DNA from: a virus
Virus record (IMG/VR): IMGVR_UViG_3300017971_000214
Coordinates: 32,001 to 96,000 of that record
DNA length: 64,000 nucleotides
Strand: one strand, 5' to 3'
Part shown: piece by piece, positions 1-64,000 of the stretch
How positions within the stretch are numbered: the stretch's first letter is position 1
Layout of the letters: each line of letters starts with the position of its first letter
The notes under the pieces: model-generated
Told to the model about the DNA's origin: nothing
The model's input: the letters and a program-made list of their open reading frames with translations, nothing else
Databases searched by the model: none
Position numbers and translations under genes: made by a program

Positions 1-135
1 GGTCGGAAGGAAGGTCAGATAGGACGCAAGCGGAGCGGTCGACTGGGAGTACACACGATCGGACGAAGGGATGAACGAACGGAGGCGCGACGTCTAGGAC
101 GAGAGCCGGAAGGGGCGTAGGCCCGAAAGGAAGCC

Positions 136-444
136 ATGACTACGAGCCAAGATGCAATCGCATTCCTGAAGAGTCACAAGGACCACGGGGTTTACCCTGC
201 CGATGACCCGGCCCGCAAGCGTAAGGGGCTGCTCTGCTCCAGGTGCGACGTGCTCTGCGAGGTGTCCTTCGCGGAGTGGGCGCTAGAGCCCGCGCTGAGG
301 GCCTGGGAGGCCGAGCAGCGAGAGGCGATGGCCCAGGCTTCCGAGGAGCGAGGACGCCTCCAGAGGGCTCTCAGAGCCCAGCAAGAGGCCCTTCTGCCAG
401 AGGTGCGAATGGGGGCCAACTGGTGCGGAGACTGGGAACCATGA
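136..444 (+). CDS. hypothetical protein (CxxC)
   Basis: ORF with upstream AAGGAAG SD; stop overlaps the next start (ATGA). Confidence 0.7.
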   Translation: MTTSQDAIAFLKSHKDHGVYPADDPARKRKGLLCSRCDVLCEVSFAEWALEPALRAWEAEQREAMAQASEERGRLQRALRAQQEALLPEVRMGANWCGDWEP

Positions 445-920
445 GCGACGTGGCTTTGATCTGTCACCTGCCTCGATCCCGGCGCACGACCTTAGGGATT
501 GCACGAGCGCGAGAGATCTTCGAGGAAACGGAGTGCACGATACAAGAGCGCGTAGGTGTACGTCCCTTGCATCTGAATCCCGGAGTGCCACCCATTATGC
601 GCTTCGGTGGATGTCTTCTGCGCTCCAACTGCAAAGGGTGCAAGGAAGAACCCTTCGAAGATCCATGTGGGCGTCGGGACAGCGAGCGTCCCTTCCCGAA
701 GTGGGGGTTTTCGATCGCGTTGGACAAGTTCGACCAGGCATTCATCGAGAACAACGACGAGAACCACACGTTCCGGTACAAGCATGCGGAGGTGGTGGAG
801 GTCATGACGGAGGTGATCTCCAAGACTCCCGAGCTGGCGCCGGAGATCTGGTGGGACCGAGGCTTCGGGCACTTCGTCTACAACCTGTTCTTCGAGCCCG
901 ATGCCTGGGAGGGCGTGTAG
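441..920 (+). CDS. hypothetical protein
   Basis: ATG at 441 overlaps the previous stop; genome-like codon usage. Confidence 0.7.
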   Translation: MSDVALICHLPRSRRTTLGIARAREIFEETECTIQERVGVRPLHLNPGVPPIMRFGGCLLRSNCKGCKEEPFEDPCGRRDSERPFPKWGFSIALDKFDQAFIENNDENHTFRYKHAEVVEVMTEVISKTPELAPEIWWDRGFGHFVYNLFFEPDAWEGV

Positions 921-1508
921 ATGTACAAGGGGAAGATCCCGTTCACCCGTGAGGGGCGCCTGATGAACTACGTGCACGAGTACAGCTCGATGCACAAGCC
1001 GCACGAGTGGCGGGACAACCACGAGTTCCAAGCGACTCTCACCTTCCAAGGGTTCGAGCGCGGGCGCAGCGCGGCCCATGGCATCTTCCGGGACGAGGAA
1101 GGTCAGCGTTTCGTCATCTTCCTGAAGGACGTGGACAAGCTGATCACTTCCGGAGCCCTTCGGACCGGCGGCATTGCCAGCGGCACGTGGTGCTACTGCA
1201 AGCGCGGGACGAACTACGGGGTGCAGCCGGTCAAGCTCGACATGCCTGAGCCCCCGAAGCCGTGGGTGTGGGACCGCGACGCCAAGGACCACTGGACAGC
1301 GCACGTCCCCGGCGCCGAGCTGACGATGACGGTGTGGGGCGGCTTGGGGGCTCACGAGCCTGAGCCTATCCCCGGTGGTTGGACGTGGGAGGTGTGGGGA
1401 CCTGACCCGGCCAACCCGGACGAGCCCGACTTCACCGGGAAGGTCGGTTCATTCGAGGCCGCTCAGGCTGCGGCGGAACAGTGCCTGAAGGAGAACAGCT
1501 GGGGATGA
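921..1508 (+). CDS. hypothetical phage protein
   Basis: ATG immediately after the upstream TAG; strong GC3 codon bias. Confidence 0.75.
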   Translation: MYKGKIPFTREGRLMNYVHEYSSMHKPHEWRDNHEFQATLTFQGFERGRSAAHGIFRDEEGQRFVIFLKDVDKLITSGALRTGGIASGTWCYCKRGTNYGVQPVKLDMPEPPKPWVWDRDAKDHWTAHVPGAELTMTVWGGLGAHEPEPIPGGWTWEVWGPDPANPDEPDFTGKVGSFEAAQAAAEQCLKENSWG

Positions 1509-2584
1509 GCGAGAGGAAACTACGCCAACCGTGCCCGGTCTGCGGATCTACTGACCCCGGAGAGGACCCCTGCTGCAACCCCAAGTGCGACGGCATGTGG
1601 GGGACCAACTGCTACCACTGCCACTACCCCCCGTTTCTGACGATGGTGGAGGCGGAGGACATCCCGGACCTCGTCGAGCGCGTGAAGAAGTACGCGGGGG
1701 CCATGAACGCCGAGGAGATCCGCAGGAAAGAGCGTGAGCGCTGCGCGGACCTCTGTGACGAAGAAGCTGACCAGATAGGCTCTGGGCCGATTGGCGCTTT
1801 CCGCGCCTGCGCTCGGCGCATCCGAGAGATGGCGGAGGGATACATCCCGCGCCCTCGGAAGAAGACGGGCAACCGTCGAAATGCTTCTGACCCCACGGAT
1901 TGGATCGAAGCTGTGAATCAGATCTTGTACGACCTCACGGACCGCCGCGGGTTGCGCCAGGCGTGGGAGAGCATCGACGTGGACATTCGGGACGAGATCA
2001 AGTCCGCGTGGGTCGACATCGTTTGCCGTGGCATGTTGAAGGCGCGCGAGCTGGAGCGCTTGAAGGTTCTCCGCAACCTCTACAGTCGGTTCGGCTATGA
2101 CGAAATCGCGGTGCCTCGCGACGAGCTGTCGGAGGACATCATCTGGAGCTGCACGATGGACGAGGTGGCAGCGGCGCGGACCCAGGAGCGGCAGGCCATC
2201 GTCGCGGAGCTTCAGAAGATCTTCGACAACACCATGATGAACCAGGATGGCAAGACGGCCCTGGCGCTCAGCATCGACCATCTCAAGAAGCTCCCCGCTT
2301 CGTGGCCCGACGCTCCTTCGGCGGACGAGCAGCGGACTGCGGCCATGACCGCCTGGACTGTTCGTCAGATGCGGAGGAGCAGTCTGAAGAAGTCCGCCGA
2401 GGCGGTGAAGGATATGATCGACTCGCTCACCGAGGCGGTGTCGAGCTTGGACGCGATGCCTGACGTGCTCGCAGACCGCATCACCGCGCGACTCACCGAG
2501 CACTTCAACAATGGGTCGGTACGCCGAGACAAGGAGCAGGACCGTGATGCTGGAGAGCCCGAAGAAGACGACTCGTCTATCTGA
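1505..2584 (+). CDS. hypothetical protein, Cys-rich N-terminus
   Basis: ATGA coupling; CPVC..CCNPKC..CYHC; recurring ERERCA/ERQAI-type helices. Confidence 0.7.
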   Translation: MSERKLRQPCPVCGSTDPGEDPCCNPKCDGMWGTNCYHCHYPPFLTMVEAEDIPDLVERVKKYAGAMNAEEIRRKERERCADLCDEEADQIGSGPIGAFRACARRIREMAEGYIPRPRKKTGNRRNASDPTDWIEAVNQILYDLTDRRGLRQAWESIDVDIRDEIKSAWVDIVCRGMLKARELERLKVLRNLYSRFGYDEIAVPRDELSEDIIWSCTMDEVAAARTQERQAIVAELQKIFDNTMMNQDGKTALALSIDHLKKLPASWPDAPSADEQRTAAMTAWTVRQMRRSSLKKSAEAVKDMIDSLTEAVSSLDAMPDVLADRITARLTEHFNNGSVRRDKEQDRDAGEPEEDDSSI

Positions 2585-3029
2585 GGCGGAGCGCCGGGAG
2601 AAAGCGCTCGGGCACGAGTGCCCCGACTGTGGAGGGCTCATCCAAATCGTTCCTGCCTCGGTGATGCACGAGGCGCACGAGGAAGGGGAGGTCGCACGGC
2701 GCTGTCTGCTCTGCCCCTTCATCTGCTACATAGGCGACGATCCTCTGCACTACTCGCTAGAGGAAGAAGAGACGGTGATAACACCCATCTTCCCGGCCGC
2801 TGACGCGTTCCGAGGCTTCAACGAGGCAGTGAAAAGGATGGCCGATCAGATGGCTGCGGTGGTGGCTGCGATGTCGATCCCTCCTATGCGCTTCGAGCTT
2901 CCTCGCTTGCCTTCTCTCACGCTGCGCCAGGACTTGGAGGAGCTGGGAGAGTTGATCACCGGCCCCGACGACTCGGAAGAAGAGGAGCCCGAAGAAGATG
3001 GCGACGATCGACGTTACAGCGACATGTGA
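2547..3029 (+). CDS. hypothetical zinc-ribbon protein
   Basis: SD AAGGAG; CPDC...CLLC; acidic tail. Confidence 0.65.
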   Translation: MLESPKKTTRLSEAERREKALGHECPDCGGLIQIVPASVMHEAHEEGEVARRCLLCPFICYIGDDPLHYSLEEEETVITPIFPAADAFRGFNEAVKRMADQMAAVVAAMSIPPMRFELPRLPSLTLRQDLEELGELITGPDDSEEEEPEEDGDDRRYSDM

Positions 3030-3252
3030 TCGCTGCGAGAAGCAAGAGCGGCACAGCATTCCGATCAGCCAGCTCAAGAACTCCTGGTGGAAGCCGCACG
3101 ATTGGCTGTGGATGACCGCAGCGATAGGGTTCGACGCCCGGTTGAACGTGAAGACCAGGGCTCATGCGCTAGTGTGCCCCGAGTGCCAGGACAAGATGGG
3201 CGTGCACAAGGATTTGAACATCTCGATGGGTGTGCAGACGGAACAGCGGTAG
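2998..3252 (+). CDS. hypothetical zinc-finger protein
   Basis: CDRC...CPEC; SD upstream. Confidence 0.65.
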   Translation: MATIDVTATCDRCEKQERHSIPISQLKNSWWKPHDWLWMTAAIGFDARLNVKTRAHALVCPECQDKMGVHKDLNISMGVQTEQR

Positions 3253-3325
3253 GTACGTCGGAGCAATGGGCAGGTGGCACGACACGCGGTCGGTCGGTTC
3301 GGCTGGCCGGAGGTCGGTTGGAAAG

Positions 3326-3354
3326 TTGGCCCTACTTGGCGACGGCGGTAGCGT
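3326..3354 (+). promoter_or_regulatory. sigma70-type promoter, likely leaderless
   Basis: TTGGCC-17bp-TAGCGT, then 6 nt to ATG 3361. Confidence 0.5.
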
Positions 3355-3360
3355 GGGAAC

Positions 3361-3594
3361 ATGAGTGCAGAGATGAGACGAGGGCGGCTCGTGCAAGACC
3401 TTCAGGGATACGCAGAGTACGTAGCTGAAAAGATCAAAACGGCCTTCAACACGATGCCTATGGATCGAGCACTTCCGGCCACACGCACGGCGCGCGAAGA
3501 GCTGAGGCTGTTGGAGGAAGCTCGGGACACCGCGATGAAGCTCGACATCGACGACATGCCGGCAGTGGTGAAGGTGAAGCAGGTGAAGCCGTGA
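3361..3594 (+). CDS. hypothetical protein
   Basis: ORF directly after a promoter-like motif; coupled to the next gene. Confidence 0.6.
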   Translation: MSAEMRRGRLVQDLQGYAEYVAEKIKTAFNTMPMDRALPATRTAREELRLLEEARDTAMKLDIDDMPAVVKVKQVKP

Positions 3595-3815
3595 GTGGGG
3601 GCGATGATGGATACAACGCCGAGCCCCTGAACTTCGGCTGTGTCATCTGTCACGCTGCGAGCGCGAAGCACGAGAGTCCTGGGGACGAAACCAAGGTCAT
3701 CCTGCTCATGTTGCTGAAGGGTGATTCCTCGGCGGCGGAGATGTACGAGGACTTGTGCTTCTTCCACCGTCGCATCATGAACGACTTGCTGGAGACGACA
3801 CCGGAGGCGGTATGA
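3591..3815 (+). CDS. hypothetical protein
   Basis: GTGA coupling; CxxC...CxxH. Confidence 0.6.
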   Translation: MSGGDDGYNAEPLNFGCVICHAASAKHESPGDETKVILLMLLKGDSSAAEMYEDLCFFHRRIMNDLLETTPEAV

Positions 3816-4228
3816 ACAGGCGAGAGTTGATCAAGTTGGGAGCCCTGGCTCCTCTGATGGCGTGGTTCGAGCGGGTGTTCGGGCGCTTCTTCCCCGAGCG
3901 CGCCCAAGAGAAAATGCGGGGCTTCCGCCTGTACTTGGACGGCGAAAGCGTGACCTTCCCTGATGCAGTGTCCTTCGAGCACGACCCCTCGGAGTCCTTC
4001 AGCATGGCCTTCTGGTTCAAGACTCAGGCGAAGGACGCGGAGGTGAAGACGCAGCGCAGGAAGAAGATCCCAGCGATGCGCGTGAAGATCTCCAGGCTGT
4101 TCAGCCGCTTGAAGCCTGACGGGCAGTGGCACCACTTCCAGTGTAGCTACGACGGCGGCTCAGACCGGTCCCCAGAGGTCATCGTCCACGAGCCCCCGCC
4201 CGGAGGCATCGAGTTCTGGAAGGGGTAG
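3812..4228 (+). CDS. hypothetical protein with twin-arginine-like N-terminus and LamG-like fragments
   Basis: MNRRELIKLGALAPL; SFSMAFWFK and DGQWHH resemble LamG/concanavalin strands. Confidence 0.55.
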   Translation: MNRRELIKLGALAPLMAWFERVFGRFFPERAQEKMRGFRLYLDGESVTFPDAVSFEHDPSESFSMAFWFKTQAKDAEVKTQRRKKIPAMRVKISRLFSRLKPDGQWHHFQCSYDGGSDRSPEVIVHEPPPGGIEFWKG

Positions 4229-4274
4229 GAATCAGCCATGTAGGTCTGGGTGGGACACATCGTGATCTCGGCGT

Positions 4275-4304
4275 GTTGACAATCAGTTTCCTATGTGATA
4301 GGTT
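4275..4304 (+). promoter_or_regulatory. strong sigma70 promoter (copy 1 of a shared 26-bp motif)
   Basis: TTGACA-17bp-TAGGTT with extended TG; 24/26 identical to 15227-15252. Confidence 0.75.
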
Positions 4305-4347
4305 AGTATTAGAAGCCCAGAAGAAGGGCACGAAAGAGAAGGCAGAG

Positions 4348-4626
4348 ATGAGCGAAGCGGACAAGGGATTCAACAACGAGCGGCTGCTAGCGAAGGCCAA
4401 GGAACTGGCTGCGGCGGCCAACGCTGCTACGGGCTCCGACGACTTCAACGCCGGGATGCTGTCGGTGTACAGCTCGGTGGAGAACGACCACGGAGAGTTC
4501 GTGGTGATCTGGACGGCCAATCTGGGCAAGTTCTCCTCGAACGGCGGCGGCGAGACCATGGAGCGGGCACTGAAGGCGCTGGAGGACAAAATCGCCCGGT
4601 TCGCTTCCGCGCAAGCGGGCGGCTGA
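4348..4626 (+). CDS. hypothetical protein
   Basis: ATG after purine-rich SD downstream of the promoter. Confidence 0.7.
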   Translation: MSEADKGFNNERLLAKAKELAAAANAATGSDDFNAGMLSVYSSVENDHGEFVVIWTANLGKFSSNGGGETMERALKALEDKIARFASAQAGG

Positions 4627-4787
4627 TGCAGCTGACCGAAAAGCAGAAGCAGGCCATCGAAGACTGGGTGTTCGAAATCAGTGCCAAGGGGCTCATCGAG
4701 ACCGGCGAGTTCGGCGACGACTTTCGCGAAGCCGAGGCTGCGATCCTCCAGTACGTGAAGGAGCTGAAAGAGAAGGCCCTGCGATGA
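4626..4787 (+). CDS. small hypothetical protein (53 aa)
   Basis: TGATG overlap upstream and ATGA overlap downstream; MQLTEKQKQAIEDW...; below the ORF-track cutoff. Confidence 0.6.
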   Translation: MQLTEKQKQAIEDWVFEISAKGLIETGEFGDDFREAEAAILQYVKELKEKALR

Positions 4788-5053
4788 TCACCGGAGACTA
4801 CGAGTGGACCCCGGAGGAATGGGCGGAGGTACAGAGGTATCTCGAATCTCCGGATCGGCAGGTCAAACACCAGCCGGGGTGTCCGGGGTTCGAGCCCTCT
4901 GAGGGCGTCGAGCCCTGCGGAGGCGTCTTTCAGTGCGGGCGCTGCGGGAGGTACTTTGGCTGGTGTTACGGCGCCTCGGACGGCACAGAGGCCGACGAGT
5001 GGTGCGACGACTGCTGGTACGAGGTCTACGGAAAGAAGCTCTCCACGGGCTGA
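4784..5053 (+). CDS. Cys-rich hypothetical protein
   Basis: CGRC...WC...CDDC; coupled start. Confidence 0.6.
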   Translation: MITGDYEWTPEEWAEVQRYLESPDRQVKHQPGCPGFEPSEGVEPCGGVFQCGRCGRYFGWCYGASDGTEADEWCDDCWYEVYGKKLSTG

Positions 5054-5066
5054 GGAGACCAACATC

Positions 5067-5495
5067 ATGAAGACTTGGTGCATCGTTCGTTTTCATTCCA
5101 TCGGCTCGGACCGCTCCATGTGCGGACCGCTTGGACGAGAAGGGTGCTTTCCGAACGGGCAGATCTCCACAGAGGTGATGCGCTTCCGAAGCCGCGACAC
5201 TGCCGAGGAGTTCATGCGCCAGCACTTCCCCGACTTCGGTGCAGCGGACCACGAGGTAATGACCCTCGATTCGATCACTTTCACCGTGACCACCCACCGG
5301 TACTACAACGGCAAGACCCGCGTGGTGTTCCGCGGACCCTACGACGAAGCGGTGGCGTCCTACTTCATGTGGAAGGGCCGGCACGCCGACGAGGTTCCGC
5401 GTGTGAAGGTGTCCCTAGATGTCGAACTAGACCTGTCCGTGGCTTTGGAAGAGCGCGGGCATCTGATGCAGATCTGTGAACCGCAAGTGGCCTAG
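5067..5495 (+). CDS. hypothetical protein
   Basis: SD GAGGAG before ATG 5067. Confidence 0.65.
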   Translation: MKTWCIVRFHSIGSDRSMCGPLGREGCFPNGQISTEVMRFRSRDTAEEFMRQHFPDFGAADHEVMTLDSITFTVTTHRYYNGKTRVVFRGPYDEAVASYFMWKGRHADEVPRVKVSLDVELDLSVALEERGHLMQICEPQVA

Positions 5496-5509
5496 AGAGG
5501 ATCAAGTCG

Positions 5510-6121
5510 ATGGGAGACAGAAAGGTACGCGACACTTCTACGAAGGAAGAAGCCACCATAGTGATGATCGACGCCGCGTTGGGAGGGAACAGCGGCGATG
5601 CCATCGAGCGCCAGGAAGCTCGGGGGCAGCAGGACTTCGTGAACAGCACGCAGCTTCCGGTGAAGGGAAGCAACGACGAGGCGTTCACCAAGATGGGAAT
5701 CAGGTTCGGCGTCGCTGTCGAAGGCGAGCTGTTCCGCCACGCCGACCTACCCGAATGTTGGTCCAAGCAACCTACGGAGCATTCAATGTGGTCGAAGCTC
5801 GTTGACCGGAACGGCAACGAGCGAGCTGAGATCTTCTACAAGGCCGCGTTCTACGACCGTCGCGCGCATATGCGTGCCTGTCGCCGGTTCAGTGTCCGGC
5901 ACGACTACGAATACGAGAACAAGAACGAGGGCGAGCTGCGGATCTGCGTGTTCGACATGTGGGGTGGCAAGGAGACGGTGGTCTTCACTGCCGAGGACTC
6001 CTTCACCAAGCGCGAGGAGCGCTGGGAGAAGGACGACGGTCTGACGAATCAGTGCAAGGCGTGGTTGGTGGAGAACTACCCCGAGTGGGAAGACGCGAGC
6101 GCCTGCTGGGACAAGGAGTAG
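5510..6121 (+). CDS. hypothetical phage protein
   Basis: SD GAGG; DRNGNERAEIFYKAAFYDRRA motif typical of phage hypotheticals. Confidence 0.75.
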   Translation: MGDRKVRDTSTKEEATIVMIDAALGGNSGDAIERQEARGQQDFVNSTQLPVKGSNDEAFTKMGIRFGVAVEGELFRHADLPECWSKQPTEHSMWSKLVDRNGNERAEIFYKAAFYDRRAHMRACRRFSVRHDYEYENKNEGELRICVFDMWGGKETVVFTAEDSFTKREERWEKDDGLTNQCKAWLVENYPEWEDASACWDKE

Positions 6122-6127
6122 CGGGCC

Positions 6128-6799
6128 GTGTGGGAGCTAGACGACTACCACAAGGGGCCTCCCCTGAAGCTGCACGAGCTGCGTGACTTGGAGGACGGGG
6201 AGGTCGTGTGGGTCGTCTACTACGACTTCACGTCTGATGGTGGGAGGGAGCCAAAGATCGACGGCCCCTCGCGCATCGAGGACCAGGGGGACGGCTTCAC
6301 GTGGCTGCTCGACGAAGCTGGCTGTGAGTTCGCCATGGAAGGTGAAGACGACGAGGAGTGCTTCGACGACGGGGGCGATGGCTCGGGCGAGATGCGTCTG
6401 TACAAGGCCGTACTCGGCAAGAAGAACGCCGACATCAAGATCTACAAGTACGCGCTGGCGCTCTCTGACGGTGCGTCTCCCGTCTGCATCGTGCAGATGC
6501 CCGAAGGGGCGCGGGTGCTGAAGGTTGCCGCAGCTACGGTGACGACGGGGTTGCCTCCGGACGGTTACCCCCGTGACGAAGAGCGCATGTTCCTCTGGGC
6601 TGCGGTAGACCCCGCCGCGCCTCCAGTGAACCGCGAGTTCGAGGTCTACCCCACGGGGCTTACCAGCTTGCAACCTCCAGTAGACGAGCTGATGCACCTG
6701 GACACTGTGCTGATGCACAACGGCACGCTGGTCTTTCACGTGTTCGAGCGTGATCCCGAAACAGCCGCGCTGATGCGGGAGGCCAAGGCATTGCGATGA
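6128..6799 (+). CDS. two-domain hypothetical phage protein
   Basis: C-terminal KIYKY..MPEGARVL..LWAAVDP..PTG..LVFHVFE domain common in phage accessory genes. Confidence 0.7.
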   Translation: MWELDDYHKGPPLKLHELRDLEDGEVVWVVYYDFTSDGGREPKIDGPSRIEDQGDGFTWLLDEAGCEFAMEGEDDEECFDDGGDGSGEMRLYKAVLGKKNADIKIYKYALALSDGASPVCIVQMPEGARVLKVAAATVTTGLPPDGYPRDEERMFLWAAVDPAAPPVNREFEVYPTGLTSLQPPVDELMHLDTVLMHNGTLVFHVFERDPETAALMREAKALR

Positions 6800-7125
6800 G
6801 TGAAAGTGCCAAGCACCAGTGGGAGCATCTGAGCACGTCCATCGAGAAGAAGTACGTGTCCTGGTGCCACAAGTGCGGGGCGGTCAGGGTAAAAGCGCTG
6901 AAGATCGACACGGATAAGGCATCGTCGCACTACGTCACTTGGTACTACGCGATGGGGACCAAGGCCGCGCTGAAGCACTCTCCGCCTTGCTACCCCGTAG
7001 AGCTGCACAAGGAGTGCCAGGGGCTCGCCGTCGCGCTGGAGACCGCCATCGAGAAGCTGGAGAAGGCTGAGTCCGACAACGCCTTCCTGCGCAACGAGCT
7101 GAAGGAGCTGATGCCGCCGCTATGA
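6796..7125 (+). CDS. hypothetical protein
   Basis: ATGA coupling; WCHKCG motif plus coiled coil. Confidence 0.65.
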   Translation: MSESAKHQWEHLSTSIEKKYVSWCHKCGAVRVKALKIDTDKASSHYVTWYYAMGTKAALKHSPPCYPVELHKECQGLAVALETAIEKLEKAESDNAFLRNELKELMPPL

Positions 7126-7376
7126 GAGACTTGCAGATCAGATTCCACTGGGACCCGATGCCTTGGGAGAGGCAGCGCGACCGAGGAGAACGCCTGGTGA
7201 CCTGGCACCGCGTGCCCCGAACTGGGGACTTGGTGAATCTCATTCTCCAGAACGAGGACTCTCAGGGGACCCTGGCGACGTTCGAGGTCAAGCATGTGCT
7301 CTGGAACGCTGACGGGCTAGACGGATCTCAAATCCACATCTTGCTGCACTCCACAGGACACACCTACGGCGTCTGA
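7122..7376 (+). CDS. hypothetical protein
   Basis: ATGA coupling; VPRTGDLV motif. Confidence 0.65.
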   Translation: MRDLQIRFHWDPMPWERQRDRGERLVTWHRVPRTGDLVNLILQNEDSQGTLATFEVKHVLWNADGLDGSQIHILLHSTGHTYGV

Positions 7377-7461
7377 GCGCGGCCCGAGCTGGCGGTTCGC
7401 GAGGGCGCTGGAAAACTCCCGCCTCCGAAGTTTGCCGCGCTCCGCGCCGAGCTGCCGCCTG

Positions 7462-7490
7462 TTGACTATCGCGCTGCTATGCGATACTGT
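7462..7490 (+). promoter_or_regulatory. sigma70 promoter, leaderless
   Basis: TTGACT-17bp-TACTGT, 6 nt to ATG 7497. Confidence 0.65.
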
Positions 7491-7496
7491 CACGAC

Positions 7497-7676
7497 ATGG
7501 AATGCGCGCACTGCGGGAGCAAGGAGGGGGTCGAGCTGGAGTCCTCGCGGACGGCCTACCCGAAGAAAGAGGAAGAGCCTGATCCCAACGCCCCCATTCC
7601 ACTGTGCCGCAAGTGTGCCAAAGAGCATCATGAGTATTGGAACGAGATGTGGCTGAACGCGATGCCAGAGATTTGA
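7497..7676 (+). CDS. small zinc-finger protein
   Basis: CAHC...CRKC. Confidence 0.6.
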   Translation: MECAHCGSKEGVELESSRTAYPKKEEEPDPNAPIPLCRKCAKEHHEYWNEMWLNAMPEI

Positions 7677-7936
7677 TCCTATGCGACCGTGAAGGTTGTG
7701 AGGAGCCGGCAACCCGAATGTTCATACAGGGGCCTCCGAGCAAACGCCGGTTCACATGCAACCCCTGCGGCGAGAACAACGAAGTGCTGTTCGCCGAAGG
7801 CAGCGTAGGCAATGCTCCGCTGCGGGAGTGCTCGATATGCGAGGCTCTGAAAGCGATTCGAAGACAGGCATGGAAGCTGGGGCTGATCTCGCAGCAGCGC
7901 TACGCGACCCTCTGCCGTTGGCATCCGGAGTGGTGA
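7637..7936 (+). CDS. Cys-rich hypothetical protein (start uncertain)
   Basis: CDREGC..CNPC..CSIC; stop overlaps the next ATG. Confidence 0.5.
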   Translation: MERDVAERDARDLILCDREGCEEPATRMFIQGPPSKRRFTCNPCGENNEVLFAEGSVGNAPLRECSICEALKAIRRQAWKLGLISQQRYATLCRWHPEW

Positions 7937-8184
7937 TGAGTCTACCTGCCCTATCCGCTGTTCTGCGCAACCTTCGCAACGACGGGGAGCACGCGCTAGC
8001 CGGCCGCATCGAGCGCGAAGCGGACCGATGGCAATGTCCGACGTGCACCTTCCGATCAAACCCCGGCTTCGAGTTCGCGGGGCCGCCGCCGGCCACCGAG
8101 GACGAGCCCATCGCCGTGTTCCACTGCCCGTTCTGTTCGCCCGAAAGGGTGCGAGTCGATGATGGTCCTGAAGATCCTAGCTAG
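7936..8184 (+). CDS. small zinc-ribbon protein
   Basis: CPTC...CPFC; TGATG coupling. Confidence 0.55.
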   Translation: MSLPALSAVLRNLRNDGEHALAGRIEREADRWQCPTCTFRSNPGFEFAGPPPATEDEPIAVFHCPFCSPERVRVDDGPEDPS

Positions 8185-8428
8185 GTGGATCATACGCAAC
8201 GAGCTGGCGGAGCTAAGAGGTACTGCCGCCATGACTCGGAGGTTCTTCCACTCGTGGCGTTCGGGCGCGCGGCTGTGGGAGCGGTACGCCCACTACTTGG
8301 AAGAGAAGTACGACTTGGACGAGGACTTCAACGACTTCTTTTGGACACTCTCTTCCGAAGAGCGCAGGGACCCGGCGTCTTCGGACTACGTACCAGGGTT
8401 CACACCAAGGAGAAGCGAGAGAAAGTGA
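8159..8428 (+). CDS. hypothetical protein
   Basis: ORF coupled by GTGA to the ADP-ribosylglycohydrolase. Confidence 0.55.
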   Translation: MMVLKILARWIIRNELAELRGTAAMTRRFFHSWRSGARLWERYAHYLEEKYDLDEDFNDFFWTLSSEERRDPASSDYVPGFTPRRSERK

Positions 8429-9453
8429 ACGACAAGATCAAAGGTTCGATCGTTGGGCTCGCCTGCGGCGATGCTCTGGGGGCTCCCGTGGAGTTCCTGA
8501 ATCAGACGGAGCTGATCACTCGGTACGGCTCGGACGGTATCAGAGATCTCGAAGAGTCCTACGGAGTGGAGGGCGCGTACACCGACGACACGCAGATGAC
8601 CCTCTCAACTGCGGAGGGTGTCGTGGCGGCACGTACTGCAGAGGGGGATGGCATCAACGTCGACCCGGTGCCCTACATCTACGGGGCTTACATCGAGTGG
8701 CGCCGGGGCCAGCTCGACCACGCCAACAATCGCGGGCCGGGCAACACCTGCCTGAGTGCCCTTTCCGGGGGCGTAGCGGGGTCCTCAGCAGCCCCGGTGA
8801 ACAACAGCAAGGGTTGCGGTGGGGTCATGCGCGTCGCCCCTGTGGGGCTCGTCTACAGCGGTACACGGGCTTGGAAGTACGGGCTCGAAAGCGCCGCGTT
8901 GACGCACGGGCATGAGGGGGGATTCTTGCCAGCAGCCTTCCAGGCGCTGATGCTATCCAGAATCATGTCCGCGCCGGAGAAGGAAGCGCCGGCCAAGACG
9001 ATCACGGAGGCTGTGGGGGCGGCGATGAACATGCTCGAACGCTCCCCGAGAAGCGAAGACCGCGACACCTTCGCGGCGATGGTCACGCAGGCAATGAACT
9101 TGCACCGGCAGACCAAGTGGTCCGACGAGATGGTGCTGCGGAAGCTCGGCGCCGGATGGGTAGGCGATGAAGCATTGGCCATGTCGATCTTCTGCGCCAT
9201 GCGCTACCCCAACAGCTTCGAAGGCGCAGTCACCTCCGCGGTCAACTACTCCGGAGACCGGGACTCGGTGGGGTGCATCACGGGCGCCATCATGGGGGCG
9301 CTGCTGGGCTACTCTTCGATACCTGAACGCTGGGCGGCCAAGGTCGAGAACTACGACCTGCTCGTGTCCGTAGCCGAACAGCTCTCCGAAGCGCGCATCG
9401 AGCCCCCGCGTCGCCCTCAACCCCATCCTCCAAAGACGGTAGGCATCGACTAG
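8425..9453 (+). CDS. ADP-ribosylglycohydrolase (DraG/ARH family)
   Basis: GLACGDALG, YTDDTQM, NSKGCGGVMR, THGH and NYSGDRDS motifs; GTG start at 8425. Confidence 0.92.
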   Translation: MNDKIKGSIVGLACGDALGAPVEFLNQTELITRYGSDGIRDLEESYGVEGAYTDDTQMTLSTAEGVVAARTAEGDGINVDPVPYIYGAYIEWRRGQLDHANNRGPGNTCLSALSGGVAGSSAAPVNNSKGCGGVMRVAPVGLVYSGTRAWKYGLESAALTHGHEGGFLPAAFQALMLSRIMSAPEKEAPAKTITEAVGAAMNMLERSPRSEDRDTFAAMVTQAMNLHRQTKWSDEMVLRKLGAGWVGDEALAMSIFCAMRYPNSFEGAVTSAVNYSGDRDSVGCITGAIMGALLGYSSIPERWAAKVENYDLLVSVAEQLSEARIEPPRRPQPHPPKTVGID

Positions 9454-9454
9454 G

Positions 9455-9865
9455 GTGAAGGTCGAGCTGAACAACATCAAGTTCAACAGCGTCGCGCAGG
9501 CGAGGTTCACCTTCGGCTCGGACGGCAGTGGGCAGAAGTCTACGACGGGCTACCGAGCCTCGAAGCAACTACCAGCAAATTGGATCAAAACCGTCTCCTG
9601 GCTCAACAAGGGGAAGATCCATATCGTTGCGCACGAGCCCATGTTCGCGCAGAAGGACAAGACCGTCCTCACCGTCCAGGTACTCCAACCCCCGGAGCAG
9701 CAGTGGCAGGGCTCCACATTCGTAGAAGACGCCCACACCGTGCTCGTCACGCTGATGCGCCTAGCTCCTCCAACCCACCCCCTTCCTGCTCCCTCAGATG
9801 ATCCCTTCGGCGGCTTGATGGCCCCAGGCGATTGCGGATTCGACCTCCTTGTCTGGACACGCTGA
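9455..9865 (+). CDS. hypothetical protein
   Basis: GTG 1 nt after the upstream stop. Confidence 0.6.
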   Translation: MKVELNNIKFNSVAQARFTFGSDGSGQKSTTGYRASKQLPANWIKTVSWLNKGKIHIVAHEPMFAQKDKTVLTVQVLQPPEQQWQGSTFVEDAHTVLVTLMRLAPPTHPLPAPSDDPFGGLMAPGDCGFDLLVWTR

Positions 9866-9958
9866 ACCTCTCTCACTACAATTGTTGACCATTGGTGATG
9901 GTTCAGTACGCTGAGACTTAACCATCACGGACGACAGCTCACTGAAAGGACGCTTCGG

Positions 9959-10714
9959 ATGCATGAACCGGAGGACGTGATGGGTCTGAAGCCAGGAGAG
10001 AATCCGAGGCATGTGTTACCGAGACACGAGGAGCGCAAGTCGGTCTTTTACGAGTTCGATCTCGCAACGGTGGCGGAGGCCGCTGGGGTCAACTATCAGA
10101 CGGCACGCAAGGCGGTCAGCACGGGGCGCTTGCAGCTCAAGGACGCGACAGCGGCTGAGCGCTTGCGTTCGGTGGCGAGCTACATCCAGCGGGCGCTGGT
10201 GCACAAGAGCAAGCCCATCCACAGCGACGAGGCTGTAGGCATGCTGAGCCCCGAGATGAGAAAGTGGTGGGCCGATCGGTGGCCCACGTTTGAGCTGTAC
10301 CGATGCGCGCACCCCGGATGTGATGAGTTGCTGTTCGGCCCTGGAGCCTGCGCGGAGCACGGCGGGGAGAGAAGGCCGCTCATCAAGCTCGACACGGACG
10401 GCCATGTCGCGCTTCTGCTGGGACGAGACTATGTCCCGCTACATCGCCTCGTGGCGCAGACGCCGAAAGGTCAGCACACGCACCACCGAGACGGCAACCC
10501 GTGGAACAACCGCTGGCAGAACTTGGAGTCGTTGTCTCCTGCGGAGCACGAATCTCGGCACATGGGGAGTGTGCTGTCGGCCAAGGTCGTCAAGAAGCAG
10601 CCCCCACGCCGCCCCTTCCGTAGCGAAATGGGTGCGGTGTCGAAGGCGGAGATGCAGAAGAAGGTCGACGAAGCCTACATGCGGGGGCTGAAGGACGGGA
10701 AGAAACGAGCGTAG
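9959..10714 (+). CDS. HTH + HNH endonuclease domain protein
   Basis: LATVAEAAGVNYQTARK HTH; LHRLV..HHRDGNPWNNRWQNL..H HNH motif. Confidence 0.8.
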   Translation: MHEPEDVMGLKPGENPRHVLPRHEERKSVFYEFDLATVAEAAGVNYQTARKAVSTGRLQLKDATAAERLRSVASYIQRALVHKSKPIHSDEAVGMLSPEMRKWWADRWPTFELYRCAHPGCDELLFGPGACAEHGGERRPLIKLDTDGHVALLLGRDYVPLHRLVAQTPKGQHTHHRDGNPWNNRWQNLESLSPAEHESRHMGSVLSAKVVKKQPPRRPFRSEMGAVSKAEMQKKVDEAYMRGLKDGKKRA

Positions 10715-10717
10715 CTC

Positions 10718-10981
10718 ATGGCCGCGACGAAGGAAGAGATCAGAGCGTTCTACGAACAGATGCTTGACGAACACGTGGACCTCGCCGAAGAGCTGATGCA
10801 CCTCAGCCGCCGTCTAGTGCGCACGCGCGGCGTGAAGGTAACGCGCTGCGACTTCCTGAACGGACTTTCGATCACCACCATCGAAGACCCCTATGCGGAC
10901 CCTCGCGAGATGGTGCTGCGCAGCGGCATGAGCACAGCACTCGTCAAGCTGGAAGTCGACAAGCCGGAGGGGGACGAATGA
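10718..10981 (+). CDS. hypothetical protein
   Basis: Coupled ORF with genome-like codon usage. Confidence 0.6.
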   Translation: MAATKEEIRAFYEQMLDEHVDLAEELMHLSRRLVRTRGVKVTRCDFLNGLSITTIEDPYADPREMVLRSGMSTALVKLEVDKPEGDE

Positions 10982-11637
10982 GCTGGCAACCTATCTGTCA
11001 TGGTGGACAGGTTCTTCGGACCAAGAAAGCCGCGAGGGAGCGAGCGCGGGAGATCCTGAACGGCTACAGCATCGGAGAGACCTTACTTCCCAAAGACTTG
11101 GCTTTCATGCTGTTGTTGTTTGAGCGGCACCCAGAGTTCGACTTGAAGCGGGGCTGCGGGATAGCATCTGTCCAGATCGAGAGTAACTGGAACAGCCGGG
11201 GGTTCTGGATCACCCGAGTGGACGGATCTAGGACAGACATCAGTTACCGTGCGTGCCTGTCCCCACCGACACACGAGCAGAACGTCAGGAACGCGATGCG
11301 TACCGAGATACGCGACCAGATCTGGGACTTCCGTAAGGAGCATCTGAAACCGGAAGCCCGCTGCTCTGTGACCGACGAACCGTTGACGTCCAACAACGTC
11401 CACGTAGATCACAAGTACCCGTTCGAGGATCTGCTGAGAGACTTTCTCGCCGCGTGGGGTTTGAGCGCGGATCAGATAACCATCCGTCCGACCTTTGACA
11501 AAGAGACGGACACGCTTTTGGCTGACCGCGCCCTGGCTGCTGCATGGCAGAAATACCATGGGGAACGCGCAGAGCTTCGGCTGGTGACGAGGTACGCTAA
11601 CCTCCACCTGTTGAGACGGAAGCCTGAGAGTCGATGA
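10978..11637 (+). CDS. DCL/DUF3223-like protein with C-terminal HNH-like motif
   Basis: LFERHPE..K.GCGI..F.I.RVDGS..DISYRACL; C-terminal HVDHKYPF. Confidence 0.75.
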   Translation: MSWQPICHGGQVLRTKKAARERAREILNGYSIGETLLPKDLAFMLLLFERHPEFDLKRGCGIASVQIESNWNSRGFWITRVDGSRTDISYRACLSPPTHEQNVRNAMRTEIRDQIWDFRKEHLKPEARCSVTDEPLTSNNVHVDHKYPFEDLLRDFLAAWGLSADQITIRPTFDKETDTLLADRALAAAWQKYHGERAELRLVTRYANLHLLRRKPESR

Positions 11638-11954
11638 AAGGCCACAGGCGCAATCCACTTGGCCCCCTGCGGATACCGCAGGCCGCGTGGGATGAGATGT
11701 TCGAGGAGCTAGAGCCTGTTCGGCGCGAAAGCGACGGGCGGTTGCTCAAACGCTACAGGCTGGTGAAGTTCGGGGGCGTGCCCATCGAAGACGTTCCCAT
11801 CTGTGTCGAGGACCCGATGGACCAGCTCATTCACTGCGAGCTGATCGAACGCAAGCCGCTGCCGATGCCGAAGACCCCGTCCATTTTCTTCATGGACTAT
11901 TCCTACGGATCGGACGATCCTGAAGGGACAGAGGGAGAAGACCCATGCGAGTGA
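11634..11954 (+). CDS. small protein ending in a T4 gp23 (major capsid)-like peptide
   Basis: ELIERKPLPMPKTPSIFFMDYSYG; ATGA-coupled. Confidence 0.6.
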   Translation: MKGHRRNPLGPLRIPQAAWDEMFEELEPVRRESDGRLLKRYRLVKFGGVPIEDVPICVEDPMDQLIHCELIERKPLPMPKTPSIFFMDYSYGSDDPEGTEGEDPCE

Positions 11955-12208
11955 AGTGCCCCAAGTGCGAACGTGAGTACCCGATTGCTCGGGGAAGTGA
12001 GGTCATCTGCCCCTGCGGGCACCGCTTCCCTGTGAAGGGCAACGAGGTGAAGCTACCGGAGATCTTCTGCGACGAGGACTTCTTCACCCAGCCTTGCCTT
12101 CAGCCTGTGTCGGACAACAAGCCGACGAGCACGGAGGAAGACATCGAGTACTTCCAGAAGAATCTGTACGCCGCCATGGGCATCCCGCCGGACATGCTGG
12201 GGAGGTAG
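11945..12208 (+). CDS. zinc-ribbon protein ending in a portal-like peptide
   Basis: CPKC..CPCG plus EEDIEYFQKNLYAAMGIPPDMLG. Confidence 0.65.
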   Translation: MRVKCPKCEREYPIARGSEVICPCGHRFPVKGNEVKLPEIFCDEDFFTQPCLQPVSDNKPTSTEEDIEYFQKNLYAAMGIPPDMLGR

Positions 12209-12210
12209 CC

Positions 12211-12435
12211 ATGTGTTTCCACTGCCGCCCCTATCCTCACTGCGAAGTGGTTCTGCAGATCGAACGTCCTTCGGAAGAAGAGCTGCACCTGACCGTCATC
12301 AAGGGCCGCTCGACTCCAGCCGAGGTTCGCTTCGACACTGCCGAGGACGGGTCCGATGTTGTGGAGGTCGCGGTCGCTCCCAACCGCCCGGCCGAACACA
12401 TCAGGTTCAAGTTCGAGCAAGGAGATGGCGACTAG
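12211..12435 (+). CDS. small protein ending in a tail-sheath C-terminal-like peptide
   Basis: SD GGGAGG; VVEVAVAPNRPAEHIRFKFEQ. Confidence 0.65.
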   Translation: MCFHCRPYPHCEVVLQIERPSEEELHLTVIKGRSTPAEVRFDTAEDGSDVVEVAVAPNRPAEHIRFKFEQGDGD

Positions 12436-12584
12436 CCCGACAACACGGCACCGTGCCAACGGTGCGGAGAGCCGTGGCCTACGTTTCTCGACCCCGAGGA
12501 GTTCCACATCGACGGGCACTACTGCCTCGGGTGTAGGGCTTTGCGCCAGCGGGAGCGAGAGGCGGTGAGAAGGGGGGAAGCAAA

Positions 12585-13085
12585 GTGGTTAAGGTCCCCA
12601 CCATGGAAGTCCTAGACACCTACAAGTTCCAAGGTCCGGGTTTCGTAGCAGTGCTGCGTCGCTCTGAGTGCCCCGACGAGGTCCGTCAGGGCGACCGGGT
12701 GGAAGGGTCGGACGGCCGTAGGTGGGCCATCCGCGGGGTGCTTCCCGGAACGGCTGTGGTGGGACAGTCCTTCAACGAGCCCATCATTGGACTCATGCTC
12801 GAAGGGCGCGGAGAACCCAGGATCGGCAAACCCCTGGTGCTCGTGAGCGAGGGTAACGGAGACGCCATCTGGTTTTCTTCCGAGCAGGCCAGAGCTGTCC
12901 TTCACATCCTACGTACCGTCGACATCTGGTCGAAGTACGAAGGCTGCAACCCCGACAGCGCCGGACTGAAGAAGCTGCCTTTGCACGCCAAGCACTTCGA
13001 AGAAGCTCGCACCGAAGGACTGATGGATCAGCTGCGGGTCATCGGCTACGGCGCTCCCAAGAAGTCGTCGAAGAACTCCGCTTGA
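12585..13085 (+). CDS. hypothetical protein (start may be 12603)
   Basis: ORF with a beta-barrel-like N-terminal half. Confidence 0.6.
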   Translation: MVKVPTMEVLDTYKFQGPGFVAVLRRSECPDEVRQGDRVEGSDGRRWAIRGVLPGTAVVGQSFNEPIIGLMLEGRGEPRIGKPLVLVSEGNGDAIWFSSEQARAVLHILRTVDIWSKYEGCNPDSAGLKKLPLHAKHFEEARTEGLMDQLRVIGYGAPKKSSKNSA

Positions 13086-13110
13086 CAATTGCGTAGCGCA
13101 TTGATACAAC
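13082..13110 (+). promoter_or_regulatory. sigma70 promoter with a palindromic spacer
   Basis: TTGACA-17bp-TACAAC; imperfect inverted repeat CAATTGCG-TAG-CGCATTG overlapping the -35 and spacer. Confidence 0.6.
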
Positions 13111-13148
13111 GGTAGAGCTAAGGACGGCAGTTACCGAAAGGATCGAAG

Positions 13149-14207
13149 ATGGACGAGCTACAGCAGTACATGGGCATTCACGTCGACCACAACTACCTGT
13201 GCCGCGTTCGCGGGCAGGAAAACGGGGGGTGGAACGGCGACAAGGATTGGCAGGGGCACATCAAGTTCCACGCCGAGATGGACGGCCATAAGCTCGTTCC
13301 TCGCTACTTCGAGTCTGACATCGAGGGGCTGCGAAAGCAGGACCACGAGACGGCTCAGGTGGTCGACATCTCTTTCCCCGAACGGTCGGACGAACAGAAG
13401 GAGATCTCCCTGCGCCTTCGGATGCCGGACGGGTCGGAGTTCATGTACACCTTCCAATTCCACCGGTCCTCAGTCCCGAACCTCGTGAGCTTCGTGCGCA
13501 ACAGCCTTGGCGAGTTGGAGCCTCGGTCGGCATTGATCGAGTCAGCCACGACTCGCGAGAAGGCGGCCCCGCTGTTCGCCAATCCGAACGACGCCCTACG
13601 GCCTGCGGATCCGGACGAGGTGGACAAGAGTGCGGTCATGGGTGTGGTGGGCTACGCGACGGACAAGGAAGGCCAGCTGGCGGAGGAAGCGAAGATCGTC
13701 GACTACGCGCCGAGCTTGGACGACCAGAAGCTCATCGTGTTTTGGGAGAAGATGTTGGGGCGTGGGGATGTCGTCGGCGACCCCATCATCGCGCGGACTG
13801 CTTCCGTGGCGCTCATTCGGACCGCCATGCGCGAGCCCGGTAGGATCGTTCCCCTCGCAGCGGTTTGGGGGGCGAGCCGCCGCCTGCTCCATCGGACCAT
13901 CCAGTCCGTTCTTGCCTGCTCCGGTCTATGGCGCTTCGCCAAGAACAACGAGCACACCATCTGCTTCGTCAAGCCCGAGGGGGAAGACAGCTACGACTGG
14001 GGCCGGCTCTGCGAGCAGTGGCTCGCGCCCATCGAGGAGCTGAAGATCGAGGTCCACGCTATCCCCGAGTCCTCGGTGACCAGCATCCCCGGCGACAAGG
14101 CGACCAGCGAGGCGATGAAGGAAGCCCTGGACATGTGCCGTCGTCTCGATGACGAGCACCCCATGGCTCATCACCCGGCCACGCCCCGCAACCCCTTCGA
14201 GAAGTGA
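13149..14207 (+). CDS. hypothetical protein
   Basis: 352-aa ORF with SD AAAGGA. Confidence 0.75.
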   Translation: MDELQQYMGIHVDHNYLCRVRGQENGGWNGDKDWQGHIKFHAEMDGHKLVPRYFESDIEGLRKQDHETAQVVDISFPERSDEQKEISLRLRMPDGSEFMYTFQFHRSSVPNLVSFVRNSLGELEPRSALIESATTREKAAPLFANPNDALRPADPDEVDKSAVMGVVGYATDKEGQLAEEAKIVDYAPSLDDQKLIVFWEKMLGRGDVVGDPIIARTASVALIRTAMREPGRIVPLAAVWGASRRLLHRTIQSVLACSGLWRFAKNNEHTICFVKPEGEDSYDWGRLCEQWLAPIEELKIEVHAIPESSVTSIPGDKATSEAMKEALDMCRRLDDEHPMAHHPATPRNPFEK

Positions 14208-14650
14208 TCACTCTCGGCGAACTGGAAGACCTTGTGGGTCGGGCGGCGTCCGCCTCTGAAAATGTGAACGACCCTGCCTTGGCCCACACCCTCCGGGCTC
14301 TCTCGGAGGCGGCCGACTGCGCCCATGCCGCCCTGTTCCGGAAGCTCGTGCAGGACGGAATGCTGAGGGAGGCCCGCGGCAAGATGCCGGAGGAGCCCGT
14401 GGAGGCCCCTAGCAGCCCTCCAGAGGCCCCGGAGGAGCCTGAGGCGGGCGAGGATATCCCCGAGGCGGAAGACGTCTCCAGGAGTCCTCTAGCGGAGGTA
14501 GACCGCAAGTTGGCGGAGGGGCCTGTTTTCCGAGTCCGCCCCCGCAGCTCGACCCGGCGGTGTTCGGTGTGCGGGGAGCCTCAGTGGAAGCGGGCGTCGG
14601 GGTGGGTGTGCAATCGGGGGCACGAGGGAGCAGAGCCGCTGGACGAGTGA
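14204..14650 (+). CDS. hypothetical protein with C-terminal zinc finger
   Basis: GTGA coupling; CSVC..C..H. Confidence 0.65.
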   Translation: MITLGELEDLVGRAASASENVNDPALAHTLRALSEAADCAHAALFRKLVQDGMLREARGKMPEEPVEAPSSPPEAPEEPEAGEDIPEAEDVSRSPLAEVDRKLAEGPVFRVRPRSSTRRCSVCGEPQWKRASGWVCNRGHEGAEPLDE

Positions 14651-14665
14651 CATGATCGTCACGTC

Positions 14666-14694
14666 TTGAGCTTCTGGGCATCTTAGCCTAGAGT
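14666..14694 (+). promoter_or_regulatory. sigma70 promoter, leaderless
   Basis: TTGAGC-17bp-TAGAGT, 7 nt to ATG 14702; no SD. Confidence 0.6.
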
Positions 14695-14701
14695 ATCCCC
14701 C

Positions 14702-15166
14702 ATGCCTCTACTCACCGAAGAACAGAAGCGGCTCATGGGGATCGAACCCCGCGACTTCGGCGGCATGCCTGCCATGTTCCAGCCCGGAGCCTTCCAAGAG
14801 ATGTCTGCCGAGGAGCTGGCAGAGGCCAAGAAGAAGGCCAAGAAGAAGAAGGCCAAGGGCCGGAAGAAGAGGACCGAGGGTCGCCGGTCGCTGACCCTGT
14901 TCCCCACCACGGAGGCCATGGTCAACGCTCTGGAGCGGGCCAACAAGCTCATCCAGCGGGTGAACGCCACGGTCAACCGCGAGCGCCAGGGGTCCTCGGG
15001 CACCGTCATGAATGAGAAGGCGCGCGCCGACATGTACCGGCTCGACCAAGAGCTAGCCACGGCCATGGACGCCGTGCGTTCGGCGAGCGACGCTCTGGAG
15101 TGCATCGAGCAGGCCAAGAAGATGGCTGCCCGCGAGGCGCGCCAAGCCCGCCGTCAGGGCCGCTAG
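14702..15166 (+). CDS. basic coiled-coil hypothetical protein
   Basis: Lys-rich stretch; strong codon bias; followed by a terminator. Confidence 0.75.
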   Translation: MPLLTEEQKRLMGIEPRDFGGMPAMFQPGAFQEMSAEELAEAKKKAKKKKAKGRKKRTEGRRSLTLFPTTEAMVNALERANKLIQRVNATVNRERQGSSGTVMNEKARADMYRLDQELATAMDAVRSASDALECIEQAKKMAAREARQARRQGR

Positions 15167-15188
15167 TTCCCCCCACACCTCCGGGAAG

Positions 15189-15217
15189 AAAGGTCGATCT
15201 TCGGGTCGGCCTTTTTT
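15189..15217 (+). terminator. rho-independent terminator
   Basis: AAAGGTCGATC-TTCG-GGTCGGCCTTT stem-loop ending in a T-run. Confidence 0.8.
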
Positions 15218-15226
15218 GATCTTCCT

Positions 15227-15256
15227 GTTGACAATCCTTTTCCTATGTGATATTGT
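15227..15256 (+). promoter_or_regulatory. strong sigma70 promoter (copy 2 of the shared motif)
   Basis: TTGACA-17bp-TATTGT; GTTGACAATC.....CCTATGTGATA shared with 4275. Confidence 0.75.
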
Positions 15257-15287
15257 TTTTACGTACCCTGGGAGAAGGACAGAGCAG

Positions 15288-18071
15288 ATGGGACGAAAAG
15301 CATGGGCGAATCGGCGGAGCGGAACCTGCGAGGCGTGCGGCACTTCGGTGGCGGCGCAGGCCGGCTGGGTGTACCGGGACGATGCGGGTTCCTGGAAGGT
15401 GTGCTGCAAGAGCGCGGTGTGCGGGACGCAGCTCGGCCTCGCTGGGGCGGCCCCCGAGGCGGCGGAGACGCGGGAGCTGACGGCGGACGGTCGCGTACTG
15501 ATGCCCTACGAGAAAGCAGCGCTCCCCTTGCTGCGGGCGATGCCGGGCGCGCGGTTCGACCGTGACGCCTCCCCGAAGTGTTGGCGCGTGTCACTGGATC
15601 CCGGTGACCGGGACCGGCTCTTGGAGCTAGCGGACGAGCTGAAGCTCGCCGTGGCCCCCGAGCTGCGCACCGTGTCGGAGGACATCGAAGCGTTGTCCAA
15701 GCAGCTCATCGCGGACGGCCTGTACCCCTTCCAGGTGAAGGGCGTGTGTTGGTTGCGGCAGCGACGCCGCGCGTTGCTCGGCGACTCGATGGGACTAGGA
15801 AAAACCATCCAAGTCTTGTTTGCCCTACCCCATCCAAAGGGGTACGGTAAGAATCATGCCGAGAGGAGTGTATCCGAGAACGTCAAATCAGCTCAGAGCC
15901 GCCAAGGAGAATCTAGCCAAGGGGCGGCAGCCGAATGCTCGGCGAAAAGCAAAAGCGACGATGCGGAAGACAGCTCAGACGCCGGAGTGGCGCGCAAAGG
16001 TAAGCGAGGCCACGCGTCGTGCGATGCAGCGTCCCGAAGTGCGAGAGAAGCATCTCAAAGGTCTGAAGGGGAATCCAGTAGGATTCAAGGGGGGAAACGG
16101 ACAGCCTCCAGTTCCGATAGTCGAGTTGGCGGCCATTTTTCTGGAGCCTCTGGGGTTCGTGAGGGAGCTACCAATACGGACGAAAGGCCACGGAACGGAG
16201 TTGCGAGCACCGACACACTACAAGGCAGATTTAGGCCAGCCGGAACTGAAGATCGTAGTGGAACTGGACGGTCCGAGTCATTGGAACAAGCGCCAGCAGG
16301 ACAAGGATCGGAAGAAGACCGAAATCCTGGAAGCACTGGGTTGGACGGTGATCCGCATCCAGCACGGGCGATCGTCATCTGCCCGGCGAGTCTCAAGCTG
16401 AACTGGCGCGACGAGTGCAAGCGGTGGCGTCCGGGCCTGAAGCCTGTCGTGCTCTCGGGTCGCGGCAGCTTCCGGCACCCCGAAGCTGGAGAGGTCATCA
16501 TCACGAACTACGACATCTTGCCGAAGCTACCCCGCTGCACCTGCAAGGCGCACGGTCAGCTGAAGTACGTATCGGGCACCTGGGAGTGGGTGTGCGAGAA
16601 GTGCTCCAAGAAGAGCAACGCCACGGTGACCATCAAGGCCGACCCCGTGCTCGACCTCTCGGGCAAGGGGATCGTCGTGGTCGCCGACGAGTCCACCGCG
16701 GTCAAGAACTTCAAGGCCATCCGGTCCAAGGTCTTCAAGGCGCTCGCCGTCACCGCCGACAAGGTGTGGCAGCTGTCGGGCACCCCGATGCTCAACCGCC
16801 CGTTTGACCTCTACGGGATGCTCCAGTCCGGAGACATGGCCTACGAGGTGTTCGGTGGCTGGAGGTCCTTCCTCCGCTGCTTCAACGGCTACAAGAACCG
16901 GTGGGGCGGCTACGAGTTCGGCGAGCCTCTTCCCGAGACCCCTGAGCGCCTGCGCCGTGTGATGCTGCGCCGGCTCAAGACCGAGGTGCTGACTGATCTC
17001 CCTGAGGTCACCTACCAGACCCTCACCGTCAACAGTCTCGACAAGGGCCTGAAGGCGGAGCTGGACGCCGCGTGGAGCGCCTGGAACGACGAGGCCGAAG
17101 CACTCGACGGGCTCGCCGATGGTGCCCCCGCAGACCTTCCTCCCTTCGAGCAGTTCTCGAAGCTGCGCGCGAAGCTCGCTGCCAGCCGCATCAACGCGAT
17201 GCTTGATCTGGTCGAGCAGTACGAGGACAACGAGCAGCCGCTCATCGTCTTCTCCGCGCATCGCGCCCCCATCGACACCTTGGCCAAGCGCGAGGGGTGG
17301 GCCGTCATCACCGGCGACACCAACGCTGAGGCCCGCAACGAGGCCGTCAAGCGCTTCCAGAGCGGCGAGCTGAAGGGCATCGGCCTGACCATCAAGGCCG
17401 GCGGCTACGGGCTCACGCTGACCCGCGGCAGCCACCTTCTGTTCGTCGACCTCGAATGGACCCCCTCCGCCAACGCGCAGGCAGAGGACCGGGCTCGTCG
17501 TATCGGGCAGACCGCCGACTCGATTCAGGTCACCCGCATGGTCTCCGACCACCCGCTCGACCAGCACGTCCTACGGCTTCTCGCTGAGAAGACCGCCATG
17601 ATCTTCAAGGCTGTCGAAGCCGAGGTGCAGTACAAGCGGGCGCCCAAGCCCAAAACCGCCCAGCCCAGCGGTTGGGTGCAGGAGAGCGACGCGGACCAGC
17701 AGGCGCGCAAGGATGCCATCGAGCAGGCCGCCAAGGAGGCCGAGAAGGCTCAGGCGCAGAAGCGCATCGACAAGATCATCCTCCAGGAAAAGGACCGTCA
17801 GGGCACCGCTCCGGGCGAGACCTTGGAGCTGACCTCCGAAGTCCGCCAGGCTCTCACCGATGCCTTCTACTTCATGAAGAGCGTCTGCGATGGCGCGCAG
17901 GAGAAGGACGGCCAAGGGTTCTCCAAGCCCGACGTCTACCGCACCGCGTTCCTCGCATCGTGGATGGACACCGGAGAGGAGACCGCGTTCCGCGCGGCGG
18001 CCATGATCCTCTGCCGCTACAGGCGGCAGCTCGGCAAGCAGTTCCCCATCCTTTTCAAGAAGGCGGCTTGA
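15288..18071 (+). CDS. SNF2/SWI2-family (HARP-like) helicase with a 175-codon in-frame insertion
   Basis: GDSMGLGKT, CPASLKLNW, VADES, LSGTP, GYGLTL and QAEDRARRIGQ motifs; low-complexity insert between motifs I and Ia. Confidence 0.9.
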   Translation: MGRKAWANRRSGTCEACGTSVAAQAGWVYRDDAGSWKVCCKSAVCGTQLGLAGAAPEAAETRELTADGRVLMPYEKAALPLLRAMPGARFDRDASPKCWRVSLDPGDRDRLLELADELKLAVAPELRTVSEDIEALSKQLIADGLYPFQVKGVCWLRQRRRALLGDSMGLGKTIQVLFALPHPKGYGKNHAERSVSENVKSAQSRQGESSQGAAAECSAKSKSDDAEDSSDAGVARKGKRGHASCDAASRSAREASQRSEGESSRIQGGKRTASSSDSRVGGHFSGASGVREGATNTDERPRNGVASTDTLQGRFRPAGTEDRSGTGRSESLEQAPAGQGSEEDRNPGSTGLDGDPHPARAIVICPASLKLNWRDECKRWRPGLKPVVLSGRGSFRHPEAGEVIITNYDILPKLPRCTCKAHGQLKYVSGTWEWVCEKCSKKSNATVTIKADPVLDLSGKGIVVVADESTAVKNFKAIRSKVFKALAVTADKVWQLSGTPMLNRPFDLYGMLQSGDMAYEVFGGWRSFLRCFNGYKNRWGGYEFGEPLPETPERLRRVMLRRLKTEVLTDLPEVTYQTLTVNSLDKGLKAELDAAWSAWNDEAEALDGLADGAPADLPPFEQFSKLRAKLAASRINAMLDLVEQYEDNEQPLIVFSAHRAPIDTLAKREGWAVITGDTNAEARNEAVKRFQSGELKGIGLTIKAGGYGLTLTRGSHLLFVDLEWTPSANAQAEDRARRIGQTADSIQVTRMVSDHPLDQHVLRLLAEKTAMIFKAVEAEVQYKRAPKPKTAQPSGWVQESDADQQARKDAIEQAAKEAEKAQAQKRIDKIILQEKDRQGTAPGETLELTSEVRQALTDAFYFMKSVCDGAQEKDGQGFSKPDVYRTAFLASWMDTGEETAFRAAAMILCRYRRQLGKQFPILFKKAA
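15820..15848 (+). promoter_or_regulatory. internal promoter for the nested endonuclease
   Basis: TTGCCC-17bp-TACGGT, 7 nt to ATG 15856; same geometry as other leaderless promoters in the window. Confidence 0.6.
15856..16401 (+). CDS. nested +1-frame Vsr/DUF559-like endonuclease with NUMOD3-like basic helices
   Basis: YKADLG..LKIVVELDGPSH...DRKKTEILEALGWTVIRI; PEWRAKVSEA/PEVREKH helices. Confidence 0.85.
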   Translation: MPRGVYPRTSNQLRAAKENLAKGRQPNARRKAKATMRKTAQTPEWRAKVSEATRRAMQRPEVREKHLKGLKGNPVGFKGGNGQPPVPIVELAAIFLEPLGFVRELPIRTKGHGTELRAPTHYKADLGQPELKIVVELDGPSHWNKRQQDKDRKKTEILEALGWTVIRIQHGRSSSARRVSS

Positions 18072-18072
18072 G

Positions 18073-18588
18073 ATGTCGAAGGGAAAGAAGCGCAGGAAGG
18101 GCGAGCCCACAGGAAAGCAGCGCCGACGAGAGAAGGCCCGGCTCCGATTCGTGCGGACGGTTCAGGACTTCTGGTCTGACTTCGAGGAGTGCCCTCTGTC
18201 CGAGGACTACATCAAGGCGAACCCCAAGGCCGTGGAACAAGGAGACCGCATGTTCTGGAACAGTCGCTACCACGTGTGGCTGCGCGACTTCCACTCCGAG
18301 GCGTTCGACACGACCATAACGCACCTGTCGATCAAACGGAACGACAAGGAGCCGTTGCACGACTGGAGAGATCTGCAGAGGATCAAGAACGAGCTGTGCG
18401 GCGAAGAACGAGAGGCCATCGAGCTGTACCCTGCGGAGTCGCGGACTGTCGATTTGGCAAATCAGTATCACCTCTGGGTGTTCCCGGAAGGGGTGAGGGT
18501 GCCCCTAGGATTCTTCGAGGGGCAGATGAAGGGCACACCGAAAGAAGCGGAAGAGATAGGCGCGAAGCAACGTAGGTTCGAGAGCTGA
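18073..18588 (+). CDS. conserved phage hypothetical protein
   Basis: HLSIKR..DWRDLQRIKNE..G.E.EAIE.YP..LANQYHLW motif. Confidence 0.8.
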   Translation: MSKGKKRRKGEPTGKQRRREKARLRFVRTVQDFWSDFEECPLSEDYIKANPKAVEQGDRMFWNSRYHVWLRDFHSEAFDTTITHLSIKRNDKEPLHDWRDLQRIKNELCGEEREAIELYPAESRTVDLANQYHLWVFPEGVRVPLGFFEGQMKGTPKEAEEIGAKQRRFES

Positions 18589-18603
18589 AACCCCTTGCTT
18601 TCT

Positions 18604-18671
18604 AGCAAGAACTGAGCCGGGCACGGACTAGAGATCGACCTCAAAGTCTTGCCCGGTTGTTCTTTTTTGCT
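18604..18671 (+). terminator. long imperfect hairpin / terminator
   Basis: AAGAAC..AGCCGGGCA.GGACT..AGTCT-TGCCCGGTT-GTTCTT followed by a T-run. Confidence 0.55.
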
Positions 18672-18765
18672 GTAGGGTCCGTACCGCAACGACAACTAAC
18701 CGCGAGGAGTGCCGAGGATCACGCTTGGTGCGTGACGGCCCTCGCCGAACCGTTGAGAGGAGTGG

Positions 18766-19425
18766 ATGGGAGCTGAGTCGATGACAAGTCTTGTGCTTCT
18801 GAATGTGATCTTCTCGTTGACGGCTATGGTGCCGACCTGCCCTACGGACATGGTGGAGTCCGGGGCGGGAACTTGCATCGACCGATACGAGTGGCCCAAC
18901 AAGCCCGGCGTGAAGCCGCTGTTGGGCGTCAGCGGGATTGCAGAAAAGCACGACGTGCGCGAGGGTCTAGTGATGGACGCTGAGCGGCTTTGCGCCAGCG
19001 TCGGAAAGCGGGTGTGTCGTCTCGAAGAATGGCGATCGGCATGCCGCGGAGAGCAGTCCGCGCGCTACCCGTTTGGTGAGAAAATTCCCAAGCTGCTCAG
19101 CAGGGAAGACGCCCCGTGCAACTTCGCCAAGTTCTTCCGAGAACCGAACTGGATGAAGATCTACAACCGCGACGCCAAGCACATGGCGTGGTTGGATCAG
19201 AGTGAGCCCGCAGGTGCCCGCGAAGAGTGCCGGAGTGCGAGCGGAGCATACGACCTCATCGGCAATGCTGAGGAGTGGGTCCGATGCGGGCAAAAGAACA
19301 AGTGGGGTTGGTGCTTGGTCGGCAGGTACTGGTCGCAGGCTGTCGACTGCTCCGCTGTAGTCACAGGTCACTCTCCGAATTGGCACAGCTACGAAAGCAC
19401 TGCTAGATGTTGCTTAACTGTTTAG
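18766..19425 (+). CDS. FGE-sulfatase (formylglycine-generating enzyme-like) domain secreted protein
   Basis: Signal-like N-terminus; CPTDMV..CIDRYE, C..VGKRVC..EW..AC, YDLIGNAEEW, RCC. Confidence 0.85.
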   Translation: MGAESMTSLVLLNVIFSLTAMVPTCPTDMVESGAGTCIDRYEWPNKPGVKPLLGVSGIAEKHDVREGLVMDAERLCASVGKRVCRLEEWRSACRGEQSARYPFGEKIPKLLSREDAPCNFAKFFREPNWMKIYNRDAKHMAWLDQSEPAGAREECRSASGAYDLIGNAEEWVRCGQKNKWGWCLVGRYWSQAVDCSAVVTGHSPNWHSYESTARCCLTV

Positions 19426-19455
19426 TAGACAAGAGCCTTCGCAGCAGGATACAGT
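19426..19455 (+). promoter_or_regulatory. promoter of the free-standing endonuclease, leaderless
   Basis: TAGACA-18bp-TACAGT, 7 nt to ATG 19463. Confidence 0.55.
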
Positions 19456-19462
19456 CGCATGC

Positions 19463-20227
19463 ATGAAGCCCGGAAGGCCGCCGAAACATGGGCATGCGAA
19501 GACTGGGTTCAGGACTTCTGAGTACGTCGCTTGGGTGAGCATGATCTCTAGGTGCGTCAACCCGTCGCACAAGAGCTTTGGCCTCTATGGAGGTCGTGGC
19601 ATACGTGTTTGCGCCAGATGGTTGGATTCGTTCTCCAACTTCCTTGCGGACATGGGAGTGAAACCAGACCCGTCGTGTTCTGTAGATCGCATAGACCCCG
19701 AAGGGGATTACGAGCCACGCAACTGTCGTTGGGCCACCCCGAAGCAGCAAGCCAGGAACAGGAGAAATACGACGTTCCTTACTTCAGAAGGGACAACGAA
19801 GTCTTTGATGGACTGGGCTGAAGAACTGGGTGTTTCTGCAACTGCTATTCGGGAGCGGCTGCGCCGAGGTTGGTCAGACGAAGAGGCGTTGAGTACGCCT
19901 TTCAAGCCTAGGCTAACGAAGGGGACCGTACTCGCCATCTGCAAAGAGTACGATCTAGGGGGTGTGACGATCACAGACCTAGCAACACGGCACGCCACCA
20001 ACCCTTCTACAGTGCAGGCCATTTTGAGCGGGCGGCAGTGGGGGGACGTGACGGGAAGAACGTACACGCCGGTGGTGGGGAGAAAGAAGCCAGTCCTGCT
20101 GAAGCGCGGGGAATCACTTATCACCAAGATCCGAAGGATGATTGATCGAGGTATGTCCCAGCGGGCTGTGGCGCGCGAGCTGGGAACGTCACACACGACG
20201 ATAGCGCGCATTCTTGAGGAGGACTGA
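19463..20227 (+). CDS. free-standing HNH-type homing endonuclease with C-terminal HTH domains
   Basis: W.SM..RC..YGGRGI.VC.RW..F..F..DMG..SVDRID..GDYEP.NCRWAT..QQ.RN; codon usage differs from neighbours. Confidence 0.85.
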   Translation: MKPGRPPKHGHAKTGFRTSEYVAWVSMISRCVNPSHKSFGLYGGRGIRVCARWLDSFSNFLADMGVKPDPSCSVDRIDPEGDYEPRNCRWATPKQQARNRRNTTFLTSEGTTKSLMDWAEELGVSATAIRERLRRGWSDEEALSTPFKPRLTKGTVLAICKEYDLGGVTITDLATRHATNPSTVQAILSGRQWGDVTGRTYTPVVGRKKPVLLKRGESLITKIRRMIDRGMSQRAVARELGTSHTTIARILEED

Positions 20228-20228
20228 C

Positions 20229-21611
20229 ATGCTGGAAAAGACCCTAGCCTACCTGATGATCTTGATGTTCTCGCGCGAGGCGCCAGGCATCATGAAGAAC
20301 ACGCCTCAGATGGAGGCACGCCGTCAGGAAATCACCCAGCTCGCGAAGATCCACGCGGAGGTGGCTGCCCCCGGCCACTTGGTTGACCCACAGACCGACG
20401 CCGCCCTTCTCGCAGCAGTCAGCTGGTTCGAGTCTCGTCACATGCTCAAGCCGCGTGACGGCGACGCACGCTACAACCAGGCGCAGCAGAAGCTCGTGGG
20501 CACCGTCGTCGGACCGATGCAGGTGTCGAAGGCAGCTCCGCAGATCGTGCCCACGTGGTCCATTCTGGGTCCGAAGTACAAGGGGCTCACGGTCGAGAAG
20601 ATGCGCGACCCCCGCAAGAACGTCGAGTTAGCCTACGACATCCTTCGTCAGTGGAAGGACCAGTGCGAGGGTTCACCCGGCGTTTGGATCACCGCCTACG
20701 GCTGGGGCCGTTGCCCTGGGAAGACCTTCGGGCCGAGCGAGCGCACGGTCGACTGGGAGGGCAAGCGTCGCTGCAAGCTCGCAACCCAGACGATGATCCG
20801 CATGGAGAAGGCAGCGCGCACGGACCCCAACTTCACCTACACCGTCCCGAAAGACTGGTACTGCGGTCATGAGACAGGGGTGACGAAAGCATCCCTCAGC
20901 TCAAAGGCCCCCGCCGATCCTACCGAGGAATGGCTTCTCGAACTCGCGCTGAACTTCGCGCCGCCTGCACGAGCCCACCAGTTCCCTGGCTGGGAAGAGA
21001 CCGTTGCGGAACGCACGGCCCGATACCGAGAAGTCGTGAAGGACATCCGAGAAGTCGTGTTCGACAAGAAGCAGCGCCCCATTCCTGGGATGTCTCGGTC
21101 CCGCACGGCGGCCTACATGTTGGCTCTGGGCATTGGAGAGAGCGGGCTCGACCCTGATGCGGACAAGGGGCCGTGCTACCGCGACAAGGGTTGGTGGCGC
21201 CGGTGCGACGCGGGGCAAGCCGCGAGCATGTGGCAGGTGAAGATCGGAAAGGGTTTTCTGTTCGACCGGGATCAGAATCGAATCTGGATGAAGGACCTTT
21301 TCGCCGACCGCAAGGTGGCACTGCGCATCGCCCTTCGAGCTGTGCGCGGGTCGTTCTGGGCCTGCCGGAAGTCCGAGCCCAAGCACCGCCTCGCGGTCTA
21401 CGGTTCAGGTTCCTGCTCGAACAAGGCCGGCATGGTCGGTTCGGAAAAGAGGTACGCTCTTGCCACCAAGCTGTGGGGGCACACTACGATCCCTAAGCCC
21501 GCGCCGACGCCTCCAGAGGCGGAAGAGAAGCCCGAACCCGAAAAGGACCCAGATCGCGTAGTTCTTCAGACCGTTCCAGGTCCAGTGGCGCTCAAGCCGG
21601 CTACTCCATAG
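20229..21611 (+). CDS. tandem lytic-transglycosylase-like protein (putative endolysin)
   Basis: Two SLT-like units: WFES..GPMQV..DPRKNVE..AY and IGESG..SMWQV..AVY. Confidence 0.65.
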   Translation: MLEKTLAYLMILMFSREAPGIMKNTPQMEARRQEITQLAKIHAEVAAPGHLVDPQTDAALLAAVSWFESRHMLKPRDGDARYNQAQQKLVGTVVGPMQVSKAAPQIVPTWSILGPKYKGLTVEKMRDPRKNVELAYDILRQWKDQCEGSPGVWITAYGWGRCPGKTFGPSERTVDWEGKRRCKLATQTMIRMEKAARTDPNFTYTVPKDWYCGHETGVTKASLSSKAPADPTEEWLLELALNFAPPARAHQFPGWEETVAERTARYREVVKDIREVVFDKKQRPIPGMSRSRTAAYMLALGIGESGLDPDADKGPCYRDKGWWRRCDAGQAASMWQVKIGKGFLFDRDQNRIWMKDLFADRKVALRIALRAVRGSFWACRKSEPKHRLAVYGSGSCSNKAGMVGSEKRYALATKLWGHTTIPKPAPTPPEAEEKPEPEKDPDRVVLQTVPGPVALKPATP

Positions 21612-21627
21612 CTCGGAGCGGGCAAAC

Positions 21628-21663
21628 GAAAGGCCCCATGCCTGGGTAGGCGTGGGGCCTTCG
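21628..21663. terminator. bidirectional terminator between convergent genes
   Basis: AGGCCCCATGCCT-GGGT-AGGCGTGGGGCCT 13-bp stem. Confidence 0.75.
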
Positions 21664-21682
21664 TCGTTGCTGGGGTTGTGGT

Positions 21683-22030
21683 TCAGCCCTTGTCCGTGCA
21701 GGCGTGGCGGTCCTCGCACGTTTCGATCTTCGCTATGCACGCAGGGTGCAAGTCCACGCCGTTCTTCTCGGCGTTCTTGAAGACATCCACGCAGCTCACG
21801 CCTCCCGGCGTAGGCTCCCACAGAGGGCGCCCATCACGGGACATGCACTGCAACTCCTCGTAGCGCTTGCACGCCGCCTCCGCCGGATCCACGTCCGGAG
21901 GGAGCACAGGGTCTGGCTCTACGCCGGCATCCGGAGCTGTTGGGATGTGGGGATCCGGGCAAGCCGGGCACCCTACAGCCGTGACGGCGAGGAACAGTAC
22001 AGGGGTCAGTAGTAAAAGCAGCTTCTTCAC
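21683..22030 (-). CDS. Cys-rich lipoprotein
   Basis: MKKLLLLL..AVGC lipobox. Confidence 0.75.
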   Translation of the reverse strand: MKKLLLLLTPVLFLAVTAVGCPACPDPHIPTAPDAGVEPDPVLPPDVDPAEAACKRYEELQCMSRDGRPLWEPTPGGVSCVDVFKNAEKNGVDLHPACIAKIETCEDRHACTDKG

Positions 22031-24069
22031 TTCACGAACTCCTTAGGGATCTTGACTGCCCACCAGTCAGTGACTTGATGCCAAGCCACCCACTCCCAGG
22101 ACATCCGAAAGAACCCTCCCGAGTGGAACCCAGAGGGATCTGACGCACCCCAATCCTTGCCCCAGGAATTGAGAACCCAGAGGCCGTCTTGGTCGTAGGC
22201 CACGGCGCACATCATGTGCCGCCCGCTGAACCCCTTGGGAGGCTTCAGCGGCTCGGGGTTCTTGATGCCCTTGTAGCGCTTGAAGTCGTCATCGACGATG
22301 GTGCCGAAGATGACAGGGTGGCCCTGGGAGATTGCCGACCGCACTTCTTCAGCTCGGCCTGAAAGGCCCCAGATGTTGTAGTAGCCCTCGATCCACTGCT
22401 GGTCGATGGCCGCGGCAGTGGCGTCGAAGTCCGGAGGTCGGTTGATGTTGGCCGGATCGAAAGCCCACATCTTCTCCTCGCAGAAGCCCATCCCTTTGGT
22501 GGCCTGCCAAGCGAGTCTGGGGAAGCATCCGAGATCTAGCTTCTCGGTCCCTCCCCGGTTGCGCGTGTGCCAGTAGCCGAACATCACGCTGAGGGGCTTA
22601 CGGTCAGCTATTCCGTGGACGCCCTGTGCGATGAAGTGCTGCTGTTGGATCGACTGCCACACGCAGTTATGTACGGCCACTCCGTCCGCGATGTAGGTGT
22701 GGTCCCCTTCCACTTCTAGGTTGTAAACCGGGAAGTTGGCCGGGGTTTCAGGGATGTTCACTTCACGGATACGACACAAGAATCCCAGATCGTGTTCCTT
22801 GTACCAGGAGTAGGATGCGATAGTAACGTCGTGCTCCTCCAGAACCTCTTGAAACTCGGGGAACACTCGGAGGATGTTTTTCCCATAGAGACTCAGTTCA
22901 CGCCCAGGGGCGTTCTGATGATCTTGTTCGCGTCGGAGTTGGGTGCTCAGCTTGACTCCGCTAATGGAAGCCAGCCTAAATAGCCCCCGATGGAGGGCTT
23001 TGGAGCTGGTGACTCCTTGAACAGCGGCACTCTTTCGTATCGAGCCGTCTTTCTTCTTTCGGAATCTTACCGGCTCTGAACTGCCGTCTCCTTCAAACCA
23101 ACCTCGAAGAACGGCCAATCGAGTCGAGAGCGGAGCGCGGAAACACACCGTAGGCATGTACTTGTGCAGCGCTCCCTCCCCACAAAGATTGTGGAATACC
23201 TGGGCTAAGGTGGAATTGTGGACCAGCACGCGGGAGGTTGACTCCCTGGATGGGGGCTCGTCCAAAACCCCTTCTACCCCGAATACATCGCCCAGAGCCT
23301 CGATCACGAAGTTGTGCAGGGTGCTTTCTTCGCGGGCAAAAGTGAAAGCAAGCCCCTGGAGGGTTCCCGAAGGCTTCAGGAAAGATCCCTCAGCCAAGAA
23401 CAGTCCGATGAGACGTCCGAGAGTAGAGTCCAACACGACTTCGGACGGAAGTTCGCTCCCTTTCCTACCCTGATACGCTCGAATCTTGTCATTTTCCTCC
23501 CAGAAGTCGCCTTCCAGATAGTCACGTGGACATAGGACTGCATCGGGCTTGTCACCTGACAGATCCAGGTTGGCCGGGAGAAGAACGTAATCCCCCCCTT
23601 CCAACTCGGAAGCCCTCTTCCACGTTAGTGGTCCCGCCTCGAAACTACCGTGCTTGGCCCGAGGGGATACATTCGGAAATACAGCGAAGGGGTGTTCCTC
23701 TGTAGCCGTCGCCGGGTAGATCCAACCTTGAACATTGATCTCGTATAGCGTTCCGTTGTAGGAGCGCTCCGAACATTGAGCCACGGTTCCTACTCGGCCT
23801 GTATGAGTCCGAACCCTGTTGCCAGGGACCAACTCTTCGATGGGCCTTTCGGTGAAGTCTTCCATCACGACCAACGTTCCGGCCGGGAAGCACGAGTTGG
23901 TGTTGCGCTGGTCGTTGATGAAGTCGATGAACTGGATCATGTCCATATGCTCAGACGGGGCAGCCGGAAGGCTCACCCCGAACAGAGCAGTTTCATCCCC
24001 GACCAGTTTGAAGTCGCGGTCATCGACCGGCGACGGGATGTATCCCATCCCCCTCTCGACCATCGTCAC
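22027..24069 (-). CDS. papain-like (C1) cysteine peptidase containing an intein
   Basis: DQ..TNS|C; H in RHMMCAVAY; NSWG.DWG..GFF motif. Confidence 0.85.
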   Translation of the reverse strand: MTMVERGMGYIPSPVDDRDFKLVGDETALFGVSLPAAPSEHMDMIQFIDFINDQRNTNSCFPAGTLVVMEDFTERPIEELVPGNRVRTHTGRVGTVAQCSERSYNGTLYEINVQGWIYPATATEEHPFAVFPNVSPRAKHGSFEAGPLTWKRASELEGGDYVLLPANLDLSGDKPDAVLCPRDYLEGDFWEENDKIRAYQGRKGSELPSEVVLDSTLGRLIGLFLAEGSFLKPSGTLQGLAFTFAREESTLHNFVIEALGDVFGVEGVLDEPPSRESTSRVLVHNSTLAQVFHNLCGEGALHKYMPTVCFRAPLSTRLAVLRGWFEGDGSSEPVRFRKKKDGSIRKSAAVQGVTSSKALHRGLFRLASISGVKLSTQLRREQDHQNAPGRELSLYGKNILRVFPEFQEVLEEHDVTIASYSWYKEHDLGFLCRIREVNIPETPANFPVYNLEVEGDHTYIADGVAVHNCVWQSIQQQHFIAQGVHGIADRKPLSVMFGYWHTRNRGGTEKLDLGCFPRLAWQATKGMGFCEEKMWAFDPANINRPPDFDATAAAIDQQWIEGYYNIWGLSGRAEEVRSAISQGHPVIFGTIVDDDFKRYKGIKNPEPLKPPKGFSGRHMMCAVAYDQDGLWVLNSWGKDWGASDPSGFHSGGFFRMSWEWVAWHQVTDWWAVKIPKEFVK
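22666..23892 (-). mobile_element. intein (409 aa) with LAGLIDADG endonuclease, in the C1 peptidase
   Basis: CFPAGT start, ATEEHPF block B, LIGLFLAEG and LRGWFEGDG, VYNLEVE..VHN end, +1 Cys. Confidence 0.92.
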
Positions 24070-24449
24070 TTCTCCGGGGCCGGGGTGGGAGCAGGGGTGG
24101 CTTCAGGAGCGGCCGTTGCTGGCGCTGCGGGGGGCTCAGGAGCCGGTTTCGCCTCGGGGGCGGCCTCAGGGGCCTTCTCGCACTCGGGGCATTCTGGACA
24201 CGCCCCAGCGGCCCCAGCGGCCTGCGCGGCAGCGGCCTGCTGAGCTGCGAGAATGGAGTCGATGAAGGGCCGAAGCTGCTCCTCGGTCTCACAGACATCC
24301 TTGAACGACACCCCGGTCTGCTCCGCATAGACGGCGCAGGCGTGGCGAGCAGCTTCGAGCGCAGTGCGCGCGAAGGGCTTGATTTGGGGGCAGCCCGTCA
24401 GCACCGTGAGGGCCGCTGCGATGAACACGAATCCGATGAGCTTCTTCAC
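24066..24449 (-). CDS. lipoprotein with Ala/Pro-rich tail
   Basis: MKKLIGFVFIAAALTVLTGC lipobox. Confidence 0.75.
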   Translation of the reverse strand: MKKLIGFVFIAAALTVLTGCPQIKPFARTALEAARHACAVYAEQTGVSFKDVCETEEQLRPFIDSILAAQQAAAAQAAGAAGACPECPECEKAPEAAPEAKPAPEPPAAPATAAPEATPAPTPAPEK

Positions 24450-24880
24450 TTGTCCTTCTCCTTGTCGTCCTTGGAGTCCTCGTCTTCGGAAGCATCTTCT
24501 TCCTTGTCCTCGGAGTCCTTCTTCTTCTCGTCCTTCGAATCCTTGTCGTCTTTCTCCTCTTCGGGATCAACGCCATCGACGACAGCATCGAGAACTTTGT
24601 CGGCCACCTCCAGAGCTGGGAGAGGCTTGGGCGCGTTGGCCTTGCCGTCCACCATCCGTTTGAAGGCGAGCAGGGCTTTGTGCAAGTCGATGCCCATGGA
24701 ACTGCACAGACGGATCAGTGCGGCCATGCGTGGGTTCTTCTTGCCGTACTCGATCCACGCTTCGGGGCTCTTCTTGCGAAACAGAATGTTGAGGACGGCG
24801 CTGAGCACCATCCAGGCTAGGGGAATGAGCCAGTAGCTGTGCTTGGCCCACAGATCTTGCAAAGTCTCTTGAATCTCCAT
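24446..24880 (-). CDS. small membrane protein with charged tail (holin-like?)
   Basis: SD GGAGG; TM segment WLIPLAWMVLSAVLNILF; D/E/K-rich C-terminus. Confidence 0.65.
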   Translation of the reverse strand: MEIQETLQDLWAKHSYWLIPLAWMVLSAVLNILFRKKSPEAWIEYGKKNPRMAALIRLCSSMGIDLHKALLAFKRMVDGKANAPKPLPALEVADKVLDAVVDGVDPEEEKDDKDSKDEKKKDSEDKEEDASEDEDSKDDKEKDK

Positions 24881-24964
24881 GGGATCCTCCAACGAGGGGG
24901 AAGCATACCGCAGATCTTGGAAGCAGGACCAGCAGAGAGCGGGCACCACGGAAAACTCCCCAGA

Positions 24965-24993
24965 TAGACAATCTGGTCCCTTAGAGGTATGGT
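24965..24993 (+). promoter_or_regulatory. promoter for UDG, near-leaderless
   Basis: TAGACA-17bp-TATGGT, 8 nt to ATG 25002. Confidence 0.55.
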
Positions 24994-25001
24994 GGTGGAG
25001 C

Positions 25002-25613
25002 ATGGGTGAACAGGTGATGATGTTCTCCTCGGACGTGATGCGCGGACCAACTGGGGAACAGGAAATAGAACGCCTTCGTGCTCGGGCAATGGACTGCATG
25101 ATGTGTCGTCTGGCAGAGAGCCGGACGAACGTGGTCTTCGGTGTGGGGAATGCCGAACGCCCTCCGGTGGCCTTCGTGGGTGAAGGTCCAGGAGCCAACG
25201 AGGATCTGAAGGGTGAGCCGTTCATCGGCCCGGCCGGTCAGCTTCTCGACCAGATGCTCGACGCGATGGGGTTGCAACGCCAGGAAGTGTTCATCACCAA
25301 CTGCGTCCTGTGCCGACCACCAGACAATCGGAAACCACACCCCCACGAGATCGGAGCCTGTCGCGAGTTTCTTCTCGGACAGCTTCGAGCAGTGGATCCC
25401 AAGTGCATTGTGGCGCTGGGAGGTTCTGCAGCTCAAGCACTCTTGGGGACCAAGAAGCGTATCGGAGCCCTCATGGGGGAGTGGTACGAGTGGGAGGAGA
25501 CGCCTCTGCGCGCCACGTTCCACCCGGCCTACCTGCTACGCGACCCCTCCCAAAAGCGGAAGGCTTGGGACGACCTCCAGGCCGTTATGCTAAGATTAGG
25601 GATAGTCAAGTGA
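25002..25613 (+). CDS. udg: uracil-DNA glycosylase, family 4 (Fe-S)
   Basis: C..C.L..R..VVFG.G, FVGEGPG..ED..G.PF.G.AG.LL, N.V.CRPP.NR.P, TFHPAYLLR. Confidence 0.93.
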   Translation: MGEQVMMFSSDVMRGPTGEQEIERLRARAMDCMMCRLAESRTNVVFGVGNAERPPVAFVGEGPGANEDLKGEPFIGPAGQLLDQMLDAMGLQRQEVFITNCVLCRPPDNRKPHPHEIGACREFLLGQLRAVDPKCIVALGGSAAQALLGTKKRIGALMGEWYEWEETPLRATFHPAYLLRDPSQKRKAWDDLQAVMLRLGIVK

Positions 25614-25688
25614 TTCCCCCGACAGGGAGACCGGTCGCTCGTGTACTCCTTCAGAGGTTGCTCGATACGTCGGGACTAGGAGAAAGAC

Positions 25689-25928
25689 ATGGTGGCGGCT
25701 ACAGCGGAGGAACTAGAAGTTCGCTGCATAGGTTGCGGAAGACCCATTGCAGAAGGTGAAAAGATCTACCGGATCGCCAAGGGAGATCTCGACAGCGGAG
25801 AGTTCGACGAGCACTCGGAGTACGGCTCCATGCATGAGGAGTGCTTTCATCGAGCTGTCGAGTCCCCCCGTTCGGTGCTAGAGGAAGTGCGACGCATCTC
25901 CCGAAAGCAACGACGGCGGAGGTCATGA
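25689..25928 (+). CDS. small zinc-binding protein
   Basis: CIGC...HEEC; SD AGGAG. Confidence 0.6.
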   Translation: MVAATAEELEVRCIGCGRPIAEGEKIYRIAKGDLDSGEFDEHSEYGSMHEECFHRAVESPRSVLEEVRRISRKQRRRRS

Positions 25929-26206
25929 GCGGTAGAAGCACGATCGACCAGCTGAAGTTGGATTTGGAGCTGGAAGGGTACGAACCCGGAACGCCTCAGT
26001 TCGACGTCATGCTCCGGCAGCGCCAGGTGGAACACTGCGTGGAGATGAAGGAGCTGCCGAGCTGCGAGACGTGCCCAGCATACTTCGACTGCGAGATCAT
26101 CAAGGCACACCTTCGTGACCTCCGGTACGGAGTGGAGATAGATCAAGATGGACCCGATGGAGGAGCAGGAGCTGCTGACCGAAGTGGTTCGGGCGCTGGT
26201 GGATAA
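25925..26206 (+). CDS. small Cys-containing protein
   Basis: C..SCETC..C; ATGA coupling. Confidence 0.6.
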   Translation: MSGRSTIDQLKLDLELEGYEPGTPQFDVMLRQRQVEHCVEMKELPSCETCPAYFDCEIIKAHLRDLRYGVEIDQDGPDGGAGAADRSGSGAGG

Positions 26207-26411
26207 CCCTCACGTCGTGCAAGTGCACGAACGAAGGTCCAACGGTGCTTCTCACATGATCATATGCGTGGATGCTCAGGATCGCGGAAAGGTCATCGGC
26301 AGGTCCGGGGCCACCATGCGCGCGATGCGCGTACTTTTTGGAAGGATCGCTGCGGTAGAAGGCCGCAAGATCTTCCTACACGTGGAAGGGGACGAGCGCT
26401 GCTCGGCGTAG
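26148..26411 (+). CDS. khpA: KhpA-like single KH-domain RNA-binding protein
   Basis: LVDNP..V.V..D.GKVIGRSG.T..A.R pattern with the GxxG loop. Confidence 0.85.
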   Translation: MDPMEEQELLTEVVRALVDNPHVVQVHERRSNGASHMIICVDAQDRGKVIGRSGATMRAMRVLFGRIAAVEGRKIFLHVEGDERCSA

Positions 26412-26419
26412 GAGACCTT

Positions 26420-26902
26420 GTGGACCTGATAGCTGTACTTGTTGGCGGAGTCGTTCTAGGCGTCATCCTCACCCTCGGCATTCTGCGGTCTCGTAAGAGC
26501 CCTGCCCCCCATCTCGTGGAAGAAGTCCCTGAGGTGGACGAGCCGGGCGACGTGTACGAGGTAGCCTTCGGGGCCGCGGAGGCGCCAGAGGCCGCGGTGA
26601 CTCGTCGGGGAGGTGCAGTCATCTTCGGGCTGCCGCCGCGGGCACAAGAGCCGCAGGAGAAAGACGAGGAGATCGTGGAAGCAACGATGCAAGAAGACAA
26701 GGTGCTGGTCGAAGGTCACCCCTGTGTCCACCTATCGGGGGAGACCCCGCCCAACTACAAGCCCTCGGAGTGCTCGGGGATTTGCCAAGCCCCCGGCCAA
26801 AACGGTCGTCCCTGTTTCTGGGCTTCCAATGCGGCATCGAAGTGCCCCTACTTCCGCCCCAAAGTGCTTCCCAGACGGGTGAAGCTGAAGCGTGTCGGCT
26901 GA
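26420..26902 (+). CDS. membrane-anchored protein with Cys-rich C-terminus
   Basis: N-terminal TM helix; SD AGGAG before GTG. Confidence 0.6.
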   Translation: MDLIAVLVGGVVLGVILTLGILRSRKSPAPHLVEEVPEVDEPGDVYEVAFGAAEAPEAAVTRRGGAVIFGLPPRAQEPQEKDEEIVEATMQEDKVLVEGHPCVHLSGETPPNYKPSECSGICQAPGQNGRPCFWASNAASKCPYFRPKVLPRRVKLKRVG

Positions 26903-26904
26903 CG

Positions 26905-26933
26905 TTGACAATCGTTTAGCTACCTGCTAGTCT
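26905..26933 (+). promoter_or_regulatory. sigma70 promoter
   Basis: TTGACA-17bp-TAGTCT with extended TG. Confidence 0.65.
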
Positions 26934-27001
26934 GGTTCCGTCATACCGAATCGATCAGAGGCCGCACTGTGCCGCCGGATGAACGAACGGAGGAACCAGA
27001 A

Positions 27002-27505
27002 ATGAACGAACTGCTCTCAGCGCTCAAGACCCTGTTCTCGCACACCCTGTTCGCTGGGCCTGTTTCCGAACTGTCGATCGCCCAGATGGCGCTCGTCTAC
27101 AAGTTCGTGGACGCTGTCGAGAAGGCGGCGCAGGCGCGCAAGAAGGAGCTGAAGCCTACGCTCCTCGCCTACGCGCAGGCCAACGGGGAGAAGACGGAGA
27201 AGGGGCACTATCAGGCGTCTGCGGACGGGCACAAGATCATGAACGAGGTCCGTCAGGCCACTGAGCCTAAGATGGACGACTTCCGGGAGCTACTGGAAGA
27301 GAAGGGGCTCAAGTTGACCACTGCCTTCAACGAGGTGAAGACCCTCGTGTACGACCCGAGCAAGGTGAAGCACCTGATCGACGTAGGCAAGCTGGAGGCA
27401 GACGAAGTCGACGAGCTGCGCAGCACCAGCCATGCGCTGAAGGTCACGCTGAGCAAACCAGCGGCCAAGGAGCTGAAGGAGTCTCTACCCCCGAAGGGGG
27501 AGTGA
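27002..27505 (+). CDS. hypothetical phage protein
   Basis: SD GGAGG; strong codon bias. Confidence 0.75.
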   Translation: MNELLSALKTLFSHTLFAGPVSELSIAQMALVYKFVDAVEKAAQARKKELKPTLLAYAQANGEKTEKGHYQASADGHKIMNEVRQATEPKMDDFRELLEEKGLKLTTAFNEVKTLVYDPSKVKHLIDVGKLEADEVDELRSTSHALKVTLSKPAAKELKESLPPKGE

Positions 27506-27717
27506 TGTCCTGGATCGGCAACCAGCTGTTGCCGGCCGTCATGGATGCGCTGCACGCGCCGGGCGGTAGCGGGGAGTTCCGAAGGCCCTCGTCTGCCGCC
27601 CAGCTTGCGAGCTGGCTCCGTGCGGTTGGCTGCGAGTCCGAAGCGAAGTACGTCGAGAAGATGAACGAGGCTACCTTCCAGACGCTTCTCGACTACTTCC
27701 CCCTCGAAGACTCATGA
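27505..27717 (+). CDS. hypothetical protein
   Basis: TGATG coupling. Confidence 0.55.
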   Translation: MSWIGNQLLPAVMDALHAPGGSGEFRRPSSAAQLASWLRAVGCESEAKYVEKMNEATFQTLLDYFPLEDS

Positions 27718-28265
27718 GCCTACCAGAGAACCTGCACACAGCGGAGGGGGCGTTGGAGTTCGCGGAGGTGGTGTTTCGATCCGCCAAGGCGAGGTTCGAC
27801 GAGCGCGGGGCCGTTGGCGCCGCGTCGTTCCTTCTCGTAGATCTAAACCCTGAAACCGGTGAGCCCTTCGAGGACGGTACGAAGGTGACCGTGGTGGAGG
27901 GAGGCGACCAGACGCCAGAGCAGCACGCGGCCGTCGTGGGCAGGAACGCCAAAAAGTATCGAGCTGTAGGAATCCTCACGCTGTTCGAGGCTTCGATCGG
28001 TGACGTATCCGAGGACGACGGCCCTTCAGAGAGCGAAGAGATGAACGAGTTCTTGTCCGGGTTCGAGGACACCGATCCGGACGTCAAGGTGACCCCCGCA
28101 GTGCTCGCGACATTCGAGCACCTGCGGTTCCGACCGCGCACGCGGGTGTGGGGTGCGCCCGTGATGACTGTGGACGGCTCGAAGGTGCTCGGCGCTTTCG
28201 AGGAACGAACCAACGAGGTGCAGGGGCTCAACCACTTCGGGAGCATCCTGACCTTCTACGACTGA
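27714..28265 (+). CDS. hypothetical protein
   Basis: ATGA coupling. Confidence 0.65.
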   Translation: MSLPENLHTAEGALEFAEVVFRSAKARFDERGAVGAASFLLVDLNPETGEPFEDGTKVTVVEGGDQTPEQHAAVVGRNAKKYRAVGILTLFEASIGDVSEDDGPSESEEMNEFLSGFEDTDPDVKVTPAVLATFEHLRFRPRTRVWGAPVMTVDGSKVLGAFEERTNEVQGLNHFGSILTFYD

Positions 28266-28271
28266 GGAACC

Positions 28272-28481
28272 ATGAGAGACGGCAGTGGAAGCAACGATTT
28301 CGAGATCTCGGTGGAGGTACTGGTGGAAGGGCGAAACGCCATCAAGGTGCTGACCGAGCATGGCGACGAGGCGTGGATACCTCACTCCCAAATCCGCCAG
28401 GGGTCGGACGTGGAAAGCAGCGGGGACGAGGGCGTGCTCATCATACCGATGTGGCTAGCTCGCAAAGAAGGCTGGGCGTAG
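28272..28481 (+). CDS. small conserved phage protein
   Basis: AI.V..EAWIP.SQI..L.IP.WLA..G motif. Confidence 0.7.
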   Translation: MRDGSGSNDFEISVEVLVEGRNAIKVLTEHGDEAWIPHSQIRQGSDVESSGDEGVLIIPMWLARKEGWA

Positions 28482-28490
28482 GCGCCACGC

Positions 28491-28519
28491 TTTACAATAG
28501 GCAGCACACTTGGTAACTT
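28491..28519 (+). promoter_or_regulatory. sigma70 promoter of the AAA/vWA operon
   Basis: TTTACA-17bp-TAACTT; SD GGAGG before ATG 28545. Confidence 0.55.
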
Positions 28520-28544
28520 CGGAGCACGAAAAACTGGAGGAGAG

Positions 28545-30632
28545 ATGACAGAGCTGAGCATCCAGCGCATGGGCTCGGGTGAGTTCGAGCCCAAAGCCGG
28601 CCTGATCTACAAAGACGTATTCGACCTGATGAGCCTGTACGAAGGGCTCGCGTTCCGGGCGCCGACCATCGTGGTTGGCCCGAAAGGCATCGGCAAGACC
28701 CTGAGCATCCAGGCGTTCGCGGCGCAGCAGGACTGTCCCATCGTGACGTTCGACTGCTCGGAGGATGTTCGTCGCCAGCACTTGATCGGCATCTTCGTTC
28801 TGCGTGGGCAGGAGACTCCGTTCGTCCTGGGGCCGCTGACGACGGCGTTCGAGGTCGCCAACGAGGTGGGGCAGTGCATCCTGTGTTTGGAGGAGATCAA
28901 CTGTCTCTACCCCACCACTACCGTCTTGGTCCCCTCTGGCGAAGAAGTTCCGATCGAGCGGCTGCGGTTGGGAGATCCTGTTGTTGGATTCGATCCTGCG
29001 GGCGGTCAGTGTTTAGCGCATGTGGTAGAAACCCGGTATCAACGCGCTGACTCCTCATATACAATAGAAGCCGGTGAGGAAATCATCAAAGCCAGCGAAA
29101 ACCACCTCTTTTGGACAAGGAGGGGGTGGGTCCCCGCGAAGTTCCTCCAAGAAGGGGACGAAGTCCTTCGTGTGTGCGAAGTGTGGTTGCCGCAAAAAGG
29201 ACCTGAGGTCTCTTCGGGCGCACGAACGGATGGCTCACGGGAAGAATCCGATGAAGAATCCGGAATGCGTCGTGAAGGTTCACACGGCGGCTCGGAACGA
29301 GAAGATTTCAAAAGCCGCAACAGCGCGGTGGAAGGACCCGGAGTACCGGGAGACGATGAGCGAGTTTCTACGGGAGTTGCGTCCCATGGACAACCCCAAG
29401 GTGAGATCAAAGATGTCCGAAACCCAGAGGCTTCGGATGCTTTCGGAATGGAGGGATCCGAAAAAGAGAGAACGTCGCTTGGAGAGTTGTCGGACGCCGG
29501 AGTTCCGAGAGACTGCGGCGAAAGGGGGAAAGAAGACCGCTGCGTTCTGGAGGTCCCCAGAAGGAAGAAAGATAGCTTCGATGCGCTCCAAGAAGCTCTG
29601 GGCGGACGAGAGACACCGGAAGCTCATGTCCGAAAAGCGAAAACAGCATCTACTGGATCATCCAGACAAGAAGATACAGTTCGTACATGCGGGATGGAAC
29701 GCTCAACGCCCAACGAAGTTGGAACGTCGGGCCATAGAGATTCTAGTCGACCTTCCAGTCTTCTACACAGGGGACGGAACGAGATGGATCACTACACCCA
29801 AAGGGCGACATTTGAATCCGGACTTTTCGGTGGAAGGCAAGAAAGTGATTCTTGTGGATGGGGACTACTGGCACCCACCGAATCAGAAGAGGTCAGAGAC
29901 TTTGGCCTACAAGAGCGCGGGATTCTCAGTTCTTCGCTTGTCGGAAGACCAAGTGAAGAACCATCCAGCACTTGTGCTAAAGCGGGTCCAGAAATTCCTC
30001 TCTGGGTAACCGTTCGAAGAGTCACCCGAAATCTTGAGGCTACTCCTCTGTGCGAAATCGGCCTTACTGGTCCTCACACTTACTTTGCTTCGGGGCTCGG
30101 AACGCACAACTCACTGACACCCCAGATGCAGAAGGTGCTCAACGCCCCAACCGACTGGCGGCAACGCATCGAGGTGCCGGAAGCTCGGAAGGTGTTCCGG
30201 TTGGAGAAGGGCAAGAAGATTTGGGTAACGGGGACGATGAACACTGCGGTATACGGCGGCGTGTACCAGCTCAACGAAGACCTGAAGAGTCGCATGAGGC
30301 TCGTTGCGCTTACCTACCCGAAGTCCTCCAAGGAGAAGGAGATCATCGCCGCGGTCCTCTCCGACACGTCTCTGGATCAGTCGGTAGTCGACCGGGTGAT
30401 TCTCCTTGCGCACGAGACTCGACAGCAGTCGTTGGAGTACGCGCTCAGTACACGCGACGTCGTGCAGTTGCTGGAGGACATCGCGGCTATGGATTTGACC
30501 AGGGCGCTGCGCATCGTACTCGGCAAGTTCGACGACACCGACCGGGACACGGTGGCAGAGAGAATCCAAAGCATCTTCGGCGTGAGCTTCGATCAGACCT
30601 CGCGGCGTCGCGGGGCTGCAGCGAGGGCGTGA
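28545..30632 (+). CDS. MoxR/CbbQ-type AAA+ ATPase containing an intein
   Basis: Walker A GPKGIGKT, Walker B ILCLEEIN, TMN..Y.G...LNEDLKSR, STR. Confidence 0.88.
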   Translation: MTELSIQRMGSGEFEPKAGLIYKDVFDLMSLYEGLAFRAPTIVVGPKGIGKTLSIQAFAAQQDCPIVTFDCSEDVRRQHLIGIFVLRGQETPFVLGPLTTAFEVANEVGQCILCLEEINCLYPTTTVLVPSGEEVPIERLRLGDPVVGFDPAGGQCLAHVVETRYQRADSSYTIEAGEEIIKASENHLFWTRRGWVPAKFLQEGDEVLRVCEVWLPQKGPEVSSGARTDGSREESDEESGMRREGSHGGSEREDFKSRNSAVEGPGVPGDDERVSTGVASHGQPQGEIKDVRNPEASDAFGMEGSEKERTSLGELSDAGVPRDCGERGKEDRCVLEVPRRKKDSFDALQEALGGRETPEAHVRKAKTASTGSSRQEDTVRTCGMERSTPNEVGTSGHRDSSRPSSLLHRGRNEMDHYTQRATFESGLFGGRQESDSCGWGLLAPTESEEVRDFGLQERGILSSSLVGRPSEEPSSTCAKAGPEIPLWVTVRRVTRNLEATPLCEIGLTGPHTYFASGLGTHNSLTPQMQKVLNAPTDWRQRIEVPEARKVFRLEKGKKIWVTGTMNTAVYGGVYQLNEDLKSRMRLVALTYPKSSKEKEIIAAVLSDTSLDQSVVDRVILLAHETRQQSLEYALSTRDVVQLLEDIAAMDLTRALRIVLGKFDDTDRDTVAERIQSIFGVSFDQTSRRRGAAARA
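28902..30110 (+). mobile_element. intein (403 aa) whose endonuclease is encoded out of frame
   Basis: CLYPTT.V block A, ASENHLFW block B, HTYFASGLGTHN end with +1 Ser; middle ~280 aa is low-complexity in the intein frame. Confidence 0.85.
29074..30009 (+). CDS. nested +1-frame endonuclease: C2H2 finger + NUMOD3-like helices + Vsr/DUF559-like domain (start uncertain, 29074 or 29170)
   Basis: CAKC..H....H; WKDPEYRE-type repeats; PTKLE..NPDF..KKVILVDGDYWH..YKSAGFSVLRL. Confidence 0.85.
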   Translation: MRKSSKPAKTTSFGQGGGGSPRSSSKKGTKSFVCAKCGCRKKDLRSLRAHERMAHGKNPMKNPECVVKVHTAARNEKISKAATARWKDPEYRETMSEFLRELRPMDNPKVRSKMSETQRLRMLSEWRDPKKRERRLESCRTPEFRETAAKGGKKTAAFWRSPEGRKIASMRSKKLWADERHRKLMSEKRKQHLLDHPDKKIQFVHAGWNAQRPTKLERRAIEILVDLPVFYTGDGTRWITTPKGRHLNPDFSVEGKKVILVDGDYWHPPNQKRSETLAYKSAGFSVLRLSEDQVKNHPALVLKRVQKFLSG

Positions 30633-30633
30633 G

Positions 30634-32775
30634 GTGCGGACTCCTTTTTCTCCCCCCGCGGACCCGCTAGCTGCGGCGATGTCGGAAGAGGCTGAGTCCG
30701 CCGACACGTTGGCGGACTTACGTCGGTACTCGGTGCTCAAGTCGGTGGCCTACAAGACCGTCGACATGTTCTCCGGCATCACCAAGCGGCGCTTGTGGCT
30801 GAAGGACGGCTCCTTCGTGGGGACAGACGGGAACGAGATCAGAGTTCCCTTCTCCGATCCGGACTTCTACCAGCTGGTGGAGCGCCAGCTCGCCCACGTC
30901 CTGTTTCGCTCGGACGCCAAGGCCAAGAAGGTGTTCGTCCGGGACTACTCGATGAAGGTGGCGGAGGTAGCCAAGAAGATGGGGGTCGAGCTGAACGCCG
31001 GCCACCTTCAGGGAGCCATCGGCCACATCATCACGGTTCTGGAGAAGCGCCGCGTCACCTCCCTGTGGGGGATCTTGTATCCCGGCAGCCACCAGCTACT
31101 GAAGGAGATCGACCAGGAGTCCGTCGCAGAGCTGATGAATGAAGCGCACGGGAGCCTACTCGCCTATCTGACCTGTTTGGAAGGCGACGGAGCGTCGGTC
31201 GGTGCGGGGGAGATGGATCGATTCCGGCCCTACATCGAGGAAGCCTTCCGGAAGGTGCACAAGCGGGGGTTCTCGGCGACGCTTTCGATCTCCAAGTGGC
31301 TCGTGATGCAGTTCGTCAACGAGATCATCCGAGAGCTGAAGGACATCCCACCCCCTCCCCCGCCCATGCCTACGCCCCAAGGGCAGCCCGGCTCTGCTGG
31401 AAGCTCCGGCGAGAACGATTCAGAGAGGGAGGAAGGTGACGACTGCGACTGCGACGCCCCGAAGGCTGGGGGCAGCTCGGAGGGATCCGGAGAAGAAGGC
31501 GATGAAGGCTCCCAGGAGCCCTCTGAAGGCGACGATGGGGAGGGGGAGGGCGACGCCCCCGACGAAGGCGACGAAGGGCAGGAAGGGGCCTCAGAGGGGG
31601 AAGAAGACGGGGATGGGGATGCCCCCTGGAACCCGCCGCCTCCGCCGGCTACCGGGGCCGAGCGTACCCAGGCGCTGAAAGATCTGATCGACAAGCTGGG
31701 GAAGGCCCCCGAGCAGGTGAAGGACACAATGCTGGAGTCCAAGTTCACCAAGTCTCGGCACTCGCCTAAGGCGCAGGCGCTTGCTTCGCAGGCGTTGAAG
31801 GCGGACGTGAACAACCCGGACAAGTTCGAGGACAGCCTGGATGACTCCGAGCAGGAGATGGAGGACATCCTGGATGCGGCTCTCCGAGCCATGCGCCAGA
31901 AGATGCACCACGACGAGTGGTTGCAGAAAGATGCGATGGCGAAGATCAGCTTCGTCGACAAGGAGGATCAGAAGCACGCCCGGCAGCCCATGAGCTTCGA
32001 GGACCAGCAGACGGTCAACCGTCTGCGCGCGATGTTCCACCGCGTGATGGGCAAGCGCAAGAGCGTGCTGGAGTACGAAGGCACGGAGATCGACGTGAGC
32101 GCCTACATCGAGCGCATGACCACAGGGCTTCCTGTGCCGTGCTTTCGATCGGAGGGCACGGGACGAGGGTTCAAGGCCCTGTTGTTGCTGGACCGATCGA
32201 GTTCGATGGGTGGTGCCAAGACGCAGCAGTGCGAGAGGGCGGGTCGAATCATACGGAGGGCGTTGGAGTTCCCTTTCGTGGAGACCACGGTGTGGGGCTT
32301 CAGCTCGAACGAGCCGGGGCAGATCTCGCTCATCCGGCACAACTCACGCGCCGACGTCGAGCTGCGGGAGGGGGAACGAGGGTCGGGAGGTTCGACGCCG
32401 CTGCACGTGGCTGTTCGTCTGGGGGTACGCGAGCTGGAGCGGGGGACCGAGAGCAAGCAGCTTTTCGTCCTGACCGATGGCTTTCCTACGCACGCTAAGC
32501 GCAACGGGAAGATCTTCGCTACCGAGCAGCTGATGCTGTTTGTCCGCGACGAAGTGCGGAAGGCGCGGAGTAAGGGGATCAACGTCACTTGTGTCTTGGT
32601 GGGCGCACCGGACTGGAGAAAGCCCGACCAGATCCACTACGACATGTCCCCAAAGCAACTTTCCTATATGTTCGGCCCTCGTCGCAACTGGCGTCAGATG
32701 GACCCCGAGCGTGTCGGCAGCGATCTAGTTCACCTTGTTGCCACGAGCTTCGTGGACTTTCTGAAGCGGGGGTAG
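30634..32775 (+). CDS. vWA-domain protein, partner of the MoxR ATPase
   Basis: MIDAS residues LLDRSSSM, STP, VLTDG; long acidic linker; N-terminal metallopeptidase-like LAH region. Confidence 0.85.
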   Translation: MRTPFSPPADPLAAAMSEEAESADTLADLRRYSVLKSVAYKTVDMFSGITKRRLWLKDGSFVGTDGNEIRVPFSDPDFYQLVERQLAHVLFRSDAKAKKVFVRDYSMKVAEVAKKMGVELNAGHLQGAIGHIITVLEKRRVTSLWGILYPGSHQLLKEIDQESVAELMNEAHGSLLAYLTCLEGDGASVGAGEMDRFRPYIEEAFRKVHKRGFSATLSISKWLVMQFVNEIIRELKDIPPPPPPMPTPQGQPGSAGSSGENDSEREEGDDCDCDAPKAGGSSEGSGEEGDEGSQEPSEGDDGEGEGDAPDEGDEGQEGASEGEEDGDGDAPWNPPPPPATGAERTQALKDLIDKLGKAPEQVKDTMLESKFTKSRHSPKAQALASQALKADVNNPDKFEDSLDDSEQEMEDILDAALRAMRQKMHHDEWLQKDAMAKISFVDKEDQKHARQPMSFEDQQTVNRLRAMFHRVMGKRKSVLEYEGTEIDVSAYIERMTTGLPVPCFRSEGTGRGFKALLLLDRSSSMGGAKTQQCERAGRIIRRALEFPFVETTVWGFSSNEPGQISLIRHNSRADVELREGERGSGGSTPLHVAVRLGVRELERGTESKQLFVLTDGFPTHAKRNGKIFATEQLMLFVRDEVRKARSKGINVTCVLVGAPDWRKPDQIHYDMSPKQLSYMFGPRRNWRQMDPERVGSDLVHLVATSFVDFLKRG

Positions 32776-32777
32776 CG

Positions 32778-33302
32778 TTGGGGCAGGCGCTTTACACAGG
32801 ACCCAAGGGCCTTTGTCGAGACTGCGGCAAAGAGACCTTCATCCGGCTGGGCTCGATGGTAGGCAAGGTCAAAGAGCGCGCGTGGGAGATCCACCCGGAG
32901 CTGATGCAGCTCATCTACAGCGACATCCGCCGGGCCACCGTGATGCTCAGCAGAGGGAAGCTAGAGGTTCGGTGCCCCGCCTGTATCGAGGACCCCATCG
33001 TCCAGACGCCCAAGGCGTCCAAGCTGATGTGGGTGGCTCTGGACGGTGTTGTGGGCGACGCACCTTCAGGCATGCTCATCGGTCCGTTCTGCAACCAGTG
33101 CTTCAAGGTCCGTCGTCGTAAGTTCGAGTCGCAGGACGGCTTGGCCGCGGACCTGCCCGTCTACTACGTGACGGTCACCCAGAACAACCTGGAGATCGTC
33201 CGAGAGACCCCACGGCCCGTGGAGATTCCCCCCGAAGACGAGCCCAGTCGCGGCGGGGAGCCAGACGACTCCGGAGCAGCGGAGGTGGGGGGACTGTTTT
33301 GA
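32778..33302 (+). CDS. multi-CxxC hypothetical protein
   Basis: CRDC, CPAC, CNQC; TTG start inferred. Confidence 0.55.
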   Translation: MGQALYTGPKGLCRDCGKETFIRLGSMVGKVKERAWEIHPELMQLIYSDIRRATVMLSRGKLEVRCPACIEDPIVQTPKASKLMWVALDGVVGDAPSGMLIGPFCNQCFKVRRRKFESQDGLAADLPVYYVTVTQNNLEIVRETPRPVEIPPEDEPSRGGEPDDSGAAEVGGLF

Positions 33303-33336
33303 TGCGTCCATGTGGACGTATTGCGGAGGTGAGGTA

Positions 33337-33693
33337 ATGGTGACGAAGAAGAAGGCCAAGAAACCGGCCAAGAAACCGGCCAAGAAGGCCGTCAAGAAGA
33401 CCGCGAAGAAGGCGCAGCCGAAGAAAGCGGCCAAGAAGAAGGTAGCCAAGAAGAAGCGGGCGCCTGCGGGCTCGGATACGGTAGTCGAGCGCGAGGTGCA
33501 GTCGGCTTTGAAGGGTGGTCCCAAGAGCAACCAGGAGCTGCGTTCTCAGCTCGGCACCGAGGACAAGAAGCTGACACGGACGCTGCAGCGGCTGCGACGC
33601 CGCGGGTTGCTGAAGGTGGTCAAGGGCCGCTGGGCTCTGACGACCGTCGAGATCTGCCCCAAGTGCGGCGGCAAAGGCTGGGTCAAGAAGTAG
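33337..33693 (+). CDS. histone H1-like Lys-rich protein fused to winged HTH and zinc knuckle
   Basis: KKPAKKPAKKA repeats; LKGGPKSNQEL..L.RL..RGLL..V.GRW; CPKCGGKG. Confidence 0.75.
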   Translation: MVTKKKAKKPAKKPAKKAVKKTAKKAQPKKAAKKKVAKKKRAPAGSDTVVEREVQSALKGGPKSNQELRSQLGTEDKKLTRTLQRLRRRGLLKVVKGRWALTTVEICPKCGGKGWVKK

Positions 33694-33700
33694 GGCCGCC

Positions 33701-33835
33701 ATGCCCGCTTTCATCGCCGAGAAGCAGCTTCACCCTAAGCTGCGGGCAAGGATCAGTGTGTCCTATTGGGCCGTCGTTCTTCTGTCCTTCGTGCAGGTAG
33801 TGGTTCTGGCAGTCGTCTTGTGGAGGTGTATGTGA
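33701..33835 (+). CDS. small membrane protein (44 aa)
   Basis: ATG 33701; hydrophobic YWAVVLLSFVQVVVLAVVLW; stop overlaps the next GTG. Confidence 0.5.
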   Translation: MPAFIAEKQLHPKLRARISVSYWAVVLLSFVQVVVLAVVLWRCM

Positions 33836-34275
33836 AGCCTCAGACCACGGAGGAGCTAGCCGATTGGATCGGAATCCGCCACCGCGCGGTAGAAGGGATG
33901 GATGTCGATGAAGAGTGGACGCGGATCTGCACCACTCTTGGGCTCACCAGCGACGAGCTGGAAGCCGCCGGCCCCGAGGGCTGCCGGCGTTTCATCGACA
34001 TCTACGACCGAGGGTTCCGGGCGGCCGAAGGCATGTGGCACGGATCTTTTCAGTCCTTGCGCAAGCAGTACGGAGAGGAAGTGATCGGAAGCGACTACCG
34101 GCTCGCTGGCTTCAGCTTCGTGCAGATCAACGGCCGTATGATTCAGCTCGTAGCGAATCACACCGGGCGCACAGCGGAGGAGATTCGAGCCTACCTAGAA
34201 GGCGACGAACACAACCCGAAGTTGTTCAGGGCGTTTGCTTACTTCGGGGTTCACCCCGTAGGGAAAGGCTTCTGA
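33832..34275 (+). CDS. hypothetical protein
   Basis: SD GGAGG and GTGA coupling. Confidence 0.6.
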   Translation: MKPQTTEELADWIGIRHRAVEGMDVDEEWTRICTTLGLTSDELEAAGPEGCRRFIDIYDRGFRAAEGMWHGSFQSLRKQYGEEVIGSDYRLAGFSFVQINGRMIQLVANHTGRTAEEIRAYLEGDEHNPKLFRAFAYFGVHPVGKGF

Positions 34276-34688
34276 TGAGCTGGCCCAAAGCCGCGGTCTA
34301 CCTCCCGCCTCCGTGGAACAGCCCACGGACGGTAGACGTCCTAGGATTCTACAGGAACGCCGTGTGTGGCGTAGACGGAAAGGTACGCATTACCAACGGA
34401 GAGTGGACCGAAGAGCTAGGGCTCAAGAACGCGCTGAAGTTCGAGGACATGGCCCCCGGTGTGCACATCGTAGAGGAGCCTATCCTTTGGGTCCGCTTGC
34501 GGCTGGGGTGGCCCGCGTGTGAGCGACGGTTCGAGATCCCAGGACGCGACGTGGTGTGGGTCAACACCGAGGCCGCGCAGGCGTACCGCATAGGAACCAT
34601 GCTGCCCGTCATCGGAGTCGGCTACGCAGCCGACGAGAAACTGAGGCTGTTCAGAGAGGAGTTCGGAGATGGGAAAGCCCCAGCGTAA
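34275..34688 (+). CDS. hypothetical protein
   Basis: TGATG coupling. Confidence 0.6.
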   Translation: MSWPKAAVYLPPPWNSPRTVDVLGFYRNAVCGVDGKVRITNGEWTEELGLKNALKFEDMAPGVHIVEEPILWVRLRLGWPACERRFEIPGRDVVWVNTEAAQAYRIGTMLPVIGVGYAADEKLRLFREEFGDGKAPA

Positions 34689-35235
34689 GCACTACGTGCT
34701 GTTCATCAGTCCGGGGACGTTGTTCTCGGAGACCACTAGCAAGGCCATCGACTCGTGGGACACCAAGAAGGCGGTGGAGCTGTCCAAGGGCATCGAGGAG
34801 CGCCACGGCGCCACGCCCTACGGCTTCCGGTTCGAGACCTACCTGAAGGGCGAACCCGTACCGGATGGAGAGGGAGGAACACTGGAGGTGCGCCCCAAGC
34901 GCGTCGAGACTTCGGGCATTCACTTCTTGGGAGGGAGGATCGAATCCTACGGTGAAGTGGTGACTCGAAACGACCCCAAGGAGGACATCCTTCGCAGCAA
35001 CATGCGAGGCGAGACGGCGTTCATCTGCATCAACACCAACAGCTACAAGAGCACGACGCCCTTCGGGGAGGACGACTGCGTGGTGGACGAAGAGGGCAAC
35101 GTGGTTGAGCGCGGGAACGATCCCGAGCGCATGAAGTACCGCGAAGAGGTCAAGGCGGAATGGGACCGCCAGCACGAAGAGGACATGAAGAGATGGAGAG
35201 CGAGGGAAGAATCCGCATCCGCAAACGAGACCTGA
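34669..35235 (+). CDS. conserved phage hypothetical protein
   Basis: F.SPGTLFSE..ERHGATPYGFRF..SG.HFLGG..ILRSNM motif. Confidence 0.75.
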   Translation: MGKPQRKHYVLFISPGTLFSETTSKAIDSWDTKKAVELSKGIEERHGATPYGFRFETYLKGEPVPDGEGGTLEVRPKRVETSGIHFLGGRIESYGEVVTRNDPKEDILRSNMRGETAFICINTNSYKSTTPFGEDDCVVDEEGNVVERGNDPERMKYREEVKAEWDRQHEEDMKRWRAREESASANET

Positions 35236-35426
35236 TCAGCACAGGCAAGGGCAAGAAGCTGCACATCGTGGAGGGGGTCGAGAACGGGATGGTGCACGTG
35301 CTCTGCTGCGCGCACATCTACGAGGACAACGTGGTGGAGCGCATGTCTCCCAGCTTGGCAGTGCGCGGCCGTGTGTGCCGGCGGTGCCAGGCGTACTTCA
35401 ACAAGTGGAACGCAGCCAAGCGCTGA
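35193..35426 (+). CDS. small zinc-binding protein
   Basis: H..LCC..VCRRC. Confidence 0.55.
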   Translation: MESEGRIRIRKRDLISTGKGKKLHIVEGVENGMVHVLCCAHIYEDNVVERMSPSLAVRGRVCRRCQAYFNKWNAAKR

Positions 35427-35439
35427 CTAGAGGTGAACC

Positions 35440-35880
35440 ATGACCATCAAGAAGACCACCATCCTGATCATTCTGGGCGTACTACTCGCCTGCGGTCTGA
35501 CCGGCTTCGGTTGCTGGGCAGTACCCAAGTGGAACGTCTACAGCCAAGAGATGTCGGGCAAGGCCAAGCTAGCAGAGGCTGAGTCCTCTCGGCAGATCGC
35601 CATTCTCGAAGCCAAGGCTAAGCAGGAAAGCGCCAAGATGCTCGCGGTTGCCGAGGTCGAGCGCGCCAAGGGAGTAGCGCAGGCCAACCAGATCATAGGC
35701 GAGTCGCTGAAGGGCAACGAGAGCTACCTGCGATACCTCTGGATCCAGGGTCTGCAGGACGGTAGCAGCGAGGTCATCTACATTCCGACCGAGGCCAACA
35801 TGCCCATCCTCGAAGCTCGGGACGAGCGCCCCACGCCTAAAGCGGAGAAGGCTGCTACGCCGCCTCCCGAAAAGAAGTAG
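35440..35880 (+). CDS. SPFH/band-7-related phage membrane protein
   Basis: TM helix, then G.A.LAEAE..RQI..AEVERAKGVA.AN.IIG.SL..YLRYLWI..YIPTEAN.PILEA. Confidence 0.75.
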   Translation: MTIKKTTILIILGVLLACGLTGFGCWAVPKWNVYSQEMSGKAKLAEAESSRQIAILEAKAKQESAKMLAVAEVERAKGVAQANQIIGESLKGNESYLRYLWIQGLQDGSSEVIYIPTEANMPILEARDERPTPKAEKAATPPPEKK

Positions 35881-35892
35881 GAGAAGAACGAG

Positions 35893-36819
35893 ATGCGATT
35901 GGTCAAACCGTACTACGAGGTGGAAAACTTCCCTCCCGGTGATGAAGTCCTGGCGATGTTGGAGCGCGCGGCCCGGACTTGCTACAAGTCGGAGGACAAG
36001 ATCGAGGATGGTCGGGAGGTGTGCTCTCACTGCAAGGGCACCGGCTACGAGGCGAAGCTCCGGTACTCCGAGATGGAGGATCGAGTCTCTGGCGCTCACG
36101 TCCAGAAGTGCTCCGAGTGCGGAGGTGTTGGCTACCATCAGATCGACGAGCCTTCGAGCTACGCCATCATCAAGAAGATCCTGAAGTCCAACCGACGCGC
36201 CAAGCTCGTCAAGAAGATCACCGAGCGGCTGGGGTTTGTGGGACGTGCCGGTGTGCTGACGGGAGCCACGGAGGGCGAGCTGGCGGAGGTCGCCGAAGCT
36301 ATCATCGACGACGTGTGGAACGACGACCCGGCACACGAGTCGGTCATCGAGCACGTTAGCGCTACGGTCCGGTTCATCTGTGCTCGCGGCATCACACACG
36401 AGATGGTGCGCCACAGGATCGCAGCCTATTCGCAGGAGTCGACGAGGTACTGCAACTACTCGAAGGGGAAGTTTGGCGAGTCCATCACCTTCATCGACGA
36501 CGAGCACTACCTGACCGACGAGCAGCGCGAGTGGGGCCGGGCTGCGCAGAAGGTCATGGAGGACACGTACATGAAGATGGTGGAGAGCGGTCTCGCTCCG
36601 CAGATCGCGAGGAACTATCTCCCCATCGGGCTGAAGACGGAGATCGTCGCGACCTACAACATGCGCCAGTGGAGAAACGTATTCAAGCAACGGTGCTCCC
36701 CAAGGGCACACCCCCAAATGAGGGAACTGATGGTCCCTTTGCTTCACGACTTCCGTGCGCGTGTTCCGATTCTGTTCGACGACATCTACCCGAACATGAC
36801 GTGGCCGGAGGCGGTATGA
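35893..36819 (+). CDS. thyX: FAD-dependent thymidylate synthase ThyX with zinc-finger insertion
   Basis: HESVIEH, RHRIAAYSQESTRY signature, AR..LP, N.RQW. Confidence 0.92.
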   Translation: MRLVKPYYEVENFPPGDEVLAMLERAARTCYKSEDKIEDGREVCSHCKGTGYEAKLRYSEMEDRVSGAHVQKCSECGGVGYHQIDEPSSYAIIKKILKSNRRAKLVKKITERLGFVGRAGVLTGATEGELAEVAEAIIDDVWNDDPAHESVIEHVSATVRFICARGITHEMVRHRIAAYSQESTRYCNYSKGKFGESITFIDDEHYLTDEQREWGRAAQKVMEDTYMKMVESGLAPQIARNYLPIGLKTEIVATYNMRQWRNVFKQRCSPRAHPQMRELMVPLLHDFRARVPILFDDIYPNMTWPEAV

Positions 36820-37499
36820 TCGCCGAAGAAGTCGAGCCCTTGGTACTCGTGGTGCAGGGGACCGAGAAGCCCTGTGGGTACGCGTGTCCGACCTGCAAGA
36901 AGGTGTACGTCAGCGCCTATGACGACCCGAGCGAGAAGGCGATGGCGACGGTGCGAGATGTAGCCCAGCGGTGCTGCGCGGAGAAGGTCTGCCAGGACTG
37001 TGGCAAGATCTCCGGAGACTCCAAGTACGTCTACACGGTGTGCGCCGAGTGCCGGGCCAAGAACGACGCTGAGCGGGAGGCCAAGCGTTTCGAGAAGGCC
37101 AAGAAGGTGCCGCTCTCCGACTACGACGGCGAGACGCTGTACTGGGAGGAGAACTACTACAACGACGTGTGGGAGCTGTACGACCACTGTGTGGACAACA
37201 CCGAGGAAGGTGAGGAGCCTGACTTTCCCGAGTACGTGTGGGCCTGCAAGCGGGTGCCTTTCACGCTCGATGCTGACCGCATGGTGAGCGACGAGTGCGA
37301 GTACAACCACCACGACGAAGCCTACGATCGTATTCCGCGGAGCGAGATCGCAGACCTCCAAGTGTTTCTCGACGGTTGGTGCGAGCAGCAAGGGGTGACG
37401 ACCTACGAGCAGGACACCGGCACAGCAGTCTTGATCCCGCCACCTCCGAAGGACTACCAAGACGGGCTGGAAGACACCCCAGTCGAGAAGGAGTCGTAG
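36816..37499 (+). CDS. Cys-rich hypothetical phage protein
   Basis: CPTC..CC..CQDC..CAEC; ATGA coupling. Confidence 0.7.
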   Translation: MIAEEVEPLVLVVQGTEKPCGYACPTCKKVYVSAYDDPSEKAMATVRDVAQRCCAEKVCQDCGKISGDSKYVYTVCAECRAKNDAEREAKRFEKAKKVPLSDYDGETLYWEENYYNDVWELYDHCVDNTEEGEEPDFPEYVWACKRVPFTLDADRMVSDECEYNHHDEAYDRIPRSEIADLQVFLDGWCEQQGVTTYEQDTGTAVLIPPPPKDYQDGLEDTPVEKES

Positions 37500-37501
37500 G
37501 G

Positions 37502-38212
37502 ATGTTGATCGGAATTTCAGGCATGGCCGGTTCTGGGAAGGACGTGGTCGCCACCGACTTGGTGGAGGACTTCGGGTTCGTGCAGGTCGCCCTGGCGGAC
37601 CCGGTGAAGCGCGCAGCTCGGCATGTGTACGACTTCACGGTGGAGCAGTTGTGGGGGCCGAGCCCCGAGCGCGCGAAGCCTGACACCCGCTACCCGCGCG
37701 AGCATGGCCCGTGGACGGACGACGAGAAGTGTCTGTGCTGCGGCGTGGAGTGGGGCAGGCCGGCGCAGAAGAAGCAGTGCTACCTGACGCCTCGCTTCGC
37801 TATCCAGACGCTCGGGACCGAGTGGGGGCGCGGGTGCTACTTGGACACGTGGGTGGACTACACCATCCGAACCGCCAACCGGCTGCTCGGTCCCCAAGGG
37901 GAGCATCTTCGCTACGATCCTGTGGACGGGATCATCGAAGCACCGTTGCGCGACAGCTGGAAGGCGAAGGGCGTGGTGGTGTCGGACATCCGGTTCCGCA
38001 ACGAGTTGGAGGCCATTCGTGCAGCGGATAGCAAGCTGTGGCGAGTGCTGCGCGTCGGCCACGAGAAGCCCAAATGGAACCACGAGTCCGAAACGGAGCA
38101 GCAGGGTTTCAAAGACGAGGAGTTCGACGTGGTGCTCAAGAACGCGGGCACCTTGGCGGACCTACACACGCTGGTGAAGAGGTCGATGATGGCGATCAAG
38201 GAGCTAGGATGA
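37502..38212 (+). CDS. deoxynucleoside monophosphate kinase
   Basis: IGISGMAGSGKD, ADPVK, TPR..Q..GTE.GR, SDIRFRNE, HESE. Confidence 0.9.
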   Translation: MLIGISGMAGSGKDVVATDLVEDFGFVQVALADPVKRAARHVYDFTVEQLWGPSPERAKPDTRYPREHGPWTDDEKCLCCGVEWGRPAQKKQCYLTPRFAIQTLGTEWGRGCYLDTWVDYTIRTANRLLGPQGEHLRYDPVDGIIEAPLRDSWKAKGVVVSDIRFRNELEAIRAADSKLWRVLRVGHEKPKWNHESETEQQGFKDEEFDVVLKNAGTLADLHTLVKRSMMAIKELG

Positions 38213-38535
38213 ACTTCAGCGAGTACCAGAAGAAGGCCGGAACGACGGCGCTCTACCCCGACCGAGGCAACCACATCGCCTACCCCGCGCTAGGGCTTGC
38301 CGGCGAAGCTGGCGAGGTCGCAGAGAAGGTGAAGAAGATCTTGCGAGGAGACCGCGAGTTGGACGACGAGTACCGCGCGGTGCTGCGCAAAGAACTCGGG
38401 GATGTCCTGTGGTACGTGGCGGCGATGTGCCACGAGATCGGAGCCGACATGCAGGACGTCGCCGAGGAGAACATCGCGAAGCTCGCCTCGCGGAAGGAGC
38501 GTGGGGTCATCCGCGGAAGTGGGGATGACCGATGA
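38209..38535 (+). CDS. MazG-like nucleotide pyrophosphohydrolase
   Basis: LGLAGEAGEVAEKVKK..ELGDVLWY..N..KL..R. Confidence 0.92.
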   Translation: MNFSEYQKKAGTTALYPDRGNHIAYPALGLAGEAGEVAEKVKKILRGDRELDDEYRAVLRKELGDVLWYVAAMCHEIGADMQDVAEENIAKLASRKERGVIRGSGDDR

Positions 38536-38735
38536 AGGTCGAGCCCGGACCCGAGCTGACGAGGGCGCAGGGGGACCTCGTGATGGAGCTGTTGTCCGAT
38601 GCGCGTGACAGCGTGTACCGAGCGGCGCAGGAAATCGGATCGAAGGACCCGGCCCACGACGTCCTGTGGAGCATGGCCGGGAGGATCGAACACGAGAAGG
38701 TCAAGCTGCTGCGGCGGTGCAAACAATGCTCTTGA
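38532..38735 (+). CDS. hypothetical protein
   Basis: ATGA coupling. Confidence 0.5.
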   Translation: MKVEPGPELTRAQGDLVMELLSDARDSVYRAAQEIGSKDPAHDVLWSMAGRIEHEKVKLLRRCKQCS

Positions 38736-38744
38736 CCGATCTGA

Positions 38745-38905
38745 ATGTAGGCGGTAGTCCTACATGCCAGGCTGGACTAAGCCTCCAGCACAGTGGGTGG
38801 TCACTCCAGAAGCGAAGAAGAGTCCGGAAGGGGATCTTCACCGGTTTCTCCCCCCTGCCGGTGATGCCCGGCTTAGCTTTCGGGCTCTCCTTCGCCGCTG
38901 GAGTG
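38745..38905 (+). other. structured intergenic element upstream of the initiator
   Basis: Hairpins ATGTAGG/CCTACAT and GCTGGA/TCCAGC, plus a long stem CACTCCAG..CTGGAGTG with nested pairings. Confidence 0.55.
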
Positions 38906-38937
38906 CGTCTTGAAGCCGATGAGAGGAGCCCGTAGCC

Positions 38938-40212
38938 ATGCCCCGACCCAAGAAGCAGCCGGCCCGTGTGAACCCTTGGCGCCTCTTTGTGGGGGCCATG
39001 GTGCCCAACTGGCTGCTGCTGCGCCCCGAGCTGTCCCTCGGTGCCAAGCTCGTCTACGGGCGCCTCGCCCAGTACGCCGGGCGCCGGGGCTACGCCTACC
39101 CACTCATGAAGACCCTCGGGCGCGCGGTAGGGGTCAGCGAGAGGCAAGCGCGACGCTACGTCTCGGAGCTGAAGAACCACGGTCTCCTGGACACGGTCGA
39201 CTACTCGGAGACCAACCGACCGAGCCGGTACTACTTCCTAAGCCACCACTGGATGTATGAAGAGGAAGTACACGAAACCACACTAGAAAGCGCGGGGGAC
39301 CAGGACCAAGAAGAAAACGACCAGGAATTGCAGAGCGATTCCGAGGATTTGACACACCCCCCGGACACATATGACCGGACCCCCCGGACACATATGACCG
39401 GACCCCCCGGACAGATGTGTCCGCCAGAAGAGAGTCAGGGAAGAGAGTCAGAGAAAGAGACTCAGGGTAGCGCCTTGCGGCGCCCCATCCCGGAAACGCC
39501 TCCTTCCGGCCCCCCGTCGAAACCGCAGGATACTGAATACGCCAGGCCACCTGATATGAAACGCGATTGTCAAGTGGGGCGCTCAGTTCCGGTCCCCTCG
39601 GTGGCCGAGCTGGGTGCGGTCGTGAAGGCCGCTCAAGCGGAGGCCGACGACGCCGCGCGCATCAAGGCGGCCAAGAAGAAGGCCGCGGCGGAGCGACGCC
39701 AGCGGTACAACGAGCAGCGCAAGGAGAACCGGAAGAACGAGCAGCGCGCGACCAACCTGCAGGGCAATGGGCTGAACGGGTCGAAGCTCACTCCTGAGCA
39801 GCGCAAGCGCCTGAAGAAGTGCGAGGGGCTGTGGCTATCCGGCATGCGGGCTCGTTGGCCCGACGCTACGTTTGCGGCGTGGAGCGGGAAGGAGCGCGGG
39901 CAGTGCACCAAGTTGCTGAAGCTCTACCCTGGTGACCTCGTAGGGCAAGCGCTATCCTATGTGATAACCAACTGGGATGCGATCAAGGAGAGGCTGTTCA
40001 GAGGCAAAGGCTCCTTCCCCACGGTGGGGATGGTGCTCCGGCTGCACGACGTGCTGGTCCCCGAAGCCGAGACGCTAGGAAAGGCGCTGGCTGTTCGGGA
40101 CGAATACAAGCAGTGGTTCAAAGACAACCCCAACAGCCTGTACCCACCGGATGACCTGGAGGCCAGGTACAACGCGGTCAAACCAGATCTCGAAGCGCTT
40201 GGATTGGAATAG
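38938..40212 (+). CDS. phage replication initiator (N-terminal winged HTH)
   Basis: LSLGAKLVYGRL..AYP...LGRAVGVSERQARRYVSEL...GLL HTH; internal repeats; upstream of DnaC-like and DnaB. Confidence 0.8.
   Translation: MPRPKKQPARVNPWRLFVGAMVPNWLLLRPELSLGAKLVYGRLAQYAGRRGYAYPLMKTLGRAVGVSERQARRYVSELKNHGLLDTVDYSETNRPSRYYFLSHHWMYEEEVHETTLESAGDQDQEENDQELQSDSEDLTHPPDTYDRTPRTHMTGPPGQMCPPEESQGRESEKETQGSALRRPIPETPPSGPPSKPQDTEYARPPDMKRDCQVGRSVPVPSVAELGAVVKAAQAEADDAARIKAAKKKAAAERRQRYNEQRKENRKNEQRATNLQGNGLNGSKLTPEQRKRLKKCEGLWLSGMRARWPDATFAAWSGKERGQCTKLLKLYPGDLVGQALSYVITNWDAIKERLFRGKGSFPTVGMVLRLHDVLVPEAETLGKALAVRDEYKQWFKDNPNSLYPPDDLEARYNAVKPDLEALGLE
39356..39422 (+). repeat. iteron-like tandem repeat (probable replication origin)
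   Basis: ACCCCCCGGACACATATGACCGG x2 perfect (23 bp, not a multiple of 3) plus a degenerate third copy. Confidence 0.75.
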
Positions 40213-40845
40213 ATGAAGGATGGAGGGAGCAACGTGGAGCGGCTGCGCCGCACGCTAGGTCGATCGGACCTGGAGCGCATGAACATCCCGAAGAAGTTCT
40301 GGGGTGCGAAGGTGCAGTATGCCCCCGAGAGCGTGCGCGACGTCGTGCGCCGCTACCTGCTCAACATCGACAATATGGTGGCCCGCGGGGCCGGCATGTA
40401 CGTCGTCGGGAAGCCCGGCGTGGGCAAGACCTCTATCGCCGTTATGGTCTGCAAGGAAGCGCGTTCCTGCGGCTTCACGGCCTACTTCACCCCCATCTGG
40501 GAGTTGAGGGAGTGCATCAAGTCCAGAGTCATGTTCGAAGAGAACACGTCGGTTCTGGACCGCTGCAAGGAAGTCGATGTTCTGGTGCTCGATGATCTCT
40601 GCGCCGATGACGTCAAAGACTACACGTTCGGCGCTCGTCGCATCGAGGAGCTGCTGTCGTACCGGAGTTCTCAGAAGCTCGTCACTGCGGTTACGACGCG
40701 ATTGGATGCGTCGGAGCTGAAGAGCAAATTCGCATCCTTGATTTCATCGACACGTGGGTGCATGGTGTTCCTCCCCGTCGAAGGCCCAGACCTGAGACGG
40801 AAGCAGGACGAAGAGTTGAATAGAGCGGTGTTCGGTTCGGACTAG
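40213..40845 (+). CDS. DnaC/IstB-like helicase loader ATPase
   Basis: GKPGVGKT Walker A; VLVLDDL Walker B; V.GPDLR. Confidence 0.85.
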   Translation: MKDGGSNVERLRRTLGRSDLERMNIPKKFWGAKVQYAPESVRDVVRRYLLNIDNMVARGAGMYVVGKPGVGKTSIAVMVCKEARSCGFTAYFTPIWELRECIKSRVMFEENTSVLDRCKEVDVLVLDDLCADDVKDYTFGARRIEELLSYRSSQKLVTAVTTRLDASELKSKFASLISSTRGCMVFLPVEGPDLRRKQDEELNRAVFGSD

Positions 40846-40879
40846 CACGCGATCTGGCGTTGCTGTCTGGGGGATAGTA

Positions 40880-43456
40880 GTGGGCGTTGATCTCGACAAA
40901 GGACTGGTTGCATCCATACTCCGCGATGGCCCCGACGCTTTGAAGGTCGTGAGGGAGTTCGGGATTGACGGCAGCCTTTTGGTAGATCCGGGGCGCAAGT
41001 TGTTCGACTTCGTCGAGCACTACTTTCGGCAGTATGGCCAGCTCCCCACGCCCGAGCTGCTGGTATCGAAGTTCGAGAAGGGCTCTCTTCCCGACGTGAA
41101 GGATCCAATTGAGTACTTCATCTTGGAGATCCGCGGCAGGAAACTGCAGAACGATCTGAAGGGCCGCGTCTACCCGTTCATGAAGATGCTCGAAGACGGG
41201 CAGAAACCCTTCGAGGCTCTAGACGAACTGGACATTCTGATCCGTGGTCTGCGTCAGGCTCACGAGATCACACGGGCTCAAGCCGAGAGCGTGCCGAAGC
41301 TGTGGCCTGAGGTGATGGATCTCTACGACCGGGTGAAGGGCGGGGAGAAGGGCATTCTCACCCCGTGGCCTACGGTGAACAACGAGACGCTAGGCTTCTG
41401 GCCTGAAGACCTCGCGCTGTTCGCGGCCCGGCTCGGCATAGGCAAGTGCGTAGCCGAGGATACGGAGATCGTAGACCCAGAGACAGGTGTTCCGCATACC
41501 ATCCACGAGGTGTGTGAGAGAGAAGATCTCAGGAAGGTGTTCACTTGGAGCAAGGAGCGGGGGGTTCACGCTGCGCGGATAACGGCCAAGGTAGACACGG
41601 GAGTAAAACCCTGTCTGCGGTTCCGCTTTGCGTCTGGTCGCGAGGTCACTGTGACGCCGGAGCACCCTTTTCTGACCTCAGCTGGTTGGGAACCAGCGGC
41701 GGACTTGGTTGTGGGGGCTTCTGTGGGCCTTCCGGCTCGGGTGCCGTTCCCCGAGAGCCCCGAGCAGCTGCTTCCAGAGGCGGTTGATCTCCTCGCACTC
41801 CTGTTGGCGGAAGGGAGCTATAGCGGGAAGCACGTTGGGGTCTCTAGCGATGATGACGTATTGTTGTCGATCGCTAGTCGAGCGTCTGACGCTTTCGGAG
41901 TAGATCTGAAGTACCGCTCGGGAGTCGACTACGATTTCGTCCGGCGGGAGAAGTCAGGCCCCAACCATGTGAGGACGTTTCTACGCTCTCACGATATGGA
42001 CGGGAAGAAGGCCGTAGACAAGATTATCCCAGAAGCCGTGTTTGGTCTCCCTTCCGATCAGCTAGCTCGGTTCCTCGGGCTGTTCTGGATGTGTGACGGG
42101 TACGTAGATGGCACCGGTCCTGGCGTGACGCTTGCCTCCGAGAAGATGGTTCAGCAGCTCCAACATCTTCTCCTCCGTTTTGGGATTCATAGTAGTGTTG
42201 ATCCAAAGAAGGCTACGTGTGAGGGGCGTGTATTCAACGCGTGGCGTCTCAGGGTGTACGCTTCCTCTTGGCCTGTGTTCTTGGCCGCTATTCCGCTGTG
42301 GGGTAGCAAGCGAGAGCGGTTGGAGGAGTTGGAGAGCCTGGACCGAAATCCTAACATCGGCTTCCCCAGGGTTTCAGGGGAGTTCAAGGCGCATCTTTTG
42401 GGATTGGTACGGAAGAGAGAAAACCATGGGAAGCTGAAACAGGTTGGCGAGCGCCTTGGCTGGTCCAGCTATTTCATGTTCCGCAGCCTGTTCGGGAAGG
42501 GCGACACTTTGTTGCTTCGGCGCTTCGCGGTGTTCTGCGAAGTATTTGGGCTGGAAAGGGAGTTCGGTTGGTTGTGGGACAGTGAGATTTTCTGGGACTC
42601 TGTGGAGTCTATCGAGGACGTCGGCCCTACCAAGATCTATGACCTCACTGTCGAGCCTTCTGCGTGTTTCTTGGCCAATGACGTGATCGTTCACAACACG
42701 TGGGCGGCGGCCATCATCGCTCATCACGCGTGGGCCGTGGGCGGCCACAAGGTGCTGTTCGGAACGACGGAGATCTCCAAGATTCGCATCGCCATGCGCT
42801 TCGCGGCGATCCACTTCAAACTCCCCTACCGTGAGATTCGCCTCGGGAAGCTCGACGCCTTCAACGAGAAGAAGATGCGCGATGGCATCAAAGACATCAT
42901 GGATGCCGAGGGGCTGTACGTCATCGGCGGGGACTTCGACTTCCGCGTGGAGTCCTACGAGAACGCCGTCGAAGAGGTGGCGCCCGAGCTGTCGATCTTG
43001 GACGGAGCCTATTTGCTCAAGACGCAGGGGCAAACCAGGACCGAGCGCGCTGCCAACGCCTTCGACGAGCTGAAGCGAATTTGCAAGCGCACGAAGTGCC
43101 CGAGCATCGTCACCATGCAGTTCAACCGCGAGGTGAAGGCAGGCTCCAAGGCCACGGCAGACGCCGGCAACATCGCGCTGACCGACGTCGCTGGCTGGAA
43201 CGCCGATCTCGCCTACGGACTGATCCAGTCCGAGGACATGAAGAAGGACCGCCGTATGATCTTCAAGCCCTTGAAGGTCCGTGAAGGCGAGGGCGAGGAG
43301 TTCGAGGTCAATTGGGACATCGACAAGGTGAACTTCACCGAGCTGCCGAAGCTGGGTGGCGGCGGGGGTGGAGCCGATGATGATGACGATCCGTTCGGTG
43401 CTGGAGTGAACGGCACGGGCGCCAGCTCGGGCGGTTCGGACGAGGTGCCTTTCTAG
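40880..43456 (+). CDS. dnaB: DnaB-like replicative helicase containing an intein
   Basis: AARLGIGK|T Walker A, ILDGAYL, MQFNRE, LKVREG. Confidence 0.88.
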   Translation: MGVDLDKGLVASILRDGPDALKVVREFGIDGSLLVDPGRKLFDFVEHYFRQYGQLPTPELLVSKFEKGSLPDVKDPIEYFILEIRGRKLQNDLKGRVYPFMKMLEDGQKPFEALDELDILIRGLRQAHEITRAQAESVPKLWPEVMDLYDRVKGGEKGILTPWPTVNNETLGFWPEDLALFAARLGIGKCVAEDTEIVDPETGVPHTIHEVCEREDLRKVFTWSKERGVHAARITAKVDTGVKPCLRFRFASGREVTVTPEHPFLTSAGWEPAADLVVGASVGLPARVPFPESPEQLLPEAVDLLALLLAEGSYSGKHVGVSSDDDVLLSIASRASDAFGVDLKYRSGVDYDFVRREKSGPNHVRTFLRSHDMDGKKAVDKIIPEAVFGLPSDQLARFLGLFWMCDGYVDGTGPGVTLASEKMVQQLQHLLLRFGIHSSVDPKKATCEGRVFNAWRLRVYASSWPVFLAAIPLWGSKRERLEELESLDRNPNIGFPRVSGEFKAHLLGLVRKRENHGKLKQVGERLGWSSYFMFRSLFGKGDTLLLRRFAVFCEVFGLEREFGWLWDSEIFWDSVESIEDVGPTKIYDLTVEPSACFLANDVIVHNTWAAAIIAHHAWAVGGHKVLFGTTEISKIRIAMRFAAIHFKLPYREIRLGKLDAFNEKKMRDGIKDIMDAEGLYVIGGDFDFRVESYENAVEEVAPELSILDGAYLLKTQGQTRTERAANAFDELKRICKRTKCPSIVTMQFNREVKAGSKATADAGNIALTDVAGWNADLAYGLIQSEDMKKDRRMIFKPLKVREGEGEEFEVNWDIDKVNFTELPKLGGGGGGADDDDDPFGAGVNGTGASSGGSDEVPF
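41447..42697 (+). mobile_element. intein (417 aa) with LAGLIDADG endonuclease, in the DnaB Walker A
   Basis: CVAEDT start, VTPEHPF, LLLAEG, FLGLFWMCDG, IYDLTVE..IVHN end, +1 Thr. Confidence 0.92.
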
Positions 43457-43462
43457 GGTGAG

Positions 43463-43783
43463 ATGATGGCGCAGGTAGGACAGATTCCCCGGTACGTGAA
43501 ACACGTCACGATGGCCATTCTCAAGAAGAGAGGAATCCATTCGTTCGAGGCTGCTCTCGACATTGCTAGGGCTCAGCTCACCAAGTTCGGCTACCTCGCG
43601 GCGGGCTCGGACAAGGGACCCCCTGCGAGAATCAAGCTGACGGCGGAGGGCAGGAAGAAGAACAGGGAGTTCGCTCGCCGCCCGATGCGCATGCTTTTGG
43701 AGTTCGATCGGGCGTATCAGAAGTCCAAGTGGGGCGGGAAGGACTTGAGCGAGCGGGAGGCGGGTTCAAAATCAGAGGACTAG
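43463..43783 (+). CDS. basic hypothetical protein
   Basis: ORF between helicase and primase. Confidence 0.6.
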   Translation: MMAQVGQIPRYVKHVTMAILKKRGIHSFEAALDIARAQLTKFGYLAAGSDKGPPARIKLTAEGRKKNREFARRPMRMLLEFDRAYQKSKWGGKDLSEREAGSKSED

Positions 43784-43788
43784 ACCGG

Positions 43789-44898
43789 ATGGACTTGGAG
43801 CAGATAGAGAAGTTGTTCAAGGTCTTGGGGTGCCTAGAGACGCGGTACAGCGGCACGTGGCTGAACGCCTCGTGCCCCTTCGCTGCGTGGAAGCACAAGA
43901 AGGGCCGCGACTCCCGTCCGAGCTTCGGCATCTCGATAGCGCCCGGCTGCGTGAGTCGGTATCGGTGCTTCGCGTGTTCGACTTCGGGGGACCTTCCCAC
44001 GTTTTTGTGGGCGTTGCAGAAGCTGAAGGGCGACGGCCCCTGGTTCGAGAGGGCTTCCAAGATCCTCATGGACCACGAGCATCCATCGCTTCGGGAGATC
44101 GAAGCTCGTATTGCTTTCGCCGAGGACCCGGAGAAGACGATTGCCGACCGACTGGCTCGGGCGCCTTCGGGTTGGGCGTACTCGGAGGCGAAGAAGCCTA
44201 GCTTCGCGTTCGATCAGAAGAGCGACGGGCGGAAGGCGCTGAAGCTAGACCACCTCGAATACGTGAAGATTCCAGAGGAGCATCTGGATCCTTTCCACTC
44301 CATTCCTCCCGAGGTGCTGGACTACCTGACAGGCCCAAGGCGTAAATTGCAGCACACCGCTATCGCGTTGTGGGATCTGGGGTGGCACCCACACAAGCGC
44401 CGAGTGGTGATCCCTATTCGAGACTGGGATGGGAACCTCGTAGCTCTCACCGGGCGCTGTCTCGACCAGTACGACGCCAAGGACGACAAGTGGTGGCACG
44501 AGCAGGAGCCCAAGTTCCTTCACAGCAAAGGTTTCAAGCGGGACTACTTTCTGTTCGGCGAGCACTTGGTGGAGCAGGGAGAACCCGGCATTCTCGTGGA
44601 GGGTCACTTCGACGCCATGTACCTCCGGCAGATGGGTTACCCCAACACGGTGGCGGTGATGGGCTCCTATTTGAGCAAGGTACAGGTCGAGAAGATCGTG
44701 TCGATGTTCAGCGAGGTCACCATCTTCCCGGACGGTGACGAGGCTGGCGGAATCGCTGCCGAGAAGTGGGAGCACGCGCTGAAAGGCCGGGTCGATGTCA
44801 AGGTGCTCACGGTACACACGGGCCGCGATCCTGACGATTACGACGACGAGGAGTTGTTGGAGCTGATGGGCTTTGACTATCAGGACGCACCCTGCTAG
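43789..44898 (+). CDS. dnaG: DnaG-type primase (zinc finger + TOPRIM)
   Basis: CPF..H..D.RPSF..CFAC; LVEGHFDA; FPDGDEAG; DPD. Confidence 0.88.
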   Translation: MDLEQIEKLFKVLGCLETRYSGTWLNASCPFAAWKHKKGRDSRPSFGISIAPGCVSRYRCFACSTSGDLPTFLWALQKLKGDGPWFERASKILMDHEHPSLREIEARIAFAEDPEKTIADRLARAPSGWAYSEAKKPSFAFDQKSDGRKALKLDHLEYVKIPEEHLDPFHSIPPEVLDYLTGPRRKLQHTAIALWDLGWHPHKRRVVIPIRDWDGNLVALTGRCLDQYDAKDDKWWHEQEPKFLHSKGFKRDYFLFGEHLVEQGEPGILVEGHFDAMYLRQMGYPNTVAVMGSYLSKVQVEKIVSMFSEVTIFPDGDEAGGIAAEKWEHALKGRVDVKVLTVHTGRDPDDYDDEELLELMGFDYQDAPC

Positions 44899-44979
44899 AG
44901 TTTTCCCCCTGCGACTCCGTAAAGGGTCGTTCGTTTTTCAACATCAGCGCGTAGCGTGAAAGCACGCCAGGAGATAGAA

Positions 44980-45783
44980 ATGAGCGAAGAACAGTCTTGG
45001 TACAACACTGGGTACGACGGCGTCTCGAAGGAAGAGGCGCGCATCCAGGCATCGCGCGGCCCGAGCCGCGTGTGGATCAAAGGGGGGACGGGGAAAGACC
45101 TCGTCCTTGTCGACGGGGAACCGTTCTGCATCTACGAGCACAATGCGAAGATCGACGGCAACTGGCGCAACCATCACACTTGTATGCGGGGGTTCGAGGA
45201 TCCCTGCCTGTCGTGTGAGACGCTGGGGGCCAAGAGCCGGTACTACTGCGGCTACCTTACTGCGGTGGACTGCTCGCTCTGGGAGGACAAGAAGGGCAAC
45301 AAGTACCAGTTCGAGGTGAAGCTCATCGGCGGCAAGCTGGGGCAGCTCAAGAAGTGGAAGCGCAAGCAGGAGTCGCGGGAAGAGGACGGCAAGGGCGGCC
45401 TGGCGATGACCAAGTGGAAGGTCTTCCGGGAGGACGACACGAAGGCGTCTACGGGCGATGAGTGGGAAGCTGACGGCGAGGTAACGAAGCCGGAAAAGCT
45501 GTTCGAGGTCGCCAACTACCGCGGGAAGCTGCTGTCCGAGATGTGGGACGAGGCGGAAAAAGAGGAGCCCAAGATGGTGGCTCTCAAGAAGATTTTCCAG
45601 CTGGAGTTCGACGACGACGGCAATCTCGTGCGCAAGGTTGTCCCGTTCAACTACATGGAAGTCCTGAAGCCGAGGGGCAACCAGTTCGTGAAGGACATGC
45701 TTCGCGGAGCTTCGACGGACGACGACACCAACAGCGATAAGTCTGGTGGCGCTGGAGGGTCGGAGGACGACGTTCCGTTCTAG
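44980..45783 (+). CDS. phage ssDNA-binding protein (gp32-like, zinc-binding)
   Basis: H..C...DPCLSC; acidic tail ending EDDVPF; located in the replication module. Confidence 0.65.
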   Translation: MSEEQSWYNTGYDGVSKEEARIQASRGPSRVWIKGGTGKDLVLVDGEPFCIYEHNAKIDGNWRNHHTCMRGFEDPCLSCETLGAKSRYYCGYLTAVDCSLWEDKKGNKYQFEVKLIGGKLGQLKKWKRKQESREEDGKGGLAMTKWKVFREDDTKASTGDEWEADGEVTKPEKLFEVANYRGKLLSEMWDEAEKEEPKMVALKKIFQLEFDDDGNLVRKVVPFNYMEVLKPRGNQFVKDMLRGASTDDDTNSDKSGGAGGSEDDVPF

Positions 45784-45801
45784 GGGCGTAGCTGAGGCTA
45801 T

Positions 45802-45848
45802 GCCCCGCCGGCTGCCTATTCCCCCCTTGGTGGTCGGCGGGGCTTTTT
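45802..45848 (+). terminator. rho-independent terminator
   Basis: GCCCCGCCGGCTGCC..GGTGGTCGGCGGGGC followed by TTTTT. Confidence 0.8.
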
Positions 45849-45863
45849 CATTGGGAGACGGGC

Positions 45864-46073
45864 ATGAGTGAGCGGAGTCGGGTGGTGTTCGCTGTACTGC
45901 ACTTGGGGCGAAGCGGCATGGAGGTGGTGAGCGAACGTGGAGGCAGGAAGCGCAAGGTGAACATCACCTGGCACCGGAAGGATGTCTCTGACGCTCCTCC
46001 CGAAGACTGGGCGAATCAGGTCAGCAAAGAGCAGGATTTCCAGGACTCTGATCGTATGCCGGACATGGGGTAA
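45864..46073 (+). CDS. hypothetical protein
   Basis: SD GGGAG before ATG. Confidence 0.5.
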   Translation: MSERSRVVFAVLHLGRSGMEVVSERGGRKRKVNITWHRKDVSDAPPEDWANQVSKEQDFQDSDRMPDMG

Positions 46074-46077
46074 TCTG

Positions 46078-47424
46078 TTGCGGGTCGTAATCGACAAGCT
46101 CGCCTGGATCTCGAAGGCCGACCTCGAACCTGCCAAGGAGCAGGTGCTTCGTCGACAGCTCACCGTGACTCCCCGCAAGGTCGGGGACTATCCAGGGGAC
46201 CCCCCGAGCCCCATCAAGCTGTGGGTTGAGACAGAGACTCACATGGGGATCCCTCGCGAGTACTACCGCGAGAACAAGAAGGACGATCACGAGGTCGTTT
46301 ACGAGTACACGATGGGAGCGAAGCTCCCGAGCGTTCTCGCGTTCGAGGGCGAGCTGCGTGAGGAGCAGAACGAGGCGCTGCACTGCCTGTTGGACACGTT
46401 TCCCGATGAGGCATGCACCGGAGGTCTCGTGAGGGCCGCGCCCGGATGGGGCAAGACGGTCTGGTGCTGTGCGGCCATCGCGACTCTGAACGTCCCGACG
46501 CTGGTCGTGGTGCACAAGGAGTTCCTGATGAACCAGTGGCGCGAGCGCATTCAGCAGTTTTTGCCGGATGCGGAGATCGGCCACGTGCAGCAGGACACCT
46601 GCGACTTCAAGGGCCGCCACGTCGTCTTGGCCATGGTTCACTCGCTGGCGCAGAAGTCCTATCCTGATGATCTTTACTCCTACTTCGGTCTGGTGGTTAC
46701 CGACGAGGTGCATCGCATCGGGGCCGAAACGTGGTCCGCGGTCCCCGCCAAGTTCGCAGCTCGGTGGCGCTTGGGTGTCACGGCGACGCCACGGCGGAAG
46801 GACCGCGCGGACAACGTGTTCAAGTACCACATCGGTTCGATCTTCTTCACGGCGCACGAGCAGCGCCTGAAGGTGAAGATCAAGCGGGTGTGGACTGACT
46901 TCAAGCTCGTCAAAACCTCGCGGTTCAACCCGTCGTTGGCCCCCCGCTCGCTCATCCTGAAGTTCCTGGTGGCGAGCAAGCAGCGCAACCGGCGCATCGC
47001 CGGGCAGATCATCAGCGCGGCGGAAGCAGGCCGGAAGATCTTGGTGCTCAGTGAGCGCCTGAACCACCTGGACCTGCTGGACGGATGTTTCCGGGAAGGG
47101 TGGCGAGAGAAGCACCCGAAGGACGACGTGCCCTCGGTGGGCTACTACGTGGGCGGTATGGAGGAAGATGAGCGCAAGGAGTCCGCTCAGGCGCAGGTCA
47201 TCTTCGCCACGAAACAGTACGCTTCTGAAGGTCTCGATATTCCGGCTCTGGATACGCTCGTCATCGCTACTCCTATGGGGGATGTGGAGCAGGCTGTTGG
47301 TCGGATCCAACGCCCCCACCCGGACAAGAAGGAGCCCATCGTAGTGGACATTCGGGACGACTACGTCCGGCCCTTCAAGTTCTCCGGACAGACTCGGGAC
47401 AAGTTCTACCTCCGGGTGACTTGA
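46078..47424 (+). CDS. superfamily 2 DExH helicase (UvsW/XPB-like); start uncertain
   Basis: LREEQ, APGWGKT, TDEVH, GVTATP, EGLDIP, QAVGRIQR. Confidence 0.9.
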   Translation: MRVVIDKLAWISKADLEPAKEQVLRRQLTVTPRKVGDYPGDPPSPIKLWVETETHMGIPREYYRENKKDDHEVVYEYTMGAKLPSVLAFEGELREEQNEALHCLLDTFPDEACTGGLVRAAPGWGKTVWCCAAIATLNVPTLVVVHKEFLMNQWRERIQQFLPDAEIGHVQQDTCDFKGRHVVLAMVHSLAQKSYPDDLYSYFGLVVTDEVHRIGAETWSAVPAKFAARWRLGVTATPRRKDRADNVFKYHIGSIFFTAHEQRLKVKIKRVWTDFKLVKTSRFNPSLAPRSLILKFLVASKQRNRRIAGQIISAAEAGRKILVLSERLNHLDLLDGCFREGWREKHPKDDVPSVGYYVGGMEEDERKESAQAQVIFATKQYASEGLDIPALDTLVIATPMGDVEQAVGRIQRPHPDKKEPIVVDIRDDYVRPFKFSGQTRDKFYLRVT

Positions 47425-47449
47425 CAATTCAGAAACCACCTGCTAAGTT
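47421..47449 (+). promoter_or_regulatory. sigma70 promoter, near-leaderless
   Basis: TTGACA-17bp-TAAGTT, 9 nt to ATG 47459. Confidence 0.65.
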
Positions 47450-47458
47450 ATTGATAAT

Positions 47459-48280
47459 ATGGGAAACGGCGACTCAGGCTTTAGTTTCAGGGACTGGTAC
47501 GCCGAGAACGGCAAGCGCCTGAACAAGAAACGACGCAGGCGCTACCAGGATGATCCGGAGTACCGCGAGCGCGTGCTGGAGATGAACCGAGTCTCCCGCG
47601 AGCGTCGGCGCAAAGAGCAGGAGACAAAGCGGCGCAAGGAGCGGAGCGCGTCCAAGGTCAAGACGCGGCCGTTACCCTTCAAGACAGTGCGGGCCGTGGT
47701 GGAGACCGCGGATGGCAAAGAGGGGGAGGAACAGCTGTTCACCATCGGAGCGCTGGCTCGGACGGTGGGGTGTTCGGTGCAGGCCATTCGCCTGTGGGAG
47801 AAGCAGGGTGTGCTACCTCCCACAGAGATTCGGAACGAGAAGGGCGATCGGCTGTACACTGCTCAGCAAGTGGAGATGATCTACGAGCTGATGAAGCAGC
47901 AGGGGAGGCTCAACGAGAAGCAGGCTAACAAGCCTCGCAAGCGAGACGAGCCCCGGCCCTTCTTCCGCGACGTCGACTTCGGGGGTGGGCAGGTGGAGGA
48001 GATACCTCTATTCCGCATTGGCGTGCTTGCGCAGGCCATTGGGCGCACGGTGCTGACGGTCGAGCAGATGGAGAGCCGGGGTGCGCTTCCCGAGACCCCG
48101 TTCCGAGCTGCGAGCACCCGGTATCGTCTCTATACCGGCGAGATGATCGAGGCCGTAGCGAAGGCTATGGATGCTCGGGGCGGGACAATTAGGGGGAAGG
48201 CCCGCTGGCAGGCTTTCCACGATGAGATTTTGGACGCGTGGAATCGCCTGGGGGTGATGGAAGCATCGCTCGCAGGGTAG
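47459..48280 (+). CDS. tandem MerR-type HTH protein
   Basis: FTIGALARTVGCSVQAIRLWEKQG..RLYT and FRIGVLAQAIGRTVLTVEQMESRG..RLYT. Confidence 0.8.
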   Translation: MGNGDSGFSFRDWYAENGKRLNKKRRRRYQDDPEYRERVLEMNRVSRERRRKEQETKRRKERSASKVKTRPLPFKTVRAVVETADGKEGEEQLFTIGALARTVGCSVQAIRLWEKQGVLPPTEIRNEKGDRLYTAQQVEMIYELMKQQGRLNEKQANKPRKRDEPRPFFRDVDFGGGQVEEIPLFRIGVLAQAIGRTVLTVEQMESRGALPETPFRAASTRYRLYTGEMIEAVAKAMDARGGTIRGKARWQAFHDEILDAWNRLGVMEASLAG

Positions 48281-48290
48281 AGGGGACGAC

Positions 48291-48641
48291 ATGTCGAAGA
48301 AGAACGCGGTGCAGCCCACCGTCGTAACGGTGAGGCGTCAGTTTCTGGAGGGTGGGGAGCCCGCGAGCCTTCCTGAAGAGAAGACCGAAGTGATCGAAGT
48401 CCACCGCTTCGTCGTCGAACCCGCGAAGGTCCAGGTCGGTCGGGGCCTTACCTTGAACATGGGCAACTACGAGTCTGCTCGCTTGGATGTGGGCATCGAG
48501 GTCCCCTGCTACGTCGAAGAAGTCGACTCTGCTTACGAGTGGGCGCGCCGCTGGGTCGAGAAGCGTATCGGTGAGGAGCACAAGTCGATCAAGGGGCACG
48601 TTGACAAGAAGAAGTCTGGGTCGGAGGAGAACCCGTTCTGA
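48291..48641 (+). CDS. conserved phage hypothetical protein
   Basis: TLNMGNYESARLDV motif; ends EENPF. Confidence 0.7.
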   Translation: MSKKNAVQPTVVTVRRQFLEGGEPASLPEEKTEVIEVHRFVVEPAKVQVGRGLTLNMGNYESARLDVGIEVPCYVEEVDSAYEWARRWVEKRIGEEHKSIKGHVDKKKSGSEENPF

Positions 48642-50881
48642 TGGCCAAGAAGAAGGACAACAAGCCCGGCGTGGAACTCGCGTCCTCGTTGGACAAGCTG
48701 CTTGCCAGCAAGGCCATGGCATCCATCCACAAGGATCACGGGGACGCCATCTTCATGAAGGCGTCCGAGCATGACTCGGCTATCCCTCGGATCCCAACGG
48801 GGGTTTTCAGGATGGACTACGCCACCGGAGGCGGCCTCCCCGTGGGGCGCGTCACGGTGATTTGGGGGCACAAGTCGAGTGCCAAGACGACCACCTATCT
48901 GAAGACCATCGCCAACGCGCAGAAGATGTGCGCGAGCTGCTGGCAATTTCAGGAAACGTGCAACTGCGGGAACTACAGGGATCCCGTCATCGCGTTCCTC
49001 GATGTGGAGGGAACACTCGACCTTCGGTGGGCCAAGGTGCTCGGTGTAGATCTGGACCGGATGCTCTACTCCAAACCGGAGTACGCCGAGCAGACGCTCG
49101 ACATTGCGGAGGCCATCATACGCAACGGTGCCGACATCATGGTCATCGACTCGCTCGCGTTCCTAGCGCCTGCAGCAGAGATCATGAAGTCGACGAGCGA
49201 GGACACAGTGGGACTGCAAGCGCGCCAGCTCGGCAAGGGCACGCGCAAGTTCGTTGCGGCCGTCAACACTGTGTCCAACGCTCGTGGTATCGGCCCCACG
49301 TTGTTCTTCACCAATCAGGTTCGCATGAAGGTTGGTGTCATGTTCGGCTGCTTCCCCTACCAGGCTCCCGTCCTACTGGCAGACGGAACCAAACGAAGTA
49401 TCGGTCAGATCGTCAATCAGAAGCAGCCTGTGGAGGTACTGAGTTGGAATGCACACGAAAAGAGATTTGAGCCCAAGCGGGTGGTCCGCTGGTGGAAGCA
49501 AGGGGTTGATGTAGACGAATGCTGTCTGTCGGACAACGACATCGGGGCGCTACGTCAGGAGTACCGCACTCTTGTTGTGTCGTATCCGGATGGCAGCGGT
49601 CACACCAAGATCACCGCTACTCCGAATCATGAGATATCGACGCCGCGTGGGTTCGTTTCTGCCGACACGCTCGACTTGGACGACGAGGTATATTGCCGAC
49701 ATGAGCGTGTGGTATTCAGCCACGACTTGGAGCAGTTGATCTTCGGCTCGCTGCTCGGCGACGGGTCGATCAGGAAATCGGGAAGGCATACTTCGTACTT
49801 CCGAGAGTCCCACGCTCAGAAAGAGCGCCAGTACTTGATGTGGAAGCGCGAATGCTTTGGCGACTTGGTTCGCGAGAGCCTGACCGACAGAGACGACGAG
49901 AGATCAGAGGTAGGTTTCGAGACGAGGGCTCTGTCTTCCTTTTCTCAGTACAAGCGGTTGTTCTACGGGGAGTCCGGTAGGTACAAGCGGATTCCTCGGT
50001 CGTGGCCGATGGTTCTTTCTCCGTTTGCTCTGGCCATTTGGTATCAGGACGATGGTTGGCTGGCAGACGAAGGCGGCACGAGAAAGCGCAACGTGATTTG
50101 CCTCCACGAGACTACGCCGGATGAAAAGGATCACATCAAGAAATTGATCGAGGGGCTATTCGGACTGCAGGTCGCAGTGTGCTCCGGCGGCCATCGCACT
50201 GATATCCAGTTCAACGGGGAGGTAGCGGACAAATTCGAGAAGATAGTGGCTGGTTGGGTTCATCCCAGCATGTCGCACAAGCTGCGGACAACTGCCGGTG
50301 TGGGTCAGCTGCTGCCTCGACTCGAATTTGGGTGGTGCACTGAGGTTGTTGCTCATCCGTGTCCTGTTGTTGAGATCCGAAGGTCTATGCGAGAGGGATC
50401 TTCTGGAGTCCGGTACAACTTGGAGGTGGAGGATAACGCCACCTACGTTGTTGGAGATGCCATCGTCCACAATTCGCCCGAGACGCAGCCCGGCGGTCTG
50501 TCGACCGGCTTTGCTTCTTCGCTGGAGATCAAGACCAGGGCGGGCAAGTTCGAGATGGACGAGGTGCTAGGAAAGCCTCTTACTGCGGGCTTCGCGTTTC
50601 GCGTCGAGAAGAACAAGGCCGGCGTGCCTAAGATGGAGGGCGACTTCAAGCTGCTGCTGATGAGCACGGAGCACCGGCGTGTTGGGGATGCGGTCAACGA
50701 GCCCTTCATGGTCGACATGGCGCAGAAGGTCGGGCTCGTGGAAGGCGGCGGTTCCTCGTGGAAGGCGCTCGGAGAGAAGTTCAAGTCCAAGACCGCCATC
50801 GAGGAAGCAATGATCCAGAGCCCCGACTTCTACCTGCGCATGCACAGCGCTTTGATGGCTGTGCTGCTGTCGGATGACTAG
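48641..50881 (+). CDS. recA: RecA-like recombinase containing an intein
   Basis: IPTG..D...GGLP.GR, FLDVEG, VIDSLA, NQVRMKVGVMFG|SPETQPGG. Confidence 0.9.
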   Translation: MAKKKDNKPGVELASSLDKLLASKAMASIHKDHGDAIFMKASEHDSAIPRIPTGVFRMDYATGGGLPVGRVTVIWGHKSSAKTTTYLKTIANAQKMCASCWQFQETCNCGNYRDPVIAFLDVEGTLDLRWAKVLGVDLDRMLYSKPEYAEQTLDIAEAIIRNGADIMVIDSLAFLAPAAEIMKSTSEDTVGLQARQLGKGTRKFVAAVNTVSNARGIGPTLFFTNQVRMKVGVMFGCFPYQAPVLLADGTKRSIGQIVNQKQPVEVLSWNAHEKRFEPKRVVRWWKQGVDVDECCLSDNDIGALRQEYRTLVVSYPDGSGHTKITATPNHEISTPRGFVSADTLDLDDEVYCRHERVVFSHDLEQLIFGSLLGDGSIRKSGRHTSYFRESHAQKERQYLMWKRECFGDLVRESLTDRDDERSEVGFETRALSSFSQYKRLFYGESGRYKRIPRSWPMVLSPFALAIWYQDDGWLADEGGTRKRNVICLHETTPDEKDHIKKLIEGLFGLQVAVCSGGHRTDIQFNGEVADKFEKIVAGWVHPSMSHKLRTTAGVGQLLPRLEFGWCTEVVAHPCPVVEIRRSMREGSSGVRYNLEVEDNATYVVGDAIVHNSPETQPGGLSTGFASSLEIKTRAGKFEMDEVLGKPLTAGFAFRVEKNKAGVPKMEGDFKLLLMSTEHRRVGDAVNEPFMVDMAQKVGLVEGGGSSWKALGEKFKSKTAIEEAMIQSPDFYLRMHSALMAVLLSDD
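49349..50473 (+). mobile_element. intein (375 aa) with LAGLIDADG endonuclease, at the RecA MFG/SPET site
   Basis: CFPYQAPV start, ATPNH, GSLLGDG, IWYQDDG, YNLEVE..IVHN end, +1 Ser. Confidence 0.92.
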
Positions 50882-50884
50882 CTC

Positions 50885-51304
50885 GTGGGGGAAGGTAGGA
50901 TCAAGAAGCCTAGCCCCAAGTGGCTGGAGGATGGCGGCGACCGAGGAGCGCGGACGAGGCGATCGAAGAAGAGCGAGGAGAAGCTAGCAGGGCGCTTGGG
51001 TGGTCGTAGGCTTCCGGGGTCGGGAAACAAGTCATGGTCAAAGCACGACAAGACGACGGCGCAGGGGGATGTGGGGGTCGCCGGGTTTCATCTGGAGCAC
51101 AAGGAGACCGAGAACGAGTCGATCGGGTTGAAGAGGGAATGGCTGCACAAGGTGGAGGCCGGAGCGCGAAGGACGATGAAGGATCCCGGACTGGTGATGA
51201 AGTTCGTGAGGCCCGTTGGGGAAGGGGACGAAGAGTACGTCATTCTCCCTTTGGAGGTATTCGAGCGTTTACGGGCCGCCTGCGGACTCGATTCCGAGAG
51301 GTGA
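50885..51304 (+). CDS. PD-(D/E)XK nuclease, Holliday-resolvase-like
   Basis: E..LA..PGSG..GDV..LEHK.T..SI.LK..W motif. Confidence 0.7.
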   Translation: MGEGRIKKPSPKWLEDGGDRGARTRRSKKSEEKLAGRLGGRRLPGSGNKSWSKHDKTTAQGDVGVAGFHLEHKETENESIGLKREWLHKVEAGARRTMKDPGLVMKFVRPVGEGDEEYVILPLEVFERLRAACGLDSER

Positions 51305-51459
51305 TCCGAGCCTTCTACTGGGAGGCGGCCGATTTCAAGAACGACCCGCTGTTCCGCGCAGCTCTGGACGACGCCTGGTGGGAGGGGTTCTCCACAGGAG
51401 ATCCGCTTCGGCGGGGCAAGAAGGAGTGCGAGGAGATCGCCAAGAAGAATTTGTCGTGA
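51301..51459 (+). CDS. small hypothetical protein
   Basis: GTGA coupling; 52 aa. Confidence 0.45.
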   Translation: MIRAFYWEAADFKNDPLFRAALDDAWWEGFSTGDPLRRGKKECEEIAKKNLS

Positions 51460-51468
51460 GGATGCACC

Positions 51469-51786
51469 ATGAATGACGAGGAGATGGCAGAGTTCATCAA
51501 CGAGGCCGTCGAGCAGTACCGGGAGGTAACGCTCGAATTTTTGGAGGCGCTGGACGACGAAGACGCTCCGGACGTTGTGGTGGCCTTGTTGCACGCGGTG
51601 GCTCACGAGCAGGGACACGTGGAGGGGATGGCCGCGCTGTTGGGTAATTCGAAGGAGGACCGGGCGGCGGCGCGAGCCAGCTCGCGGCGCCAGGGGATGG
51701 AGGAAGCTCTAGCCAACCACGACGAGGGGCCGTGTGAGGGGTGCCGGGCGTCCGAGGAGCTACGTCTGGAGCTGTTCGCCAACTAG
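51469..51786 (+). CDS. hypothetical protein
   Basis: SD GAGG; acidic helical protein with CEGC. Confidence 0.6.
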   Translation: MNDEEMAEFINEAVEQYREVTLEFLEALDDEDAPDVVVALLHAVAHEQGHVEGMAALLGNSKEDRAAARASSRRQGMEEALANHDEGPCEGCRASEELRLELFAN

Positions 51787-51795
51787 GAGCTGCCC

Positions 51796-52155
51796 ATGCC
51801 CTCTCGCCCCCTACCTGCGCTGGTCAAGGTCCGAAGCGACTTGCACCTGTCGTCGGACGAGCAGGTGCGCATGGTCTTCGAGGGGGACGAGCGCGTTCCG
51901 CTCTTTGAGTGCTTTCCCTGTGAGACGTTGCTCCGCTGGTCGGAGGAGAAGGGCTGGTGGGAGTGCCCGAGTTGCACCTACGAACTGACTCCTACGGAAG
52001 CCGAGGAGCTGGTAGACTTGGCCATTCGCCGACTACAGATCATTTTGACGGACGTTAGGCGCAAGCAGGGAAAGGACGATGGGAAATGGGGCGAAGAAAA
52101 CTGGTTCTTCCGGATACTCCGTCGATTGTTCGGAGGATCGAAAAGGAGTTCATAA
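51796..52155 (+). CDS. zinc-ribbon protein
   Basis: CFPC..CPSC; SD AGGAG. Confidence 0.6.
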   Translation: MPSRPLPALVKVRSDLHLSSDEQVRMVFEGDERVPLFECFPCETLLRWSEEKGWWECPSCTYELTPTEAEELVDLAIRRLQIILTDVRRKQGKDDGKWGEENWFFRILRRLFGGSKRSS

Positions 52156-52946
52156 GGGAGCGCGAGGTTCCGCCGCTGACTGCGGGGGGCACGATACGAG
52201 CTTCCTCCCTTCCCAACCTCTGCGCTCGCGAGGAAGTGCTGGCGGCCCAGCTGGAGATCACCCGGCGGGACGATGTGGACGCCGACCTGAACCTCACCTT
52301 CGCGCAGGGCACCGGTATGCACTGGGTCATGCAGAACGAGGTCTTGCCTGTGCTCGGCAAGGTGCTCGTAGGCAAGTGGCAGTGCAAGGTGTGCGGGGAG
52401 GTCTACGGTGGTCTCGACACAGAGGACGGCAACATCCCGATGCCGGACTCATGCACGATGTGCGAGGAGTTGGGAGAGAGCCCGATCTTCGACGGCGACT
52501 TCCGCTTCGAGTTCATGGAGCAGGAGTTCATCAACGTCGAGTACCAATTCACGGGGCACAACGATGGGTTCTTGAGACTGCCCGAAGCTGACGGGGACGG
52601 AGTTTTCGAGCTGAAGAGCTGTAGCGCGTACAAGGCCAAGCAGATCAAAGACGTGCCTGACATGGGTCACGTGGCGCAGGCGCAGTCGTACATGTGGCTC
52701 ACCAACACGCGGTGGGCTTTGCTTCTCTACTGGGACAAGGGGACGTTTCGTGGGCCTCTTACGGAGCACTTCGTCGAGCGGGATGAAGAAGCTATCGAGG
52801 AGATCAAGTCGATGCTACGAAGTGTTTGGGAGGGCATCGAGACGGGTGAACTCCCAGATCGCATCTGTACTTCGGTGGACTGCAATCGCGCGGAAGAGTG
52901 CCCGGTGGCGAAGCCGTGCTTCGAATACGAGCTGAGGGTGAAATGA
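52086..52946 (+). CDS. Cas4-like PD-(D/E)XK exonuclease
   Basis: SSL..CARE, GT.MH, GHNDG..ELKS, Q.Q.YM, C-terminal Cys cluster. Confidence 0.8.
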   Translation: MGRRKLVLPDTPSIVRRIEKEFIREREVPPLTAGGTIRASSLPNLCAREEVLAAQLEITRRDDVDADLNLTFAQGTGMHWVMQNEVLPVLGKVLVGKWQCKVCGEVYGGLDTEDGNIPMPDSCTMCEELGESPIFDGDFRFEFMEQEFINVEYQFTGHNDGFLRLPEADGDGVFELKSCSAYKAKQIKDVPDMGHVAQAQSYMWLTNTRWALLLYWDKGTFRGPLTEHFVERDEEAIEEIKSMLRSVWEGIETGELPDRICTSVDCNRAEECPVAKPCFEYELRVK

Positions 52947-53395
52947 CGGACGACGAGAAGTTGATCGAGGTTCCGGACCAGGAGCCGGTATCGGGGACGC
53001 AGGAACGACCGAGGATGGTGCCGCTGGTGTTGGACACCAGGATGCTGCGCCCTCTTCCTCAGTCTCTCTACGACGCGGCGTGTAGCAACTGCGACAAGCG
53101 CCAGTCCCGGTGGGAGATGGGGCCGGCGAATACGGATCGCTGCGTGTTTGTGTGTTCGCTCTGCTTCCTTTACGAGTCGAAGTGGGGCGAGGCTCGGCGG
53201 GACCAGATCGACATTCTGGTCGACGAAGTGGAGAAGGAGAGGGGGCAGAAGTTCCTTCGATCTGTGGACGGTACGTCGCTGCTTCGGTGCCAGGACGCTG
53301 ATCAGATCCTGGCTTCTGTCGCGCTCACCTCCCGCATGTTCCAGGTTCACGACACCATCGAGGCGGTACGCGGAGGAGCCAAAGGGGGGACCTAA
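52943..53395 (+). CDS. zinc-binding hypothetical protein
   Basis: CSNC..CSLC; ATGA coupling. Confidence 0.6.
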   Translation: MTDDEKLIEVPDQEPVSGTQERPRMVPLVLDTRMLRPLPQSLYDAACSNCDKRQSRWEMGPANTDRCVFVCSLCFLYESKWGEARRDQIDILVDEVEKERGQKFLRSVDGTSLLRCQDADQILASVALTSRMFQVHDTIEAVRGGAKGGT

Positions 53396-53943
53396 TGGCC
53401 ACGGTACTCGGGATCGACACCGGGTTCGCGGCCTGTGGGTACAGCCGCATCGAGCTGGGGCTCGACTCCGAAGAGGTGCTGGCTCTGGGAGTGGTGCGGA
53501 CGGCCAAGTCTCCCAACAAGCGGGGCTTCAAGGCTGCGGACGACAACATCCGCAGGGGCCGTGAGATAGCGCAGGTGCTCATCCCGGTCGGTGAGGGAGT
53601 GGACGCTCTGTGTGTGGAAGCCCCCTCGCTACCGCGCAACGCGAGCACGTCGTTCAAGCTCGGGATCTGCTACGGCATCCTGTGCTGTCTGACCGAAGTG
53701 CTCGCCGTGCCAGTGGTCATGGTGAGCCCCCAGGAGCTGAAGAAGGGGGTCTGTGGCAACCCTCAGGCGTCGAAGGACGACGTCGCGCAGGCACTCGATC
53801 AGCGATTCGGTCGCGATTTCGGGGCTGAGCTGATACAAGGTGGTATCCCGAAGGGCGCGCACGAGCACGCCTACGACTCGATCGGGGCCGTGATCTCCAG
53901 TCTCGACGCAGAGATCATTCGGATGGTCCGGAGGATGCCATGA
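53395..53943 (+). CDS. ruvC: RuvC-like Holliday junction resolvase
   Basis: VLGIDTG, VEAP, PQELKK.V.G...ASK, H..DS. Confidence 0.88.
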   Translation: MATVLGIDTGFAACGYSRIELGLDSEEVLALGVVRTAKSPNKRGFKAADDNIRRGREIAQVLIPVGEGVDALCVEAPSLPRNASTSFKLGICYGILCCLTEVLAVPVVMVSPQELKKGVCGNPQASKDDVAQALDQRFGRDFGAELIQGGIPKGAHEHAYDSIGAVISSLDAEIIRMVRRMP

Positions 53944-54245
53944 ATGTCGTCGCGATCTCAGGAAATGTATCAGCCAAGATCGAGTTTGCGAGGACCGGAG
54001 GGGGAACCCCCGTCTGCACGTTCCAGATGGCTTCCGACCGCCACACCCGCGACACGGTCATTACCGCCTGGGTGAAAGTCAACGCTTACGGGGCGGGGCT
54101 CGTTGAGGCTTGCCGCCAGAGGCTCGCCAAGGGAAGATACGTGGTGGTGGAAGGCGAGCTGATGAACCGGGACGGTAGGATGGGCGAGTTGCTAGAAGTC
54201 CGGGCTCGGCGGATCGACTTCCCGAACAACAACAACGAGAGTTGA
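53940..54245 (+). CDS. ssb: OB-fold single-stranded DNA-binding protein lacking the acidic tail
   Basis: N.V.ISGN..T.GG..V.F.MA..W.KV.A.G..L.KG..VVVEG.L. Confidence 0.85.
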   Translation: MNVVAISGNVSAKIEFARTGGGTPVCTFQMASDRHTRDTVITAWVKVNAYGAGLVEACRQRLAKGRYVVVEGELMNRDGRMGELLEVRARRIDFPNNNNES

Positions 54246-54261
54246 AGGAGCGCGGGGAACT

Positions 54262-55203
54262 ATGGGAGCCAAGGCAGCTGCCGTGGTGAGTATCGGTGTC
54301 GGTTCGAAAAAGTGGGCGGACAGGCTAAAGAAGCGGTCCAAGGAGATCGTAGAGCAGATGGATGTCGCGTATGTGGAGCTGGCGGACCTTCTTCACCTTG
54401 CGCACGACATTCCGGTGGACAACGACCCCAAGGGGCCTCCGACCTACACTCGGTGGGGATACACGACGTTTGGCTCCTACGCGGAGGGTGCTCTTGGGTT
54501 GCAGCGCCGAAAGGCGGAGCGCCTGCGTAGCATTGGGAGGCTTCTCAATATCGAGCTGGCCGGGCTGGACCCGGCGTTGAAGAAGCGCCTCACGGAGCTA
54601 GGTTGGACCAAGCTGACCGAGCTTGTTCGGATTCTCATGAACAAGCACGACCGCAAGACGGTCGAGAAGTGGGTCGAGTTCGCTGAAGAGAACAGCTACG
54701 AGCAGCTTTGGCGTGCTGTGGGGAAGGCCCTGGACAAGATGGGTGTCAAGAACGGAGAGGTCGTGGACGACGTGACGGAGAGCGTGGTCGACGAGGACGC
54801 TGAAGAAGAGGACGAGAGTGTTTTGGAGGACAGCGGCGAGGACGACGGATTCTACGGGGCCGGAAAGATGACGGTGAAGGACGCTGCCGACGCGCTACCT
54901 TCTCCTGCGCGAACGAAGATGTTCAACTTCATGTGCATCGACGAGCAGATCGATGTGGTGGCTGCGGCTTTGCAGCGCGCCGAGGAGATGGGCGCTGACA
55001 ACCTCAGCAAGTCCTCTCGTCTCGCGCTAATTTGCACGGACTTTCTCGCGACCAACACGTTCGGTAAGCCGCACGACCCCAAGTCTCGCGTTGCGTTTCT
55101 CAAGAAGCTGGAGAATTTCCTTGGGTGTAAGATCATAGCGGTCAACAACAAGGCCGATGTGTTCTACGGCTTCAAGACGCTCAAGAAGATAGCGGACAAG
55201 TGA
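54262..55203 (+). CDS. hypothetical DNA-binding protein, possibly partition-associated
   Basis: Y..WGY.TF..Y....LG...R.A..L helix motif; close to the ParB-like gene. Confidence 0.55.
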   Translation: MGAKAAAVVSIGVGSKKWADRLKKRSKEIVEQMDVAYVELADLLHLAHDIPVDNDPKGPPTYTRWGYTTFGSYAEGALGLQRRKAERLRSIGRLLNIELAGLDPALKKRLTELGWTKLTELVRILMNKHDRKTVEKWVEFAEENSYEQLWRAVGKALDKMGVKNGEVVDDVTESVVDEDAEEEDESVLEDSGEDDGFYGAGKMTVKDAADALPSPARTKMFNFMCIDEQIDVVAAALQRAEEMGADNLSKSSRLALICTDFLATNTFGKPHDPKSRVAFLKKLENFLGCKIIAVNNKADVFYGFKTLKKIADK

Positions 55204-55204
55204 C

Positions 55205-55426
55205 ATGCTGACTGTATCGACACCAGTGATCCAGAACGAGCTGGAGACGGCGAAGAAGATCATCGAGAAGTGGCAGGAGAAGATCGAGATGCTGCCAGGC
55301 GTGAATGTTCCTGCGGGGGACCCGGCGGCTTTCGACAACTACATGCGCGAGTTCATCGGCGAGCTGCAGGTTGTCTCTGGCAAGTGCGACACGTTGGCTG
55401 AAGCGCTTTCGGGGTCGTTGCCGTGA
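55205..55426 (+). CDS. hypothetical protein
   Basis: Coupled on both sides. Confidence 0.6.
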   Translation: MLTVSTPVIQNELETAKKIIEKWQEKIEMLPGVNVPAGDPAAFDNYMREFIGELQVVSGKCDTLAEALSGSLP

Positions 55427-56244
55427 CTGAGGCTGCTGAACAAGAAGGGTCGGTTGACGTCAACATCGCGGACTCCGCGACGATCGACGTGGACGACATG
55501 GAGCCGGTCGCTTGGAATCCCAACGAGATGAACTCCGAGGAGTTCGACATGCTCGTTGAGAACATCAAGGAGGTGGGCTTCATCGACTACCCACAGGTCG
55601 TCCCGATGGTGGACGGCTCCTACCGGATCATCGGTGGGGCACATCGGTGGCAGGCCGCCAAGGTGCTGGGGCTGAAGAAGATCCCTTGCGTCCTGTTGTC
55701 TCACGAGCGCTGGACGGACGAGGACTTGCAGAAGTTCGTCACGGTCCGGCTCAACACGCTGCACGGTCGCATCAACCCCGAGAAGATGGTGGCGCTTCAT
55801 CGGGAGATGGCCGCCAAGTACGGCGACAAGGCGATGCGTCGGATGTTCGCCTACACGGACAAGGCGGGGTGGCAGAAGATCGTCAAGCAGATGAAGAAGG
55901 GCATGAAGTCAGCCGGCATGCCTAAGCAGGCGCAGGACAAGTTCGAGGAAGCCACGAAGGACGCCAAGACCGTCAACGACTTGGGGCACGTCTTGAACCA
56001 CCTGTTCAACGAGTACGGCGACACGTTGGAGTACTCGTTCATGGTGTTCGACTACGGAGGCAAGGAACACCTGTACATTGCCATGAGCAAGAAGACCAAG
56101 CGGGTGATGGATCGGGTGATGGAGGTCTGCCGGAGCTGGGGTCGCGATGTGAACGAGGTCGTCGGGGAGGTCACCGAAGAGTGGCTAAAGAAAGCCGAGC
56201 AGATCGAGGACGAAGAGATCGACGCAGAGATAGACGCCAGCTGA
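55423..56244 (+). CDS. ParB/Srx N-terminal domain protein
   Basis: WNPN.M..L.ENI..VGF..P..YRIIGGAHRW.AA..LG...IPCV. Confidence 0.82.
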   Translation: MTEAAEQEGSVDVNIADSATIDVDDMEPVAWNPNEMNSEEFDMLVENIKEVGFIDYPQVVPMVDGSYRIIGGAHRWQAAKVLGLKKIPCVLLSHERWTDEDLQKFVTVRLNTLHGRINPEKMVALHREMAAKYGDKAMRRMFAYTDKAGWQKIVKQMKKGMKSAGMPKQAQDKFEEATKDAKTVNDLGHVLNHLFNEYGDTLEYSFMVFDYGGKEHLYIAMSKKTKRVMDRVMEVCRSWGRDVNEVVGEVTEEWLKKAEQIEDEEIDAEIDAS

Positions 56245-56270
56245 CCGGATCTCCTGTTGTGTGGTAGAAG

Positions 56271-57035
56271 ATGGGAGTCCCCCGGAATCCGCTAGCTAGG
56301 AGATCTCCCATGCGCTCTCTACAGGAGAACATCGCCGTTGCTCGGGCTCTGATGGAGTCGAACGCCATCCGAACCCCCTCGGTTCGCGTCGCTGACGCCT
56401 GGCGCAAGACCATCCGAATGGGCGATCAGTACTTGGAACTTCTGACACAGGCGGCGCAGGCGGCTTCGAAGGCGGCGAAGGCCGATGACCCGGTGGCCTC
56501 CAGGCGTGCCAACTCGGACGTCTCGGGGGTCATGACGAAGTTCGTTCCTCTGACCAACAAGTTCTACTCGTCGCACAAGGATGCCATGCTTTTCATGGAC
56601 AAGCTGGGCGAGCAGTTGGACCTTCCGACGTACCGTCCGTGGCCCAAGAAATTGAAGTCCCCTGCTAACCTCACGTCGATGTCGGACGATGAGATCAGGA
56701 AGCAGTTGGAGAAGGCCGCGAGGAACGCCATCGGCGGGTGGCGAGACATGTTGGAGAAGGGCGCCTCTGCGTCCCGGATGTTCCGGGAGGCCGCCAAGAG
56801 CAAGGAGACGCCGAGCAACGAGTTTGTATCGGAGATCATCCAGGACGGGCTGAACTTCAGGGACTCGGTGGGCATCAACGTCTACGCACGGACGAACGGG
56901 ATCATCCGAAGGGTGGTCGAGCTGTCCAACCGCGCTTGGGAGGCCATGGCGCTGGAAGCACGGTTGGACGAGGGCTCGATGCTCCGGTGGAACCCGCCGT
57001 GGCGTGGTGAGATTGGCGACGCCGAGGTCATCTGA
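56271..57035 (+). CDS. helical hypothetical protein (start uncertain)
   Basis: ORF coupled by TGATG to the giant gene. Confidence 0.6.
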   Translation: MGVPRNPLARRSPMRSLQENIAVARALMESNAIRTPSVRVADAWRKTIRMGDQYLELLTQAAQAASKAAKADDPVASRRANSDVSGVMTKFVPLTNKFYSSHKDAMLFMDKLGEQLDLPTYRPWPKKLKSPANLTSMSDDEIRKQLEKAARNAIGGWRDMLEKGASASRMFREAAKSKETPSNEFVSEIIQDGLNFRDSVGINVYARTNGIIRRVVELSNRAWEAMALEARLDEGSMLRWNPPWRGEIGDAEVI

Positions 57036-60000
57036 TGGACGAGATCTTCTTCGCGCGCCCCGCGGGACTGGCTCTGTGGGAGGACGCCGCAGGCGTCCTG
57101 CTCGAAAGCACCGGCTTCGTCAATGAGGTCAAGATCATCGGAGTCAAGACGGACGACTCCGGCAACAAGAAGATCTTGGTCTGGAAGAACTACAAGTCCG
57201 GCCCCAAGCCCGCGTGGATTTCGTCGAAGAACCTCCACAAGCACGCGAGCGACCTGATGGACCCCCCAGAGGGGACCACGGATGAGTACCCCCCGGTGGG
57301 GGACATCTCCGACCCTGCGAGCTTCACCGGAAGCACCACCGACATCAAGCCCCTGCCAGGCAAGGAGACAGTTCCCGAGATGGGGGCCGACGTGTGGGTG
57401 CCTTCCGTTGCGCTGAAGAACCTTGCCAAGAAGGTCAAGGCCATGGGCCTGAAGCCTCAGGACACCTTCCAGAAGGCGGTTGCTGCCGGCGAGCCCATCC
57501 CGAAGGAGATCCCGAAGGCTGTCGGCCTGTCCGGGCTCCCCAAGGCGGACGAGCCCGCCAAGGCCCCTGAGACGCCTCCAGAGGCGCCGAAGGAGCCCGA
57601 GGCCCCCGAGCCCCCGGCAGAGCCAGAAGCGCCTCCAGAGGCCCCTGCGGAGCCCGCAAAGCCTGCTCTCGTGATGACTCCGGACGAGGTGGCGCAGGCC
57701 GCCAAGGCTGGGGACATCGACAAGTTGGATCAGAACGCTGAGAAGTTGGGGATCAAGGGGCGCGAGGAGCTGAAGAAGGCGGCCCTCGGCGCCCATGACT
57801 CGGGGGACTACGAGAAGGCGGCCAAGCTCGCTGGGGTGTTGGCGAAGGCATTCGAGAAGACGAAGGGTGCTAGCCACGCGTTCACCAAGGCGTGGGCGGA
57901 CAAGGCGCAGGAGTTTGCGAAGAAGGCGAGCGGGGAAGAGCCGGCGCCTCCAGAGCCCGAGAAGCCCAAGGCTGCGGAGCCTGGGGGGCCGATTGGGGAC
58001 GATGCTATTCAGGCTGCGTCTGTTTCCGGTGATTGGAGCCAGGTCGTAGCGAGTGCCAAGGAGCTTACTCCAGAGCAGATCAATACCGTCACCAACGCGT
58101 TCAACGCCGCATCGGCTGGAGACGATCACAAGAAGGCCGCAAGCGTGGCCGAGGCCATGGCGGAGATCCAGCAGGCGCGTGGGGAGGATATTTCGGCCAA
58201 GTTCTGGAAGGAGGACGCCGAAGAGGCCAAGAAGCTCGCGGGCCTACCCGTCGAGATGTCGGTTCCTCAGGTCAAAGACGCTGTTGAGGCCGGAGACATC
58301 GCCACGCTGAAGCAGAACGCCACGAAGCTCGGGGCCGCGCGAAAGTTCGTGGCCGCTGACATGGAGTTCGCCATTCAGGACGGCAACTGGAGCAAGGCGT
58401 CCGAGCTGGCTTCGATTCTCTCGGACTCCTACAAGGAGCACGGCATTCCGAGCATGGTTGAGTCCTATGCTCAGGCCGCGGAGAGCTACAAGAAGAAGGC
58501 AGAGGATCAGGCGGCGGCGAAGGATGCGGTCAGCGACGTCCAGGTAGACGACGCCCTCAGCTCCGGCAACTACGATGCGATCGTGGATAACGCCACCAAG
58601 CTGACGCCTCACCAGAAGAGCAAGTTCTGCGGGCACGTGGCGGACATGATGGTCGCGGCCGAGAAGGACCCCACCGCGGAGAAGGCGCAGAAGGTGGCGG
58701 AGGGGTGTGGTGCGCTGAAGAAGACCTACGAGGCGCTGGGCGAGGACACCATGGCGGAAGCCATGGGGGTCGAAGCGGAGAAGTGGGAGACCAAAGCAAA
58801 GGAGGCGCAGCCTTCGCCGATGGACGACTCAGAGATCGATCAAGCGGTCTCTGACGGCAACTACCAGAAGCTCATCAACAACGCCACGAAGCTGAGCGCG
58901 GACCAGATCGACAACGTAAAGGACGCGCACGAGAAGCTGTTCGATGTGGGCGAGTACGAAAAGGCGTCTGATCTAGCTAAGGCGATCTCTGAGGTAGAGA
59001 CCCAGCTGAAGGATGACTACGCCGCCACGCAGTGGGCGAAGAAGGCCCAGCAGCTCGGACCAGGATTCGCGCAGAACGAGTTGAGCAGCGCCATCGCTTC
59101 GGGGGACACCGAGGCGATCAAGAAAAACGCGGACTCGTTGGGGCTGGACGAGAAGTACCTCATCGCGAATGGAGCAGAGGAAGCGGCAGAAGCGGGCGAG
59201 TACGAGAAGGCGGCGAACCTTCTCACGGCTCTCGCGGAGGTTCAGGAGCAGAAGGGTGAGGAGAAGTCCGCGCAGAAGCTGAAGGCCAAGGCCAAGAACT
59301 TCCAGGCGCAGGCCGATCACGGGGAGGCGTTCTCCGAAGCGCTGGCGCAGGGCGACGCCGACTACATGGTGGCTAACGCCGAGAAGTTGTCGGCGCAACA
59401 GCGCGGCACCCTCGGGGAAGCTCTCACGAAGCTGGAGTCCGACCAGGATTGGGGCAACGCCGCGAAGATCGCCGAGGCCATTGCCGAGTCGTACAAGCAC
59501 GAGGACTCCCCCGCGGCCCCGTTCTGGGAGAACGAATCGAAGAAGTACGCCAAGCTCGCGGGGAAGGAAGTCTCTTCGCCCGTGCCAGAGCCGTTCAACG
59601 CTGCGGGGAATCTGACGCCTATGGCTGTTAACGCAGCCTTGGACAAGGGGGACTTGGACTTCCTAGCTGCGCACGCCGGCAAGTTGCAGGACAAGTCAGG
59701 AGTGCTGGAGGCATACACCGACGCGCAGTCTTTTGGGGACTGGGGGAAAGCCGCCAAGATAGCTGGGGTCATGGTGGCGCACTATGAGTCCAAGCTCGCT
59801 GGAGAGGAGCTGCCCGAGTCGCTGGCGGACACGTACCAGGCGGTTTTGGGAAACTGGCAGGGCGAGCAGGCTTTCGCGGCGGAGAAGATGGGGAAGGAAG
59901 CTCCTCCATCGGCGAAGGCTGCTGCTGAAGCGCAGGGAGAGTCCGCCTACACCAAGTACGGCTACGTCAAGGCAGCCGTGGCGGACAAGGCTGCGCAGAA

Positions 60001-63000
60001 CGGCGACTTCGACTTTCTGATGGAGAACGCCTCGAAGATGGGGAAGGCGTCTTTGGGGAAGGTGAGGGACGGGTTCGAGGTATCTCTGCACACAGGCAAG
60101 CCGGGCGATGCCGCCAAGTTCGCGGCGGTCATGGTGGCCCACTACCAGTTCAAGAAGAACGGCAAGAAGGCTACGTACTGGAAGGAGATCCAAGACGAGT
60201 ACGCAGCGGAAGCGGGAGGCGCAGAGGCGGGCGAGGTTCCTTCCAACGCTGACGTCGACAAGCTGGCGGAGCAGTACTCGGCCGCGCACAAGGCCAACGA
60301 CTTCGTACAGGCTGCAAACGTCGCCAAGAAGCTGTCGGGAGCCCTAGCGGCCAAGGGCGACGCGGCAGGAGCGGAGCTGTGGGGGAAGCTCTCGGACGAT
60401 GTCGGCAAGAACGTGATCGCCTCGGCTGTTTCCCCTGACGCAGAGGAGTCGAAGAAGATCGGCGACGAGCTGTTCGATGCCTCTTTGTCCATCGGGAAGG
60501 TAACCGAACTGGCAGAGAAGGATCTGTCCGACTCTCAGGTGATGAAGCTGGAAGAGGTATTCCAGCAGGCTTTGGAGGACGAGGACCACGGGAAGGCGGC
60601 GCAGGTTGCGGAGGCGCTATCTAAGATCCACAAGGACAAGGGCAATGAAGCGACGGCGGAGAAGTGGGCCGAGTCTGCGGCTTACCACAAGGATCTAGCG
60701 GAGAAGAAGCCGGAGGATCCGTACAAGCCCAAGGCCGCCGAGCCGGCCCCCACTCTGGAGGAGATGGAAGCGAGCGGCGTTCTGGTTCTTCCGTGGAACG
60801 CCAAGCCTGCGAAGGGTAAGGAGCACCCGACCGCGGCACAAGCCGCTTCAGCGCAGGGCACCTTGGGCCTGGCGGTGGACGAGTTCGTGCATCCCGTGTC
60901 CAAGGAGGTGTGGAAGGTCGTGGGGATCATCGAGAATGAGTACATCGACCCCAACGACGGCATTGTCTACGACAAGAAGACCGGAAAGCCCATCAAGGGC
61001 AAGGGCAAGTTCAACATCGTGGAGACGGGGAAGTCTGTCGAAGGGGAGCCCGCAGAAGCCGCTCCTTCAGGCCCCACGGAAAACTTCCCCATGCCCGAGC
61101 CGGCCCCTCCGCCTGCCCCGCCTACGCCAGTTCCGTCTTCGGCTAAGGATGCTGTGGACGTCATCAAGGCGACGCCGCTACCGAAGGGTGTTCCGAGCCC
61201 CGAAGACCTCACGTTGGAGGGGAGCGCCAATCACCTTGGAGGCGCTGGAACGAAGTACACGTACACGGACAAGGACGGGAACAAGTGGCTTCACAAGCAT
61301 GCCTACGCCAAGGGCAGCAGCAGTGCGGCAAAGCCCTACGCCATGATGGCGCAGCAAGTGTGGTCCCAGGTAGCACTTCGCGCGCGCGGGGAGCATCTAC
61401 CCATTGCGGCGATGGAGGTATCAGGCCCTGGTGGCAAGAAGGCCCTCGGTACGTTGCAGCCGCTGGTGGAACGAGACGCCAAGCAGCCTGACCTTCGCGG
61501 GGTGGATCCAAAGACGCTGTCCGACGAGGACCGTTCGACCATCGCCAAGGAGCATGTGCTCGACTGGCTGATGAGTCAGCACGACAGCCACGCGGCCAAC
61601 TTCATCCGTCGAGCTGAGGATGGGAAGATCTTCTCGGTCGACAAGGAGCAGGGCTTTCGCTTCTTCGGCTCGGACAAGCTGAGCATCGACTACGCGCCGA
61701 ACTCCGATCTCTACGGCGAGAACCCGCCCTTCTACAACAAGGTTTGGAGCGGCTGGGTCAAGGGTGACTACGACATGGACCCGAAGGGACTTCAGGAGAC
61801 GGTCGAAAAGATCGATGCCATCCCCGTGAAGGAATACATCGATATGATGAAGCCCTACGCGGAGACCATGTGGCCGGGGAAGCCGGACAAGCAGCTTGAG
61901 TTCTTGAAGGCCGCGCGGCGCCGCAAGCTCGACATCCGGAAGGACTTCGAGAGGTTCTTCACCGAGCTGTATCGGAAGAAGACCGGAGACGACGGCAATT
62001 TCACCTTCGACGCCGGATGGTCCGGAGACAAGCCGAGTGAAGAAGGACCCAAGGTCATCAAGCACACTGTCTCGGCCAAGGACTACATCAAGGTCTTTGC
62101 GTCCGAGCACGACACCACGATGAAGTGGGAGGAGTTCGACGACCCTCAGACAGGTAAGGACCCCTCCAAGCTCACGGTGAAGGTAGCCAACAGCGACACC
62201 AACGGGCAGAAGAAGCTGGAGAAGATGCTGGCGAAGACGGGGGTGTCCCCTCTGAACACTACGCCAGTCAAGGGCGGCTACTACACGATGCTCTTCGTGA
62301 ACGCCGAGGAGTTCAACAACGCCACGGTGGACTACGAGGAGATCCAGCAGCCGGTCAAGCCGGGCGACATCGCTCCGACGCCCAAGACCCCCCGTTACTT
62401 CCCAGACGACTACGAGCACGCGGTGGCCTCTTCGAACACCGAAGAGATCAAGAACCTTCAGAACATCTCGACGGGACGTGGAGGGAAGCGCTACGAGTCG
62501 GATGGTACAGCGGTGGAGGGAAGTTCTCTGCGGGCACGCCGTTACGAGGACAAGAACGGATCGTACTTCGGTTTCCAGTTCAAGCTGCGCCCGGAGATCT
62601 GGGAAGCTCTGCGGGACTCGGGGACTGGCGAGCCCTCCACGCTAAAGTTCAAGCAGTCGGAGTACATCGAGGCAAAGGACGCCTACGTCGAAACGGGCTC
62701 GACCATCGACACCGCCAATGCTCGACGTTGGGCGGTGGGATCCTCGGACATCCATTTGGTTCCTGGCAGTGAGGATAACAAGTCCTCCGACAAGTACTCC
62801 TACGTGGGCATGGTTCAGGCGAAGGTTCGCCCCAAGCCAGGACAGTCACCTTACGATGCGCTGGCGGAGTTGTTGGAGGAGATGAAGCCTGGGTTGGCGA
62901 AGGACGTGCTTCGGACCGCGACGCCCGAGGAGAAGGAGATCTGGAAGCTCAGCCAACTCCTGTGGGCGCGGGCACCGCAGATGGCAGACAAGCTGGAGGA

Positions 63001-63769
63001 GAAGGATCGGACCGTCAAGAACCTTCGCAAGAAGCTGAAGTCCAAGGGTGTGTCTCAGGAAGAGATCGAAAACACTGAGCTGCGTGAGGTGCTTCCGGGG
63101 TTTTCGACACATGTGGAGAAGGGTCGCTGGAAGAAGCTGCGCGAGAAGGGCGCACGTTTCGTTTTCCACGGCGCCGACCTGGGGTCGATCGTTTCCATCG
63201 TCCAGCGCGGGGCGCTGGGCATCAATGAGCGCAACGCGGCCGGCGTTCCCAAGACTGGCGTATCGTACAGCCAGGACGTGAAGACGGGTTCAGGCGATGG
63301 CGTGTTGGGTTACGTGGCGCACTCGGCCCAAGGCGGGAAGAGCCCTGGGTCCTACAGCTTCAGTAAGCAGGTTCAGGTCATCTTCGACCCGCGCGAGCTG
63401 GAACGCCTCGACGCCTACATGCATTACGGCGATTGCTACGGCACTTGCACGCCTTACAACAACGGCACGAAGTCGGGGTCGGTGTGGAACAAGAGGCAGT
63501 CTTTGGAGAAGCGTGTAGAGGGGCTGGCTAGCCAGGGCAGCTCGCACGAGATCTCGTTCCGCCGAGGCATCTCTCCCACAAGCATCCTTCGGCTCAACGT
63601 AGCGAACGAGACGACGCGGAAGAAGGTCATCAAAGACCTTCGAGCTGCAGGCATCGAGGAAGTGAACGGGCTGCCGGTGGAAGATCTCGTCGTCGTGGGC
63701 GGCTCCAACGAGGAGATCTACAAGAAGTACGTCGAGCCCATGATGACGGAGAGGCGAAATGCAGCCTAA
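57035..63769 (+). CDS. giant 2244-aa protein: helical repeats + HipA/PI3K-like kinase + putative ADP-ribosyltransferase-like C-terminus
   Basis: At least 9 A..GD...NA.KL repeats; LGGAG..KW.HK..DWLMSQHDSHAANF..VDKEQ; FVFHG..Y..HEI. Confidence 0.7.
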   Translation: MDEIFFARPAGLALWEDAAGVLLESTGFVNEVKIIGVKTDDSGNKKILVWKNYKSGPKPAWISSKNLHKHASDLMDPPEGTTDEYPPVGDISDPASFTGSTTDIKPLPGKETVPEMGADVWVPSVALKNLAKKVKAMGLKPQDTFQKAVAAGEPIPKEIPKAVGLSGLPKADEPAKAPETPPEAPKEPEAPEPPAEPEAPPEAPAEPAKPALVMTPDEVAQAAKAGDIDKLDQNAEKLGIKGREELKKAALGAHDSGDYEKAAKLAGVLAKAFEKTKGASHAFTKAWADKAQEFAKKASGEEPAPPEPEKPKAAEPGGPIGDDAIQAASVSGDWSQVVASAKELTPEQINTVTNAFNAASAGDDHKKAASVAEAMAEIQQARGEDISAKFWKEDAEEAKKLAGLPVEMSVPQVKDAVEAGDIATLKQNATKLGAARKFVAADMEFAIQDGNWSKASELASILSDSYKEHGIPSMVESYAQAAESYKKKAEDQAAAKDAVSDVQVDDALSSGNYDAIVDNATKLTPHQKSKFCGHVADMMVAAEKDPTAEKAQKVAEGCGALKKTYEALGEDTMAEAMGVEAEKWETKAKEAQPSPMDDSEIDQAVSDGNYQKLINNATKLSADQIDNVKDAHEKLFDVGEYEKASDLAKAISEVETQLKDDYAATQWAKKAQQLGPGFAQNELSSAIASGDTEAIKKNADSLGLDEKYLIANGAEEAAEAGEYEKAANLLTALAEVQEQKGEEKSAQKLKAKAKNFQAQADHGEAFSEALAQGDADYMVANAEKLSAQQRGTLGEALTKLESDQDWGNAAKIAEAIAESYKHEDSPAAPFWENESKKYAKLAGKEVSSPVPEPFNAAGNLTPMAVNAALDKGDLDFLAAHAGKLQDKSGVLEAYTDAQSFGDWGKAAKIAGVMVAHYESKLAGEELPESLADTYQAVLGNWQGEQAFAAEKMGKEAPPSAKAAAEAQGESAYTKYGYVKAAVADKAAQNGDFDFLMENASKMGKASLGKVRDGFEVSLHTGKPGDAAKFAAVMVAHYQFKKNGKKATYWKEIQDEYAAEAGGAEAGEVPSNADVDKLAEQYSAAHKANDFVQAANVAKKLSGALAAKGDAAGAELWGKLSDDVGKNVIASAVSPDAEESKKIGDELFDASLSIGKVTELAEKDLSDSQVMKLEEVFQQALEDEDHGKAAQVAEALSKIHKDKGNEATAEKWAESAAYHKDLAEKKPEDPYKPKAAEPAPTLEEMEASGVLVLPWNAKPAKGKEHPTAAQAASAQGTLGLAVDEFVHPVSKEVWKVVGIIENEYIDPNDGIVYDKKTGKPIKGKGKFNIVETGKSVEGEPAEAAPSGPTENFPMPEPAPPPAPPTPVPSSAKDAVDVIKATPLPKGVPSPEDLTLEGSANHLGGAGTKYTYTDKDGNKWLHKHAYAKGSSSAAKPYAMMAQQVWSQVALRARGEHLPIAAMEVSGPGGKKALGTLQPLVERDAKQPDLRGVDPKTLSDEDRSTIAKEHVLDWLMSQHDSHAANFIRRAEDGKIFSVDKEQGFRFFGSDKLSIDYAPNSDLYGENPPFYNKVWSGWVKGDYDMDPKGLQETVEKIDAIPVKEYIDMMKPYAETMWPGKPDKQLEFLKAARRRKLDIRKDFERFFTELYRKKTGDDGNFTFDAGWSGDKPSEEGPKVIKHTVSAKDYIKVFASEHDTTMKWEEFDDPQTGKDPSKLTVKVANSDTNGQKKLEKMLAKTGVSPLNTTPVKGGYYTMLFVNAEEFNNATVDYEEIQQPVKPGDIAPTPKTPRYFPDDYEHAVASSNTEEIKNLQNISTGRGGKRYESDGTAVEGSSLRARRYEDKNGSYFGFQFKLRPEIWEALRDSGTGEPSTLKFKQSEYIEAKDAYVETGSTIDTANARRWAVGSSDIHLVPGSEDNKSSDKYSYVGMVQAKVRPKPGQSPYDALAELLEEMKPGLAKDVLRTATPEEKEIWKLSQLLWARAPQMADKLEEKDRTVKNLRKKLKSKGVSQEEIENTELREVLPGFSTHVEKGRWKKLREKGARFVFHGADLGSIVSIVQRGALGINERNAAGVPKTGVSYSQDVKTGSGDGVLGYVAHSAQGGKSPGSYSFSKQVQVIFDPRELERLDAYMHYGDCYGTCTPYNNGTKSGSVWNKRQSLEKRVEGLASQGSSHEISFRRGISPTSILRLNVANETTRKKVIKDLRAAGIEEVNGLPVEDLVVVGGSNEEIYKKYVEPMMTERRNAA

Positions 63770-64000
63770 GTTCAGGTTCCGGGACGTCTACGTGGTTACC
63801 GCTCCTCCGGGGGACTACAACGGCATCGACATCGCCGTTGGGGTGCGGGTGGTGGAGGGCCACGTCAACCCCGGTACTAAGCAGAAGGAGAGGTCCATCG
63901 AGTGGCTAGCTGCGGACGGCAGCTTCCAGGGGGGCCACACTCTTTTCGGGGACGTGGTCAAGGCGGAGAACGACATCACCGAGGTGCAGGACACCAGCAT
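63759..64000 (+). CDS. partial hypothetical protein (runs off the window)
   Basis: SD GAGG, ATG 63759, open to the window end (MQPKFRFRDVYVV...). Confidence 0.6.
   Translation, partial: MQPKFRFRDVYVVTAPPGDYNGIDIAVGVRVVEGHVNPGTKQKERSIEWLAADGSFQGGHTLFGDVVKAENDITEVQDTS

Follow-up and report, generated by a model that had tools for sequence, protein, structure and literature searches.

We have found that a protein of 2244 amino acids, encoded in a 64,000-nucleotide stretch of viral DNA (positions 32,001 to 96,000 of the IMG/VR record IMGVR_UViG_3300017971_000214; hereafter the window), carries at its C-terminal end an 865-aa cassette in which a predicted protein-kinase-like domain is combined with an ADP-ribosyltransferase (ART)-fold domain closest to DarT. 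Judging from sequence comparisons, this pairing of kinase and DarT-like ART is common to many other phages and prophages, and it probably serves to modify host molecules during infection. Our preferred reading, to which we assign a probability of roughly 0.6, is that the protein is a giant polyvalent effector whose cassette modifies host macromolecules by using ATP and NAD+ and which is likely delivered by the phage head.

DarT has so far been known as a bacterial anti-phage toxin. If the cassette is active, phages would have a DarT-type ADP-ribosyltransferase of their own in this conflict, and a kinase family travelling with ADP-ribosyltransferases would be defined. The uncultured phage lineage in which the gene is fixed has T4-like head genes, and the gene product would, on the predicted folds, add to the phage theme of polyvalent or packaged effectors. 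In the portions of the literature searched, no description of the kinase-ART cassette was found.

A kinase-like and an ART-fold domain in one ORF

The ORF (57035..63769, + strand) comprises 2244 codons plus a stop codon, begins with ATG, and is open in one uninterrupted frame, precisely as claimed in a preliminary description of the window; it is real and intact. Predicted folds and motifs are the basis of both enzyme assignments, because no part of the protein has a sequence match in Pfam, PHROG, NCBIfam, or PDB. Namely, the Pfam search with the 2244-aa protein gave RecX_HTH1 only (20.7 bits, under the cut-off of 26), the best E-value in PHROGs was 0.059, nothing meaningful was obtained in NCBIfam, and the sequence search of PDB (phmmer and three profiles) gave nothing significant. 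PI3_PI4_kinase, HipA_C, and Pkinase of Pfam, furthermore, did not match the protein at E ≤ 1.

The protein-kinase-like domain (D1; 61190..62041, + strand; aa 1386-1669) is supported by an AlphaFold2 (AF2) model, Foldseek, and residue conservation. The model (pLDDT 91.8, pTM 0.87) is predicted to have the bilobal protein-kinase-like (PKL) fold with a full helical C-lobe, and in the Foldseek search against PDB, the best 50 matches listed were all protein kinases, with E about 1e-5 and prob 1.0 but low TMq (0.28-0.37). The motif elements of the PKL fold, i.e., the Gly-rich loop, the β3 Lys, the Asp...Asn loop, and the metal-binding Asp, are all found: G1402/G1403 (nt 61238) in the Gly loop, K1407, β3 K1421, D1510-W1511, the catalytic loop H1516-D1517-S-H1519-A-A-N1522, and then D1536-K-E-Q1539 (nt 61649). 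Apart from K1407, these are the motifs that the preliminary description had placed at ~61230-61670, and every one of them is located there. The strands and loops of the model agree with the positions of the motifs, from which we infer their assignment to the respective kinase elements.

Of the 191-199 aligned relatives, ~86-95% retain the Gly loop, Lys, DxHxxN, and Asp; namely, G1403 is present in 180/191, K1421 in 179/192, D1517 in 190/199, N1522 in 171/199, and D1536 in 190/199. When single-copy kinase domains are considered, the K-D-N-D set is intact in 52 of the 67; 14 others have Gln in place of Asn, and the remaining one of the 15 non-intact domains is an incomplete alignment row. In tandem forms, the set is intact in all 14 first copies and in 13 of the 14 second copies. 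Among 22 relatives scanned, furthermore, Pfam matches were obtained to PI3_PI4_kinase in one (E 4.4e-5) and to HipA_C in another (E 1.7e-4), and the only named neighbour in the Atlas is a PI3_PI4_kinase cluster (score 0.94), of which 38% of members have PF00454. The earlier proposal of a HipA/PI3K-like kinase is therefore supported by fold and motifs, by the Foldseek matches to protein kinases, and by the Pfam matches of the two relatives.

Two domains follow the kinase. Middle domain 1 (62102..62434, + strand; aa 1690-1800) begins, in its AF2 model, with a small α/β unit of ~75 residues, for which an ACT-like fold is possible as a lead; rows of aspartokinase regulatory domains appeared in the Foldseek search of the C-terminal model with prob 0.96-0.98 over 67-68 columns. 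Middle domain 2 (62444..63076, + strand; aa 1804-2014) is beta-rich and then helical. In most relatives, among them some stand-alone proteins of ~420 aa, it is found together with the ART domain.

The C-terminal domain (63077..63766, + strand; aa 2015-2244), supported by AF2, Foldseek, and conservation, had previously been described as ART-like, and this description is upheld at the level of fold, with DarT as the best structural match. The top PDB match of the C-terminal model (pLDDT 87.6) is 8baq, DarT1 with NAD+ (E 1.1e-3, prob 1.0, TMt 0.57), and DarT/DarTG structures occupy 7-8 PDB rows with ranks including 1, 2, 3, 6, 20, 25, and 31; CteC, OspC3/CopC, and Tpt1 are also matched. The predicted fold is that of the ART core, in which the strand-5 position is taken by a Glu; E2172 is located at the start of a strand (residue 483 of the model, strand 482-486).

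Conservation in this domain falls on R2066 (139/143), S2077 (127/143), and E2172 (142/143), and also on D2081, R2124, D2126, and D2133. The preliminary description had, in contrast, pointed to an FHG..Y..E spacing and to H-Y-E ADP-ribosyltransferases. Indeed, F2044-H2045-G2046, Y2078, and E2172 are all present in the protein, but the His and Tyr are not conserved in the family: the position of H2045 is His in 34/140 relatives, with Asn in 25, Gln in 17, and Trp in 14, and that of Y2078 is Tyr in 36/143. Membership of the H-Y-E class hence fails at the family level. The earlier idea of two modification enzymes in one protein thus stands as to the kinase fold and the DarT-like fold, while the H-Y-E class has to be given up.

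The R-S-E set is reminiscent of DarT. In DarT1 of E. coli C7, the conserved residues are R52, S63, and E152 (PMC11543638), and the spacing R2066-11-S2077-95-E2172 resembles R52-11-S63-89-E152; R2066, S2077, and E2172 would accordingly be the counterparts of the DarT residues. Unlike DarT, the domain has no Asp two residues past the Arg (A2068 here), and neither Pfam DarT nor the profile searches of PDB, in which the DarT1/DarT2 toxins of DarTG toxin-antitoxin systems are represented by 8baq, 7omv, and others, give a sequence match; indeed, Pfam DarT (PF14487) has no match across the 126-kb viral record at E ≤ 10. While DarT is a toxin of ~200 aa, furthermore, the ART domain here shares a phage polypeptide of 2244 aa with a kinase-like domain. 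Also unlike DarTG, no DarG macrodomain or NADAR antitoxin was found as a partner, the record having no match to Macro or NADAR; the 126-kb record is 68% complete.

Distribution of the cassette and partners of the kinase

A search with the 865-aa cassette retrieved 1604 metagenomic protein clusters (50% identity) at E ≤ 1e-3; with the threshold lowered to E ≤ 1e-30, there were 231. The cassette is large and widespread but unannotated, with no Pfam, PHROG, or NCBIfam model covering any part of it. A scan for related loci with the single protein gave no relatives, whereas that with alignment A1 gave the loci described here. When loci were found via kinase patterns alone, the kinase and the DarT-like ART were in one ORF at 69 of the 80 viral loci and 13 of the 19 loci in bacterial genomes, and the cassette is also found in contigs of mainly Bacillota genomes. 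In cultured phages, a megablast search gave no match, and tblastn hit the kinase part only, in 12 mycobacteriophage records.

In some shorter relatives among the viral contigs, the cassette is the cargo of MuF head proteins: Phage_Mu_F is N-terminal to the cassette in 3/6 relatives tested, and the precomputed annotations of kinase-bearing relatives include PF04233 or PF06152. Locus L086, on a contig of a Thermoanaerobacterium isolate, has the MuF-type cassette in a prophage. In gp54 of mycobacteriophage McProf, encoded directly after the portal gene, VG15 and the same kinase are combined with ADPrib_exo_Tox.

As in McProf gp54, the kinase often adjoins another ART family where the DarT-like domain is absent. 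Five ART families are found beside the kinase: DarT-like, ADPrib_exo_Tox (McProf gp54; 3/22 proteins scanned), DRAT (locus L021), ART-PolyVal, and DUF3626-bearing proteins, the last two occurring together at locus L030. At locus L015, a match to ADPrib_exo_Tox is just under the cut-off (22.5 against 23.4 bits), and locus L023 has the same architecture as L021, the one of the two covered by the domain scan. In the 22 proteins scanned, NUDIX is found beside the kinase in two, and PBECR5, mCpol, and InPase in one member each.

This choice of partners raises another reading, in which kinase and ART would perform one coupled chemistry instead of acting independently and the kinase would take as its substrate NAD+ or the ADP-ribose adduct made by the ART; the phosphorylated adduct might resist host hydrolases, or the kinase might prime the acceptor. 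Where the DarT-like ART is missing, the kinase adjoins no fewer than four further ART families of Pfam, and non-ART effector partners are rare; ARTs represent 14% of MuF toxins in general (PMC5576092). What the partners of the kinase have in common is NAD+/ADP-ribose and not the target, and the kinase may therefore act on the adduct or the dinucleotide. We would tentatively picture the kinase family as a dedicated partner of ADP-ribosylation, phosphorylating the ADP-ribose adduct or dinucleotide into a form that hosts cannot reverse, although this picture is doubtful; such a two-step modification, if true, would with the DarT-like partner be made on nucleic acid.

Several observations indeed make the coupled chemistry rather unlikely. 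The fold matches of the kinase are protein kinases, and polyvalent proteins as a rule combine effectors that are independent of each other (PMC5512222). Some kinase-bearing ORFs (loci L041, L042, L099, and L102) have no detected ART, and the set of 170 proteins is biased toward the presence of both domains because the query with which it was retrieved held both. A biochemical precedent was also not found in the literature searched.

Gene surroundings and the possible route of delivery

The start of the gene overlaps the stop codon of an upstream 254-aa ORF (TGATG), GAGG sits 7 nt upstream of the start codon, and a downstream 142-aa ORF begins within the end of the gene; the ORF is translationally coupled to these neighbours. 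A promoter/terminator scan of 54000-64000 gave nothing exceeding shuffled controls. In 21 related loci, the gene is positioned between a ParB-like nuclease and a DNA polymerase (PolA), i.e., within the replication module and not among head genes, and further neighbours are RecA, a Cas4-like exonuclease, primase, and helicases. The phage also carries genes for a gp21-like prohead protease and a gp23-like capsid protein, which are T4-like head genes.

For the preferred polyvalent effector, we infer the enzyme activities, targets, packaging, and timing as follows. The working end would be the 865-aa cassette, composed of a PI3K/HipA-like phosphotransferase, two adaptor domains, and the DarT-like ART-fold domain, and would use ATP and NAD+ on host macromolecules for phage takeover or resistance to defence. 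By analogy with DarT, nucleic acid is a plausible target. The N-terminal domain and 1-11 repeats would serve as an anchor and spacer, replacing the MuF of some shorter relatives, and the protein would most likely be packaged in the T4-like head and enter the host together with the DNA, like T4 Alt. Alternatively, the protein might be made alongside the replication genes; it has no MuF (no Pfam match) and adjoins those genes. A virion-packaged or early host-takeover protein was also proposed in the preliminary description, and is indirectly supported by the MuF domain ahead of the cassette in three of the six relatives tested.

A further reading is that of a DNA-marking enzyme of the replication module, which would be made in the cell and not packaged, with the kinase serving DNA metabolism; host DNA might be ADP-ribosylated to stall replication, or phage DNA might be protected. 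The slot between ParB-like nuclease and PolA is fixed over 21 loci of the lineage, the gene is coupled to its neighbours and close to RecA and the other replication genes named above, and DarT, the best structural match of the ART domain, belongs to enzymes modifying bases of single-stranded DNA (PMC11543638). We nonetheless consider this reading unlikely. Some relatives have the same cassette attached to MuF head proteins, and at two loci (L011 and L012), the genes that directly follow it are dn251, a large intein-bearing ORF, and the portal gene, and PolA does not intervene. The 126-kb record (68% complete) has no Macro or NADAR enzyme for reversal, the protein-modifying ART folds of CteC and OspC3/CopC are matched as well, and similarity in fold does not fix the substrate.

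The N-terminal part and the repeats

The N-terminal domain (57035..57514, + strand; aa 1-~160), with the conserved motif LIDPPEGTxDExPxVGD, is specific to the lineage and is found by phmmer at the N-terminus of 15 close relatives. A database search with this domain gave four proteins, every one in the family of this kinase-ART protein itself. Because the domain is confined to its own family, nothing in these sequence matches appears to mark it as a general packaging signal, and a role as a general delivery module on other cargo is likewise unsupported. A divergent MuF was rejected (hhalign against MuF-type N-termini, prob 0.07-0.1), as was a relation to the pre-kinase domain (prob 0.1). An L-x-E site for the prohead protease (LWE, aa 14-16) was also dropped; its Glu is not conserved in the alignment.

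A Pro/Glu/Ala-rich linker (57527..57670, + strand; aa ~165-212) leads to an array of ~11 imperfect repeats (57671..60709, + strand; aa 213-1225; ~85-118 aa each). The array was found by motif search and HMM, while self-BLAST of the protein gave the identity match only. Nine clear units with shared motifs (aa 213-1070; 82-118 aa each) are followed by two degenerate ones, which were found as unused copies by the HMM made from the nine (aa 1072-1126, iE 9e-5; aa 1158-1225, iE 1.6e-12). At least nine imperfect, putatively helical repeats had been described before, correctly as to their number, with an extent of ~57690-60220; the array is present there but runs on to ~60709. Three repeat units gave weak TPR leads in the Atlas (0.75-0.77, under its reliable range), and the repeats had no matches in PDB. 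Among close relatives, the copy number varies from 1 to 10, compared with ~11 here. A conserved pre-kinase domain (60737..61054, + strand; aa ~1235-1340), common to 13 relatives, and a second Pro-rich linker (61055..61189, + strand; aa ~1341-1385) complete the part upstream of the kinase. The translation shows both linkers, in agreement with the earlier mention of Pro-rich linkers.

A mainly structural or scaffolding protein (internal head protein, ejection protein, or ruler) with vestigial enzyme-like folds would suit the very large size, the long repeat array with a copy number of 1 to 11, the Pro-rich linkers, and the lack of family-model matches, but is highly improbable, since 86-99% of relatives, down to ~30% identity, retain the catalytic-type residues, a retention that argues for selection on catalysis, and since it is the enzyme cassette that is conserved, the repeats being dispensable.

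Comparison with known phage effectors

One of the closest parallels to the preferred reading is found in the polyvalent proteins of phages and conjugative elements, for which an early action on host proteins is predicted (Iyer, Burroughs, Anand, de Souza, Aravind 2017, PMC5512222). They are also huge phage polypeptides joining effector enzymes, with ARTs and kinases among the classes listed, and the protein studied here has, in its kinase-like and ART-fold domains, the at least two effector-type domains in one phage polypeptide by which they are recognized. The component domains are different, nonetheless. In the kinase described in PMC5512222, which is found mainly in (pro)phages of Verrucomicrobia-Chlamydia and Bacteroidetes, the C-terminal subdomain is missing, whereas the model here has the full helical C-lobe. 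The ART in that study is of the H-Y-D type (Tox-ART-HYD2), whereas ours is DarT-like with conserved R/S/E, and Pfam ART-PolyVal does not match the 2244-aa protein. No mention of a kinase-ART pairing was found in the consulted sections of PMC5512222.

A second parallel is provided by the MuF polymorphic toxins of temperate phages, whose cargo is proposed to be packaged in the head and delivered with DNA (Jamet et al. 2017, PMC5576092); the word kinase is absent from the main text of that paper. Three of the six relatives tested are like these toxins in being MuF proteins with the kinase-ART cassette as C-terminal cargo, while the 2244-aa protein has no MuF domain and belongs to a phage with T4-like head genes.

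As functional precedents, T4 Alt is a head-packaged and injected ART (PMC5512222, PMC9503650), and the T7 protein kinase phosphorylates host proteins; that is, a T4-type head delivers an ART, and a phage kinase acts on the host. Unlike in T4 Alt and the T7 kinase, both predicted activities are in one polypeptide here. T4 Alt belongs to the R-S-E ARTs, in the Alt/VIP2 clade, and the 2244-aa protein has no match to Pfam ADPrib_exo_Tox. The viral matches of the ART domain, finally, include IIV-6 422L and a granulovirus ORF30, which we take to be the arthropod-virus group described as related to DarT (PMC9503650), presuming that they are members of the ORF28 family.

Results

The giant gene is a single uninterrupted frame on the + strand (57035..63769) encoding 2244 aa, and GC is about 0.61 throughout; the window itself is part of an IMG/VR virus record of 126,260 bases with a completeness rating of 68%. 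The ATG of the gene, which has GAGG 7 nt upstream, overlaps by its A the TGA of a 254-aa ORF (56271-57035), and the two are translationally coupled (TGATG). This small ORF, which no family matches, immediately precedes the giant gene in 11 related loci. In two related contigs from our scans (L-numbers), the giant gene appears as a pair of overlapping ORFs (L006, 6345-10199 and 9887-12820; L018, 6227-11146 and 11067-13793), which could reflect a frameshift, an error of sequencing or a gene that is truly split.

None of the curated family models in Pfam, PHROGs and NCBIfam recognizes any part of the giant protein, and neither phmmer nor profile searches against PDB sequences gave any recognition. 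The protein has its own N-terminal domain, which is present in 15 close relatives and has no detectable relation to MuF; a database search with this domain returned four matches, all in the family of the giant protein and none in other kinds of protein. The repeats proposed in the preliminary description were borne out at sequence level, with a helical, solenoid form as a putative feature: nine units (aa 213-1070) can be aligned with shared motifs, and an HMM built from them found two copies outside its training set, at aa 1072-1126 (iE 9e-5) and aa 1158-1225 (iE 1.6e-12). When units were looked up in the Atlas, they gave only leads to TPR at 0.75-0.77, which is under the reliable range of the Atlas, and the PDB gave no matches to the repeats. 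Close relatives have 1, 3, 5 and 10 repeats versus 11 in the giant protein; the array behaves as an expandable spacer, with the C-terminal cassette (kinase, middle domains and DarT-like ART; the last 865 aa) as the constant part.

Modeling and Foldseek comparison, performed domain by domain, placed the kinase part with protein kinases and the C-terminal part best with DarT ADP-ribosyltransferases (ARTs). The kinase domain (aa 1380-1689; 20-sequence alignment) was modeled with pLDDT of 91.8 and pTM of 0.87, and all of the 50 PDB matches listed were protein kinases (E ~1e-5, probability 1.0), including p38, ERK2, Src, CK1, RYK and granulovirus PK-1. Since the TM scores of these 50 were just 0.28-0.37, the domain is considered to be a distant member of the protein-kinase fold. 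Kinase motifs were found where the preliminary description had located them, and the catalytic-type residues are conserved among 191-199 aligned relatives: G1403 (180/191), K1407 (167/192), K1421 (179/192), D1517 (190/199), N1522 (171/199), D1536 (190/199), K1537 (194/199) and Q1539 (190/199). In the ESM Atlas, furthermore, the sole named neighbor was a cluster with PI3_PI4_kinase in 38% of its members (score 0.94), and a Pfam scan of 22 relatives gave PI3_PI4_kinase in one (E 4.4e-5) and HipA_C in another one (E 1.7e-4). The fold, the residue conservation and these family links together make "HipA/PI3K-like kinase core" a fair name.

Two tandem kinase copies were also noticed in L017, L025-L029, L031-L035, L041, L043 and L064. 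The first copy has D-x-K-x-x-N, the catalytic loop known from Ser/Thr protein kinases, whereas in the second it is D-x-H-x-x-N. The K-D-N-D set is retained by 14/14 first copies and 13/14 second copies.

The C-terminal region (aa 1690-2244; 21-sequence alignment) was modeled with pLDDT of 87.6 and pTM of 0.79. Its top PDB match was E. coli C7 DarT1 with NAD+ (8baq; E 1.1e-3, probability 1.0, TM 0.57 on the target), followed by seven more DarT/DarTG matches including 7omu, 7omv, 7omx, 7yk3, 7omy and 7omw; weaker ART folds in the same list were CteC, OspC3/CopC and Tpt1. Non-ART matches were of low probability, except for short ones to aspartokinase regulatory (ACT) domains (probability 0.96-0.98 over 67-68 columns); according to the model, the small alpha/beta unit between kinase and ART (62102-62330; aa 1690-1765) may be an ACT-like ligand-binding domain. 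Among viral models, uncharacterized phage and giant-virus proteins, iridovirus 422L and granulovirus ORF30 were matched. An arthropod-virus "ORF28" family, to which 422L and granulovirus ORF30 may belong, is described as related to DarT in PMC9503650. The Pfam DarT model found nothing in the genome.

The preliminary description had also noted a spacing reminiscent of H-Y-E transferases here, and F-H-G, Y and E indeed lie in the giant protein as it had located them; H-Y-E is, however, not a signature of the family, because H2045 is His in just 34/140 relatives and Y2078 is Tyr in 36/143. Conserved instead are R2066 (139/143), S2077 (127/143), D2081 (139/143), R2124 (143/143), D2126 (139/143), D2133 (138/143) and E2172 (142/143). 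The R-11-S-95-E spacing resembles R52-11-S63-89-E152 of DarT1, as reported in PMC11543638, and we infer from the sequence that R2066, S2077 and E2172 probably correspond to R52, S63 and E152, whereas the Asp two residues past the Arg in DarT1 is Ala in the giant protein.

Representative clusters matched by the 865-aa cassette numbered 1604, 1003 and 231 at E-value limits of 1e-3, 1e-10 and 1e-30, respectively, and the matches were mostly end to end and C-terminal in proteins of ~1000-4400 aa. Among the 37 database matches, the sole functional name was "phage minor head protein", given to a relative with the kinase alone, and no cultured phage record held the whole cassette. The 170 proteins gathered (137 with both domains, 22 kinase only and 11 ART only) are a biased set, since the query held both domains. 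Scanning loci with kinase-domain patterns alone gives a less biased view of the pairing: 161 IMG/VR stretches encoded relatives, 80 loci were kept, and 69 of the 80 have kinase and DarT-like domain in one ORF. In three of the remaining 11 loci, the ORF is cut by the end of its contig (L056, L058 and L074). A Pfam scan of loci lacking the DarT-like domain, from which L023, L024 and L044 were left out, revealed a DRAT ART in L021 (32.8 bits), ART-PolyVal and DUF3626 with the kinase in L030, ADPrib_exo_Tox slightly under the cut-off in L015 (22.5 versus 23.4 bits), and no other family in L041 and L042; L023 has the architecture of L021, and L044 that of L042. In bacterial genome contigs, mostly of Bacillota with one Bacteroidota and one Patescibacteria MAG, 13/19 loci have the full cassette.

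In the 22 kinase-only proteins, Pfam detected ADPrib_exo_Tox (3), DUF3626 (3), NUDIX (2) and, once each, DRAT, ART-PolyVal, Phage_min_cap2, InPase, PBECR5 and mCpol. DUF3626 (e.g., L030:6467-10816) may itself be ART-related, because a DUF3626-containing Nodularia phage protein (BFVD A0A482MH46) weakly matches the C-terminal model in structure (probability 0.57).

Upstream of the giant gene are genes for an intein-bearing DnaB, primase, SF2 helicase, a MerR-like protein, an intein-bearing RecA/UvsX, a Cas4-like exonuclease and a ParB-like nuclease, and downstream those for a PolA-type polymerase, a VanW-like protein, an HNH endonuclease, a 1477-aa ORF with two inteins, a portal, a gp21-like prohead protease (Peptidase_S77) and a Gp23-family capsid protein. 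Identity of the portal to cultured phages does not exceed 32.7%. Twenty-one related loci share the order of ParB-like nuclease, (254-aa ORF), giant gene and, further on, PolA; in L011 and L012, the giant gene and a 142-aa ORF are directly followed by the dn251 gene, then a large ORF with intein and then the portal gene. This 142-aa ORF (63759-63998, continuing in L004:759-1187 in the same record) shares 11 nt with the 3' end of the giant gene, is conserved after it in five related loci (L006, L007, L010, L011 and L012) and matches nothing in Pfam or PHROGs. For a toxin cassette, this is where a partner conferring immunity or regulation would be located. Searches of the record for Macro and NADAR domains found neither.

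Discussion

The giant protein is most likely a dual-enzyme effector acting on host macromolecules, as the models suggest: the predicted kinase would use ATP, and the predicted DarT-like transferase NAD+, to modify them. In the boldest interpretation that these data permit, the two chemistries may be coupled, given that the same kinase is persistently paired with unrelated ART families. Phage_Mu_F is N-terminal to the cassette in three of the six relatives tested (L037, L050 and L083) and absent from the other three (L013, L016 and L045; 1364-2409 aa). Mycobacteriophage McProf gp54, encoded directly after the portal gene, combines VG15, the same kinase family (~aa 471-731) and ADPrib_exo_Tox. 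Because of these MuF fusions, the position of gp54, the T4-type head genes and the precedent of Alt (described in PMC5512222 and PMC9503650), delivery from the head along with DNA is the likeliest route, at roughly even odds. An intracellular, DNA-directed role is a live alternative, and the location of the giant gene in a replication module speaks for it.

Polyvalent proteins with kinases and ARTs (PMC5512222) and MuF toxins with ARTs (PMC5576092) have already been published. As far as the available text of both papers goes, neither mentions the kinase-ART pairing or a DarT-like cargo, and "kinase" has no occurrence in the main text of PMC5576092. A literature description of a phage kinase/ART fusion or a DarT-like phage protein was not found, while supplementary files may list such architectures.

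Several neighboring genes also deserve mention. The inteins in the DnaB-like helicase (40880-43456), the RecA/UvsX-like recombinase (48641-50881) and the 1477-aa ORF (two intein matches; L004:6799-11232) have LAGLIDADG or HNH endonuclease domains. The 1477-aa ORF lies just upstream of the portal gene, at the expected position of the large terminase, and would be a putative one by location. The VanW-like gene (L004:4080-5318, genome 99080-100318; Pfam VanW E 8.5e-38) is located between those of the DNA polymerase and the HNH endonuclease, and its domain is unusual for a phage replication region.
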